Source: Acaryochloris marina MBIC11017 (GTDB lineage: Bacteria; Cyanobacteriota; Cyanobacteriia; Thermosynechococcales; Thermosynechococcaceae). Taken from it: 32,000 bases of DNA. Of the stretch, positions 1-32,000 are shown one piece after another (within the stretch, counting starts at the first letter, position 1; every line of letters starts with the position of its first letter). The stretch covers positions 60,001 through 92,000 of the forward strand of contig NC_009933.1 of NCBI RefSeq assembly GCF_000018105.1, given 5' to 3'. The position numbers and the translations under genes are program-made. The notes beneath the pieces are model-generated. The model made no database searches. It worked only from the letters and a program-made list of their open reading frames with translations, and had not been told where the DNA came from.

Positions 1-1373
1 AGCCATTCATCAAAATGGTTAACATCACCCACTACTGCAGAAAGAGTGATGAGCTGTATCTGAAAACCTCGCTGCTTGGCAGATAGAAGATATGTGAGCA
101 GAAGTTCCACGCTTATTCCACGAGTTGGATCCGTTATAAACTGAGCCTCATCAAGGACGACTAGACCAAGCTGATTAAGCACCCCAGTATTGCTCACAAC
201 CAAGTTCAGAAACATTTCGTAAGTCAGTAAGGCTAAATCGTATTTGCCTCGAACAAAGAGATCGGTTTGATCTACATAATCACCACAGCAGCGGATAACC
301 CGCATTCCGAGGCCATCACCATACACTTGAGAGAACTGCTCATATTTTTCATTTGTGAGCGCTCGGTATGGAAGTAAAAATACAGCCTTACGGCCTTCGC
401 ATATTGCCTGGATTGCAGCCAGCTCACCCACAAATGTTTTCCCCGAACCAGTGGGTGCGATCGCTAATAGTGATGAACCATCAAGAATTCGATAATCATT
501 GATCGCTTGAAGCTGGAGGTCATTCAGGGTGGGAAACTGCTTGGCCCACTGGTTCAAGATTGTTAGGGGAAGGCCAAACCCGGCTAATTCTTGAATATCA
601 GCATCTACTCTTAACCCCCCTTTTTGAGGGAACTTAGTATAGAAATGCGGCCCCGGTTTAATGGGTGGAAGAACCAGCCCTCCAGTAACATGGCCAAAGA
701 GGACCGGAGTTTGCGCGATTCTCATCTTAATCGCAACGCTTCTGGCCTTCTCAACGACCTGGGCACTCATTTCTACTAAATCAATGGTCGGGGATGTTGT
801 TTCTATGAACGTATCAATCAATGCCTTGGTGAGTAACCCATGCCCTTCACCAGGAACCTCATAAGCCTCTTCACTCTCCCTAGATGCCGCAAGTAATATT
901 CTTCCCTCTCCAGCCAAGGTAGAAACGGACATGCTGATGCTCCTTGATACTGGGATATCTCCTAAAACTTTTGCTGGTGCCCCTCCACTAAAACAACAGT
1001 CAAGGATAAACAGCACTGCTTTAGCTTGAGTTTCCCGAAAATAGTGTGCTAGCTCCTCCATCGGGATTGTGGTGTCTGCTGGATCAGTGCGGCTCGTGTC
1101 ATGAGCCACGATTTGATGATTGGAAGTACCATGCCCCGAGAAAGAAAGGATCACGGTATCGTCTGAAGTTGCCGCTCCCAAAGTGGACTGCAGCAGTTGA
1201 CGAATTCCATGTAAAGAAGCGTCCTTATCGGTGATGAGTTTTGCTTGAATGTCAGGGATGGAGTCACTGAACAAGGCCCACAGTGCCTCAGCATCTCGTC
1301 TAGCACCTGTCAATTCAGGAATTGTGATGTCTGCGAAGCGATCTACACCGATAAATCCAGCCAGAAGAGCCAT
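1..1373 (-). CDS. Caspase-like (peptidase C14) domain fused to an SF2 DEAD/DEAH-type helicase; the 5' part is in the window and the gene runs off the left edge
   Basis: It is missing from the ORF track only because it has no stop in the window. Minus-strand translation from ATG 1373-1371 gives MALLAGFIGVDRFADITIPELTGARRDAEALWALFSDS. Then DDTVILSFSGHGTSNHQIVAHD (His codon ~1131-1133) and AKAVLFILDCCFSGGAP (Cys codons 994-999), the caspase/metacaspase His-Cys dyad context. Then LLAIAPTGSGKTFVGE (helicase motif I, ~441-470) and LVVLDEAQFITDPTRG (motif II, ~141-160). The frame appears open to position 1. Confidence 0.75.
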   Translation of the reverse strand, partial: MALLAGFIGVDRFADITIPELTGARRDAEALWALFSDSIPDIQAKLITDKDASLHGIRQLLQSTLGAATSDDTVILSFSGHGTSNHQIVAHDTSRTDPADTTIPMEELAHYFRETQAKAVLFILDCCFSGGAPAKVLGDIPVSRSISMSVSTLAGEGRILLAASRESEEAYEVPGEGHGLLTKALIDTFIETTSPTIDLVEMSAQVVEKARSVAIKMRIAQTPVLFGHVTGGLVLPPIKPGPHFYTKFPQKGGLRVDADIQELAGFGLPLTILNQWAKQFPTLNDLQLQAINDYRILDGSSLLAIAPTGSGKTFVGELAAIQAICEGRKAVFLLPYRALTNEKYEQFSQVYGDGLGMRVIRCCGDYVDQTDLFVRGKYDLALLTYEMFLNLVVSNTGVLNQLGLVVLDEAQFITDPTRGISVELLLTYLLSAKQRGFQIQLITLSAVVGDVNHFDEW

Positions 1374-1804
1374 TTTGATGAACCAAGCAATGCGAACCTA
1401 TATATAGTAGTCAAAAATAATTTATTCTGCCTTCAAACACTATATATGGACTAAATAATTCTTGCTATCATCAAATCTGTCTCCTGTGACTAACTCCGGC
1501 ATAGCTCGCCGGAAACTCAGATTGATGGGAAATGGCAATCAGTATTTTTTTGCTTTTGATTCGAGCTGACACAGGCAAAGCCGGAATAACAGTCTGACTA
1601 TGGGTACCATATACCTGAAGTAACCCACTATTCTTTAATGCCCAGCCTTACCAAAGTCGCTGAACTCACTGAGATCGCAACCTCAACCCTTGGTGAGTTC
1701 GCAACTGTGAAGTCATGATTATGCAGCAAAATCAATGATGGAAACGTAACAGATATGCCTGCTTATGCTGCAACTCCGAGGGCAGTCATCACCGTGGGTT
1801 GCCA

Positions 1805-2212
1805 TTATTGTGAAGATACATATTTCATCCAAGCCTGAAGCAGTTCATCTTCAGATATACCTCTGAGTTGATCTGTGTGTTCCAGCATTGCAGCAATAGC
1901 AACCCGAATTAGTGTATTTTCTGTAATCCTCTCCCCAGAGTTTTTTCTGGCCCTATTGAGCTGCCTTGCAAGCATTGTCAATTGATCTAAGTGCTCTTGA
2001 GGTAAGCGAATCTCTTTTCGCTCCATTGTCAGATACTTTGGAACTTCGTTACTTACAGACTCAGGAAGTTCTTGAGTTCCTTTAGCTAGTTCTACCTGAT
2101 GGCTAGACACATAATTATCTTTGACTTCAGAACTTTGTGAGTTAGATTCTTTGGAACTAACAGAGTTCGTAAGTTCGTTACTTAGTAAATCTGTTATTTT
2201 GCGTTTAGCCAT
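1805..2212 (-). CDS. Small partition adaptor (ParG/ParB-like, possibly ribbon-helix-helix C-terminus), partner of ParA
   Basis: 135-aa ORF whose ATG overlaps the parA stop (TAATG at 2210-2214). It has a Ser/Glu-rich N-terminus and then a basic helical part, KEIRLPQEHLDQLTMLARQLNRARKNSGERITENTLIRVAIAAMLEH. The call rests on size, position and coupling to a small ParA, not on a strong motif. Confidence 0.5.
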   Translation of the reverse strand: MAKRKITDLLSNELTNSVSSKESNSQSSEVKDNYVSSHQVELAKGTQELPESVSNEVPKYLTMERKEIRLPQEHLDQLTMLARQLNRARKNSGERITENTLIRVAIAAMLEHTDQLRGISEDELLQAWMKYVSSQ

Positions 2213-2853
2213 TATTTTTGACCCTTCAACTCTCTTACAAGTTCATCAACCACTTTTCGATAGTCGTTTGCAGCTTCTTTCCCACCAGAACCTTTGTATT
2301 CAGTAATGAGTTTGCCATCTAGTATTGCCCTTTCATGAGCTACCAAATAGCGCACTACAGCGTTAAAAACTGGAATATCTTCATCCATTAGTTGTGACTG
2401 CATGTCTAGTGCCTCATTGATCCGACGACTATCTACACGCGAAAGCAATACACGGTAGGCAGTTTCTGAAGGAACTACCACTTGCCCAATAGTTCTAGTT
2501 AGCTCTCTAATATCTAACGGGGAAGGAGGTGATGGAAGTATCGCAAAATCAGAAAGCTTAAGAGTGATGGTCAGTGTCTCATTATCCAAGCCAGGAGGTG
2601 TGTCGCAGAGTATATAGTCATACCCACCTATTTTCCTTAGCTTAGATATGACATTGTGATCAGTTTCATGAGCCACATCAAATCCTGGTGATGCTCGATC
2701 ACTTATCCAAGACAAGCTACCCTGTGGGTCAGTGTCTATAACTAAAACCTTTGTCTTACGCTTTTTTGAGAGGAATGCTGCAACACTCAATGCCGTAGTT
2801 GTCTTACAGCTCCCCCCTTTTCCTGAAGCGATTGTGATGATTTGCATTACCAC
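2212..2853 (-). CDS. parA: ParA-family partition ATPase (small, type Ib-like)
   Basis: IASGKGGSCKTTTA is a deviant Walker A; VLVIDTDPQGS; YDYILCDTPPG is Walker B. 213 aa counted from GTG 2853; ATG at 2847 (MQIITIASGKGG) may be the real start. Confidence 0.9.
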   Translation of the reverse strand: MVMQIITIASGKGGSCKTTTALSVAAFLSKKRKTKVLVIDTDPQGSLSWISDRASPGFDVAHETDHNVISKLRKIGGYDYILCDTPPGLDNETLTITLKLSDFAILPSPPSPLDIRELTRTIGQVVVPSETAYRVLLSRVDSRRINEALDMQSQLMDEDIPVFNAVVRYLVAHERAILDGKLITEYKGSGGKEAANDYRKVVDELVRELKGQK

Positions 2854-2879
2854 CTAATTAAAGATACTTGCAGTTTTAC

Positions 2880-3635
2880 ATAAAGTCTGTAAGTTTGTAA
2901 CCCATAGAATTCCTGGCTTACAAACTTACAGACTTATAAGCCTTTGGACTATGCAGCAGATTGTATGTATCCATGCCTAGTCAATGATCTACAGACTTAC
3001 GAATTTACGAACTTCGGAACTTACTGAGATACTGAGTTGTAAACTTTGGAGACTACAAAGCATGTGACTTTGTTACCCACAAGTTTGTGAGCATATAAGA
3101 TACTAACTTATATAGTTACGAGCTTACAGACTTCCATAGTGACAAGCCTACAAATTTAAAAGCTGCCAGATATAAACAATCAACTTACGAGTTTACTGAC
3201 TTTGAAAGTAACAAACTTACAGAGTTGCTGATTTACAGAGAATATAGCTCAGGTATCTATAAACAAGCACAAGCTTTACTCATTTCAATCAAACAAACGA
3301 AGTTACGAACTTACGGACTAACATAGTTACGAGCTTAAAAAGTTAAAAACTGTCAGACAGAAACAACCAACATACTGATTTTCAGGCTTTGGAGACAACT
3401 AGCTTACAGAGTTCGTAACTCTGATACCTGTAAACTTATGTACTTAGTTAGTTACAGAGTTACTAACTTACGGAGTCTTGAACTTTACACACTACAATCT
3501 AAGGAAGTTACGGACTTACAGACTAATCTAGCTACAGACTTACAAAGTTTTTAACCATCAGCTATGAACAACCAGCAAACAGACTTACGGACTCCGAAAA
3601 TAACAGACTTACAGAATATCAAGCTTACGAAATAT
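2880..3635. repeat. Degenerate iteron-like repeat array (CTTAC[AG] core); candidate centromere and/or origin
   Basis: About 750 bp with no credible ORF, lying upstream of parA. Exact CTTAC[AG] starts at 2917, 2925, 2996, 3123, 3184, 3216, 3310, 3403, 3467, 3515, 3539, 3584, 3608 and 3624. GTTAC[AG]/TTTAC[AG] variants start at 3004, 3115, 3232, 3302, 3326, 3451 and 3507. The extended form ACAGACTTAC starts at 2991, 3534, 3579 and 3603. A ~22-nt motif (ctgccagatataaacaatcaac / ctgtcagacagaaacaaccaac / ccatcagctatgaacaaccagc) starts at 3163, 3350 and 3555, giving a ~190-205 bp super-period. Confidence 0.75.
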
Positions 3636-3637
3636 TT

Positions 3638-3680
3638 CTCACCCCTAGACCCAAGCTACCCGCTCTCGATCCAGGTATAT
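3638..3680 (-). repeat. Short terminal fragment of the dispersed X-gene 3' end (copy F)
   Basis: tctcacccctagacccaagctacccgctctcgatccaggtat closely resembles the 3' end of copy D (21786-21830, attcaccccctacactttgccacccgctcccgatccaggtat). Only about the last 13 codons are present. Confidence 0.4.
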
Positions 3681-3685
3681 GCATA

Positions 3686-3721
3686 CTGTCTTTTCAATTA
3701 ACTCTGTCTTTTCAATTAACT
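3686..3721. repeat. Perfect tandem duplication of an 18-bp unit
   Basis: ctgtcttttcaattaact occurs at 3686-3703 and again at 3704-3721. It lies between the iteron-like array and the stop of the ParB-like gene. Confidence 0.9.
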
Positions 3722-3783
3722 GGGCTTAATCATAGAGTTATACCTAGGAACGGTAAACCTCAACAAGAGCAATTACAAACAGG

Positions 3784-4704
3784 TTAAGCAGTCAATAAAT
3801 CAACAAGCTCAGCCTTCTTGATACCCTTTGGTACTGTAATTTCTCGCTGTATAGCCTCTTTTTTCAGATCAGAAACTTTCATCTGTTCGAGTAGATACCG
3901 CACATTATTAAGATAAGGTGGAGCGCATGGCTTCAAATGAAGTATCTGATCTAGTCCTTTAAGCTTTGAAGGAGTTAAACCACACTTCAGTTTGGTCAAA
4001 GGCTTGTAATCATGCCAATAGAGACGTTCTTTAGATGAAAAAATAGCACTGGCAAGCTTTGTAAGATTTACATCTACTAACTTACACTGAGGTAAACACG
4101 CTGCTGTCTCAAAGGCTTCTAATAACTCAGCTTCTGATGCAGTATTTAAAATGATTGGGTTTATTTCAATGGGTAAAGGAGCTGCATCAAACACTTCTGA
4201 TAATACTTGAAGCTTACTCTTCGTAAGACCACACTTAAGCTTCGTCAAAGGTGTGAGCGAAGACCATCCCCGCCGGCCAGCAGCCTGGTAAATTCGATCT
4301 GCTACTAGTGCAATGTCTAACTTACCTAATTTTCCACGCAGATGCTGTAACGCAGCAAAAATCATGTCATACTCAGCGCTACAGATATTGATTGTGAGAG
4401 GTATTTGACCAGTTAATAGCTTCACTTGTTCTTCCGCTGAAGCATCTTCTGGAACAACAGCAACCCATACATACTCTTGTCCAGCAGCTTCCATTGCTAG
4501 AAGAATATGCTCATTACTTATCGCCTGATATTGTCGAGGTTCCGGTTCTTGCACTATTACTGGGATCCAATTTCGTAAATCTGGCTCCTGCAATATTGAG
4601 GAAAGTGCTGCAATCTGAAAACCGGACCCCTGTGATTCATCAGAAACTTGGACTTGTTCAATAGGTACTTGAATAAGCTGTCCAATATCTTTAAGGCTTA
4701 ACAT
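3784..4704 (-). CDS. ParB/Srx-like N-domain protein with an internal duplicated motif and a Rho_N/SAP-like C-terminus
   Basis: 306-aa ORF whose ATG overlaps the stop of the upstream ParA-type gene (TAATG 4702-4706). IPVIVQEPEPRQYQAISNEHILLAMEAAGQEYVWVAVV has the layout of ParB N-domains but lacks the GERR arginine patch. There are two copies of PLTKLKCGLT.SKL (nt ~4190-4260 and ~3936-4008). The C-terminal KKAELVDLLTA is Rho_N/SAP-like. Confidence 0.4.
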   Translation of the reverse strand: MLSLKDIGQLIQVPIEQVQVSDESQGSGFQIAALSSILQEPDLRNWIPVIVQEPEPRQYQAISNEHILLAMEAAGQEYVWVAVVPEDASAEEQVKLLTGQIPLTINICSAEYDMIFAALQHLRGKLGKLDIALVADRIYQAAGRRGWSSLTPLTKLKCGLTKSKLQVLSEVFDAAPLPIEINPIILNTASEAELLEAFETAACLPQCKLVDVNLTKLASAIFSSKERLYWHDYKPLTKLKCGLTPSKLKGLDQILHLKPCAPPYLNNVRYLLEQMKVSDLKKEAIQREITVPKGIKKAELVDLLTA

Positions 4705-6092
4705 TAGAGCAATACCTCCCGAATCAGATGTTCATAAACCTGCTTAGCACGCCGATATCTCAATGGGGCAGGAACATATTTGGGGCCTTCCAATGGGGCA
4801 CGACAAATCTCAATTTTGTATGGCAATTCAAAGCAGTGTTGACCTCTTCTAAATCTTTTTGGTGGCATATAAAAGAAGTTATTAAAAGCATCTTTCCACT
4901 CATTGTTCTTTGCAACTATATCTGCTAAATATCTATAACAGTTTCGGGCTTGTGCATCAGTATGCTGATATTGGTTAAGCACAAGGGGAAGTAAGTTCGG
5001 CCCTCCTTCCTCAAGAGCAGCCCGCCTCTGATTAACTTGAGGGATGAAATTGGTTACTAGAGCTTCTAAATTCCTGAGAGATGCACGGTCAATATGACTA
5101 GCTGGGACTAACAAGGTGTCAGACGCCTGAACACCTGCTTGGGCAAACCATCTCCAATTGGGCGGCATATCAATCAGAATATAGTCATAGTCTTTTGATA
5201 ATTCTTTTAGGCGATTTCTAAGAAACTCAAGACGAATTTCTTGCTGAATTTTTACATCATGTGACTCTAGAAAGCTTTTATCAGCAGGTATAAGGTCAAA
5301 TTGTACCTGTTGTTTTCCTTGGCTGAAAGAACAATGCTGAATAATGGCTTTACCGGGTACTTTTCCTTTTAAGAAATTCCATACTTTCCCTTCAACAACT
5401 GGTTGTTGAAGGGAATCCGTAAGATCTGCTTGGTTAGGATCGAAGTCAACTAGCAAAACCTTTTTCTGACTTTGTGCTAGAACAATACCCAAATTAGTGG
5501 TAAGAGTAGTTTTCCCAATTCCACCTTTGTTGTTGTAGACACCAATAATGATTCCACGCTTATCTTCTTGAAGAATTCTCAATAAGCAGTTTGAAACTTC
5601 CTGAGCGTTTTGAGTATTTAACGAAAGAATAGATGTTGCAGGGTGAACAACCTTGTGAAATCGCTTAAATAGTTGTAATTCCCAACCGTTAGATATTAAT
5701 CCAAAGTGAGCACTCATTGCATTGTTACCAAGCAGTTGCTCTTTCAATTGTGCAAAGGCTTTCCAGTAATGAGGGCTGTTAAGAGACAGTTGTTGGCCTG
5801 TTGATTTCAGCTCAACCAGTAAAAAGGGATCTTTTTGTTGCTGAAAGAAATTATTGCCTTCTTTATCTGGGTAACGGCAAGCGATATCAGATTTTCGTGA
5901 TGGGCTTGAATTAGCCTTGAATTGTGGGACTCGATCAAGCTGTCCAAACTCAAGAGTTACCAGTAGCTTCTCTATGATAGGGGTTACAACATTACCTTCA
6001 TCTCCAGACCCTCTAACTGTTGGTCTTGAATCTAGCTGTAATTTCAATTCTGCTAGTGCATGTTCACTGATCTTTGGCATTAATTTAAGCAT
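4704..6092 (-). CDS. Fusion of an HsdR_N-type PD-(D/E)xK-like domain to a ParA/MinD-family ATPase
   Basis: 462 aa. The N-terminal ~150 aa read VVTPIIEKLL..LEFGQL...KSDIACRY...DPFLLVELKS...AFAQLKEQL...GLISNGWELQLF. This matches the D...ExK, Q-L and NG-x-E pattern of type I restriction HsdR N-terminal folds. The C-terminal half has VYNNKGGIGKTTLTTNLG (deviant Walker A), LLVDFDPNQ and YDYILIDMPP (Walker B). Confidence 0.65.
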   Translation of the reverse strand: MLKLMPKISEHALAELKLQLDSRPTVRGSGDEGNVVTPIIEKLLVTLEFGQLDRVPQFKANSSPSRKSDIACRYPDKEGNNFFQQQKDPFLLVELKSTGQQLSLNSPHYWKAFAQLKEQLLGNNAMSAHFGLISNGWELQLFKRFHKVVHPATSILSLNTQNAQEVSNCLLRILQEDKRGIIIGVYNNKGGIGKTTLTTNLGIVLAQSQKKVLLVDFDPNQADLTDSLQQPVVEGKVWNFLKGKVPGKAIIQHCSFSQGKQQVQFDLIPADKSFLESHDVKIQQEIRLEFLRNRLKELSKDYDYILIDMPPNWRWFAQAGVQASDTLLVPASHIDRASLRNLEALVTNFIPQVNQRRAALEEGGPNLLPLVLNQYQHTDAQARNCYRYLADIVAKNNEWKDAFNNFFYMPPKRFRRGQHCFELPYKIEICRAPLEGPKYVPAPLRYRRAKQVYEHLIREVLL

Positions 6093-6483
6093 TCCCTGAA
6101 AAATCGATTATTTCCGCTGCTCGAATTGAAATAATTTTCTGAGTTAGCTACAACAAACCATGCACAAAATTTAAATATTTGAAATTTGAGATGGATTATT
6201 TTTTAGTGCTTTAAAAATTATGCCCAGTAAAGAATACTTATTCATACACTCAATTAACTTTGTATAGCTAAGTACCTTTGGACGATTGTGGGAAGGTAAA
6301 GATGATCTGCTTGAGGCACGAAGAAATAAAGTATCAAAGCTTAAGTCATGTCAAAGCCTAAATCGATTCCAACCTTTCGCTTAAATGCCCGTATAGTAAA
6401 GGTTATAATCAACATCGACTAAAACTTGTCATTTTTTTAAAGGGGTTTGCAAGCTACTCAATAGCGACTTACACAACAACCAG

Positions 6484-6790
6484 TCACCCCCAAACCATAC
6501 TCACCCGCTCCCGATCCAACTACACCCCGATCATCTCCTCGATCCGCTCAATGGTTTCCCCTGGCCGCAGACTTAAAACCTGCAACACGTCGAATGTGTA
6601 CTCCAATTCAAGGGTGTACTCGAAACAAAATTCAGGCGTTGCAAATGAAATTTTGATGAATGGCTTACTACTGCCTTCGACGGTGATCCATTAATTCCCT
6701 GAGCTGCTTCGGGACACCGTGAGATACTCAAGTTGACCCTTTTGCCTGATCTGCTGAACCAAGTTCTTTGTTTGTCATCAAGCTCAATGA
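6484..6790 (-). pseudogene. Decayed copy (A) of the small gene X
   Basis: Minus-strand translation is collinear with the intact copy at 17485-18123: QTKNLVQQIRQKGQLEYLTVSRSSSGN*WITVEGSSKPFIKISFATPEFCFEYTLELEYTFDVLQVLSLRPGETIERIEEMIGV*LDRERVSMVWG*. It has two in-frame stops. Upstream of it the frame is broken by further stops. Confidence 0.7.
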
Positions 6791-7120
6791 TTTTTCGATC
6801 AGCACCTTGCCTAACAATCGAGGATGAGTTTTATGCCATGGATTGGACAAACAGGGATTTCGTCTTCTCGATTCGTGCGATACCAATACTGATTGCATTT
6901 TTCGACGTGACAGACATACCGAGGGTATTAGACGACAATCGAGCTGACGGATTAATGACGATGTCACGTCGGCTATAGCTATGAAGAAACCAGGCATCCC
7001 CTGAGAAGGATAAAACTAGATCTCAATTCCCTAGAAATGATGTGTGAGATCGCGTTTCTAGAATTCAATCTCAAGAAAAAAGACACTTTTTACATCCCTA
7101 ATCAATAGAGGGCTGTACAA

Positions 7121-8857
7121 GTGCCTAACAAAAGAATTGATTCCTATCATACTCGTGTTTATATGAACGGAAGAGACCTCGGCTTAAAACAAGCTGATGC
7201 AGCTTACATTGCCGAAATATCTACAAGAACCGGACAACGAATTGAGGCCGGCACCCATCAACCTAATCGCGGCCGCCTTCAGGACCAACGCACCGTTCCC
7301 GACCCCTTAGCTGATGTGTGGGAAGACGAGCTAGAACCAATGCTGCGTCGAGACCCACGCCTCAAACCCATGACCCTGTATGAGTACCTGCAGGATAAGT
7401 ATCCAGGCCAGTATCCCCAAGTCCTGCGGACCCTACAACGTCGGGTGAGAACGTGGAAAGCCTTACATGGACCAAGCCCTGAAGTGATGTTTGAATTGCG
7501 TCATGAACCAGGGGTACAAGGGTTCTCCGATTTTACAGAACTCAAAGGCATCACGATTACCATTGCCGGCAAACCCTTTGAGCACCTGATTTACCATTAC
7601 CGTCTGGGATACAGCGGCTGGCGATATGCCCAGATCATCGAAGGAGGCGAAAGCTTTGTCGCCCTCTCAGAAGGATTGCAAAATGCCTTTGCAGCCTGTG
7701 GAGGTGTTCCTACACAGCATCGTACTGATAGTTTGAGTGCAGCCTATCGCAACATGGGCGGCCGCCGGTCCAAAAACCTCACTCGTCTGTACGACGAACT
7801 GTGTGACCACTATCGGCTAGAACCCACTCGTAACAACAAAGGTGTAGCCCATGAGAATGGCTCCATTGAATCTCCCCATGGTCATCTGAAGAACCGAATT
7901 AAGCAGGCGATCTATCTGCGCGGCAGTGCAGATTTTACGAGCGTTGCTGAGTATCAAGCCTTAATTGATGCACAGGTTGCCAAGTTGAATCAGCAGTGCC
8001 AAACCAAGTATGAGCAAGAGAAAGACCATCTACAACCACTGCCCAAATATCGAACCCCTGACTATGAAGTGCTCACGGCTAAAGTCAGCAAACGCAGCAC
8101 CATCGATGTTCGCTGCATTCTATACACCGTCCCTTCTCGACTGATTGGTCGTCAATTGGAACTGCATCTATACCATGACCGGATTGTCGGCTATCTGGAG
8201 CGACACCCGGTGGTGGAATTGCCGAGGAAGCGCGTCAGTGGCAAAGGCAAACGTCGCGACCGTTGCATCAACTATCGCCATGTTATTGGTTCAATGCGAT
8301 TGAAGCCTCGTGCTTTTATCTATTGCACCTGGCAATCAGACCTACTTCCCAATCCTGAATACCGCCAAATCTGGGAACAGCTCAAAGCCCAATTTGACCT
8401 GGAGCAGGCTGCCAAGATCATCGTGGAAGCCCTGTATATTGCTGCGGTTCAAGATAAAGAACAGGCCGTAGCAGTGTACTTACAGCAGCAGCTTCGCTCA
8501 TCCAGCCTTACCCTCAATCGCCTGAAAAAACAGTTTGAGCCGCCTCAGATGAAGCAGGTTCCTGAACTCAGCATTGAACAACATTCACTTGAACTTTATG
8601 ACAAACTCCTCCCCTCCTGCTCAGTCCCCGCTGAGCCCCTACCAGCACCTGAGCCTCTATTTAAAAAAGCTCAGGCTCTCCCACATGTTGACCCATTGGG
8701 AATCTATCGAATCCCAAGCCATGCAGGAAAACTGGTCTTATGCGGAATTCTTACTAGCCTTGTGCGAAACGGAGGCCCAACGAAGAGAACAAGCTCGTCT
8801 AAAACGTGCCCTCACCGAAGCCAGGCTCCCAAACGCAAAAAGTTTTACCAACTTTGA
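7121..8857 (+). CDS. istA: IS21-family transposase IstA
   Basis: 578-aa ORF (GTG start) with a DDE integrase-type core (FSDFTELKG..., HRTDSLSAAYRN, GVAHENGSIESPHGHLKN) and the typical C-terminal EQHSLELYDKLL region. The ORF then continues ~86 codons into istB in another frame. Confidence 0.85.
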   Translation: MPNKRIDSYHTRVYMNGRDLGLKQADAAYIAEISTRTGQRIEAGTHQPNRGRLQDQRTVPDPLADVWEDELEPMLRRDPRLKPMTLYEYLQDKYPGQYPQVLRTLQRRVRTWKALHGPSPEVMFELRHEPGVQGFSDFTELKGITITIAGKPFEHLIYHYRLGYSGWRYAQIIEGGESFVALSEGLQNAFAACGGVPTQHRTDSLSAAYRNMGGRRSKNLTRLYDELCDHYRLEPTRNNKGVAHENGSIESPHGHLKNRIKQAIYLRGSADFTSVAEYQALIDAQVAKLNQQCQTKYEQEKDHLQPLPKYRTPDYEVLTAKVSKRSTIDVRCILYTVPSRLIGRQLELHLYHDRIVGYLERHPVVELPRKRVSGKGKRRDRCINYRHVIGSMRLKPRAFIYCTWQSDLLPNPEYRQIWEQLKAQFDLEQAAKIIVEALYIAAVQDKEQAVAVYLQQQLRSSSLTLNRLKKQFEPPQMKQVPELSIEQHSLELYDKLLPSCSVPAEPLPAPEPLFKKAQALPHVDPLGIYRIPSHAGKLVLCGILTSLVRNGGPTKRTSSSKTCPHRSQAPKRKKFYQL

Positions 8858-9416
8858 CTTTAGCCATTGTCCCCAGCTCAATCCAGCTCCCTTGATGCAA
8901 TTAGCCGCAGATCCGGGTTGGTTGGAGCGCGCCGAGAATTGCCTTATTCTGGGGCCCTCGGGTGTTGGAAAAACACATCTGGCCACTGGGGTGTCCAAAA
9001 AGATGCTGGAATTCGGTAAGCGGGTGAAGTTCTTTGCAGCCAACGCATTGGTCCAGCAACTGCAACAGGCGAAGCTCCAACTGCAGCTGCATCCAATGCT
9101 CAAAAAACTGGACCGCTATGATCTGTTGATCTTGGATGACTTGGGCTATTGCAAAAAGTCGGAAGCGGAAACGTCCGTTCTGTTTGAATTAATTGCGCAT
9201 CGCTATGAACGAAAAAGTTTGTTGATTACAGCGAATCAACCCTTCAGCCAATGGGATGACATTTTCACTGATTCGATGATGGCGGTGGCTGCCATTGATC
9301 GCTTAATTCATCATGGCTTGATTATCGAAATTCAAGCCGATAGTTATCGGCGCAAATCAGCGACTCAGAGAACGGCTCAAACTCAGTCTCAACCTCAAAA
9401 ATCCCAGTCCAAATAA
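8598..9416 (+). CDS. istB: IS21-family helper ATPase IstB
   Basis: LILGPSGVGKTHLATG is Walker A and DLLILDDLGY is Walker B. The N-terminal region SYAEFLLALCETEAQRREQARLKRALTEARLP..KSFTNFDF is typical of IstB. ATG 8598 is preferred over the TTG at 8574 listed in the track. Confidence 0.9.
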   Translation: MTNSSPPAQSPLSPYQHLSLYLKKLRLSHMLTHWESIESQAMQENWSYAEFLLALCETEAQRREQARLKRALTEARLPNAKSFTNFDFSHCPQLNPAPLMQLAADPGWLERAENCLILGPSGVGKTHLATGVSKKMLEFGKRVKFFAANALVQQLQQAKLQLQLHPMLKKLDRYDLLILDDLGYCKKSEAETSVLFELIAHRYERKSLLITANQPFSQWDDIFTDSMMAVAAIDRLIHHGLIIEIQADSYRRKSATQRTAQTQSQPQKSQSK

Positions 9417-9494
9417 TCGAGCGATCACTGGTTGTCATTTCGATCACGGGTTGTCGTTTTGTTCTGAAGGTATCGTATGAGGTCTGAAAAAGAG

Positions 9495-9893
9495 CTAACG
9501 CAAAGGGAGTGTACGCCAAATAATACGGTTCAAATTTGGGGGTTGATCCGCCTTGTGGTTGTCGCGACATCGCCTATGGGGTTGACATCCAATACGAGGG
9601 CTTTCGACAGGATTCTTAATTCCTGAGAGAGGATAATAGATTCTAAGGGCTTTGAGAATATCTTCAGCAGGATGCCCTTCTTCTAGATATAATCTCAACC
9701 AATCGCGGGTGGATTCATTTTCAGCCAATAGGCTTGAGAGTTGAATATGACTCCCTTGTTGGATGGAGTAATCAGTCATCAGCCCCTCTAACTGCCTCTC
9801 TAGTCGTTGAGCACTCGGAGCATCAAGAAGTTCTGAAATATAGGGTTGGATCGCCTTAGCTGCTTTACAGATTTCATCAGGTGAATATTTCAT
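9495..9893 (-). CDS. Hypothetical helical protein; the 3' part is probably not native
   Basis: 132-aa ORF, MKYSPDEICKAAKAIQPYISELLDAPSAQRLERQLEGLMTDYS...TRDWLRLYLEEGHPAEDILKALRIYYPLSG. After that point the sequence becomes Arg/Pro/Cys-rich junk next to the IS21 right flank. A degraded paralogous segment lies left of the IS (about 6896-7030). Confidence 0.4.
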   Translation of the reverse strand: MKYSPDEICKAAKAIQPYISELLDAPSAQRLERQLEGLMTDYSIQQGSHIQLSSLLAENESTRDWLRLYLEEGHPAEDILKALRIYYPLSGIKNPVESPRIGCQPHRRCRDNHKADQPPNLNRIIWRTLPLR

Positions 9894-9968
9894 TATTCGC
9901 TATGCTCGATTACTCGTTGAATCTTTTTTAGATTGCCCCAAAGATGACAATCGCTTCTTATTCGTTCA

Positions 9969-10085
9969 TCAATCACTTGATAACTCTTGCCCCCAGATCT
10001 GAGCCACCCTCTCTCGATCCAGATATACTCCAATCATCTCCTCAATCCGCTCCATTGTCTCCGGTGGCCAAAACTTAGTTACTTC
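9969..10085 (-). pseudogene. 3' fragment (copy E) of gene X
   Basis: Minus-strand translation reads ...KFWPPETMERIEEMIGVYLDRERVAQIWGQELSSD*, matching the C-terminus of the intact copy (LRPGETMERIEEMIGVWLDRERVAMSWG). There is no start and no N-terminal part. Confidence 0.6.
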
Positions 10086-10372
10086 AACAAATTAAAGTCT
10101 CTTTTAGTTCTGATACTGCCTCAAAGCAATATCCAGACAGCTTTCCAGTGTTTTTGAGCAAATATACTCTCTTCAGTAAAAATACTGGATTTTCTCCCTT
10201 TTTCGGGTCAAGTTTATTCTCTGATTTCAGTATTTTTAGCGTATTACCTCTAAAAAAGAAAAACTATTCTTACTCTTGGCTCATTAACTGGTTCTGGTTC
10301 AAGTCAACTATTTCGGTGAATGAGTCGCATATAAACGTGCTATTCATTCACTAATTGGGGGGATCACTTTTT

Positions 10373-10672
10373 ATGTCAGTTGCAGTAAATTCCAACAAAG
10401 AGCATTCATCATTTCTAAATTTCATTCCAAAATTTAGGAGAACCTTAAGAACATTTCATCATACTCTTGATAGCAATAGTCCAGAATTTTTTATTGACTC
10501 AATTGATGATCAACCGGGCTTCTATCAGATGACATCTCAAGGGCCAAGGCTCAGGATTGGGCAGTCCATTGAAGTCGAGCATTCTGGACAATATCAGACT
10601 TATCAAGTGGATGATATCGAATTCTACAATGAACTTTCAGATATTTGGACGGCAGTATTGCATAGAATCTAG
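10373..10672 (+). CDS. Small hypothetical protein (about 99-105 aa); has a truncated paralog at 21545-21739
   Basis: ORF 10355-10672 in the track (TTG); ATG at 10373 is more likely. The C-terminal 65 aa, SPEFFIDSIDDQPGFYQMTSQGPRLRIGQSIEVEHSGQYQTYQVDDIEFYNE, are conserved in the second copy (SPEFFIDSIEDQPGFYQITAQGPRLGPGESIKIGQSGQYLVYQMDNIEYYSE). This argues for a real gene. Confidence 0.6.
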   Translation: MSVAVNSNKEHSSFLNFIPKFRRTLRTFHHTLDSNSPEFFIDSIDDQPGFYQMTSQGPRLRIGQSIEVEHSGQYQTYQVDDIEFYNELSDIWTAVLHRI

Positions 10673-10724
10673 CTAATTTGCCTAAATCGGTTGGGAGTAA
10701 GCGAGAAAGTAATCCTTTGCATTA

Positions 10725-10925
10725 TCACCCCCAAACCCTACTCACTCGCTCCCGCTCCAACCACACCCCGATCATTTCCTCGATCCGCTCAATAGTCTCC
10801 CCTGGCCGCAGACTTAAAACCTGCAACACGTCGAACGTATTCTCTAACTCCAAAGCGCACTCGAAGCAAAACTCGGGCGTTTCAAATGGAATTCTGATGA
10901 AGGGCTTGCCAATTTTAAGAAATAG
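10725..10925 (-). pseudogene. 3' fragment (copy B) of gene X, uninterrupted and in frame with the upstream pentapeptide gene
   Basis: Translation: LKIGKPFIRIPFETPEFCFECALELENTFDVLQVLSLRPGETIERIEEMIGVWLERERVSRVWG* with no internal stop. The P1 stop (10935-10937) and this stop (10725-10727) are 210 nt apart, that is 70 codons in the same frame. Confidence 0.65.
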
Positions 10926-10934
10926 ATCCTCAGC

Positions 10935-13025
10935 TCAAGAGCCTTCAGCATCTATCCATCCCCTAACTGTCTCAATGGGTATTCCGATGGGTGCAAACAA
11001 AACTTTCAGAGTCTCTACTCCTCCCTCCTTCAAGGCATTCTGTAAACGCTGCCGAAAAGTTGGATCTATCTTTATTCTCTGCTCAACCACAGTCTGTATA
11101 TCTGTCGGATTAGTTTTCTGCAACTGACTCAGTAAATCCTGAATTTCTTTTGCCGATTCAGCCGGGGTTTGTTTTATTTCTGGAGCGTAGTTGTGTTGAG
11201 TGGTTTGTTGAATTCCCTCATTTACTCCAGCCACATTCCCAACTGGAGCATTGATGTTTTGAGTAACTTTATCTTTGTTTGCCATGGTCTGGACCATTGA
11301 AAGTAACTGGGCATTTTTTTGGCGTTCAAAAGCTAGAGATTCTTTTGCTAAATCTAATGTTGCACCTTGGAGCTTCATTTTCTCAATAAATTGTTCTTCA
11401 AGAACCTTTAGTTGTTTACCATATAACTCTTTAGCTTTAGTTTCTATCGCACTCTTGTTAGCCTCAGGTGGTGCCTCCAGTCGAACAACAAAGGCTGCGC
11501 CTTTCTTTTCAATAGCTTGAATGCCAACCTCATATTCATTGAACTTGGATCGGAGTAGCTGAAAAGACTGAAAAAAGGCTTGCCAGTCAATACCATCAAC
11601 AAAAATAAGATCAATCGTTTCAAGAGACTTCTGGACTAAAGCAACAAATTCACCTGGGCAGAAGTTTCCTTGGAAGGGGCGACGTTCTTCTTGATTTACT
11701 TTGAGATAGATGTAATCACACACCACACCTTCAAAGCCAGTCTTAGAATTAATACTCCAATCCTGAATACAAGCCCCTGTCAATATTGCATTTTGAAGTT
11801 TGCTGCCCAGGAAATTTGCTCGGTAAAGATTTGAGTTTCTAAGGTTAACACCACTGAGGTTAGCATCATTAAGGTCGGTACCACTGAGGTCTTTTCCTTC
11901 CCCACCTTTATTTACCAATTCGTGAACCAACTTCCATTTAGCGTCAATCTTTGTTTCAGCAGAAATTTTGGTATTCCTGAGGTCGGCACCACTGAGGTCG
12001 GCATCACTGAGGTTGGCATCACTGAGGTCGGCACCACTGAGGTCGGCATCACTGAGGTCGGCACCACTGAGGTCGGCACCACTGAGGTCGGTACCACTGA
12101 GATCTTTTCCTTCCCCACCTTTATTTACCAATTCGTGAACCAACTTCCATTTAGCGTCAATCTTTGTTTCAGCAGAAATTTTGGTATTCCTGAGGTCGGC
12201 ATCACTGAGGTCGGCATCACTGAGGTCGGTACCACTGAGGTTGGTATCACTGAGGTCGGTACCACTGAGGTCGGCATCACTGAGGTCGGCACCACTGAGG
12301 TTGGCATCACTGAGGTCGGTACCACTGAGGTTGGCATCACTGAGGTCGGTACCACTGAGGTTGGCATCACTGAGGTCGGTACTACTGAGGTCTTTTCCTT
12401 CCCCACCTTTATTTACCAATTCGTGAACCAACTTCCATTTAGCGTCAATCTTTGTTTCAGCAGAAATTTTGGTATTCCTGAGGTTGGTATTCCTGAGGTC
12501 GGCATCACTGAGGTCGGCATCACTGAGGTCGGCACCACTGAGGTCGGCATCACTGAGGTCGGCATCACTGAGGTTGGCACCACTGAGGTCGGTACCACTG
12601 AGGTCTTTTCCTTCCCCACCTTTATTTACCAATTCGTGAACCAACTTCCATTTAGCATCAATCTTTGTTGCAGCAGAAATTTTGGTATTCCTGAGGTCGG
12701 CACCACTGAGGTCGGCATCACTGAGGTTGGCACCATTGAGGGCGGCACCAATGAGGGCGGCACCAATGAGGGCGGCACCAATGAGGGTAGCACCCCTGAG
12801 GTCGGCATAAATGAGGGTAGCACCCCTGAGGTCGGCATAAGTGAGGTTGGCATCCCAGAGGTTGGCACCACTGAGGGTAGCACCCCCGAGGTCGGCACCA
12901 CTGAGGTTGGCACCCCCGAGGTCGGCACCCCAGAGGTATATAGACTCACCTGTATTCTTTTCTCTCCATTGATTCCAAGCCTCAGCACCCTGCTTCAATA
13001 AATCAACTTGTTCTTGATTAGCCAT
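10935..13025 (-). CDS. Pentapeptide-repeat protein P1 with four-fold higher-order repeats and a conserved post-repeat domain
   Basis: N-cap MANQEQVDLLKQGAEAWNQWREKN (ATG 13025; GTG 13028 also possible). Long runs of A(D/N)LS(D/G) units are interrupted four times by RNTKISAETKIDAKWKLVHELVNKGGEGKDL. The shared domain follows: GACIQDWSIN...VVCDYIYL...ERRP...PGEFVALVQKSLETIDLIFVDGIDWQAFFQSFQLLRSKF...IQAIEKKGAAFVVRLE. After it come a coiled coil and a tail ending APIGIPIETVRGWIDAEGS. Confidence 0.9.
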   Translation of the reverse strand: MANQEQVDLLKQGAEAWNQWREKNTGESIYLWGADLGGANLSGADLGGATLSGANLWDANLTYADLRGATLIYADLRGATLIGAALIGAALIGAALNGANLSDADLSGADLRNTKISAATKIDAKWKLVHELVNKGGEGKDLSGTDLSGANLSDADLSDADLSGADLSDADLSDADLRNTNLRNTKISAETKIDAKWKLVHELVNKGGEGKDLSSTDLSDANLSGTDLSDANLSGTDLSDANLSGADLSDADLSGTDLSDTNLSGTDLSDADLSDADLRNTKISAETKIDAKWKLVHELVNKGGEGKDLSGTDLSGADLSGADLSDADLSGADLSDANLSDADLSGADLRNTKISAETKIDAKWKLVHELVNKGGEGKDLSGTDLNDANLSGVNLRNSNLYRANFLGSKLQNAILTGACIQDWSINSKTGFEGVVCDYIYLKVNQEERRPFQGNFCPGEFVALVQKSLETIDLIFVDGIDWQAFFQSFQLLRSKFNEYEVGIQAIEKKGAAFVVRLEAPPEANKSAIETKAKELYGKQLKVLEEQFIEKMKLQGATLDLAKESLAFERQKNAQLLSMVQTMANKDKVTQNINAPVGNVAGVNEGIQQTTQHNYAPEIKQTPAESAKEIQDLLSQLQKTNPTDIQTVVEQRIKIDPTFRQRLQNALKEGGVETLKVLFAPIGIPIETVRGWIDAEGS
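11891..12697. repeat. Intragenic higher-order repeat: four 93-nt linker modules separating blocks of 15-nt pentapeptide units
   Basis: The 93-nt module cttttccttccccacctttatttaccaattcgtgaaccaacttccatttagcgtcaatctttgtttcagcagaaattttggtattcctgaggt is identical at 11891-11983, 12104-12196 and 12392-12484. At 12605-12697 it carries 2 substitutions. The intervening blocks are exactly 120, 195 and 120 nt (8, 13 and 8 units of 15 nt). Confidence 0.95.
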
Positions 13026-13138
13026 CACACTCTCAAGACATTCCTGGATCAGTCAATACCACTCAGCTCATTTACCAAACTGATGAATGATACCCACATA
13101 TTCTGAATTGTACTAGCCCCAAAAAGATAGAATCCTGG

Positions 13139-13645
13139 TTAGAAAGTCAATGATTTATGAGCTGATCCATCATCTCCACCCAAAATCACCCCAGATTTCC
13201 CCTCGATTCCATCATCACCCCTCTCTTTCTGCCCGATTTCCTGATCATTTCCACAACCAAACTCATCGTTTTCAGTTCGCTTTTCCATTTCTGTAATTAG
13301 ATCACTGTCTTTCTTACAGATTTCACAACTTGGTCTATTCTTCTCCAATCGTTGATTCCATTTCGCCTGAAACGCCTTCAGCATCTGGTCTTTGTACGCT
13401 TCATTACCTGAATAGCGAATCACATATAGACTCACGGATTCCTCACTGCCCACCTTGACCAATTCATGGGCCACTCGCTTAACCAACTTGTTGACAATGG
13501 CAACGGCACTCTGACCTTCACAAACCACATTACGGAAGTGTCGATAAATCTGATAGCGATATTCCAATGCCTTCACCTTGATGTCTTCCAACCGCTGATC
13601 GGCCTCCGACATCACCATGATTTCCATCCGCATCCGGGCCTCCAC
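13139..13645 (-). CDS. Free-standing paralog of the Rep C-terminal domain (intact ORF; may be a gene remnant)
   Basis: The 168-aa ORF MEARMRMEIMVMSEADQRLEDIKVKALEYRYQIYRHFRNV...VGSEESVSLYVIRYSGNEAYKDQMLKAFQAKW aligns residue for residue with the last ~165 aa of the 24679-28434 Rep. Nucleotides are identical at 13611-13642 and 25121-25152. Homology stops at about 13653 / 25163. Confidence 0.6.
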   Translation of the reverse strand: MEARMRMEIMVMSEADQRLEDIKVKALEYRYQIYRHFRNVVCEGQSAVAIVNKLVKRVAHELVKVGSEESVSLYVIRYSGNEAYKDQMLKAFQAKWNQRLEKNRPSCEICKKDSDLITEMEKRTENDEFGCGNDQEIGQKERGDDGIEGKSGVILGGDDGSAHKSLTF

Positions 13646-13986
13646 CTGCTCATTCAGAAACCTAACATTGCTCTGTCATTGGAAAGCTAACGTAAAGTAT
13701 CACCACTGAACTGCTACTTCAAAATCATCAATAAGCCTAAAAATCACCTACTGCGCTGCAAGCAGACAGGGTACGGAATACTATTTCCTTCAAAACCGTA
13801 GATTTGGATTGGAATCCCATTTATTCACTTGAAACGGCGGGAAATCTCCCCCCCCCACTAGATTAAAAAATAGTGCCTAACTTTTGTACTTAGCCATTAT
13901 GTTGGCAATACTCTTCCCCGCAATTTCGCAACCTTCAGATAAACAAAGCTATCATCATGAAGAAATCAGGATAATCAATATCAACA

Positions 13987-16900
13987 ATGAAATCTATCAA
14001 GGGATTTTGGCTTTTTCTGGACACTGCTATAAAAGATATCCCTTGGGGAGATGTAGCCCTGCACGGTATTGAAGCCATGAAGGCGTTGCCGGATGCTTCA
14101 AAAGCTTGGCAAGACAATGCTGATAAGATTCAACAGCTTGCCCCTTTTGTGCAAAAGGCAGAACCACTGATCAAAGCCCTTGATATTCCAGTGACAAAGT
14201 TGGTTATTTCTGGGCTGCCATTTATATCTGCTGGCATTAACTTGCTGAAAATTGGGATTGAACTGGCAAAAGTGGAGTCAACTTTCGAAAGTTCAGTCAC
14301 AATTGTCGCCCAACTCGCCTATCTCCAGAGTTTAGAAATAGTGTTGGTGAAACAGGATGAGACGATCAAAGCGAAACTAGCGCAGCTATCTCTCAAGGAT
14401 GTTGTCGAGAAACAGCTTTCCAAATTTTATAGAACGGAACTGACCCTCACTGAGGCAAAGACAGCCACTACCCAGTTTCGAGAGTCCATATTAGTCGAGA
14501 AGTTTGGAGAAGCACTGACAGAGCAGTTGCAACAGGTCGGGCTGGACAACAGCCAAACTCAGCGATTAACAGATCAGGTTATTTGGGGGAGTCATCGGTA
14601 TTTCCATCTGGCGATTGTAGAAGCTGGGGAGAGTGTAGAACCTCTAGCAGAGTTTTACCGTACTGGTGGACAGCAAGAGCTAGAACGCTACACAGCTATC
14701 GACGAGTATTTAGAAACGCAGATTAAACCAACACCGCTGGAGCAAGTCTTTGATGAGAGTGCCCCCAGAGTAAGCTTTCAAGATATCTACGTACAACTGG
14801 AGGTGCAGCCTTTAACTCAAGAAGGTGAGGTAAAACGTGGTGCTAGCCCCATCTGTAGTCATGAATGGACCAAGAAAATCCTAGAACAGTCAGCCAACCA
14901 GACCCGCAAAGTGATGTTTATGGAAGGTGAAGCAGGTCGGGGTAAATCCGTATTTTGTCGCATGATTGCTGATTGGGTGTATTCGGAATTTGGAGATGCT
15001 TTTATTCCCTTGCGGATTAGGCTGCGAGACTTACGGGCACTAGCTAACAACTTAACTGAAACTCTAGAAGACTGCCCAGATTTAGAGCAGGCAAAATTCG
15101 TGCGTGGGGAATCAAACTGGTTAGCGGATAAAAACACGCGATTTTTCCTTATTTTGGATGGCTTTGACGAAATACTGCTTGAAGGGCGTACCAGCGGAGG
15201 TTTAAAAGAGTTTTTGCAGCAGGTGACAGATTTTCAGCGACGTAGCCATCATCAGTTGTTAGTAACAGGACGACCCTTAGCACTGCAAGGAATCGATAGA
15301 CTTATCACCCAAAACAAGGACTTGGAACGGGTGCGTCTGAAACCTATGAGTGATGAGTTGAGAGAACTCTGGCTGATAAAATGGCAAGCCATATTTGGAA
15401 CGAATCAGGTCAATCAATTCCGGCAGTTTCTGACGGCCTGTCCTCAAGACATCACTGATACTCTGGCCCGTGAGCCGCTACTGCTCTATTTGCTGGCTCG
15501 GCTGAATCGCGAGGGGCATCTGACCCAAGAGATGTTTGCAGATACACAAAAGGGCTTCAATAGCGAAACTCAGGCCAAGCTGCAGATTTATCGGGAATCG
15601 GTGAATTGGGTACTAAAGAAACAGCGGCAGGATGAGAACTTACGGCTTTCAGGGTTGGACACCTTGGATGATTTACGGGAGGTATTACAGGAAGCAGCTT
15701 TGTGTGTGGTGCAGTCGGGGAATGAAACGGCTCGACTGGAAATGGTGAAACAGCGGTTTAAAGGCAGCAGCAACCCTGTAGCTGACTTGCTGAAGCAAGC
15801 CCAAGAAACCACTGGGCAATCAGAAAATAAGGCACTAAACAACTTACTGACAACCTTTTATCTAAAGCCGGGCGAAAAAGATAAACGAGGTTCAGTGGAA
15901 TTTGCCCACAAGAGCTTTGGGGAATATTTATTCGCAGAGCGATTACTGATCGCCTTTGAAACGTGGACAGAGTTAGATAAACGAAAACGGTTCCGGCTAG
16001 ATGAACGATCACTGAATGAGCAAATTTACGATGTATTTGGCCATGGCGGCCTGACTCAAGAAATTGTCGCCTACGTGATGGTGCTACTTGAGGAGGGTAA
16101 CATTGACCGTTTACAGCTGTTCACACGACTCAGTCATTTCTATGACCGCTGGTGCCAAAATGAGTTTTTAGATGCTCTTCCACATGAGAATATTCCGCAG
16201 AAGAAAATGATACAACTTCTGGATCAGGATATCACTACCGGATTAAAGCAAGTGGATGTATTTACGGGCTTAAATGCGATGATTTTTCTGTTTAGGCTAC
16301 ATGCATCTACCCAGCCCAAGGACTATCCCTATCTTGGAGACGATACATCTCAACACGAAATCTATTTTTACCCCTGTGGTAAACCTGAGCCTGAAGGCTT
16401 GCAAGCAGACCGTCTTCTCAAAATCATTCGTTACGCAGATTCACTCGTACCAGGGATTTTTAACGAAACCGTTGGACCTTACCTAAGCAGCGCCAACCTC
16501 AGCAGCGCCAACCTCAGCTTCGCCGACCTCAGCAGCGCCAACCTCAGCTTCGCCGACCTCAGCTTCGCCGACCTTACCAACACCGACCTCCTCAGCGCCA
16601 ACCTCAACGGCGCCGACCTCCGCAACGCCAATCTCAACAACGCTGACCTTCGCAGCGCCGACCTCAACAGCGCCAACCTCAACGGCGCCGACCTCCGCGA
16701 TGCCAATCTCAACAGCGCTAACCTCAGCAGCGCCAACCTCAGCTTCGCCGACCTCAGCTTTGCCAACCTCAGCTTTGCCAACCTCAGCTTCGCCGACCTC
16801 AGCAGCTCCAACCTCAGCCGAGCCCTGGTTTCTGACTTAACACAGATCGATTATGAGTGGCTATCAGGTTCTAATGATGAATATCTTATTGTTCTTAGAA

Positions 16901-17475
16901 CTCATCAAAACTTTAATATAAGAATTTTCGATTCAGATATAAACTCTAATGATCTTTCCCAACTTCAAACTGCATTAGATGAATTTACTAAAATCTCTGG
17001 GTATGAAGAAGTAACTGTAACACGAGAAGAATTAGGTTCCTTCTTCAAGGATATTCGATATAAAATCGCCCGATTGTTTTATGATGATGTGCAAAGAGAA
17101 GCAATAGAAACAGGACAAGAGCTTTATCGCACAGGTAAAGCGAATATCTTAACTCGATTGGAGTGGAAAGGAGTTGAATCTTCCAAACAACTGGCTGAAG
17201 CAACAGCTGCATTATTGGAAAATGTTGATAAATTCGACAATGTTGTTTTACAAGCTGGGAAAATTATCGTAGTAAAAATTACTGATGAAAATGGGAAATC
17301 AACCCTTTGTTCAAGAACCGTTTCTTCAGAGATTAAATTCCTACTAGAACGAACCCCTCAACTGATAGATAATCCCCAAGCTTTATACGATTTGCTGACT
17401 AAGAACCCAGAACAACTACAACCAAGCATTGAGAATCGGACGACTTTACCAGCTCCCTCCGAACCCCTCAAGTAA
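13987..17475 (+). CDS. NACHT-family STAND NTPase with an N-terminal helical domain, a pentapeptide-repeat array and an extra C-terminal domain
   Basis: Walker [13 protein letters not shown] (GEAGRGKS at nt 14926-14949). Walker [12 protein letters not shown] (about 15143-15172). LLVTGRP (sensor-1-like) and [12 protein letters not shown], all as in NACHT modules. The ~300-aa N-terminal helical region has a hydrophobic stretch, [23 protein letters not shown]. There are 22 pentapeptide units at 16486-16815, then about 215 aa of AT-rich unique sequence. Confidence 0.85.
16486..16815 (+). repeat. 22 in-register 15-nt units encoding the NACHT pentapeptide array
   Basis: agcagcgccaacctc and agcttcgccgacctc type units run from 16486 to 16815 (330 nt) with no indel. 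Several units are identical, for example 16486-16500, 16501-16515 and 16531-16545. The segment is markedly more GC-rich than the flanking coding sequence. Confidence 0.95.
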
Positions 17476-17484
17476 CTCCCGTGA

Positions 17485-18123
17485 TCACCCCCAGGACATG
17501 GCCACTCGCTCCCGATCCAACCACACCCCGATCATCTCCTCGATCCGCTCCATAGTTTCCCCTGGCCGCAGCTTGATTACCTGCAACACATCGAACGTGT
17601 CCTCCAACTCCAAGGCGCACTCATAGCAAAACTCGGGCGTTTCAAACGGAATTGTGATGAATGGCTTACCAGTAATTTCCACGGTGATCCAGAATTTCCC
17701 TGAATTGCTTATGGAAACGGTCAGATATTCAAGCTGACCCTTCTGCTTGGTCTGCTGAACCAGATTCTTTTGTCTGCGCTCAAGTGCGTGAAACTTAGAC
17801 TCAAATGCTCTGGAGACTCTGGGGGGTCTGACTCTTCCTGGTGTTTCCCGAGCTGTATATCCTCGCTGTGTTCTCCGCACAAAATCGGGTTCTCGGTGAA
17901 TGTGGATAGGGGCTGATTCACGCTTGCGCTCATCTGTACCAACATCTGGAGATGGCTTGCGTCTTACTGGCTGATCATCTTTCCTGGCAATCGTTGGGAA
18001 CGCAGTCTTGTCTGAATATGCAGGGTTTGATTCGATGTTTATTGGGGGTTTCCCAGTCGATGAGATTGTTGGCTTGGGCTTCAGTGAGACAAGTTTGGGG
18101 TTCATACAACTATCCTCTGCCAA
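17485..18123 (-). CDS. Gene X, the only intact copy: low-complexity N-terminus plus a conserved ~95-aa C-terminal domain; function unknown
   Basis: 212-aa ORF (TTG 18123; ATG alternative at 18105). The C-terminal part is FHALERRQKNLVQQTKQKGQLEYLTVSISNSGKFWITVEITGKPFITIPFETPEFCYECALELEDTFDVLQVIKLRPGETMERIEEMIGVWLDRERVAMSWG. That part recurs in decayed form at five other sites. The gene is convergent with the NACHT gene (stops 10 nt apart). Confidence 0.7.
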   Translation of the reverse strand: MAEDSCMNPKLVSLKPKPTISSTGKPPINIESNPAYSDKTAFPTIARKDDQPVRRKPSPDVGTDERKRESAPIHIHREPDFVRRTQRGYTARETPGRVRPPRVSRAFESKFHALERRQKNLVQQTKQKGQLEYLTVSISNSGKFWITVEITGKPFITIPFETPEFCYECALELEDTFDVLQVIKLRPGETMERIEEMIGVWLDRERVAMSWG

Positions 18124-18234
18124 GATAAAATCAGTGTAGCTTCTGGGGATATGCTCTGGTGGATTTCAGGGGAAAGCTTAATTTGGGGGTAGGTGATTTA
18201 CAGTGGGGAAACTAGAGGTAAAGATTATGCTGCG

Positions 18235-19758
18235 ATGACTAACCAAGTGCTAGTTGAATTACTGAAACGCGGTATTGGAGTTTGGAATTCGTGGAGAGAA
18301 GAAAACTTATATGAAAACCTAGACTTTCGAAGAGTTCAACTCAGTGGTTCATATCTCAGTGAAGTTGACTTCAGTCATGCCAATTTTGAAATTGCGTACC
18401 TCAGTAGTGCAAAGCTCAGTTGCGCAAACCTTGAAGGCATCAACCTTAATCGTGCCTACCTTGGTGGTGCCGACCTCTACAGTGCCAACCTTAGAGGAGC
18501 TAATCTCATTCGAGCAAACTTCAATGACGCCCATCTTAAAGAAGCCGACCTGACTAATGCTAATCTCTCTGGTGCCCATCTTAGGGGTGCCAATCTCTTG
18601 AACGCAAACCTAAGCGGTGCCTTACTCAGTCGTGCCAACCTTGAAAACGCTGACCTAAGCTACGCCAACCTCGAAAACGCTGACCTAAGCTACGCCAACC
18701 TCGAAAACGCTGACCTAAGCCACGCCAACCTTAAGAACGCTGACCTAAGCAGTACCCACTTAAAAAGAGTAATTGCCCTGGATACAAGTTTTCTAAAATC
18801 AACATTAACTGGAATCTGCATACAAGACTGGAATATCAACATTAACACGAACTTTGATGATGTTATTTGCGAATACTTTTTTCGTTCATATAATCCTGAC
18901 TTAACCCAACCAAGTAACCGCCATCCACTCAGCAGAAACTTCGATCCCGGTGAATTTGCTATCTTGATTAAAATGTCCTTAGAGACCATAGACTTAATTT
19001 TTGTAGATGGAATTGATTGGCAAGCATTTCTCCAGTCATTTCAAGACTTACGTTCTCAATTTAGTGAACAAGAAATCGCTATACAGGCTATCGAGAAGAA
19101 GGGTACAGCATTTGTCGTTCGCCTGGAGACACGACCTGAAGCTGACAAGAATGCTATTGAAGCTAAAGCAAAGGAGTTATACAGTGGAAAGCTTTTGAGA
19201 ATGGAGCAAAAGTACAAATCTGATTTATTAGCAAAAGAGAGTGAAATAGCTATCTATAAAAAACAAAGCGCAGTTTTACTTGAAATTGTTAAGTTACAGG
19301 CAACAAGACCTATAGCAGTCGAGGCTACAGCCGTGGCAGAGAAAGCAACTAACCAAACTAAAATTAAAGACAGTACTATCGGTGCCATGCACAGCGGAAG
19401 CGGCAACATCACCAACTTTTCTCAGGCTATTGGCAGTAATCTCCATGAAATCACTAAAATAATCAAGAAATTAAAAAAATCGGCAAAAAATATACCTGAA
19501 GAATATCAAGAGGATCTTTCAGAAGATTTTGACGATTTGGTAGATGCTATCAATAACTCTGAAAAGCGAACTGAGAAAAGATTACGAAAACGAATCATGG
19601 CTTTATGGGCTATCGTTTGTGCCATCGCTGTAGGAGTCGCTGGAGCGACTGACTTTAGCAACAATCTTGTCGATTTAGCTCAAAAGTTAAATGTGCCCTT
19701 AACTGTCGAAGTAATAAAACAAAATCCACATGTTCTTCAGGAACCAAATCAACCTTAA
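18235..19758 (+). CDS. Pentapeptide-repeat protein P2 with the conserved post-repeat domain and a C-terminal hydrophobic (TM-like) segment
   Basis: ATG 18235 gives MTNQVLVELLKRGIGVWNSWREEN, which aligns with the paralog N-caps (the track start 18193 is GTG). The shared domain is ICIQDWNIN...VICEYFF...PGEFAILIKMSLETIDLIFVDGIDWQAFLQSFQDLRSQF...IQAIEKKGTAFVVRLE. The tail contains RIMALWAIVCAIAVGVAGATDF. Confidence 0.9.
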   Translation: MTNQVLVELLKRGIGVWNSWREENLYENLDFRRVQLSGSYLSEVDFSHANFEIAYLSSAKLSCANLEGINLNRAYLGGADLYSANLRGANLIRANFNDAHLKEADLTNANLSGAHLRGANLLNANLSGALLSRANLENADLSYANLENADLSYANLENADLSHANLKNADLSSTHLKRVIALDTSFLKSTLTGICIQDWNININTNFDDVICEYFFRSYNPDLTQPSNRHPLSRNFDPGEFAILIKMSLETIDLIFVDGIDWQAFLQSFQDLRSQFSEQEIAIQAIEKKGTAFVVRLETRPEADKNAIEAKAKELYSGKLLRMEQKYKSDLLAKESEIAIYKKQSAVLLEIVKLQATRPIAVEATAVAEKATNQTKIKDSTIGAMHSGSGNITNFSQAIGSNLHEITKIIKKLKKSAKNIPEEYQEDLSEDFDDLVDAINNSEKRTEKRLRKRIMALWAIVCAIAVGVAGATDFSNNLVDLAQKLNVPLTVEVIKQNPHVLQEPNQP

Positions 19759-19837
19759 GTTCAGTACTTGATTTCACTAGCAAGATCCATGAATTTACTG
19801 AAGCTATTGAAAGATACTTCTCTTTACTAGTGCTGAT

Positions 19838-21112
19838 TCAAGCATTACCAGTCAACCAAGCTTTGATTGTCGCTTTGATTACTTTGAGATATCTGTTCTC
19901 CAATACAAATTCCTCTAGGGCCTTTTCTCCACCAGCTTGCATGGCTGAAACAACCCTCTGTTTAAATTCGGGTTTTGTAGCTATATTGACGTACTGAATC
20001 TGATCAGTTTCGCTAGCTGCGGGATTGCTTTGTTCAAGTTGTTGTAAGTATTGCTGTATTTCAGTAGCAACTTCTACTAGCACTTGCTGTTCAGGTGAAG
20101 CATAGTTGTTGACGTTTCCACTACCAGAATGAAGGTTTTCAATCTTTTCAGCGTTTATAGTGGTTTGACTTATAACCTGCTCATTATTCATTTCACCTTC
20201 ATTATGAGCCGCTACATTGCCAACTTGCGCATTGAAGTTTTGAGTGGTTTCCATCGGTTTACCCGCAAGAGTTTTGATAACATCAGACATTTCTCTATAC
20301 ACTCTCAATTCTCCATGAGCTTCACTTAGCTGGAGCTTTGTTTTGTAAAGTTCTTTTTGAACTGACTCTATTGCACCTTTGTTTGCCTCATATGAAGTTT
20401 CCAGACGAACAATAAAAGCATTACCTTTCTTTTCGATGGCTTGTATACCAATTTCCTGACCAACAAACTGGGAGCGGAGTTGTTGAAAAGAATAGAAAAA
20501 GGCTTGCCAGTCAATTCCATCAATAAATATGAGATCTATAGTTTCAAGAGACTTCTGGACTAGAGCAACAAATTCGCCTGGACTGAAATTTCCATTAAGC
20601 GGGCGACGTTCTTGCTGATTTTCTCTAAGATAGATGTAATCACAGACAACATTATCAAAACTTGTATCACCGTTAATTTGCCAGTCTTGAATACAAGCCC
20701 CTGTTAGGTTTGCATACTTGAGATTGCTACTAAGGAAATTGGTTCCGATGAGATTGGTCCTTTTAAGCTTAACTCTGCTGAGATTAGCATGGCCGAGATT
20801 GGCATAACTGAGATTAGCCCCCATAAGAATCGCAGAACTGAGATTGGCATTAACTAGATTTGCACCCCATAGATTAGAAGATGTGAGTTGGGCACAGGTG
20901 AGATCTGCGTTGCTAAAGTTTGCCCCTTTTAGATTAGTTGCACTGAGATTTGTACTAGTGAGTTTGGTGCCACTGAGGTTGACACTCTTTAGATCGGCAC
21001 CACTAAGGTTAGCACCACCTAAGTCAAGCTCCACAGTAGCATTCATTTGCCTCCAAGAATTCCAAACTTTCACATCCCCGATTAATAAATTAAGTAACCC
21101 TTGATCAATCAT
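19838..21112 (-). CDS. Pentapeptide-repeat protein P3 with the conserved post-repeat domain and a distinct tail
   Basis: N-cap MIDQGLLNLLIGDVKVWNSWRQMN, then pentapeptide units. The shared domain is GACIQDWQIN...VVCDYIYL..ERRP..PGEFVALVQKSLETIDLIFIDGIDWQAFFYSFQQLRSQF..IQAIEKKGNAFIVRLE. The tail ends ...RYLKVIKATIKAWLTGNA. Confidence 0.9.
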   Translation of the reverse strand: MIDQGLLNLLIGDVKVWNSWRQMNATVELDLGGANLSGADLKSVNLSGTKLTSTNLSATNLKGANFSNADLTCAQLTSSNLWGANLVNANLSSAILMGANLSYANLGHANLSRVKLKRTNLIGTNFLSSNLKYANLTGACIQDWQINGDTSFDNVVCDYIYLRENQQERRPLNGNFSPGEFVALVQKSLETIDLIFIDGIDWQAFFYSFQQLRSQFVGQEIGIQAIEKKGNAFIVRLETSYEANKGAIESVQKELYKTKLQLSEAHGELRVYREMSDVIKTLAGKPMETTQNFNAQVGNVAAHNEGEMNNEQVISQTTINAEKIENLHSGSGNVNNYASPEQQVLVEVATEIQQYLQQLEQSNPAASETDQIQYVNIATKPEFKQRVVSAMQAGGEKALEEFVLENRYLKVIKATIKAWLTGNA

Positions 21113-21116
21113 CTTA

Positions 21117-21535
21117 TTACCTTAAGAAGTTACTGCTCAGGCTGATGCGCCAGTCTACTTTAGGATTGCTAGCAAAAATAACTCTGAATGCGTTCAGTAA
21201 AGGGATATCTTGCTTTCTCAAGGTTGAAATATAACCGTGAACGCGGCAGAACTGCTGGCCACCCGCCAATGAACGGAAGCAGCCCGATATCTTCTGCTTC
21301 AACTTCATCATGCGGATATCCCGTTCAGCCTGATTGTTATCAAAAGGCACTTGAAAATCATACATAAACGCCAAGACGGCAGCTTGGTGCTTTTGAAGTC
21401 AGTCTAGCAAGTTTTTCGGTGCTCTCTGCTTTGGTTTGCCTCGTTTCTTGGGTGCATTCTCATCGACGGTTGGCATTGGATTCGCCATGATTCCATTGGC
21501 TAACACTTGACGATAACGCTGCTCGTAATAATTCT
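21117..21535 (-). pseudogene. IS66-family transposase remnant (C-terminal part only, with an in-frame stop)
   Basis: Minus-strand translation: [106 protein letters not shown]. This contains the PFDNNxAERxIR...KISGxFRS signature of IS66 TnpC. The in-frame TGA is at 21399-21401. No N-terminal part and no IS ends are present. Confidence 0.75.
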
Positions 21536-21544
21536 GATGACATT

Positions 21545-21739
21545 AGCCCTGAATTTTTTATTGACTCTATTGAAGATCAGCCTGGCTTCTATCAGATAAC
21601 AGCCCAAGGACCAAGACTCGGACCTGGTGAGTCCATCAAAATCGGGCAGTCTGGACAATATCTGGTTTATCAGATGGACAACATCGAATACTACAGTGAG
21701 CCTTCTGTTATGTGTATGGCTGTGTTGCGTAAAGTCTAA
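21545..21739 (+). pseudogene. 5'-truncated paralog of the small gene at 10373-10672
   Basis: 65 in-frame codons: SPEFFIDSIEDQPGFYQITAQGPRLGPGESIKIGQSGQYLVYQMDNIEYYSEPSVMCMAVLRKV*. The region corresponding to the N-terminus is replaced by the IS66 remnant at about 21535-21545. Confidence 0.65.
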
Positions 21740-21787
21740 CTCGTTTTTCTAGAGGGCTTGGGAGTGGAAAAGAATTCCCTGGCTCAT

Positions 21788-22228
21788 TCACCCCCTACAC
21801 TTTGCCACCCGCTCCCGATCCAGGTATTTTCCCACCATCGCCTCAATCCGTTCGATAGTCTCCGGTGGCCGCACCTCGATAACCTGCAAAATCTCAAATG
21901 TGTCCTCTTAGTCCAAAGCGCACTCAAAACAATTCTTAGGGGTTTCAAACGGAATTCTGACGAAGGGGTTACCGCTGCCTTCCACGCCTATCCAAGATTG
22001 CCCAGAAATGCTTAGGGAAACCGTTAGAACCTCAAGCTAACCCTCTAGATTGGTTTGTTGAATGAAGTTCTTTTGCCTGCGTTTAAGGGCATGGAGCCTG
22101 AACGCAAAAGCTCTATAGACTCTGAGGAATGAGATTCTTTCTGATGTGTGCTGAATTAATTGCCCTAGCTTTGTTTGTGTTCTCCAAGTATCCGCGAATA
22201 GTTTCTTTTGTTTAAGCTTATATCTCAC
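21788..22228 (-). pseudogene. Copy D of gene X: full-length and collinear, but with two in-frame nonsense codons
   Basis: The track ORF 22037-22228 (...LHALKRRQKNFIQQTNLEG*) continues in the same frame as LEVLTVSLSISGQSWIGVEGSGNPFVRIPFETPKNCFECALD*EDTFEILQVIEVRPPETIERIEAMVGKYLDRERVAKCRG*. The first stop (TAG, 22037-22039) replaces the Gln of the intact copy. Confidence 0.7.
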
Positions 22229-22802
22229 TGATACCTAGTTGCTTCAACCACTTGACTGGTTTATTTATATATTCTGAAACCGACAACTGCACTTTTACTA
22301 GAGCATTAATATCTTTATCGATCTTGATTAATGTTTTTGTCTCCTCTCGAAGACGCTCGTTAAATTGCGAGTAAACTGCAATAAGCTTAAGTTTATTCAA
22401 AGGATTTGGATCAATTGCCACATTGTACATGTCGTATAATTGTGCTTTAGTACTTTGAATAGCAGTTATATCTGGATAAATTAGCGTAATTTCCTTTAGT
22501 GAATTCTTAGAATTTTTACAATCTCCTAAGCGGTAATGGCACAATGAAAGGCCTAGGTAAGCAACTGCTAGACGAAAATTCTTCTCTAATCCTATTGCTC
22601 GATTGAAGCTTAAGCGTGATTCTCGTAGTAAACTAATTGTCTCTTTTTCCGAAGAGCTTGCTTGATCTAATGAAATCAAGGCAGCGGATAAATCAGCTTT
22701 TGTAAGTCTGTCTAACTTAGCATCCACTGAGTCAATTAATCCAGTTAAAGCAGCTATCGAAGAAGCAACCTTTCCTGCAGAAAATATTAATCCTATATCC
22801 AA
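22218..22802 (-). CDS. Hypothetical protein in an AT-rich insert
   Basis: 194-aa ORF with a TTG start and no early ATG. Its composition is visibly AT-richer than its neighbours. One TPR-like stretch is present (RLAVAYLGLSLCHYRLGDCKNSKNSLKE). Its stop overlaps the GTG start of X copy D by 11 nt. No counterpart exists in the paralogous segment at 10725-10935. Confidence 0.5.
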   Translation of the reverse strand: MDIGLIFSAGKVASSIAALTGLIDSVDAKLDRLTKADLSAALISLDQASSSEKETISLLRESRLSFNRAIGLEKNFRLAVAYLGLSLCHYRLGDCKNSKNSLKEITLIYPDITAIQSTKAQLYDMYNVAIDPNPLNKLKLIAVYSQFNERLREETKTLIKIDKDINALVKVQLSVSEYINKPVKWLKQLGISEI

Positions 22803-22959
22803 TAGTAGTTATCCTCTTTTATTGATTAAAAAAATTTTATTAATTTATCAATATTTCATTTAAACAAAAATATAAATTTAATATTTTCTAGATTTAAAAT
22901 CTAACATCATTCAAATCCCACTATTCAATTTTAAGGAATTGCAGCTCAACTCAAGATTC

Positions 22960-24513
22960 TTAAGCATCTATCCATCCTCTCACCATCTCAATAGGTATTC
23001 CTATCGGCGCAAATAAAACTTTCAGCGTCTCCATTCCTCCTTCCTTCAAAGCGTTCCGTAAACGCTGACGGAAAGTTAGATCTGACTTAATTTTCTGCTC
23101 AACCACAGCCTGAATATCTGTGGGGTTTTCCTCCTGCAACTGAGCCAGTAAATCCTGAATTTCTTTTGCCGATTCAGCCGGGGTTTGTTTTATTTCTGAC
23201 GCATAGTTGTGTTGAGCAGCTTGTTGAATCCCTTCGTTTACTCCAGCTACATTCCCAACTTGAGCATTGAAATTTTGGGTAACTTTATCTCTGTTTGCCA
23301 TAGTCTTGACTATTGAAAGTAACTGAGTGTTTTTTTTGCGTTCAAAAGCTAGAGATTCTTTTACTAAATCTAACGTTAAATCTTGGAGATCCATTTTCTC
23401 TATATATTGCTCTTCAAGAACCTTAAGGTGCTCACCATATAATTCTTTAGCTTTTGTTTCAATTGCACTTTTGTCAGCATCTGGTGATGTTTCCAAGCGA
23501 ATAACAAAGGCTAAGCTTTTCTTTTCGATAGCCTGGATATAAATTTCCTGGTCATTAAACTGGGAGCGGAGTTTCTGGAAAGACTGAGAAAATGCTTCCC
23601 AGTCAAAATTGTCTAAAAAGATCAGATCAATTGTATCCAAGGATTTTTGTATTAGTGCGGCAAACTCACCTGAAACAAATGCCTTATCTGGATCAATAGG
23701 ACGCCTTTCAGTTGGAACTATTTCATTAGTTGCATCATTAAAAATTGACTTTAAAAAAATAAAGTCACATACAACCTCTTCAAAATTAGTCCTATTATTG
23801 ATATTCCAATCTTGAATGCACCCACCGCTTAGGATTGCACGTTGAAAATTTGCACCCAAAGCAACTGTTCTAATCATTTTAGAATTTTTGAGTTCAGCCA
23901 TACTCAAATCTGCATCAATGAAATTCGCATTTAAGAGGACCGCCTCATTGAGATTAGCAGTGCTAAGATTGGCCTTATAAAAATTTGCCTGGGTGAGATT
24001 AGAATTACTGAGGTTTGCACCTATAAGGCTAGCTTTACCAAGATCTGCATTCAGAAGATCTGTATTTTGCAGGTTTGCGTTCTTGAGGTTAGCACCTCGA
24101 AGATCGGCATCTCCGAGATCTAAATTACTGAGGTTTGCCTCTTCAAGATTACCGCCAGATCCAATTAACCACAATTTTTCTACTTGTTTAGGATTAAAGC
24201 CCCTATCCCATGTTGTAAGTTCTGAGTAAAAGGCTTCACTGAGATTTGCTTCTTCAAGTTTAGCGCCACCGAGATTCGCACCACGAAGGTCAGCTCGACA
24301 AAGAATACTTCTATTGAGATTGGCTACGATAAGACTAGCTTTTCTAAGATCGGTGCCGGAAAGATTGGCATCTTCAAGGTTCGCTCGAACAAGGTCAGCC
24401 CCCTTGAGATTCGCACCACTAAGGTCTATTGGTTCATTAGGATTTTCCCATCTCCACTTATTCCAAAGTGAAGTTCCCTGCCTTATTAAATCAACCTGAT
24501 CCTGATTAGCCAT
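22960..24513 (-). CDS. Pentapeptide-repeat protein P4, the duplicate partner of P1
   Basis: N-cap MANQDQVDLIRQGTSLWNKWRWEN, then pentapeptide units. The shared domain is GGCIQDWNIN..VVCDFIFL..ERRP..SGEFAALIQKSLDTIDLIFLDNFDWEAFSQSFQKLRSQF..IQAIEKKSLAFVIRLE. The tail is nearly identical to P1, including an identical 52-nt stretch at 23147-23198 and 11131-11182. Confidence 0.9.
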   Translation of the reverse strand: MANQDQVDLIRQGTSLWNKWRWENPNEPIDLSGANLKGADLVRANLEDANLSGTDLRKASLIVANLNRSILCRADLRGANLGGAKLEEANLSEAFYSELTTWDRGFNPKQVEKLWLIGSGGNLEEANLSNLDLGDADLRGANLKNANLQNTDLLNADLGKASLIGANLSNSNLTQANFYKANLSTANLNEAVLLNANFIDADLSMAELKNSKMIRTVALGANFQRAILSGGCIQDWNINNRTNFEEVVCDFIFLKSIFNDATNEIVPTERRPIDPDKAFVSGEFAALIQKSLDTIDLIFLDNFDWEAFSQSFQKLRSQFNDQEIYIQAIEKKSLAFVIRLETSPDADKSAIETKAKELYGEHLKVLEEQYIEKMDLQDLTLDLVKESLAFERKKNTQLLSIVKTMANRDKVTQNFNAQVGNVAGVNEGIQQAAQHNYASEIKQTPAESAKEIQDLLAQLQEENPTDIQAVVEQKIKSDLTFRQRLRNALKEGGMETLKVLFAPIGIPIEMVRGWIDA

Positions 24514-24678
24514 TATGATTTCTCAAGAAATCCTTTAAGCAGTTTATTGTACTCAAACTTATCACCAATAAATTGTCTGTTCTACTATTACCAAAACATA
24601 GCAGTTCTAACCTCTAGATATATTTTCCAGAGATTTAGTCGAAATCGCTTAATTCGAGGAAAGAAAATCTAGGTCTGA

Positions 24679-27600
24679 TCAATTAACACCCAAAATCACC
24701 TCAGATCCCCCCTCAATTCCATCATTTCCCACCTTCAATTGCCCGATTTCCTGATCATTTCCACCATCAAACTCATCAATATCAGATCGCTTTTCAGTTT
24801 CTGTAATTAGATCACTGTCTTTATTACAAAGTTCACAAACTGGTCTATTTTTCTCTAATCTCTGATCCCATTTCGCCTGAAACGCTTTCAGCATCTGGTC
24901 TTTGTACACTTCATTGCCCGAATATCGAATCACATAGAGACTCACGGATTCCTCACTGCCCACCTTCACCAACTCATGGGCGACTCGCTTGATCAGCTTA
25001 TTGACGATAGCTACGGCACTTTGCCCATCACTGATGACATTCCGAAAATGGCGGTAAATCTGATATCGATATTCCAACGCCTTCACTTTGATGTCTTCTA
25101 ATCGCTGGTCCCCCTCCGTCATCACCATGATTTCCATCCGCATCCGGGCCTCAACCTGCTCATAGCGGGCCTGAGTAAACGCCTGAGACTGCTGCTCAAT
25201 GGCTTCCACTAAACCTTGCTTTTGGTACTTAAGAGCCTGCTTTTGCTGCTCCAACTGCTCCAGCTCCCCCTTCAGCTTTGCCTTCCTGGGATGGGCCTTT
25301 CTGCCCAAAGCCGTCAACTTCGCTTGGATGGCCTTCTGCTCCTGAATGACTTCCCTGATCTGCCCAGCCAGTCCCTTGGCTTCCAATCTCAAAGACTGTC
25401 GTTGTCTTTGCACCTGGCGACCCTTTTCCAACGCTTTGTCATACGCCTCATAATCAGCGCTGGTGACGTTGTAGGTATCCACTAAATCAAATACCCCCAA
25501 GTCACGAAGTAACTGTACCTGGATGCGATTATTGGTTAACCGATGAGTGAGAACGAACTGACTATTGAGCTGTTTCATAAAATTCCTCCGGTCTAATTCC
25601 TCAGCAACTTCAGGGTGATACGACATCCAATGCAACTTCGTGGCACTCTTTAAGCGTCCTCGATGCTCAACACAGACTTGATGAATAAACTCATCCGTTA
25701 GGTCCACACCGGGTAACTCATCTTGTAATAAGACTTTCTTGGCATCCAACGTATCTTTATAGGTGGCAGAAGAACTCCCCATCACTCGGATGGCCTGCTC
25801 CACCGTGAACCGCTCCCCGTCAGCCGTCCCCAGCATTACCGCCGTTTCCACCTCCATCTGCTTCCGCACTTTACTGAAGGACTCGACGATATCGGCATTG
25901 CGTTCACTCAGCTCCTCCATCTCAATCGGATGCCCATGATCTGCCAGCAACAAGGTCAGGGACTCTCTTAGAGCTAACAGTGAGGCAATTGAGCGGGTCT
26001 GATATCGAGCAAAACTGACGTTGTGACAGTTGTTGGGGTTCTGCTGGTATGCCTTTAGTGCTGCCAACTGCTGAGCTGTTTCCGGTGACTGGTCATGGAT
26101 GAGCTGCTGTTCTAAATCAATGGACGCAGCCACATCTTGTCCATACTTGGACTGCAGCATGATGACCTGTTCCACAGACTTAATCGAAGGAATATCTGGG
26201 ATATGCGCCTTCCTGGTTACATAGATTTCACGAGTGACCTTTGCTCGATATCTCCAGAGCTGCTGATAGACACTGCGGGCATGATTGGATGAGGCGTAGC
26301 AAAACACTCGACTGAAATAGGGAATCAATCTCGGTTCATCAATGCTGACCCCACTCTCAGCGGTGGGACTGAGGAACAATGCCGTGGGTTGATACTCTTT
26401 GACAAACTCAGTGGGATTGGCCTGGAATATCTTATTCTCAGTGCGCTCCGATGTCTTGCGGTCATGGCGCAGAATACCTTTGGCAAACTCCGGGTTCATG
26501 TCTGCAATCATCCGCTCCAGCTTCTCAAGGAATTCCTGAGAAGTGGCAACAACAATAAACCGCTCATCGCAGGCCACGGCATTGAGGATTCTCTCTAGAA
26601 ACTGAGAGGTCTGACCAGAAAACACCTTCGTGGGAAAGTTATCATCAGGCTTGTACTCATTGACGACAATCTTGGTGTTGTACTTCCCGCCTGTAATGCC
26701 CTTGATATAGTCAATGGGAATTTGAGACAGGGAATCTTCTAAGAGAATGATATTGCCCCGAGTTTCTAAGACCCGGTTTGCGATCGCATGAAAATGTTCC
26801 AAGATCTGATTCTGCCGATCCCCCAGAGTCTGACCACTGAGAACATGGAACAGAGCAGCATCGGCTTCATCCAAGATGATGCAGCTATCGGGTTCAATAT
26901 CATCGAGTTCAATCTTGAGAAGACTATCAAAACAGAGCAAGATAGACCGCTCAGAGCGAAAGCCCATGCTGATATTGCCCTGGTATTCCTTATTGAGACG
27001 GAATAAGTGAATGAGCTTATAGAGGGTGTTCCCGGCATCATCCTTCTCAGTGAATCGGTCTTCGGTATTAAACAGCAGGTTATTCCGGTAACCGGGCATA
27101 ATCACCTGGCCCTTGACCTGGCTCACCAGGGACTTCAGCATCTCCGTCTTGCCCGTGCCACACATGGAAGCGATGGCGACGACAGACCCCGGATCAATGG
27201 TGCCTAGATCTGAGAGTTCAATGTATCGCTTATTGATAACCGTCGTGGCTTGATCCGATAGGCCATTGAGCTTCAGAAAGAGCTGACCCAGTTCATATTC
27301 CAGACCCAGACTATTGAAGAACCAAGTGGGCTTGAACACAATCTGAGCCAATTCCACTGGGGTGAGTTCATCGATATCGCAGGAATTTTCCTTGTAGGTC
27401 TGTCCCCACCAGGCCACCTCGACGATATAGCCCCATTCTTCCAGCAAGCGAATGACTCGCTGATACTGACGGAAAACATTGAGGTTCCGTACTGCCCCCG
27501 CATCAGGATAGAGGGTGATGATCGGGGATTGCTCAGCATCTTTCGATAAGACGGTCAGAGTTTCTCTCAAAGTGTCAGGAGATGAGGCCCAGAGTCCCCC

Positions 27601-28434
27601 CGCTGCCCCAATCGTGGGGAGCTGTAATCGTTGAGAGAGGAGATAGGGTTTGACCCCTGTTCCTTCAACGAGGGCAATCCGAGAATAGGGACCAAAAGAC
27701 TTGTAGATGGCTAAAGGAATCTCACCGTGAACATGAGGACCATTACCGTTGGGATTGCGGCGGGTAGAACTGGACAACCAGATGTAGCGGTTGTCTTCAT
27801 GAACATTGCGCTTCCGCAATTGCAAGGCCACGATTTGATCGTGGACATCATAGAGAGGCCAGAGATAGCCCCCTTGAGAATTGAGGATGCCACCGGGAAG
27901 GACACCGGGCAGATCTGGGGATAGGTCTTTGACTCTCTGGAACTGGCCGACAGACACAGCATCAAACCCATCGATTTCAGCCTGGGACATGCCTCGTCGG
28001 CCCATGTCTCCTCGATCCATTGAGCAGAGGGATAGATCAGAGAGGAGTTGTCGATACAGGTAATCGCGTTGGCCTACGGGCAACTCCTTGGCAATCCGTT
28101 GACGCCGTTCTTCCTTAGCTTGTTGATCACGGATGGCCTTGCGGGCCTGCCAATTAATAGAGTTGTAGTTGTCATCACCCGTGTGAGGTGCCCAGATCCC
28201 CCAGTTACTATCTTTCGAAAGCTTTCTGAACTTATAGCCGTTGATGATACCAACATCATAGGTTTCGGTGAGGCAAAGGATGATATCGCCGCCTTTGCTG
28301 CATCTTCCATCATTAGAGCCGCAGATGGGGCAATGATTTTGTCTTTTGAAAGGAATCAGCTTTGAAGTATATCGGGTAGGTGTACCAAAGCCTAGATGAG
28401 GTGAGTTCAGAGTGAGTGATGGTGTGGAGGTCAT
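24679..28434 (-). CDS. Plasmid replication initiator of primase/Toprim-like plus P-loop helicase type (CyRepA-like architecture as I recall it)
   Basis: ATG 28434 is preceded by AAGGAGG (complement of 28441-28447); the track start 28479 is TTG. Zn-finger HCPICGSNDGRCSKGGDIILC (about 28300-28335). Toprim-like segment ALVEGTGVKPYLL...ITLYPDAGAV. Walker A IASMCGTGKTEML (about 27144-27167). Walker B CIILDEADAALF (about 26856-26880). Long coiled-coil C-terminal region. Confidence 0.75.
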   Translation of the reverse strand: MTSTPSLTLNSPHLGFGTPTRYTSKLIPFKRQNHCPICGSNDGRCSKGGDIILCLTETYDVGIINGYKFRKLSKDSNWGIWAPHTGDDNYNSINWQARKAIRDQQAKEERRQRIAKELPVGQRDYLYRQLLSDLSLCSMDRGDMGRRGMSQAEIDGFDAVSVGQFQRVKDLSPDLPGVLPGGILNSQGGYLWPLYDVHDQIVALQLRKRNVHEDNRYIWLSSSTRRNPNGNGPHVHGEIPLAIYKSFGPYSRIALVEGTGVKPYLLSQRLQLPTIGAAGGLWASSPDTLRETLTVLSKDAEQSPIITLYPDAGAVRNLNVFRQYQRVIRLLEEWGYIVEVAWWGQTYKENSCDIDELTPVELAQIVFKPTWFFNSLGLEYELGQLFLKLNGLSDQATTVINKRYIELSDLGTIDPGSVVAIASMCGTGKTEMLKSLVSQVKGQVIMPGYRNNLLFNTEDRFTEKDDAGNTLYKLIHLFRLNKEYQGNISMGFRSERSILLCFDSLLKIELDDIEPDSCIILDEADAALFHVLSGQTLGDRQNQILEHFHAIANRVLETRGNIILLEDSLSQIPIDYIKGITGGKYNTKIVVNEYKPDDNFPTKVFSGQTSQFLERILNAVACDERFIVVATSQEFLEKLERMIADMNPEFAKGILRHDRKTSERTENKIFQANPTEFVKEYQPTALFLSPTAESGVSIDEPRLIPYFSRVFCYASSNHARSVYQQLWRYRAKVTREIYVTRKAHIPDIPSIKSVEQVIMLQSKYGQDVAASIDLEQQLIHDQSPETAQQLAALKAYQQNPNNCHNVSFARYQTRSIASLLALRESLTLLLADHGHPIEMEELSERNADIVESFSKVRKQMEVETAVMLGTADGERFTVEQAIRVMGSSSATYKDTLDAKKVLLQDELPGVDLTDEFIHQVCVEHRGRLKSATKLHWMSYHPEVAEELDRRNFMKQLNSQFVLTHRLTNNRIQVQLLRDLGVFDLVDTYNVTSADYEAYDKALEKGRQVQRQRQSLRLEAKGLAGQIREVIQEQKAIQAKLTALGRKAHPRKAKLKGELEQLEQQKQALKYQKQGLVEAIEQQSQAFTQARYEQVEARMRMEIMVMTEGDQRLEDIKVKALEYRYQIYRHFRNVISDGQSAVAIVNKLIKRVAHELVKVGSEESVSLYVIRYSGNEVYKDQMLKAFQAKWDQRLEKNRPVCELCNKDSDLITETEKRSDIDEFDGGNDQEIGQLKVGNDGIEGGSEVILGVN

Positions 28435-28589
28435 TGATGGCCTCCTTGATGATGCATAGATATATGAGTCGATTTCCAAACCATTAGCAGTTCGGGGAAT
28501 AAAAATGTAGAAATCATTGAAAGTCCCTCTATCAGTTGTCCGTAGCGAGATAGAGAGGTGTGGCTAGGTTAATTTAAATTACAAAATTC

Positions 28590-28619
28590 TTGCCAGCACA
28601 AAGTCGGCTGTTCTAGAAT
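28590..28619 (+). promoter_or_regulatory. Candidate sigma-70-type promoter facing away from rep
   Basis: TTGCCA (28590-28595), an 18-nt spacer, then TAGAAT (28614-28619) on the + strand, about 95 nt upstream of an intrinsic terminator on the same strand. Confidence 0.35.
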
Positions 28620-28625
28620 CAGAAC

Positions 28626-28754
28626 ACACCACTCCTGTGGGGCACTAACTTTCTGGCTCGTCCAAAGCTCTCGGTTAGATTCCACAATCTCGAAAAAATA
28701 TTTAGTTTTTTCCTGGATCCCTAGCTATTCGCGTAGCTGGGATTCCTTTTTTTT
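28626..28754 (+). ncRNA. Candidate ~130-nt small RNA in the rep upstream region (possible antisense copy-number regulator)
   Basis: It is delimited by the candidate promoter at 28590-28619 and the terminator at 28715-28754. No ORF is present. It would be antisense to a rep leader if rep is transcribed from the candidate minus-strand promoter TTGCGT-N16-TAGTAT (complement of 28803-28830). Confidence 0.3.
28715..28754 (+). terminator. Rho-independent terminator (+ strand)
   Basis: ggatccctagcta (28715-28727) pairs with tagctgggattcc (28734-28746), with one bulged T and loop ttcgcg. A run of 8 T follows immediately (28747-28754). Confidence 0.6.
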
Positions 28755-28970
28755 AGGGCATCGTCACCTCCTGGGGGGAAATACAAAGATTCTTAGTGAA
28801 CCATACTACGCTTCAGCCCTCAATACGCAAAGGCTTTAAAACAAAAGATCATCAAGGGTTTCAGAATCCTGGGCAGCATGATTCGATGAGGAAAAAATGG
28901 GTCAATTCCTCGAATGAGAATGAAGAAATTTGTTGCTTGATCAGAGAAAATCTAAATTGGTATCTGGGAA

Positions 28971-30242
28971 TTAATTTGGTGGCCGAGGGTGTTCTTTCCT
29001 ATATCCACCCTCAATGACTTTAGATACACCTGAAGTAATGGACGACATTATTGACCTCCTTTCGTTCGGTCTATCATTGTCCTGTAATCTTCTAACAGAC
29101 TGAGATACAAGCGCTAATGGCAGCAAGATTATATTGAGAATTACTGGGCTGAATCCCAGATGTCCTCGCCAATCGTCTTGAGTTCTCTCCAGTTGATGGC
29201 ATCGCTGATTCTCTGGGGTAAGTCGATGCCTCGCGACATTAGCAGCCTCGTGACTGCTACGCCGACGAAAAACCAGAATGTGTTTCTGAGCATTGGTCAG
29301 TTCTCCAGGCTCATGAATATGACTCTCCTTATTGGTTTGTTTGAAAATCTGTTGAATAGCTCTGCCGATTTTCCCGCCCAGCCGTGAGGCGTCAACCCTT
29401 TTTACAGTAGGCTTCTCGATTCCTTCGGGATGAATTAGCTGGGTCTTGTCAGGTTGTGGGAATCGAACTAGGCAAGATCCATAAGTGATAAGGTGCTTGA
29501 GATATTCAAGAGCCTTTTGATAAAGCTGCCTAATTCTTTCGCCAGAAAGCTTGAGCATTGTCCCAATCTCGCGATAGCTATGACCGTCTCTCCTTGCACG
29601 GACAATAAAACTTTCGCGATCAGGGAGCTGAGCAATGTAGTCTTTCATATTGATACTCTCGGCAAAATCCCAAGAATCTAGCTGTTCAAGATCTTCAACA
29701 AAATCAAGACATTCAATCCCTTGCTCTGTCCCAGTCAAGACATTGAGGCTAGAGGTATCAACTACTCGTGCTTTACTCCAGGCGTTAGTAATTACTCGAT
29801 GTGAATATCCTGTACGTTCAGCCAGTTCATCTAGAGTGGGTTTTCGTTCTAACTCCAGCTTTAAGTCTTGTTCAGCTTCATCAATTTTTTTTAGGTGTTT
29901 CGTAATTTCTCTACTGAGTCCTCTTTGTTCACAAATCAACTGCCTGATTTCAGTTCTGATAGGCTTAACAGCGTAGGTACTGAATTGAAAGCCCCTCGAT
30001 AGATCAAATTTTTGAATAGCAATGGATAGTCCTAGGGTTCCAGCATTCACTAAATCGTCCCAGTCAACTAATCCGCGATATCGTTTAGCTTCATTGAAGA
30101 CTAACCGCTGATTCTTTCGTATAAAACGGTCTTCAGCCCTTCTGTCACCAGCCTGAGCGCGTTCAATCTGTGGGTACTGGACTTTGCGGCTAAAAGGTCC
30201 GGTCTCCAGGGATTGCGAATTGAAAACATTGGTGTATACCAT
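28971..30242 (-). CDS. Sigma-70 family RNA polymerase sigma factor with a ~170-aa C-terminal extension
   Basis: Region 2: DLVNAGTLGLSIAIQKFDLSRGFQFSTYAVKPIRTEIRQ. Region 3-like: TLDELAERTGYSHRVITNAW. Region 4: SYREIGTMLKLSGERIRQLYQKALEYLK. After about residue 255 the ORF continues to 423 aa with R/H-rich sequence and one hydrophobic stretch, FSPVILNIILLPLALVSQSV. Confidence 0.85.
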   Translation of the reverse strand: MVYTNVFNSQSLETGPFSRKVQYPQIERAQAGDRRAEDRFIRKNQRLVFNEAKRYRGLVDWDDLVNAGTLGLSIAIQKFDLSRGFQFSTYAVKPIRTEIRQLICEQRGLSREITKHLKKIDEAEQDLKLELERKPTLDELAERTGYSHRVITNAWSKARVVDTSSLNVLTGTEQGIECLDFVEDLEQLDSWDFAESINMKDYIAQLPDRESFIVRARRDGHSYREIGTMLKLSGERIRQLYQKALEYLKHLITYGSCLVRFPQPDKTQLIHPEGIEKPTVKRVDASRLGGKIGRAIQQIFKQTNKESHIHEPGELTNAQKHILVFRRRSSHEAANVARHRLTPENQRCHQLERTQDDWRGHLGFSPVILNIILLPLALVSQSVRRLQDNDRPNERRSIMSSITSGVSKVIEGGYRKEHPRPPN

Positions 30243-30415
30243 TGTTTAAACCTTCAGATCCGTAATCTGTGTCTAAGGTTTTCGGACCCTCTGGTTGTTT
30301 GATCGCGGTTAGAGGGTCTTTTAGTTTTTTCATCAAAGGCTAACGGTGCAGTTAGCCTCAATCGGTGTTTAAGGTTTCGGACCCTCTGGTTGTTTGATCG
30401 CGGTTAGAGGGCAAT
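30243..30415. promoter_or_regulatory. Structured leader/upstream region of the sigma gene with a duplicated ~45-nt hairpin element
   Basis: Direct repeat gt(c/t)taaggtt(t)tcggaccctctggttgtttgatcgcggttagaggg at 30271-30316 and 30367-30411. Each copy contains CCCTCT...AGAGGG. There is an 8-bp perfect hairpin, aggctaac-ggtgca-gttagcct, at 30337-30358. aaaccttcaga (30247-30257) can pair with tctaaggttt (30272-30281). Confidence 0.55.
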
Positions 30416-31082
30416 AGTAATCTTGTGTCGTCGGCAATCTAGGTAGCGAAGATCGAAATACCCTATTACCTAAAACGTGTTTGCAGTGGAGAAATCGTTG
30501 ATACTTCATGTCACCCCCCGATAAGCATTTGTTTTAATTGCTTGTTCTGTTTGTTTTCAGTCCAGAGGACAGATTGAGAATTGTGTAGCTAGATAGTAAA
30601 AATTCTCATTAAATATAGTACATATGTATCAAAAATATCAATCATTCACCTCTTTGTAAATGGATTCTTAGGGTGTGCTTGTCGAGAATCAGGGATAAGG
30701 AAGAAATTGTGGCTCGGTGAAGAACAGTTTCTTTGCCTCAAGAACTATTTGAAAGACGCGTTAATTCTTGCTGCACATGACTTAGTTCCTTCCAGGTCTA
30801 GCTTTGTTTTGTAGGCAATGAAGGAAGCTACAGGACAAAGAATGAGGGTCCATTGCACAAATTAACTACCTGATTTGTGGATTGAGTCTCCCTGAGCCGT
30901 TTTGACGGTAAATTAGGAAGCCAATTTTTTCGCTTCTTAATTGGTATAGATAAATATTACATGTTACACATGGATTATGCAATTAATGATGAAATGCTAG
31001 CCTAAAGTTTGAATCTATACGTATTCAGTTGTAAATATAGCTTTACCAATAAATGATGTAATTTTTGGAAGAAGTATGAACA

Positions 31083-31364
31083 ATGAAAAAAGTAGTGATC
31101 AACTGGAAACTCGCTGAAGTAATGCAAGCTAATGGTATTAGCCCAACCGACCTTGCTGCTGAGATGAAAATTAGTCGGAATGCCATATCAAAAATGAGAA
31201 AGCATTACATGCCACGCATGGATGGTGAAAAGCTAAATAATTTATTGATATCCTTAAACACTTTGAGAAAGCCTGGAAAGAGGCCAATACGAGTAAGCCA
31301 CTTGATAGTTGAGAGCTATACGTTGGAGGAAATGGAGCGGGCAAAAGTTGGTGAGTCTACATAG
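31083..31364 (+). CDS. Small XRE/Cro-type helix-turn-helix protein
   Basis: 93 aa. WKLAEVMQANGISPTDLAAEMKISRNAISKMRK is the classic HTH_XRE layout and is followed by LNNLLISLN. Confidence 0.7.
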   Translation: MKKVVINWKLAEVMQANGISPTDLAAEMKISRNAISKMRKHYMPRMDGEKLNNLLISLNTLRKPGKRPIRVSHLIVESYTLEEMERAKVGEST

Positions 31365-31424
31365 ATTTTGATCTCATAGCTACTCTCCCTACCCTTCCTG
31401 TGTAGCTCATCGGCCACACAGAAA

Positions 31425-32000
31425 ATGCTCAAAACCACATTATTGTCACTTGGATTGTTGGCGATCACATTCTCGTCAGCCCTCGCCAATCCCGCTACAA
31501 TTCCCATAGACAAGGCATTTAAACACACTCAGAAGCTAGAAGTTTCAGATGTAGATCATCTATTAGACTTCACGGATACCCGCTACCGGGTTATCAAAGC
31601 CTTTCCCAGTAACCCTCAACAGTTGCGGGCCTTAAGCCTGTCTCGTAACGATCATCAGCAACTCCTTCTCAAGTGGACTCCCAACGGCACAGCCAAAAAG
31701 GCCAGTGTCTTCCTACGAGTCATGGGTCCAGGGGGAGAGCAAACCATCACCCTCTTGGTGAAGCGGTCTGGTAATGAACCGGACAATATCAGAACAGCGT
31801 TTGTCCCCAGCCAAACCGTCTCCAAAGATGCCGTGATCGGGGAAGTAGCTGAAATTCCCCCCAAGCCAACTGTTGCACCCATCCCTAACCAACTCATTCG
31901 CCCCAACTGGAAATCCCACAATTCACCCAAAACCGCACAGCCTGTTAAAGCTCCCTTAACCCTCACTCACCCGAAATCCCCACCCGTCCTCAAACTCAGG
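31425..32000 (+). CDS. Secreted or exported hypothetical protein (N-terminal signal peptide); runs off the right edge
   Basis: Not in the ORF track (no stop in the window). Translation from ATG 31425 gives MLKTTLLSLGLLAITFSSALANPATIPIDKAF..., a signal peptide with an ALA-N cleavage-like site. Then ...LLLKWTPNGTAKKASVFLRVMGPGGEQTITLLVKR and a Pro-rich segment. The frame is open for all 192 codons to position 32000. The minus-strand ORFs listed here are antisense shadows. Confidence 0.6.
   Translation, partial: MLKTTLLSLGLLAITFSSALANPATIPIDKAFKHTQKLEVSDVDHLLDFTDTRYRVIKAFPSNPQQLRALSLSRNDHQQLLLKWTPNGTAKKASVFLRVMGPGGEQTITLLVKRSGNEPDNIRTAFVPSQTVSKDAVIGEVAEIPPKPTVAPIPNQLIRPNWKSHNSPKTAQPVKAPLTLTHPKSPPVLKLR

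Follow-up and report, generated by a model that had tools for sequence, protein, structure and literature searches.

The gene at the start of the window (the 32,000-nucleotide stretch of Acaryochloris marina MBIC11017 DNA analysed here) encodes a single chain of 1007 amino acids, in which an N-terminal caspase-fold protease is joined to a complete Hel308-type (Ski2-like) SF2 helicase. It is a member of a large bacterial family, uncharacterised and widely transferred, whose members are most likely one-gene defence or cell-suicide switches. We propose, with about even confidence, that the fusion is a single-gene conflict system of the abortive-infection type, acting against phages or mobile elements, in which the helicase senses DNA and thereby licenses a protease specific for Arg/Lys.

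Domain architecture of the fusion protein

The first 457 codons of the caspase-Hel308 fusion gene occupy positions 3..1373 of the window on the minus strand, as defined by translation and by the full ORF. The ORF starts with an ATG at 1373-1371, stays open to position 3 and runs off the window start. An earlier note on this DNA had stated that the gene extends past the window. Indeed, the public contig L001, which is 100% identical to window positions 1-6583, completes the ORF, and the remaining 550 codons beyond the window start were taken from L001:5211-8234. The protease-helicase fusion described in the same note is real: all four motifs quoted there were found, HMM searches of the window-encoded part matched both Pfam Peptidase_C14 and DEAD, and the completed gene has neither a stop nor a frameshift (0 of each) between the two domains. 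Structures were predicted with AF2 for the window-encoded caspase domain and for a 78%-identical homologue (P0121).

The caspase (Peptidase_C14) domain covers residues 5-226 (696..1361, minus strand) and was assigned from Pfam, the AF2 model, Foldseek and the invariance of its catalytic dyad. Pfam PF00656 matched these residues with an E-value of 4.8e-14 (53 bits, with the cutoff at 21.4). The motif SFSGHG (residues 77-82) carries the catalytic His81 at window positions 1131-1133, and the motif LDCCFSGG (residues 124-131) carries the catalytic Cys127 at 993-995. The AF2 model of the domain has a pLDDT of 89.3; confidence is low in a loop (about residues 129-150) that follows the catalytic Cys. 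When the model was compared with known structures by Foldseek, the best match was MALT1 (E 1.6e-12, TMq 0.63-0.68), with further matches to caspase-7/9/6, CED-3, Yca1 and GSU0716; the best sequence-profile matches were metacaspase-4/9, MCA2 and Yca1. Profile comparison and the predicted model thus confirmed that the region called caspase-like in the earlier note has a caspase(-hemoglobinase) fold, nearest to MALT1, caspases and metacaspases.

The fusion shares its fold, dyad motifs and predicted Arg/Lys pocket with metacaspases, orthocaspases and the MALT1 paracaspase, but its caspase domain is only 12-18% identical to these proteins, is compact (about 225 residues) and is fused to a helicase. 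It scored 91.8 bits with NCBIfam NF047832 ('caspase, EACC1-associated type'), below the cutoff of 140. In the profile alignment D27 aligns with one S1-pocket aspartate of Arg/Lys-specific metacaspases, and D125 is what we take, from metacaspase structures, to be the counterpart of the second S1-pocket aspartate of these enzymes. From these two residues the domain is predicted to cut after Arg or Lys.

Residues 227-254 (612..695, minus strand), delimited by alignments and model pLDDT, connect the caspase to the helicase. This connector was modelled with a pLDDT of 82-90 and has a conserved G241 and F248-P249, of which F248 is invariant. The linker, put at about 90 residues in the earlier note, is really only about 30 residues long, since Hel308 homology begins at about residue 255-280.

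Of the Hel308-type helicase, the window encodes the N-terminal RecA1 lobe (residues 255-457; 3..611, minus strand), which was assigned from Pfam, the Hel308 alignment and Foldseek. Pfam DEAD matched residues 286-449 (E 1.9e-24), with the Walker A motif APTGSGKT at residues 306-313 (window 435-458) and motif II, DEAQ, at residues 408-411 (window 141-152), the (L)DEAQ being present as quoted earlier. Residues 280-998 align to residues 28-703 of the archaeal Hel308 2va8 with an E-value of 1e-54, and Foldseek against Hel308/Hjm gave TMt values of 0.82-0.87; Pfam gave only a weak match, Helicase_dom4_arc, on the C-terminal part. The helicase is a complete Hel308/Ski2-like module of five domains, with RecA1 in the window and RecA2, a winged helix, a ratchet domain and a C-terminal helix-hairpin-helix (HhH)-like domain outside it. 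NCBIfam Hel308 models align to it end to end, and because the scores are far below the equivalog cutoffs (NF040935, 250.8 bits against 1200; NF002654, 308 bits against 887), the helicase is Hel308-like and not a Hel308 orthologue. This Hel308-like DNA helicase takes up the C-terminal 750 residues and is predicted to unwind DNA 3'-to-5'. Archaeal Hel308/Hjm and the Pol-theta helicase-like domain have in common with the fusion the end-to-end alignment and the same five-domain fold, with the SF2 motifs intact in the fusion. Unlike archaeal Hel308/Hjm, the fusion is bacterial, horizontally spread and often plasmid-borne, and has a protease of 250 residues at its N-terminus. Hel308 proper has been described as missing from bacteria (PMC12278908).

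Spread and conservation of the family

Proteins with the same architecture of about 1000 amino acids were found in at least 10 bacterial phyla, at identities as low as 28%. Homologues 50-60% identical to the window protein occur in Cyanobacteria, Acidobacteriota, Planctomycetota, Gemmatimonadota, Bacillota, Bacteroidota, Alpha-, Beta- and Gammaproteobacteria, and Nitrospirota, and the Actinomycetota copies are 33% identical. Family members are carried by 16 PLSDB plasmids, and many copies lie on long contigs (hundreds of kb up to Mb) that are presumably chromosomal. This distribution reflects a patchy, horizontal spread. The Hel308-like helicases in viral and phage collections were all caspase-less, and therefore the fusion gene is not a phage gene.

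Among the best 150 representatives, about 60 clusters at 50% identity belong to the family. Residues H81, C127, D27 and D125 were kept in 60/60 caspase-bearing cluster representatives, down to 28% identity, and residues K312, D408, E409, R655 and R658 of the helicase in 63/63 cluster representatives. Within the close set of 121 sequences, where the mean column identity is 64%, both H81 and C127 are invariant. As judged from these alignments, both catalytic activities are under strong purifying selection.

The nearest relatives of the helicase that have no caspase end instead in an Mrr_cat-like domain (E 1.9e-4; 22 bits, with the cutoff at 21), and this C-terminal extension is common to 13 further cluster representatives. 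The Mrr-type sister helicases are 29-33% identical to the helicase of the fusion, and the alignment starts exactly where the caspase ends. In this sister family one gene likewise combines a Hel308-like helicase with an effector, but the effector is a C-terminal restriction-endonuclease-fold domain, whereas that of the fusion is the N-terminal caspase. The comparison suggests that effectors have been swapped between the two families. The architecture of the sister family recalls that of Hna, which is reportedly a single-gene helicase-nuclease defence protein. The N-terminal domain of another protein, P0281, had no family match.

Genomic context and relation to known systems

A metagenome scan with an alignment supplied 80 loci, which served for the analysis of context, and a genome-contig scan with the single protein supplied 3. 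Across 84 loci of the window gene's own clade there was no conserved neighbour at any flanking position, and thus the unit is a single gene. Genes flanking family members included QatA/QatC, an AbiE-like pair, capP-like, RmrA, AriA, HamA, Mrr, NYN and integrase genes; DruA (Druantia), PhD/ParE (TA), NB-ARC, pAgo and XamI restriction-modification genes; and ABC-three-component, Fic/VbhA and Tn3 genes as well as TIR plus caspase genes. About 15 of the 135 immediate neighbours matched PADLOC models at E<=1e-10, a raw count, and the association of the family with defence islands is a qualitative one.

In the window, the genes directly upstream of the fusion gene are a 135-aa ORF (1805-2212, minus strand, from the ORF list), which had no Pfam match, and a ParA-type ATPase gene (2212-2847, minus strand, from the ORF list and Pfam CbiA/VirC1/ParA matches). 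The earlier note had placed the gene on a plasmid next to partition genes; the ParA gene and the small ORF are indeed there, and a plasmid location of the window gene is plausible. The window yielded no replication gene, and megablast of window positions 1-6500 against PLSDB gave no near-identical match. The arrangement brings up a function for the mobile element itself, in plasmid stabilisation or competition, for example by killing plasmid-free cells or by sensing incoming conjugative single-stranded DNA. In favour of such a function, a ParA gene, a small ORF and the fusion gene occur in the same order and on the same strand on a Fibrella plasmid, 16 PLSDB plasmids carry the gene, and copies lie about 4-6 kb from rep/par genes on plasmids of Manganitrophus, Bradyrhizobium and Hymenobacter sublimis. 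However, this proximity is a post hoc statistic from a small sample, many copies are presumably chromosomal, the ParA proteins of the window and of Fibrella are only 29% identical and their small ORFs are unrelated, and no par genes stand beside the 78%-identical homologue. Since these proteins are at most generically similar between the window and Fibrella, and the 78%-identical homologue does without them, we rejected ParA and the small ORF as part of the unit, and we regard a mobile-element function as unlikely.

The fusion protein might also act within a multi-gene pathway, with partners that are unlinked or differ from clade to clade, such as a proteolytic cascade in which the caspase processes another effector (a caspase, a pro-nuclease or a pore former) and does not kill by itself. 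Protease cascades are known from pro-nuclease activation in Canu and HamMAB (PMC12799240) and from the SAVED-CHAT to PCaspase cascade, as cited in bioRxiv 10.1101/2024.10.24.620036. A clade with 35-37% identity has a conserved 201-aa upstream partner, for which no family match was found, and on two plasmids TIR and caspase genes lie as separate units within a few kb of the fusion gene in this clade. In H. tibetensis another caspase gene is located 2 kb from the fusion gene. The clade of the window gene itself, however, has no conserved flanking gene in the 84 loci, and no partner candidate stands beside the window gene; we consider a multi-gene pathway quite unlikely.

A defence-system classification, proposed in the earlier note, yielded partial helicase matches (PDC-M23B, HamB) and a match to a generic caspase model, but no PADLOC model covers the fusion as such. 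The best match, PDC-M23B (113 bits), has as its best stretch only residues 496-699 against positions 538-737 of a 1060-position model. The HamB models matched with E-values of 2e-31 to 1e-25, mostly in the RecA lobes, and the solved HamB structure 8vx9 aligned to the helicase of the fusion with an E-value of 9.5e-16 in the RecA lobes only, against the 1e-54 of Hel308. In a literature search, neither a functional study of the family nor a described caspase-helicase or caspase-Hel308 system was found, and the only trace is a domain census of 2012, in which 12 of 671 putative bacterial metacaspases had helicase activity among their linked domains. The architecture given in the earlier note stands, with an intact dyad, an uninterrupted chain and a complete helicase, but to call such fusions typical of prokaryotic conflict systems was an overstatement.

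HamB is the Hel308-like DNA-integrity sensor of Hachiman (PMC12278908), and in the Hachiman variant HamMAB, DNA sensing and ATP hydrolysis activate a protease (PMC12799240). The fusion resembles these systems in that, as we propose for it, a Ski2/Hel308-like helicase would control an effector as a DNA-integrity sensor. Unlike Hachiman, the fusion has no HamA/DUF1837 partner and its effector sits on the helicase itself; the effectors of Hachiman and HamMAB are a PD-(D/E)xK nuclease or a trypsin-like protease, whereas that of the fusion is a caspase-fold cysteine protease. Only 1 of the 135 neighbours matched HamA1, and HamA was neither beside the window gene nor conserved across the 84 loci. 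Membership of Hachiman was rejected because the defining HamA partner gene is absent.

The caspase of type IV Thoeris is a promiscuous Arg-specific executioner (bioRxiv 10.1101/2024.10.24.620036). This caspase and PCaspase of type III-B CRISPR prefer a basic P1 residue and, when activated, cleave many cellular proteins, and the same logic of dyad and acidic pocket is predicted for the fusion. They are switched by N7-cADPR or by an operon-encoded upstream protease, whereas the presumed switch of the fusion is the attached helicase. Unlike type IV Thoeris and PCaspase, the fusion unit has no TIR or CHAT partner; none of the 84 loci contained a TIR gene, nor does one adjoin the window gene, and type IV Thoeris membership was rejected because of this absence. 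Canu (CanABC) also uses a caspase-family protease in phage defence, but depends on two further proteins, one of them a separate pro-nuclease (PMC12799240), whereas the fusion is without conserved partners. The Canu partners (an MBL-fold pro-nuclease and CanB) were not conserved neighbours and were absent among the top neighbour families, and since these defining genes are absent, Canu membership was rejected.

Proposed function

The conflict-system reading, put in the earlier note as a nucleic-acid-sensing helicase that drives a death protease, is the best one and is based on the patchy distribution over phyla, the lack of a conserved partner, the defence and mobile neighbours, the effector swapping in sister families and the precedents of Hachiman, HamMAB and type IV Thoeris, all of which are circumstantial. 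We infer as follows how the protein is triggered, how its domains are coupled, at which residues it cleaves and with what outcome. The Hel308-like helicase would be the sensor, loading on abnormal DNA and hydrolysing ATP; candidate triggers are forks, tails of 3' single-stranded DNA, an invader's replication or recombination intermediates, and damaged DNA. Engagement of the helicase would relieve the inhibition of the N-terminal caspase-like domain by a conformational change or by DNA-dependent dimerisation, and the loop behind the catalytic cysteine might be self-cleaved in the process. In this loop, candidate self-cleavage residues are kept in the close clade only, with R/K at position 135 in 39/63 and at position 144 in 27/63 of the deep representatives. 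The freed protease would then cut after Arg or Lys, degrading host and possibly invader proteins broadly, and such broad proteolysis would stop the growth of the infected cell.

More tentatively, and with doubt prevailing, it may be that bacterial mobile elements have captured a bona fide helicase of the Hel308/Pol-theta type, a clade reported as lacking in bacteria, which, on invader or damaged DNA, directly licenses a MALT1-like paracaspase in one chain. Licensing through the DNA-dependent conformational change or dimerisation would in that case need no adaptor, second messenger or partner gene, a point on which we are equally tentative.

Archaeal and eukaryotic Hel308 proteins are repair helicases, and because of this a role of the fusion in DNA repair or replication rescue has to be weighed. 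The motor would track along DNA at stalled forks and the protease would clear covalently trapped or tightly bound proteins such as DNA-protein crosslinks and roadblocks, in a logic analogous to helicase-assisted proteolysis by SPRTN in eukaryotes. The nearest matches of the helicase are indeed of the repair type, Hel308 and the helicase domain of Pol-theta, and not HamB. A few neighbours also have a repair flavour: LexA (2 loci), UvrD, MutL_C and RadC, an exonuclease-BRCT gene downstream of the fusion gene in two Hymenobacter plasmids, and the topoisomerase gene that adjoins the 78%-identical homologue, with an HU-like protein also near. However, the distribution is patchy and horizontally transferred, plasmids included, there is no synteny with repair operons, the neighbourhoods consist mostly of defence and mobile genes, and bacteria are known to use a caspase-type protease of promiscuous basic specificity as an executioner. 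We therefore consider a repair enzyme improbable. A non-catalytic role of the caspase domain, as a regulatory or scaffolding part of an otherwise ordinary helicase, is very improbable: other systems do contain caspase homologues that have lost catalysis (PMC3501461), but throughout this family there is no variation in the His-Cys dyad, in the GHG and D-x-C-x-S/A-G motifs or in the pocket aspartates.

If the proposed DNA-licensed protease is real, a sensor and an executioner in one chain would be the conceptual bacterial counterpart of the helicase-CARD sensors that feed caspases, and the family would be a large, unnamed group of single-gene immune proteins, many copies of which are plasmid-borne. 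It would add a new switch for bacterial caspases, a covalently attached DNA motor in place of a small molecule or an upstream protease, extend the idea of genome-integrity sensing from Hachiman to a different helicase lineage, and show Hel308-like helicases working in bacteria. Databases name family members only 'DEAD/DEAH box helicase', and thousands of genes so annotated would get a meaningful name. A family so compact, so strongly conserved and so well modelled would be attractive for structural and mechanistic work.

Upstream of the fusion gene lies an intergenic region of 431 bp (1374..1804, minus strand), which presumably holds the promoter or operator. Scans for consensus promoters and terminators around the fusion gene gave nothing above shuffled controls. 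A repeat finder located in the region a perfect 9-nt inverted repeat (1400-1408 / 1439-1447) together with direct repeats.

Domain composition of the fusion protein

The fusion gene lies on the minus strand with its ATG at window position 1373, and its 457 codons there run without a stop as far as the window start. All four motifs quoted in the earlier note were found in the translation, namely SFSGHG (residues 77-82), LDCCFSGG (residues 124-131), APTGSGKT (residues 306-313) and DEAQ (residues 408-411). Pfam placed Peptidase_C14 at residues 5-226 (E = 4.8e-14, exceeding the gathering score) and DEAD at residues 286-449 (E = 1.9e-24). The protease-helicase feature is thus present where it had been reported, and the two domains are not a chance pairing of motifs. 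A neighbouring 135-aa small ORF is recorded on 14 public contigs, the longest of which (L001, an 8724-bp Logan assembly) matches window positions 1-6583 at 100% identity and reaches 2141 bp beyond the window start. On L001 the fusion gene runs past the window, as had been claimed, to complete an ORF of 1007 aa. Because this ORF is single and unbroken, the stop or frameshift sought between the protease and the helicase as evidence against the fusion is absent.

An AF2 model of the window-encoded residues 1-260 (pLDDT 89.3, pTM 0.89) had the MALT1 paracaspase as its top structural match (E = 1.6e-12), with caspases 7, 9 and 6, CED-3, bacterial GSU0716 and the yeast metacaspase Yca1 among the further top matches. 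A profile built from 43 family members retrieved plant metacaspases 4 and 9, Trypanosoma MCA2 and Yca1 in sequence searches. The caspase fold, whose absence would have counted against the earlier reading, is therefore found by both structure match and profile. His81 and Cys127 are invariant in the family alignments, Asp27 matches the Asp of the metacaspase C-x-x-D motif in the profile alignment, and Asp125 lies two residues ahead of the catalytic Cys. Since the positions equivalent to Asp27 and Asp125 line the S1 pocket in Arg/Lys-specific metacaspases, the fusion caspase likely cleaves after basic residues. The single poorly modelled stretch of the domain is the loop at about 129-150, immediately past the catalytic Cys. 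Self-processing of caspases and metacaspases often occurs in the loop following this Cys, and two basic residues in the loop (R135 and R144) are near-invariant in the close clade and partly conserved in the deep family.

The connector between protease and helicase spans residues 227-254; it is thus about 30 residues long instead of the 90 estimated before, and is conserved and modelled with high confidence. Residues 280-998 align with Sulfolobus Hel308 (2va8, residues 28-703 of 715, E = 1e-54), and the next matches were Pyrococcus Hjm, Archaeoglobus Hel308 and the helicase-like domain of DNA polymerase theta, while the solved HamB of Hachiman matched over the RecA lobes only (E = 9.5e-16). The full-length AlphaFold model, which is that of a 78%-identical homologue and not of the window protein itself (mean pLDDT 87.9, pTM 0.85), superposed on Hel308/Hjm structures with a target-normalised TM of 0.82-0.87. 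By this alignment and superposition, the helicase part is a complete Hel308-like module of five domains, comprising two RecA lobes, a winged helix, a ratchet domain and a C-terminal helix-hairpin-helix (HhH)-like domain. The protein is therefore not a generic DEAD-box protein. The NCBIfam archaeal Hel308 models aligned end to end with the fusion protein at 250-308 bits, far short of the equivalog cutoffs of 887-1200, and its helicase part is not an orthologue of archaeal Hel308.

Distribution, conservation and relatives of the family

The full-length query found 1401 clusters (90% identity) at E<=1e-20, and the best 120 of these were all 996-1045 aa long and 54-78% identical to the query, with identical Pfam composition. 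When 1.84 billion cluster representatives were searched exhaustively with HMMER, 1119 matched below 1e-30, and the top 150 included about 60 full-length representatives with the caspase-helicase architecture, at identities down to 28%. Counting only sources that name an organism, the hosts include Cyanobacteria, Acidobacteriota, Planctomycetota, Gemmatimonadota, Bacillota (Ferroacidibacillus), Bacteroidota (Hymenobacter, Fibrella, Chondrinema), Alpha-, Beta- and Gammaproteobacteria, Nitrospirota and Actinomycetota (Streptomyces). Homologues from different phyla are 50-60% identical and occur on 16 PLSDB plasmids, which points to horizontal spread of the gene. Among 63 long representatives that were aligned, every protein kept the Walker A lysine, the motif II DE and the motif VI arginines, and 60 of the 60 that bear the caspase kept H81, C127, D27 and D125. 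Because catalytic residues are retained throughout, both protease and helicase are under strong purifying selection. Five homologues (P0003, P0077, P0086, P0111 and P0120), which came from a word-based search with the 457-aa query that may bias the sampling, are only 340-630 aa long, are encoded on contigs of great length (175 kb to 7 Mb) and end in tails that apparently read out of frame. A costly gene would be expected to leave frameshifted pseudogenes, and these homologues may be examples.

Next in rank after the fusion family, the exhaustive search gave Hel308-like proteins of about 900-950 aa without the caspase, whose homology starts at query residue ~259, the exact end of caspase and connector, and which carry about 180 additional C-terminal residues. 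In one representative (P0351) this extension aligns end to end with Pfam Mrr_cat (E = 1.9e-4, 22 bits against a gathering score of 21), a restriction-endonuclease fold, and 13 other representatives share it (14 in total, including P0342, P0370 and P0343). Another relative (P0281) has an unrelated 243-aa N-domain that gave no match in a family search, and a third (P0380) has a C-terminal HATPase_c. Because these relatives have an Mrr_cat-like domain, another N-domain or HATPase_c and no caspase, one helicase chassis bears interchangeable effector-type domains, the hallmark of modular immune proteins.

Family members are labelled 'DEAD/DEAH box helicase' or similar in every source giving a name, and no family-specific NCBIfam model was found. 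In its proposed action the fusion would resemble Hachiman as a helicase-gated effector and type IV Thoeris in its caspase-type executioner. The fusion unit belongs to neither of these systems nor to Canu, as it is missing the HamA, TIR and pro-nuclease partners of Hachiman, type IV Thoeris and Canu, respectively. It also scores under the thresholds of the Hel308 equivalog models and the EACC1-type caspase model of NCBIfam. A 2012 census counted the combination without studying it, reporting helicase activity among the linked domains in 12 of 671 putative bacterial metacaspases (PMC3501461), and a full-text literature search found no functional or structural study of a caspase-helicase fusion. 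Taken together, the fusion is therefore a widespread, uncharacterised single-gene family in which a Hel308-type helicase is coupled to a caspase.

Genomic context and proposed mechanism

An all-against-all BLAST comparison of 84 loci (crude ORF calls, five genes on each side) found no conserved neighbour of the fusion gene. The largest neighbour clusters covered only 8 loci of one subclade, and from our own reading of the sequences these may be an AbiE-like pair; others could be identified as a Qat system (KAP NTPase, QatB-like and QueC-like genes). The 135 immediate neighbours belonged to mixed families, each in at most 3-4 loci, including AAA_21, Mrr_cat, SMC_N, phage integrase, Peptidase_M78, NYN, AbiJ, LexA and others in Pfam, and capP, mad3, PDC-S54, RmrA, PDC-S32, AriA, Ppl, QatA, QatC, PDC-S02 and HamA1 in PADLOC. 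Individual contexts were DruA with PhD/ParE and an NB-ARC protein; XamI restriction-modification with NYN; an ABC-three-component system; Tn3, PLD and Fic/VbhA; and multiubiquitin/ThiF with a UvrD-like protein. The pattern is that of a stand-alone gene moving with defence islands and mobile elements, the enrichment being qualitative. Since no partner gene is conserved, sensor and effector must both reside in the single fusion chain.

The nearest mechanistic precedents are Hachiman, HamMAB, the caspase of type IV Thoeris, and PCaspase. In Hachiman, the Hel308-like HamB surveys DNA and frees the HamA nuclease upon damaged or aberrant DNA (PMC12278908), and in the HamMAB variant DNA sensing, ATP hydrolysis and oligomerisation activate a protease that matures a nuclease (PMC12799240). 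The type IV Thoeris caspase, like PCaspase, is a promiscuous executioner with Arg specificity, and the two degrade EF-Tu along with numerous further proteins (bioRxiv 10.1101/2024.10.24.620036). By analogy, we propose that the Hel308-like module would sense DNA that is damaged or invader-derived, that ATP-driven DNA engagement would unlock the fused caspase via rearrangement or dimerisation, and that the unlocked protease would cleave many proteins after Arg or Lys and so abort infection. MALT1 and initiator caspases are proximity-activated, and the Pol-theta helicase domain has been solved as dimers and tetramers (structure entry titles). We give this abortive-infection mechanism about an even chance; beyond both enzymes being intact and conserved, each step is one that we infer.

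In the window and on the Fibrella plasmid CP155472 (L096, 6920-11006), ParA and a small ORF directly precede the fusion gene on the same strand, and on three more plasmids (L095, L092 and L094) rep/par genes are within about 4-6 kb. The gene could thus serve the plasmid. However, the par proteins are related at family level only (the two ParA proteins are 29% identical, and the small ORFs unrelated), par genes are absent beside the nearest homologue, and numerous copies sit on contigs that measure from hundreds of kb to Mb, and we consider a plasmid-serving role unlikely. The Fibrella plasmid also has a pAgo (Piwi) gene and a helicase downstream of the fusion gene. In a clade of 35-37% identity, plasmids of Rhodopseudomonas (L098, 7390-11102) and Bosea (L099, 7388-11105) carry directly upstream of the fusion a 201-aa gene, 70% identical between them and without a match in Pfam, and two TIR genes and a caspase-family gene lie 1-6 kb away, resembling type IV Thoeris. 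Such a conserved partner with TIR/caspase neighbours would suit membership in a proteolytic cascade, but the clade of the window has no conserved partner, which leaves a cascade slightly less likely than a plasmid role. Less probable again is a function in DNA repair: the closest relatives of the helicase work in repair, and a few neighbouring genes look repair-like, yet distribution and genomic context speak against it. That the caspase is catalytically dead is contradicted by the invariant dyad and is very improbable. In two Hymenobacter plasmids only, the fusion has, on the same strand and about 117 bp downstream, an RNase_T-type exonuclease with BRCT (L091, 6829-7743; L094, 10160-11074).

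Other features of the window

In character the window appears cyanobacterial: it encodes many pentapeptide-repeat proteins and an NNH3-NACHT-pentapeptide protein, and the nearest named fusion homologue comes from a cyanobacterial MAG. An NNH3-NACHT STAND NTPase of 1162 aa with C-terminal pentapeptide repeats (13987-17475, plus strand) is surrounded by four other pentapeptide-repeat proteins (10935-13028, minus; 18193-19758, plus; 19838-21112, minus; 22960-24513, minus), and this region could be a second conflict-type locus. A 1266-aa ORF (24679-28479, minus) had no Pfam match whatever. The second of two ParA-type genes, encoding a 462-aa ParA-like ATPase extended at its N-terminus by about 180 residues, lies within 3784-6092 on the minus strand and overlaps by 1 base a 306-aa ORF without a family match. 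An IS21-type element (7121-9416, plus) encodes a 578-aa transposase-like ORF with a Mu-transposase C-terminal domain, which overlaps an IstB-like ATPase. No replication gene was recognisable in the window. A plasmid origin is plausible. At about 46-47%, the G+C content of the fusion gene somewhat exceeds the value of about 39-42% for the adjacent par region, yet lies inside the range of the window.

The L001 alignment also revealed a repeat of about 100 bp (6484-6583 and 17485-17584; 86% identity, same orientation), which could represent the end of an insertion sequence or else a small mobile repeat. Between 25 and 100 nt upstream of the fusion start codon (1398-1475), a perfect 9-nt inverted repeat (ATATATAGT / ACTATATAT, arms at 1400-1408 and 1439-1447) and a 23-nt direct repeat (1415-1437 and 1453-1475) may be an operator.

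Follow-up and report, generated by a model that had tools for sequence, protein, structure and literature searches.

A large cyanobacterial family of pentapeptide-repeat proteins linked to NACHT and AAA_35 NTPases, with a putatively prion-like shared motif

The four paralogous pentapeptide-repeat proteins P1-P4 of Acaryochloris marina represent a real, undescribed protein family, and our data support a non-random linkage of this family to NACHT/STAND NTPases in cyanobacteria. The best explanation, to which we assign a probability of roughly 0.55, is that P proteins and NLR-like NTPases are coupled by a prion-like motif carried by both, and that the NACHT gene lying among P1-P4 is independent of them. 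The window (the whole 32-kb stretch of DNA analyzed) belongs to an Acaryochloris-type CyRepA1 plasmid, on which P1-P4 occupy both sides of an NNH3-NACHT-pentapeptide gene.

The family to which P1-P4 belong is cyanobacterial, unannotated and very large. A profile of their ~125-aa alpha/beta domain recovers 3,018 representative clusters; 1,210 reach E <= 1e-30, which puts the family above 1,200 clusters at 50% identity. The family plan comprises a two-helix N-cap, a beta-helix of variable length, the alpha/beta domain, a coiled coil, a motif of ~30 aa and an exchangeable C-terminal module (a four-helix tail, a hydrophobic tail or a CHAT protease, the last giving P-CHAT fusions). The four window proteins share this order of N-cap, pentapeptide beta-helix, ~125-aa domain, coiled coil, G/N/Q-rich linker and tail, and all four match Pfam Pentapeptide. 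Their ~125-aa domain has no Pfam match, and Pfam, NCBIfam and PADLOC contain no model for it. When the domain of P3 was modeled alone, it had no close structural relative (best Foldseek E-value against the PDB, 0.011). A four-way alignment recovers the invariant residues that had been proposed for it: CIQDW, C, RxP, GEF, TIDLIF, DW, AF, IQAIEKK, AF and RLE.

The window paralogs differ mainly in their repeats and tails. P1 (10935-13025, minus strand; 696 aa; Pfam Pentapeptide E = 5e-85) has its N-cap at nt 12954-13025 and a pentapeptide array at 11796-12953, which consists of four super-repeats of ~71-96 aa, each with a non-repeat insert (RNTKISAETKIDAKWKLVHELVNKGGEGKDLS); at the DNA level these are 213/288-nt tandem super-repeats with 89-92% matches. 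Its alpha/beta domain (11421-11795), G/N/Q-rich motif (11184-11264) and four-helix tail (10938-11183) follow. P4 (22960-24513, minus strand; 517 aa) has the same layout, with the array at 23845-24441, the domain at 23437-23844, the motif TQNFNAQVGNVAGVNEGIQQAAQHNYA at 23200-23280 and the four-helix tail at 22963-23199. Elsewhere, tails of this type are found in stand-alone motif+tail proteins encoded ahead of NACHT or NB-ARC genes. P1 and P4 are 51% identical in their repeats (379 versus 192 aa), 66% in the domain and 83% after the domain, which confirms the preliminary description of the repeat region as the portion that has diverged most.

P3 (19838-21112, minus strand) is the shortest paralog, at 424 aa, with its array at 20720-21040, alpha/beta domain at 20345-20719, disordered motif region at 20099-20245 and four-helix tail at 19841-20098. 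Its AlphaFold model has a mean pLDDT of 83.8 (~98 for the beta-helix, >90 for the domain), falls below 50 at residues 286-337 and ends in tail helices at 340-422; Foldseek matches to the model are pentapeptide-repeat structures. P2 (18235-19758, plus strand; 507 aa) was delimited by its ORF, its Pfam Pentapeptide match and alignment. Its reading frame is open from a GTG at 18193, but the N-terminus typical of the family corresponds to the ATG at 18235. An array (18307-18792), the alpha/beta domain (18793-19182) and a short G/S/N-rich segment (19372-19440) precede an alternative, type B tail (19441-19755) with the hydrophobic stretch ALWAIVCAIAVGVAGA. PADLOC matches this tail weakly to PDC-M14B (E = 5e-6), and tails of this type recur at loci L006, L012, L013 and L019. 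The tails had been called divergent, but P1, P3 and P4 share a homologous four-helix tail; that of P2 is of another type, with its hydrophobic segment.

NACHT and AAA_35 NTPases are concentrated immediately beside P genes. We compared 109 immediate-neighbor genes with 141 distal genes across 83 P loci. Among the adjacent genes, Pfam identifies 17 NACHT and 8 AAA_35 genes, while neither family is among the 25 most frequent in the distal set. NACHT alone gives 17/109 adjacent versus 2/141 distal (Fisher p = 2e-5); with purpose-built profiles on the same gene lists, NACHT or AAA_35 gives 25/109 versus 3/141 (Fisher p = 1.5e-7). Within 1 kb of a P cluster there are 19 NACHT genes, or 1.26 per 10 kb against ~0.08 in the 1-10 kb shells, a density ~15-fold higher. 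All 26 adjacent NTPases lie on the strand of the P gene and none on the opposite strand; 23 of the 26 are directly downstream of it, with a median gap of 14 nt. Ten P-adjacent NTPases were checked: all are NACHT proteins by Pfam, and only one has a repeat sensor of its own (HEAT repeats). A NACHT or AAA_35 gene is adjacent in only about one-third of P loci (27/83; 18/50 among loci with full flanks); many of the linked loci are from Nostocales and are not fully independent, but each comes from a different species-level genome. Co-occurrence of the P domain with NACHT genes had been suggested from the window alone, and the observed enrichment means that P genes are not simply scattered with respect to NACHT genes.

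P proteins and their neighboring NTPases share a ~30-aa motif, located on the C-terminal side of P and at residue ~13 of the NTPase. N-termini match the C-terminus of the co-resident P protein in 16/26 NACHT and 12/27 AAA_35 genes versus 8/550 other genes, with match scores of 72-137, where the shuffled null reached at most 53. Short P paralogs terminate in "...QIGGNIQNNNA*", and the gene that follows begins "MPDSQDPKQVNNNDLRNAQFGGGLINA..VNAGRIGGDIWN". We found four motif sequence types, each matched inside one gene pair, of which two are P-NTPase pairs. Motif types are specific to the pair, as at locus L068 and in the Moorena and Coleofasciculus pairs, where z is 15-16 within a pair and about 0 across pairs. 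What is conserved is the protein sequence of the motif: 63% of the codons for identical residues differ synonymously.

The motif is most likely a prion-like (amyloid-type) signaling element, by analogy with those of BASS, Bab/Agp and HET-S/NWD2. In other cyanobacteria, P proteins are encoded directly upstream of NACHT or AAA_35 NTPases that have the same motif within their first ~40 residues, and minimal motif+tail proteins pair with NACHT and NB-ARC NTPases in the same manner. Amyloid templating, the direction of signaling and the output are what we infer: in an activated, oligomerized NTPase, the N-terminal motifs would fold and serve as the template that converts the partner's motif, and the partner, now assembled and switched on, would produce an abortive-infection or cell-death response. 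The beta-helix might be either the effector or a variable sensor acting in trans for NACHT proteins that have no repeats of their own.

It is also conceivable, if rather unlikely, that the motif brings partners into the NTPase oligomer with no amyloid templating, as a docking peptide or a homotypic adaptor comparable to the effector-associated domains of Kaur et al. Docking is equally compatible with the sharing of motifs and their specificity to the pair. Unlike the terminal BASS motifs, that of long P proteins lies internally, with ~93 residues after it that include a folded four-helix tail. Furthermore, the motif has no match to the BASS3 profile, and its hallmark strings FGGG, IGGN and NYNE are missing from the published table of BASS1-10 pairs. 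Against docking stands the character of the motif itself: a ~30-aa segment rich in G, N and Q and almost devoid of K and P (G 3.4x, N 2.5x, Q 1.7x, K 0.09x, P 0.04x) and predicted to be disordered in the P3 AlphaFold model, as fits described amyloid signaling motifs. Its placement, at the very start of the NTPase and the very end of short P proteins, is likewise that of amyloid motifs, and tandem motifs occur as in HET-s-type pseudorepeats (one protein, at L059, carries two motif types). The motif+tail module is also found on an alpha/beta-hydrolase and a CHAT protein, partners that fit amyloid signaling.

The NACHT gene of the window is predicted from its sequence to be an independent, all-in-one bacterial NLR. 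It encodes 1162 aa (13987-17475, plus strand; Pfam NNH3 2e-50, NACHT 8e-9, Pentapeptide 5e-26), with an NNH3 helical domain at nt 14128-14760, a NACHT module at 14911-15384 (Walker A GEAGRGKS, 14926-14949), a pentapeptide array at 16471-16836 and a 212-aa C-terminal domain at 16837-17472 that is weakly HrcA_C-like (24.2 bits versus a cut-off of 22.2). Pfam therefore confirms the C-terminal pentapeptide array noted earlier, although this architecture had already been reported by Kibby et al.

We doubt, and consider quite improbable, the earlier proposal that this NACHT protein and P1-P4, as diversifying pentapeptide DNA mimics, form one immunity system in which the P proteins work with the ATPase or are guarded by it. 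Four P genes do cluster within 7 kb either side of the NACHT gene, pentapeptide arrays occur in both gene types, and P genes are enriched beside NACHT at the family level. P-adjacent NACHT genes that have no motif exist elsewhere (L051, L005, L013, L019, L012, L006 and L002), the first four of which make a motif-independent link possible. Yet a search of the window NACHT N-terminus gave no matching G/N/Q motif, and it has none in common with any P protein. The gene forms no operon with a P gene: it is divergent from P1, and genes on the opposite strand stand between it and the other P genes, versus 26/26 same-strand neighbors elsewhere. None of five plasmid loci with homologs of the window NACHT has a P domain within 10 kb, and these loci include the 82%-identical orthologs of A. 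marina S15 and Moss Beach. The mechanism fares no better: NCBIfam equivalog models for Qnr and MfpA score the P proteins at 40-90 bits, far below cut-offs of 240-500. The P3 beta-helix resembles Qnr and MfpA, but all pentapeptide proteins have one fold, and the likeness is thus not specific to DNA mimicry; the evidence favors motif-mediated coupling of the BASS, amyloid-signaling kind. The preliminary description is partly supported, in that the family-level link holds while the pairing in the window and the DNA-mimic mechanism do not find support.

The NACHT gene is probably merely a neighbor of the P genes, and the adjacency sits at rearrangement scars. All the ORFs first listed for this region are present at the same coordinates. 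Family assignment of the replication protein (24679-28479, minus strand; NCBIfam NF042913, 223.7 bits versus a cut-off of 200) to CyRepA1 identifies the replicon as a cyanobacterial plasmid, and megablast matches of its 1266-aa-coding gene are to Acaryochloris plasmids only. P4 lies 166 nt downstream, co-oriented. A truncated copy of the CyRepA1 3' end, a pseudogene fragment whose protein matches the Rep C-terminus (13139-13645, minus strand; 87% DNA identity to the 3' end of the gene), accompanies P1 as the intact gene accompanies P4, which indicates that a unit of Rep 3' end plus P was duplicated. Its two parts remain visible at 13177-13476 versus 24687-24986 (87% identity, Rep) and 10910-11209 versus 22926-23225 (84%, P1/P4). 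Co-duplication, as first proposed, extends only to the P gene and the Rep 3' end, and the NACHT gene was not co-duplicated with P. Duplicated along with the Rep 3' end and reshaped by recombination and repeat expansion, the window P genes are mosaic paralogs.

Other genes of the window point to rearrangement as well. An IS66 transposase remnant that retains the last ~40 DDE residues (21117-21374, minus strand) is a genuine rearrangement scar, as already suspected: Pfam DDE_Tnp_IS66 (E = 1e-10, profile positions 245-283 of 284) and a megablast match to an annotated IS66 transposase agree. Gene X (17485-18123, minus strand; 212 aa) is the sole intact copy of a small repeated gene (repeat families D4-D6), with remnants, translated from their copies, at 10728-10934, ~6483-6830 and ~21787-22087. 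It has no family match in Pfam, PADLOC or NCBIfam profile searches, has homologs of 78% nt identity on other Acaryochloris plasmids by megablast, and is probably outside the P/NTPase system. An AT-rich ORF of 194 aa (22218-22802, minus strand) has only a sub-threshold TPR_6 hint in Pfam and is called as a gene beside P3 on independent short assemblies. We read the region as a plasmid conflict island that has been rearranged, not as one integrated system. The 32-kb window contains no motif-matched NTPase, and our searches found no NTPase with the motif variant of the window P proteins (TQNFNAQVGNVAG...); for these proteins, coupling is thus extrapolated from their relatives. The proximity of four P genes to the window NACHT could reflect a functional link of another kind.

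Very improbable, finally, is a P function unrelated to NLR-type conflict (e.g., plasmid-maintenance or structural), with proximity brought about by plasmids or mobile islands: the alpha/beta domain does occur on 41 cyanobacterial plasmids, many of them small, P4 directly follows a replication gene, about two-thirds of P loci have no adjacent STAND gene, and ParA, integrase and relaxase genes recur in P-locus flanks, but hitchhiking explains neither the sharp decay with distance nor the operon geometry and the pair-specific motif conserved at the protein level, ParA-type genes prevail in the distal control and not in the adjacent set, and other Acaryochloris plasmids keep the CyRepA1 3' end with no P gene.

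Several known systems resemble parts of what we describe. The window NACHT protein shows the modular plan of antiphage bNACHT proteins, namely an N-terminal NNH-type helical domain, NACHT and C-terminal superstructure-forming repeats, among which pentapeptides ("Pp") are one type (Kibby et al., bioRxiv 10.1101/2022.07.19.500537); its defense role is putative. It differs in matching no PADLOC model, and conserved P-NACHT-AAA_35 arrays are not described in that study. Unlike the DNA mimics Qnr, MfpA and AlbG, P proteins bear additional domains absent from Qnr and MfpA, and their closest solved relatives are cyanobacterial Np275/Np276 and HetL, not gyrase-directed proteins. Effector-associated domain (EAD)-coupled STAND systems (Kaur et al., PMC7159879, PMC8195603) similarly combine a constant coupling element with an NTPase and variable partners in cyanobacterial conflict loci, and GUN4-fused NTPases occur in the same arrays. 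Their coupling element is a folded death-like domain rather than a short disordered motif, and pentapeptide repeats appear there only as generic superstructure repeats.

The closest parallels are the bacterial NLR-associated amyloid signaling sequences, BASS (Dyrka et al., bioRxiv 10.1101/2020.01.06.895854), and the antiphage pair Bab/Agp (bioRxiv 10.1101/2024.11.07.622273). As there, a G/N/Q-rich, K/P-poor motif of ~25-30 aa lies on the C-terminal side of the partner and at the N-terminus of the NTPase that the following gene encodes; the two genes are separated by very short gaps, each of several motif families is matched within its pair, and the phyletic bias is toward multicellular cyanobacteria. 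G/N/Q bias is reported for BASS, as are alpha/beta-hydrolase and CHAT effector classes, both of which carry the motif here. In place of the Bell domain of these systems, the partner has a beta-helix with a novel alpha/beta domain and coiled coil, or in some cases a bare four-helix tail, and the linked NTPases include AAA_35 and repeat-less NACHT-NCH2 proteins, not TPR or WD NLRs. Classical BASS effectors have a C-terminal motif, unlike the long P forms with their internal one, and the BASS3 and BASS1-10 comparisons set our putatively amyloid motif apart. The word "pentapeptide" is absent from the BASS and Bab/Agp papers, and pentapeptide partners, AAA_35 NTPases and these motifs are absent from the literature accessible to searching. 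Fungal HET-S/NWD2 and sigma/PP, compared through the literature and not by sequence match, belong to another kingdom and have other motifs and partner domains. According to those sources they nevertheless share the two-gene arrangement, in which the NLR N-terminus and the partner each bear a motif, alternative partners that include a SesB-like alpha/beta-hydrolase, and the presence of "all-in-one" NLRs and split two-component versions in the same genomes.

The P family, the cyanobacterial proteins that share the domain of P1–P4, is associated with STAND NTPases. Its defining P domain, the ~125-aa alpha/beta region after the pentapeptide array, was recovered by exhaustive profile search in 3,018 representative clusters (1,210 at E <= 1e-30) and is present on 41 cyanobacterial plasmids. 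A NACHT gene lay nearby in the first three P contexts that were opened (3/3). Linkage was measured in 80 loci from species-representative genomes plus three plasmid loci, with genes called by our own ORF heuristics; the 80 are the best 80 of 155, picked by similarity to the P3 domain, and many of the linked loci are Nostocales. The domain occurs on 117 ORFs, often as tandem copies, in 83 of the 85 scanned sequences (window included). NACHT genes are concentrated beside it, with 19 genes in the first kb beside the P cluster, at 1.26 per 10 kb vs ~0.08 per 10 kb further out. Among immediate neighbors, Pfam finds NACHT in 17/109 and AAA_35 in 8/109, neither of which is in the top 25 among 141 distal control genes. 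Our own NACHT and AAA_35 profiles, which were seeded from the same data set and cross-checked against Pfam in aggregate and on samples only, match 25/109 adjacent vs 3/141 distal genes (p = 1.5e-7). This is the enrichment of P domains next to NACHT/STAND genes that the preliminary description had proposed looking for. The association is real but partial, as it is seen at 27/83 loci (18/50 of those with full flanks), about one third. Adjacent NTPases lie directly downstream on the same strand in 23/26 cases, with a median gap of 14 nt, and never on the opposite strand (0/26).

Two gene orders recur. The Nostocales array reads P-P-NACHT-AAA_35-(AAA_35+GUN4). The AAA_35 pair that follows P arrays there (loci L064:12937-16981, L045:10655-14567 and similar) comprises a first NTPase of ~466 aa that starts with the shared motif described below, and a second of ~830-930 aa, a motif-less fusion with a GUN4 tetrapyrrole-binding domain. 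This pairing hints at a multi-component system monitoring photosynthetic pigment status. The second array type is found in marine Leptolyngbya-like genomes and MAGs (loci L006, L011, L012, L015, L030, L024, L052, and L078). Here, two small genes (clusters c13 and c7) precede one to three P copies. Next come two proteins of unknown function (188 aa and 266 aa), a NACHT-NCH2 protein without an N-terminal motif, and a membrane protein of the YdjM family. NACHT proteins encoded beside P genes end in short extensions (NCH2) or, in one case, in HEAT repeats, and have no pentapeptide array of their own. A separate observation concerns plasmid unnamed12 of Tolypothrix sp. PCC 7712 (locus L003, 36 kb), which carries CyRepA1, one P gene, one motif-bearing NACHT gene, and two protelomerase genes in inverted duplication; it may be linear or hairpin-ended and is listed as circular in its record.

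P proteins and the NTPases encoded next to them share a sequence motif. A profile of the N-termini of P-adjacent NACHT proteins also matches AAA_35 N-termini and about 70 P proteins. The motif is a ~30-aa G/N/Q-rich stretch. Long P paralogs carry it as 'FNLQ(G/N)AQF(A/G)GGLVNADTVNAxQIGGNITNY', between the coiled coil and a four-helix C-terminal tail. In short paralogs it is the C-terminal end itself ('...QIGGNIQNNNA*'), and the next genes start 'MPDSQDPKQVNNNDLRNAQFGGGLINA..VNAGRIGGDIWN'. By local alignment, N-termini match the C-terminus of a co-resident P protein for 16/26 NACHT, 12/27 AAA_35, and 8/550 other genes, with match scores of 72-137 vs a shuffled-null maximum of 53. There are four motif types, each matched within its pair and not across pairs. 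Two are of P-NTPase form: the Nostocales/Phormidium type and that of locus L068, in which 'DRNINTGGGNYNERIE.DY.QGN' is found in both P and NACHT. The other two join a minimal motif+tail protein to an NTPase. In Moorena (L096:8001-10518), a 131-aa motif+tail protein is followed, after a 22-nt gap, by a NACHT gene; in Coleofasciculus (L098:8001-12453), a 157-aa counterpart precedes an NB-ARC gene. Within-pair z scores for these two are 15-16, and cross-pair z is ~0.

What P proteins and NTPases have in common is the motif that precedes the tail. The alternative that the four-helix tail is an adaptor held in common with the NTPases was rejected, as the tail profile matches only P and other partner-type proteins and never an NTPase. 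DNA repeats or gene conversion could also have produced the shared motif, a possibility that we reject because 63% of the codons for identical residues differ synonymously. This indicates that the motif is kept at the protein level.

The motif and tail are also found apart from the P domain. We observed stand-alone motif + four-helix tail proteins of 105-200 aa (P0160-P0186) directly upstream of genes for NACHT or NB-ARC proteins that begin with a matching motif, and their tail is nearly identical in type to those of P1 and P4 (...RLRNALKEGGIEALKVLFAPIGIPIEMVRGWIEAE). The motif+tail module also occurs on an Abhydrolase_6 protein and a CHAT protein, and in some P proteins CHAT replaces the tail. 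By analogy with the Bell domain, the four-helix tail may be a small effector domain, here placed after the motif. Pfam has no family for it, and the PDB no meaningful relative.

P1 (10935-13025, minus strand), P2 (18235-19758, plus), P3 (19838-21112, minus), and P4 (22960-24513, minus) are built to one plan. The observation in the preliminary description is confirmed, because every ORF that it named is present in the window, the four proteins align throughout, and the residues it reported as invariant lie within the ~125-aa region of all four. All belong to the pentapeptide repeat family (PF00805, E = 6e-29 to 5e-85), and the P domain itself has no model match in Pfam, NCBIfam, or PADLOC. In AlphaFold models on deep alignments, P3 is predicted to begin with a two-helix N-cap (residues 4-23) and to continue with a beta-helix (pLDDT ~98) and then a compact alpha-beta-alpha-beta-beta-alpha domain (pLDDT > 90). 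Two long helices come next (residues 245-284), then a predicted disordered stretch that holds the motif region (residues 286-337, pLDDT < 50), and last a four-helix C-terminal bundle (residues 340-422). Against the PDB, the P domain model alone has no match at E <= 0.001; the best, at 0.011, are generic ferredoxin-, ACT-, or KH-like folds. Conserved D...ExK-like residues (ETIDLIF ... IQAIEKK) had raised the suspicion of a PD-(D/E)xK nuclease. This was dropped because the confident model is of the alpha-beta-alpha-beta-beta-alpha form and has only weak generic matches. All structural matches of the full P3 model are pentapeptide proteins, among which Np275/276 and HetL rank above Qnr and MfpA. 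The idea that these proteins are DNA mimics was not supported by sequence, since the NCBIfam Qnr-family and MfpA models score 19-89 bits vs cut-offs of 240-500.

The four C-termini are not uniform. In P1, P3, and P4, a motif variant of their own (TQNFNAQVGNVAGVNEGIQQ..QHNYA) accompanies the four-helix tail. In P2, a short G/S/N-rich segment with the motif GAMHSGSGNITNF is followed by a different tail (type B) with the hydrophobic stretch ALWAIVCAIAVGVAGA. That tail (19441-19755) has weak PADLOC matches to the candidate defense protein PDC-M14B (E = 5e-6) and to SduA (E = 4e-4), which we do not use as evidence. Clear transmembrane tails occur in other P family members (P0032, P0037, and P0075).

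The window paralogs have been shaped by duplication and recombination. Duplication of a unit that joins the Rep 3' end to a P gene is evident from two segment pairs, 10910-11209 / 22926-23225 (84% identity) and 13177-13476 / 24687-24986 (87%), and left a truncated Rep fragment beside P1. The preliminary description had held that the repeats are the most divergent part, and this is borne out between P1 and P4: identity is ~51% in the arrays, which are of very different lengths, 66% in the domain, and 83% after it. The P1 domain is nearer to that of P3 (74%) than to that of P4 (66%). This, together with the uneven identity between P1 and P4, shows that the paralogs are recombinant mosaics. The P1 array (11849-12937) is built of 213/288-nt super-repeats whose 89-92% identity is evidence of recent expansion. 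Each super-repeat holds an insert of ~30 aa that is not pentapeptide sequence (RNTKISAETKIDAKWKLVHELVNKGGEGKDLS), so the beta-helix should be interrupted or decorated at four points, and the strand opposite the array contains a spurious 359-aa ORF (11922-13001).

An IS66 remnant and several decayed copies of gene X mark further rearrangement. Gene X encodes 212 aa and is intact at 17485-18123. Remnants lie at 10728-10934, ~6483-6830, and ~21787-22087, with short matches at 9990-10069 and 3642-3721. All copies are on the minus strand, those that are not intact are frameshifted or truncated, and one remnant abuts the P1 stop codon. Gene X has no family match; its C-terminal ~70 aa are conserved (...PFETPEFCYECALELE.TFDVLQV..LRPGET.ERIEEMIGVW), and homologs occur on other Acaryochloris plasmids.

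The window also encodes a bacterial NACHT protein (13987-17475, plus strand; 1162 aa), with an NTPase module that carries both Walker A (GEAGRGKS) and Walker B (FLILDGFDE) motifs. NNH3 (PF22735) covers residues 48-258 (Pfam E = 2e-50), NACHT (PF05729) residues 309-466 (35.9 bits vs a 26.7 cut-off), and a pentapeptide array residues 829-950 (PF00805, E = 5e-26). Pfam thus confirms the earlier reading of a NACHT protein with pentapeptide repeats in the place of the sensor. This architecture class is already in the catalogue of Kibby et al. (bioRxiv 10.1101/2022.07.19.500537), which describes an NNH-type N-terminal domain, NACHT, and a C-terminal repeat sensor, with pentapeptides among the sensor repeats. 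No PADLOC model matches the protein. Its 212-aa C-terminal domain (16837-17472) has a marginal HrcA_C-like match (24.2 bits vs a 22.2 cut-off). The A. marina S15 ortholog (L001:12048-15335) is 82% identical and has an unrelated, shorter tail in place of this domain. The comparison of the two sequences suggests that the domain is an exchangeable terminal sensor or effector module, and such a difference is expected of an all-in-one NLR.

The window NACHT protein and P1–P4 do not appear to form one system, as had been proposed from their proximity. The N-terminus of the NACHT protein has no motif (z = 0.4-2.4 vs the four P motifs). Its gene is divergent from P1 across the Rep pseudogene and parted from P2 by the oppositely oriented gene X, unlike P-NTPase operons elsewhere, which are uniformly same-strand. 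In A. marina S15 and 'Moss Beach', its 82%-identical orthologs have NB-ARC, kinase, and CHAT genes around them, and three more distant homologs are on Nostoc and Scytonema plasmids; the P domain is within 10 kb at none of these five loci (0/5). Together with the exchanged S15 tail, the missing motif, the orientation, and the homolog loci argue against the pairing. Co-duplication of the NACHT gene with the P genes does not hold either, since it is single-copy and outside the duplicated unit.

P1–P4 have no motif-matched NTPase beside them, as every gene in the window fails the motif test against their C-termini. Regular expressions over all fetched ORFs and tblastn on plasmids found no NTPase with the window motif variant at its start, and a word-indexed protein search returned two fragments and no NTPase. 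The motif of the Coleofasciculus protein P0164 and its NB-ARC partner, which seemed plausible by eye as a counterpart, is not supported (z = 0.4-1.4). The notion that the P domain corresponds to the post-repeat domain of the window NACHT protein, as in a Rosetta-stone fusion, was rejected when a profile search returned nothing. The most economical reading is that duplication and transposition brought an independent NLR into one plasmid conflict island with four orphan, diversifying genes of the partner type; any cognate NTPase of P1–P4 would, on that reading, be encoded elsewhere.

The replicon is an Acaryochloris-type plasmid. A megablast of 10000-25000 returns only Acaryochloris plasmids, in patches of 78-90% identity. 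The 1266-aa replication protein (24679-28479, minus strand) is a CyRepA1 plasmid protein (NCBIfam NF042913, 223.7 bits vs a cut-off of 200), and the backbone also has two ParA genes, one sigma-70 gene, and an IS21 istA/istB pair. The sigma-70 family gene (28971-30242; regions 2, 3, and 4) adjoins the CyRepA1 gene and has a ~170-aa C-terminal extension. The IS21-type element (7121-9416) lies between the partition genes and the island, with overlapping ORFs for an IstA-like transposase (with a Mu-transposase C-terminal domain) and an IstB ATPase. ORFs of the partition region are at 2212-2853, 3784-4704, and 4704-6092. At its N-terminus, the larger of the two ParA-type ATPases (462 aa) is extended by ~180 aa of unknown function, and the 306-aa ORF after it has internal repeats (LTKLKCGLT.SKL twice) and no family match. 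The ParA pair and the 306-aa ORF may form an unusual partition module.

For the family as a whole, we propose, with a probability of roughly one in three, that P-type and minimal motif+tail proteins are a major unrecognized class of prion-like-motif-coupled partners of cyanobacterial NLR-like NTPases (NACHT, NB-ARC, and AAA_35), with several new motif families. The hypervariable, recombining beta-helix arrays would serve repeat-less NACHT proteins as trans-encoded sensors or polymerizing effectors, and the motif of P and NTPase would join the parts of a split NLR by amyloid templating. If the motif works as in known amyloid signaling, a thousands-strong family now labeled only 'pentapeptide repeat-containing protein' would gain a function, and the same signaling logic would extend to AAA_35 NTPases and repeat-less NACHT proteins. 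Work on prion-like signal transfer in bacteria would gain new motif families and, in the P-P-NACHT-NACHT array of the Nostoc PCC 7120 alpha plasmid (L004), an operon that can serve as a tractable model; a P/NACHT pair of that plasmid lies at 107975-115078. The finding also bears on the old question of why pentapeptide-repeat proteins without a known role are so numerous in cyanobacteria. The lesson of the window is more modest: a rearranged plasmid island in which an all-in-one NLR and four orphan partner-type genes are together by chance.

The P-NTPase layout resembles known amyloid signaling systems. NLR-associated amyloid signaling is established in fungi and was recently shown to drive phage defense in E. 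coli (Bab/Agp, bioRxiv 10.1101/2024.11.07.622273); in bacteria, the partners known for it are Bell domains and a small number of enzymes. The layout is alike in fungal HET-S/NWD2, in Bab/Agp, and in the bacterial NLR-associated amyloid signaling sequences (BASS) of Dyrka et al. (bioRxiv 10.1101/2020.01.06.895854). BASS are about 25 aa, enriched in G/N/Q/V/I and depleted in K/P/L (Dyrka et al.). The motif composition here (G 3.4x, N 2.5x, Q 1.7x, I 1.5x, V 0.99x, L 0.6x, K 0.09x, and P 0.04x) and its N-terminal position in P-linked NTPases, from residue ~13, fit that description, except that V is not enriched. Like BASS pairs, P-NTPase pairs are adjacent, co-oriented genes with short gaps. Partners other than Bell that are reported for BASS include alpha/beta-hydrolase and CHAT proteins (Dyrka et al.).

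The motifs themselves differ from those published. A RHIM-like BASS3 identity ('FHGP...QxN(H)F/Y') for the window-type motif was rejected, since on P-family motifs the BASS3 profile gives real sequences <= 2.8 bits vs 11.4 for shuffles. FGGG, IGGN, and NYNE are absent from the published BASS1-10 pair table, in a comparison of BASS1, 2, and 4-10 made by eye and with these strings only. 'Pentapeptide' is absent from the BASS papers (Dyrka et al.; Bab/Agp), and in the literature searched a single paper has both 'pentapeptide repeat' and 'amyloid signaling', in contexts that are unrelated. Kaur et al. (PMC7159879, PMC8195603) mention pentapeptide repeats only generically, and Kibby et al. report that bNACHT genes are rarely in conserved operons. 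In contrast to BASS, the partner is a pentapeptide/novel-domain protein or a bare four-helix tail and not a Bell domain, the motif is internal in long P forms, and the P-linked NTPases are AAA_35 and repeat-less NACHT proteins. Amyloid formation by the motifs of P-NTPase pairs is suggested by analogy with these systems.

Follow-up and report, generated by a model that had tools for sequence, protein, structure and literature searches.

An uncharacterised C-terminal domain in place of the usual short end of a plasmid-encoded NNH3-NACHT-pentapeptide protein of Acaryochloris marina

In plant NLR-ID proteins, extra non-canonical domains are integrated in the NLR, and in plant resistance genes unequal crossing-over takes place in the LRR arrays. 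In the adaptor model of Kaur et al., an effector-associated domain is reportedly shared by an NTPase and a separate effector of the same genome or neighbourhood. For bacteria, 'hybrid' NACHT proteins are already on record, as are effectors that follow the repeats (Kibby et al., 10.1101/2022.07.19.500537). Here, a stretch of 32,000 nt from an Acaryochloris marina plasmid (the window) was analyzed, which encodes a NACHT protein of this kind. The original prediction had described its gene as a mosaic of a helical N-domain, a GC-rich in-register repeat array and an AT-rich tail. This description was borne out; the open reading frame (ORF) is intact and ends in a 219-aa tail.

Domain order of the protein and its family

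The ORF runs uninterrupted in a single reading frame (Table 1), and its product is identical to a protein deposited at NCBI for Acaryochloris marina (P0002). Profile matches revealed the tripartite order of STAND proteins, with NNH3 as putative N-terminal output domain, a NACHT NTPase and a pentapeptide repeat (PRP) array as putative sensor. The NACHT domain scored 35.9 bits (cut-off 26.7), and its Walker A (GEAGRGKS, aa 314-321, 14926-14949) and Walker B motifs (hhhhDGxDE, aa 386-395, 15142-15171) are both intact and nearly invariant among 62 relatives. The region following NACHT had no separate Pfam model match. The repeats matched PF00805 with 90.3 bits (cut-off 20.2) and consist of tandem A(D/N)LXX units in register. 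In total, 792 relatives were found, nearly all of them cyanobacterial, and N-domain, NACHT and array occur together in hundreds of these. The analysis shows that the encoded protein is a member of a widespread group of cyanobacterial NNH3-NACHT-pentapeptide NLR-like STAND NTPases.

Table 1. Features of the NACHT gene and its flanks (positions within the window).
Feature	Position	Strand	Remarks
Duplicated 3'-end fragment of CyRepA1 replication gene	13177..13653	-	85.5% identical to 24687-25163
Complete ORF	13987..17475	+	1162 aa; order NNH3, NACHT, pentapeptide array, tail
NNH3 (NACHT N-terminal helical domain 3, PF22735)	14128..14760	+	aa 48-258; Pfam match
Conserved hydrophobic segment	14200..14274	+	aa 72-96
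NACHT NTPase domain	14911..15384	+	aa 309-466; PF05729 match
Post-NACHT region	15385..16476	+	aa 467-830; strongly conserved in family
Pentapeptide-repeat array	16481..16818	+	22.5 units, period 15 nt, 0% indels, GC3 0.90
Repeat end cap and non-conserved low-confidence linker	16816..16911	+	cap resembles ..TKIDAKW motif of neighbouring PRP gene
Conserved core of uncharacterised C-terminal domain	16912..17430	+	~aa 976-1148; GC3 ~0.24
Poorly conserved C-terminal extension	17431..17472	+	3' of tail domain
Convergent gene, multi-copy Acaryochloris plasmid family	17485..18123	-	9 nt from NACHT stop codon; right edge of tail segment

The N-domain matched NNH3 almost over the full model (positions 1-210 of 213, E = 2e-50, 172 bits, cut-off 27). 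NNH3 is a named Pfam family of uncharacterised function. An AlphaFold2 (AF2) model of the N-domain is all-alpha, confident for aa 100-300 and of low confidence for aa 1-100. Hydrophobicity in the protein peaks at the segment aa 72-96 (Kyte-Doolittle mean over 19 residues 1.63, in relatives up to 2.1). Two prolines at this segment, P68 and P78, are invariant across the family. The expected helical domain with a hydrophobic stretch was hence found, and the stretch is conserved. It was modelled with a pLDDT below 50, and the second helix (aa 103-121) has conserved polar residues. Judged from its sequence, the conserved segment would be borderline for membrane insertion. A fold search with the N-domain against the PDB gave no match at E <= 0.001, pore-forming bundles included.

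The premise that proteins of this family stop at the repeats did not hold. Nearly all relatives extend beyond them, with tails of ~72 aa, ~30 aa or ~175 aa, the latter consisting of TPRs. The closest relatives carry the ~72-aa tail, which is canonical for the Acaryochloris/Leptolyngbya subfamily (..PPLICN..DPNRDWDRL..ERYP..FETLE; P0004-P0049). This tail is absent here; in its place the protein carries an alpha/beta domain of ~175 aa, and among the compared relatives the 219-aa tail is present only in this protein.

Base composition and homology breakpoints

Sliding-window analysis revealed a GC content of 0.43-0.50 for N-domain and NACHT, 0.60-0.63 for the repeat block and 0.35-0.37 for the tail. 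The profile is not flat, and the three anticipated regimes were confirmed, with the repeat block as the most GC-rich part of the ORF and a tail much more AT-rich than the N-domain and NACHT core (GC3 0.27 vs 0.44-0.46). The contrast is located at codon position 3: GC3 is 0.44 for aa 1-300, 0.46 for aa 301-830, 0.90 for the array and 0.265 for the tail, while GC2 is 0.34 everywhere but in the array (0.44). In binomial tests, with the 0.453 of the gene itself as background, both array (p = 7e-24) and tail (p = 1e-8) deviate. The array windows are within the top six 300-nt windows for GC in the 32 kb, and a value of 0.60 is reached by 0.5% of windows. A GC content as low as in the tail is not exceptional: values of 0.36 or less occur in 9% of windows, and other plasmid genes of the window have a GC3 of 0.28-0.33.

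The array is built on almost one codon set (GCC-AAC-CTC-AGC-AGC). In the ortholog on a plasmid of strain S15, the GC3 values of the three parts are 0.485, 0.989 and 0.364, the array being the extreme one. The GC richness of the array is not a mark of foreign or separate origin. Standalone genes consisting of a pentapeptide array and the tail domain were found on metagenomic contigs (P0122 and P0001). P0122 has a GC3 of 0.76 in the array vs 0.27 in the tail, and the tail of P0001 has 0.266. As the contrast between array and tail is already present in a standalone gene, composition alone does not show a fusion, and three regimes do not mean three acquisitions. We infer that the regimes are properties of the modules rather than direct traces of a fusion event. 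Caution is therefore advised: an extreme GC3 of an array or a low GC3 of an accessory domain belongs to the module, and a recent join is proven by neither.

The case for shuffling lies in homology breakpoints instead of composition. Using megablast and blastn, the orthologs on the S15 and Moss Beach plasmids align over 13940-16824 with 83% identity and then end; the homology begins 47 nt upstream of the start codon. The P0122 gene aligns continuously over 16481-17380 (70% nucleotide identity). Since this identity is just 70%, the true donor of the tail was not found. No remnant of the canonical 72-aa tail was detected downstream of the ORF. Of the proposed domain shuffling, the joining of a separately evolving tail module to the core thus stands by virtue of the breakpoints, while the argument from the three regimes does not. 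A tail located after the repeats is likewise real, only that the quoted tail sequence (YEWLSGS) begins at 16852 and not at 16816. No frameshift was found near 16816; the tail lies in one ORF with the NACHT-PRP core and is not an artefact of this kind.

The array could have provided the site of exchange. Compared with the array of the S15 ortholog (189 aa vs 113 aa here), the mean best 45-nt identity was 0.848 and the longest exact word 26 nt. For the array of P0122 the same mean identity of 0.848 was obtained, with a longest exact word of 34 nt. Five control arrays reached 0.60-0.72 and words of 13 nt at most. Over its whole length, the array resembles both parent types to the same degree, so that no crossover point within it can be assigned. 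We propose that the tail was swapped by recombination, either within the pentapeptide array or at its end. The frozen codon set would supply the homology for this, as the arrays of NACHT genes and standalone PRP-tail genes are ~85% identical in DNA and have exact words of up to 34 nt in common.

The fusion is known from one assembly (one cluster member, one contig), which raises the question of an assembly error: two genes of one strain, a NACHT-PRP gene and a standalone PRP-tail gene, could have been misjoined through near-identical arrays, in which case no fusion protein would exist. The high similarity of the arrays of both gene families would favour such a misjoining, and both flanks look rearranged: to the left lies the RepA fragment, which is a rearrangement scar, and to the right the multi-copy gene close to the stop codon. 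Moreover, four database relatives (P0003, P0007, P0091, P0098) have frameshifted arrays, and such arrays are therefore error-prone. However, the frame is held over all 22.5 units without an indel, neither the N-cap nor a second array of the standalone gene is present, and the 120-kb contig runs on in both directions with typical plasmid genes. In addition, none of the sequenced Acaryochloris plasmids contains a standalone PRP-tail gene that could be the second parent. We consider an assembly chimera quite improbable.

The C-terminal domain

The AF2 model of the tail (pLDDT 78, 99 residues at 90 or above) has a beta-alpha-beta-beta unit, a long helix, a three-strand meander and terminal helices. 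Homologs were difficult to retrieve. Word-indexed searches with the tail or the tail profile returned 1 and 5 proteins, and an exhaustive search was required, which yielded a family of 269 representative clusters with E-values down to 8e-67. In all 108 full-length matches the domain is C-terminal. The family signature comprises ~170 aa at the extreme C-terminus with G-S-[FW]-[FWI], G-x5-K and a terminal P motif, and it is found here as GSFF, GKIIVVK and NPxxLxxLL. Positions G47, S48, E94, G121, K127, T141 and P160 of the family are all kept in the window copy. Fully conserved in the family are only G, K and P, and G, S, E and T are almost invariant; the alignment contains no constellation of His, Asp, Cys or other catalytic-type residues. 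Elsewhere, the domain is the constant C-terminus of small proteins, with capped pentapeptide arrays, FtsZ, ThiS-like beta-grasp, GAF, RRM and unknown modules as N-terminal partners. The tail domain is a real, separately evolving module.

Profile searches against Pfam, NCBIfam, PHROGs and PADLOC gave no consistent family-wide match, no PDB sequence was matched, and fold searches against PDB and BFVD returned nothing at E <= 0.001; the first beta-alpha-beta-beta unit has a partial ferredoxin/S6-like resemblance only. With neither a consistent profile match nor a fold match in PDB or BFVD, the domain is worth naming. A match to a housekeeping domain was not obtained. The C-terminal domain of HrcA (PF01628) was considered and rejected: the isolated tail reached 24.4 bits (cut-off 22.2), while the full protein stayed below the cut-off (19.1), 1 of 61 family members matched, the family profile found no HrcA chain in the PDB, and Foldseek gave no HrcA match. 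Nor does the tail correspond to the C-terminal domain that four neighbouring PRP genes share, as BLASTP found nothing past the repeats and hhalign gave a probability of 0.3%. Three SprB/Ig-type repeat proteins (P0140, P0141, P0255) matched one beta-hairpin repeatedly and were discarded as spurious.

Tail-domain genes were observed in three phage contexts (L004, L012 and the near-duplicate IMG/VR loci L013/L014) and in three defence islands, where standalone copies adjoin SIR2, RES, AAA_21/DUF4435 and NACHT genes. In two of these islands (L010, L015) a NACHT gene lies within ~2 kb. Its recurrence in phages and in defence islands, in two cases next to NACHT genes, makes the domain a candidate for a new component of phage-host conflict systems. 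A Bacteroidota-type subfamily is represented by two IMG/VR loci. Close relatives of the tail were absent from plasmids, GTDB representative genomes and IMG/VR. A second tail-domain gene was detected neither in the window nor among 72,556 plasmids, those of other Acaryochloris strains included, and accordingly no self-association partner was found.

Possible roles of the new end and relation to known systems

By analogy to 'hybrid' bacterial NLRs, the pentapeptide beta-helix would act as sensor, NACHT would switch and oligomerise, and NNH3 would be the N-terminal output. The most likely role of the added tail domain is protein-protein contact, by self-association or by tethering of a partner, as suggested by the lack of a catalytic motif and the many partners; the sensor end would thereby gain a different attachment. 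We assign a probability of about 0.6 to the whole explanation, namely a tail swap by array recombination in an NNH3-NACHT-PRP NLR with the tail as contact module. The tail could also be a toxic or enzymatic C-terminal effector, which the toroid of repeats would set beside the N-terminal output, as Kibby et al. propose for effectors in this position. Bacterial NACHT proteins with C-terminal effectors past the repeats are documented (10.1101/2022.07.19.500537), the standalone genes in defence islands keep fitting company, and the pairing of one constant domain with changing partners would also be in line with a shared effector. Against this, the invariant residues are limited to G, K and P, an enzyme or toxin fold was not matched, and the fusions to FtsZ, RRM and GAF rather resemble those of a module for interactions in general. 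An effector is unlikely.

Taken further, the original prediction would amount to three separately acquired pieces, recognizable by their GC regimes, with the N-domain as membrane-inserting hairpin effector. The regimes are real, the hydrophobicity of aa 72-96 is conserved (1.6-2.1 in the family) with an invariant proline in mid-segment, and the first 100 residues are not packed by AF2, as expected of a releasable element. However, N-domain, NACHT and array are found together in hundreds of relatives and align with the ortholog as a single block (83% DNA identity); NNH3 is a standard part of the family and not a shuffled-in piece, and the GC content of the array stems from its frozen codon set. 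The single hydrophobic segment is borderline, the following helix is partly polar, and likeness to pore-forming bundles was not found. This combination seems doubtful. A very improbable reading sees the tail as an integrated bait, a self-associating domain captured from small accessory proteins of phages or mobile elements. The receptor would then be triggered when incoming proteins that carry this domain assemble with it. If true, this would be a bacterial counterpart of the integrated decoys of plant NLRs, and the fusion would serve as 'Rosetta stone' for the tail-domain and NACHT genes that lie close together in L010 and L015.

If the fusion brought about by array recombination is real, its base-level breakpoints show how bacterial NLR-like receptors gain new ends, and frozen-codon pentapeptide arrays are alike enough across unrelated genes to act as recombination adapters. 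The S15 ortholog (WP_212666669.1, L006 8001-11288) and P0004 have the same NNH3-NACHT-PRP order with 83% DNA identity. The S15 gene differs by its canonical 72-aa tail (..PSLICG..DSNRDWDEL..DRFP..), its longer array and entirely different flanking genes. P0122 and P0001, whose contigs resemble Acaryochloris plasmids, share the array type and the tail (56-59% aa identity). In contrast to the protein described here, they have no NTPase, start with an LLEILRRGxxxWNxWR cap and comprise 347-553 aa; a convergent FAD oxidoreductase gene comes next. The resemblance to plant NLR-ID would lie in an extra domain at the sensor end, the relatives of which are free-standing and, here, in part phage-encoded. 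As in plant LRR arrays, the sensor repeats of an NLR would serve as recombination substrates that generate receptor variants, whereas here the exchange would have occurred between unrelated genes that share the array only, replacing the whole downstream domain. By its architecture the protein belongs to the 'hybrid' bNACHT class (10.1101/2022.07.19.500537), from which it differs by a C-terminal domain without a consistent family-wide match in four profile libraries. While the hybrid NACHT class and post-repeat tails were already known, new here is a 175-residue uncharacterised domain that replaces the normal short end.

Domain layout and base composition of the NACHT gene

The NACHT gene is a single, unbroken ORF (Table). 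An identical protein (P0002, 100%) is deposited at NCBI for Acaryochloris marina, with 'pentapeptide repeat-containing protein' as its sole annotation. Walker A (GEAGRGKS) and Walker B are both intact in the NACHT domain. Reading continues past the repeats for 219 aa in the same ORF, in line with the original prediction of about 215 aa. The peptide YEWLSGS of this tail is present as described, with a small correction of its start from 16816 to 16852.

The N-terminal domain belongs to NNH3, a named and functionally uncharacterised family. As anticipated, its predicted model is wholly helical (confident for aa 100-300, not for the first 100 residues). The hydrophobic stretch seen there earlier is real: no other segment of the protein is as hydrophobic, and it shows conservation, with P68 and P78 invariant. 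Its Kyte-Doolittle mean is 1.6-2.1 over the family, which is borderline for a membrane segment, and the helix that follows has conserved polar residues. No fold match to this domain was found in the PDB. The domain could have a membrane-active output.

A sliding-window plot gave the three predicted GC levels, 0.43-0.50, 0.60-0.63 and 0.35-0.37. Split by codon position, the contrast was almost wholly synonymous. GC3 was 0.44 (aa 1-300), 0.46 (aa 301-830), 0.90 (repeat array) and 0.265 (tail), while GC2 was 0.44 in the array and 0.34 in all other regions. Array and tail both departed from the gene's own GC3 background (binomial p = 7e-24 and p = 1e-8, respectively). The array uses about one codon per position (GCC for 18/20 Ala, AAC for 18/20 Asn, CTC for 21/24 Leu, AGC for 21/22 Ser). 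Tail GC3 lies at the low end of the range in the window, where other plasmid genes have 0.28-0.33.

The orthologous gene on a plasmid of A. marina S15 has GC3 values of 0.485 (core), 0.989 (array) and 0.364 (its different, canonical tail). Since its array is even more extreme, high array GC is inherited in this NACHT lineage; it was likely caused by amplification and homogenisation of one unit. P0122, a standalone metagenomic protein consisting only of a capped pentapeptide array and the tail domain, has GC3 of 0.76 in the array (locally up to 0.92) and 0.27 in the tail; tail GC3 is 0.266 in a second standalone gene, P0001. Because P0122 has the same juxtaposition, the contrast is older than the fusion and moves with the modules. 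The three compositional regimes are therefore confirmed, but not as a sign of three acquisitions. The proposed domain shuffling is partly supported; the evidence for a tail swap lies in homology breakpoints, not in GC.

Probable tail replacement and the surrounding plasmid

The NNH3-NACHT-PRP family has 792 matches, nearly all cyanobacterial. The closest relatives end with a ~72-aa tail after the repeats (..PPLICN..DPNRDWDRL..ERYP..); other members end with ~30 aa (..W.G..GL.TA.N.P..LKQQLGL) or a ~175-aa TPR module. Within this family the 219-aa tail occurs in the window protein only. Orthologs on the S15 and Moss Beach plasmids share 83% DNA identity over 13940-16824, where the similarity ends. 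The P0122 gene aligns unbroken over 16481-17380, through array, linker and tail, at 70% identity. No remnant of the canonical tail was found downstream of the NACHT gene. The window array is equally near both parents: the mean best 45-nt identity is 0.848 to the S15 ortholog (longest exact word 26 nt) and 0.848 to P0122 (34 nt), versus 0.60-0.72 with words of at most 13 nt for five controls (four window arrays and P0001). The exact crossover point was not placeable.

The simplest reading of these alignments is that two unrelated genes recombined via their codon-homogenised arrays. A misjoining of a NACHT-PRP gene and a PRP-tail gene through the array during assembly is conceivable, given the 34-nt exact words that the arrays have in common and the single contig on which the fusion is seen. 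Nevertheless, the frame is preserved without indels and no parent PRP-tail gene was found among sequenced Acaryochloris plasmids, and we regard such a chimera as quite improbable.

Features of the NACHT gene and its surroundings
Feature	Position	Strand	Remarks
NACHT gene	13987-17475	+	1162 aa
NNH3 (NACHT N-terminal helical domain 3)	aa 48-258	+	Pfam, E = 2e-50
NACHT	aa 309-466	+	Pfam, score exceeds curated cut-off
Pentapeptide repeats	~aa 830-945	+	Pfam
Repeat block	16481-16818	+	Tandem Repeats Finder: 22.5 x 15-nt unit, 0 indels
Upstream ORF	13177-13653	-	168 aa
Counterpart of upstream ORF	24687-25163		85.5% identical
CyRepA1 replication gene	24679-28479
Multi-copy plasmid family gene	17485-18123	-	begins 9 nt past NACHT stop codon
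~710-bp repeat	17477-18193
Partial copies of repeat	6484-6769, 10724-10911, 21788-22147
IS21-family element	7121-9416		IstA with Mu-transposase C-terminal domain; IstB
ParA-like genes	2212-2853, 4704-6092
Standalone PRP genes	10935-13028(-), 18193-19758(+), 19838-21112(-), 22960-24513(-)
Higher-order repeats, 697-aa PRP gene	11849-12937
Antisense or off-frame ORFs (examples)	11922-13001(+), 16479-16811(-)		repeat artefacts

Both flanks of the locus look rearranged. The ORF just upstream duplicates the 3'-terminal part of the CyRepA1 replication gene carried by the plasmid itself and is a rearrangement scar, not an independent gene. Downstream, the ~710-bp repeat corresponds to a small minus-strand hypothetical gene (WP_235112866.1 on pMB06), often adjoining SepF or dsRNA-binding genes. 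It forms four direct repeats in the window; 17 or more Acaryochloris plasmid records have it too, at 75-79% identity. Its copies have one common boundary, at the 3' end of the gene. Taken together, the IS21 element and the two ParA-like genes would fit a plasmid backbone of mosaic make-up.

The four paralogous PRP genes around the NACHT gene have an N-cap in common (..WNxWRxxN..), as well as a conserved domain after the repeats (CIQDW..ERRP..PGEF..ETIDLIFVDGIDWQAF..IQAIEKKG.AFVVRLE) for which no Pfam family was found and which is unrelated to the NACHT tail by hhalign. In one of them, pentapeptide blocks are parted by a recurring spacer (..TKIDAKWKLVHELVNKGGEGKDLS..) that also occurs in P0122, so array segments appear mobile between PRP genes. 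Long antisense or off-frame ORFs across arrays were rejected as artefacts. Low-complexity ends of PTSAAPTS or QRQPLQRH type in P0003, P0007, P0091 and P0098, database relatives of the NACHT protein, represent the array translated in its two alternative frames and point to frameshifts inside arrays, real or from sequencing.

The tail-domain family and its settings

When 1.84 billion representatives were searched exhaustively with HMMER, the tail domain was found in 269 clusters at E <= 0.001 (42 at E <= 1e-10). It forms the extreme C-terminus in all 108 of 108 full-length matches, preceded by 0-360 residues. Among 61 members scanned, 15 have a capped pentapeptide array as partner, and most partners lack an assigned family; complete FtsZ, ThiS/Urm1-like beta-grasp, GAF and RRM occur in single cases. 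The FtsZ case (P0144, 506 aa, JGI metagenome; Tubulin and FtsZ_C) bears the tail domain where FtsZ would normally have its C-terminal linker and peptide, which may be a clue to tethering or bundling by the domain.

Pfam, NCBIfam, PHROGs and PADLOC gave no match that was consistent over the whole family. A marginal match to HrcA_C was confined to the isolated tail and rejected, being absent from the other 60 members, from the family profile against PDB sequences and from Foldseek. The AlphaFold model of the tail (pLDDT 78, 99 residues >=90, core good) predicts beta-alpha-beta-beta, a long helix, a three-strand meander and terminal helices, with no significant structural neighbour in PDB or BFVD. 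Across 27 diverse members only a G, a K and a P are invariant, with G-S, E and T nearly so; the window tail keeps them all. This pattern does not look enzyme-like.

Nine distinct contexts were looked at, with the near-duplicate IMG/VR loci L013 and L014 counted once (matches to a Bacteroidota-type relative of equal identity and E-value; in L013 between a Schlafen-like and a portal gene). In phages, tail-domain genes adjoin tail-fibre and lysin genes (P0193, L004) or a tape-measure gene (P0124, L012). In defence islands they occur with Dnd and BREX genes (P0222, L002), beside a convergent NACHT-SNaCT5 gene at 98 nt and then an AAA_15/AAA_21 gene (P0148, L010), or in the order RES, SIR2, tail-domain gene, AAA_21/DUF4435, NACHT (P0165, L015). 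An island with an integrase gene contains P0272 (L005), the setting of P0151 (L011) is unremarkable, and P0001 and P0122 (L001, L008) are each followed by a convergent FAD oxidoreductase gene. The phage and defence-island settings place the family in the gene pool of phage-host conflict. A NACHT gene within about 2 kb in 2/9 contexts is suggestive and too few for a test.

In L010 (Hymenobacter genome, 5001-7977) and L015 (metagenomic contig, 1386-10629), the standalone tail-domain gene adjoins an AAA_21-type ATPase gene, with the NACHT gene at most about 2 kb away; in L015 a 1308-aa SIR2 gene lies 25 nt upstream of it. This arrangement may be a conserved defence-island module.

The strict C-terminal position, the promiscuous partners and a conservation that is not of catalytic type lead us to infer that the tail serves protein-protein contacts, either in self-association or in tethering. 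The defence-island settings would also be compatible with a C-terminal effector, but the conservation pattern speaks against this and makes it unlikely. That the tail is an integrated bait seems very unlikely.

Proposed working of the protein

The gene encodes an NLR-like protein of a kind common in cyanobacteria, whose C-terminal domain is undescribed and was probably gained via the repeat array. By homology with STAND/NLR proteins and with the NACHT proteins that Kibby et al. (10.1101/2022.07.19.500537) described from bacteria, the pentapeptide beta-helix would keep the NTPase inactive pending ligand binding; nucleotide exchange would then lead to oligomerisation, by which the NNH3 domains would be gathered as output.
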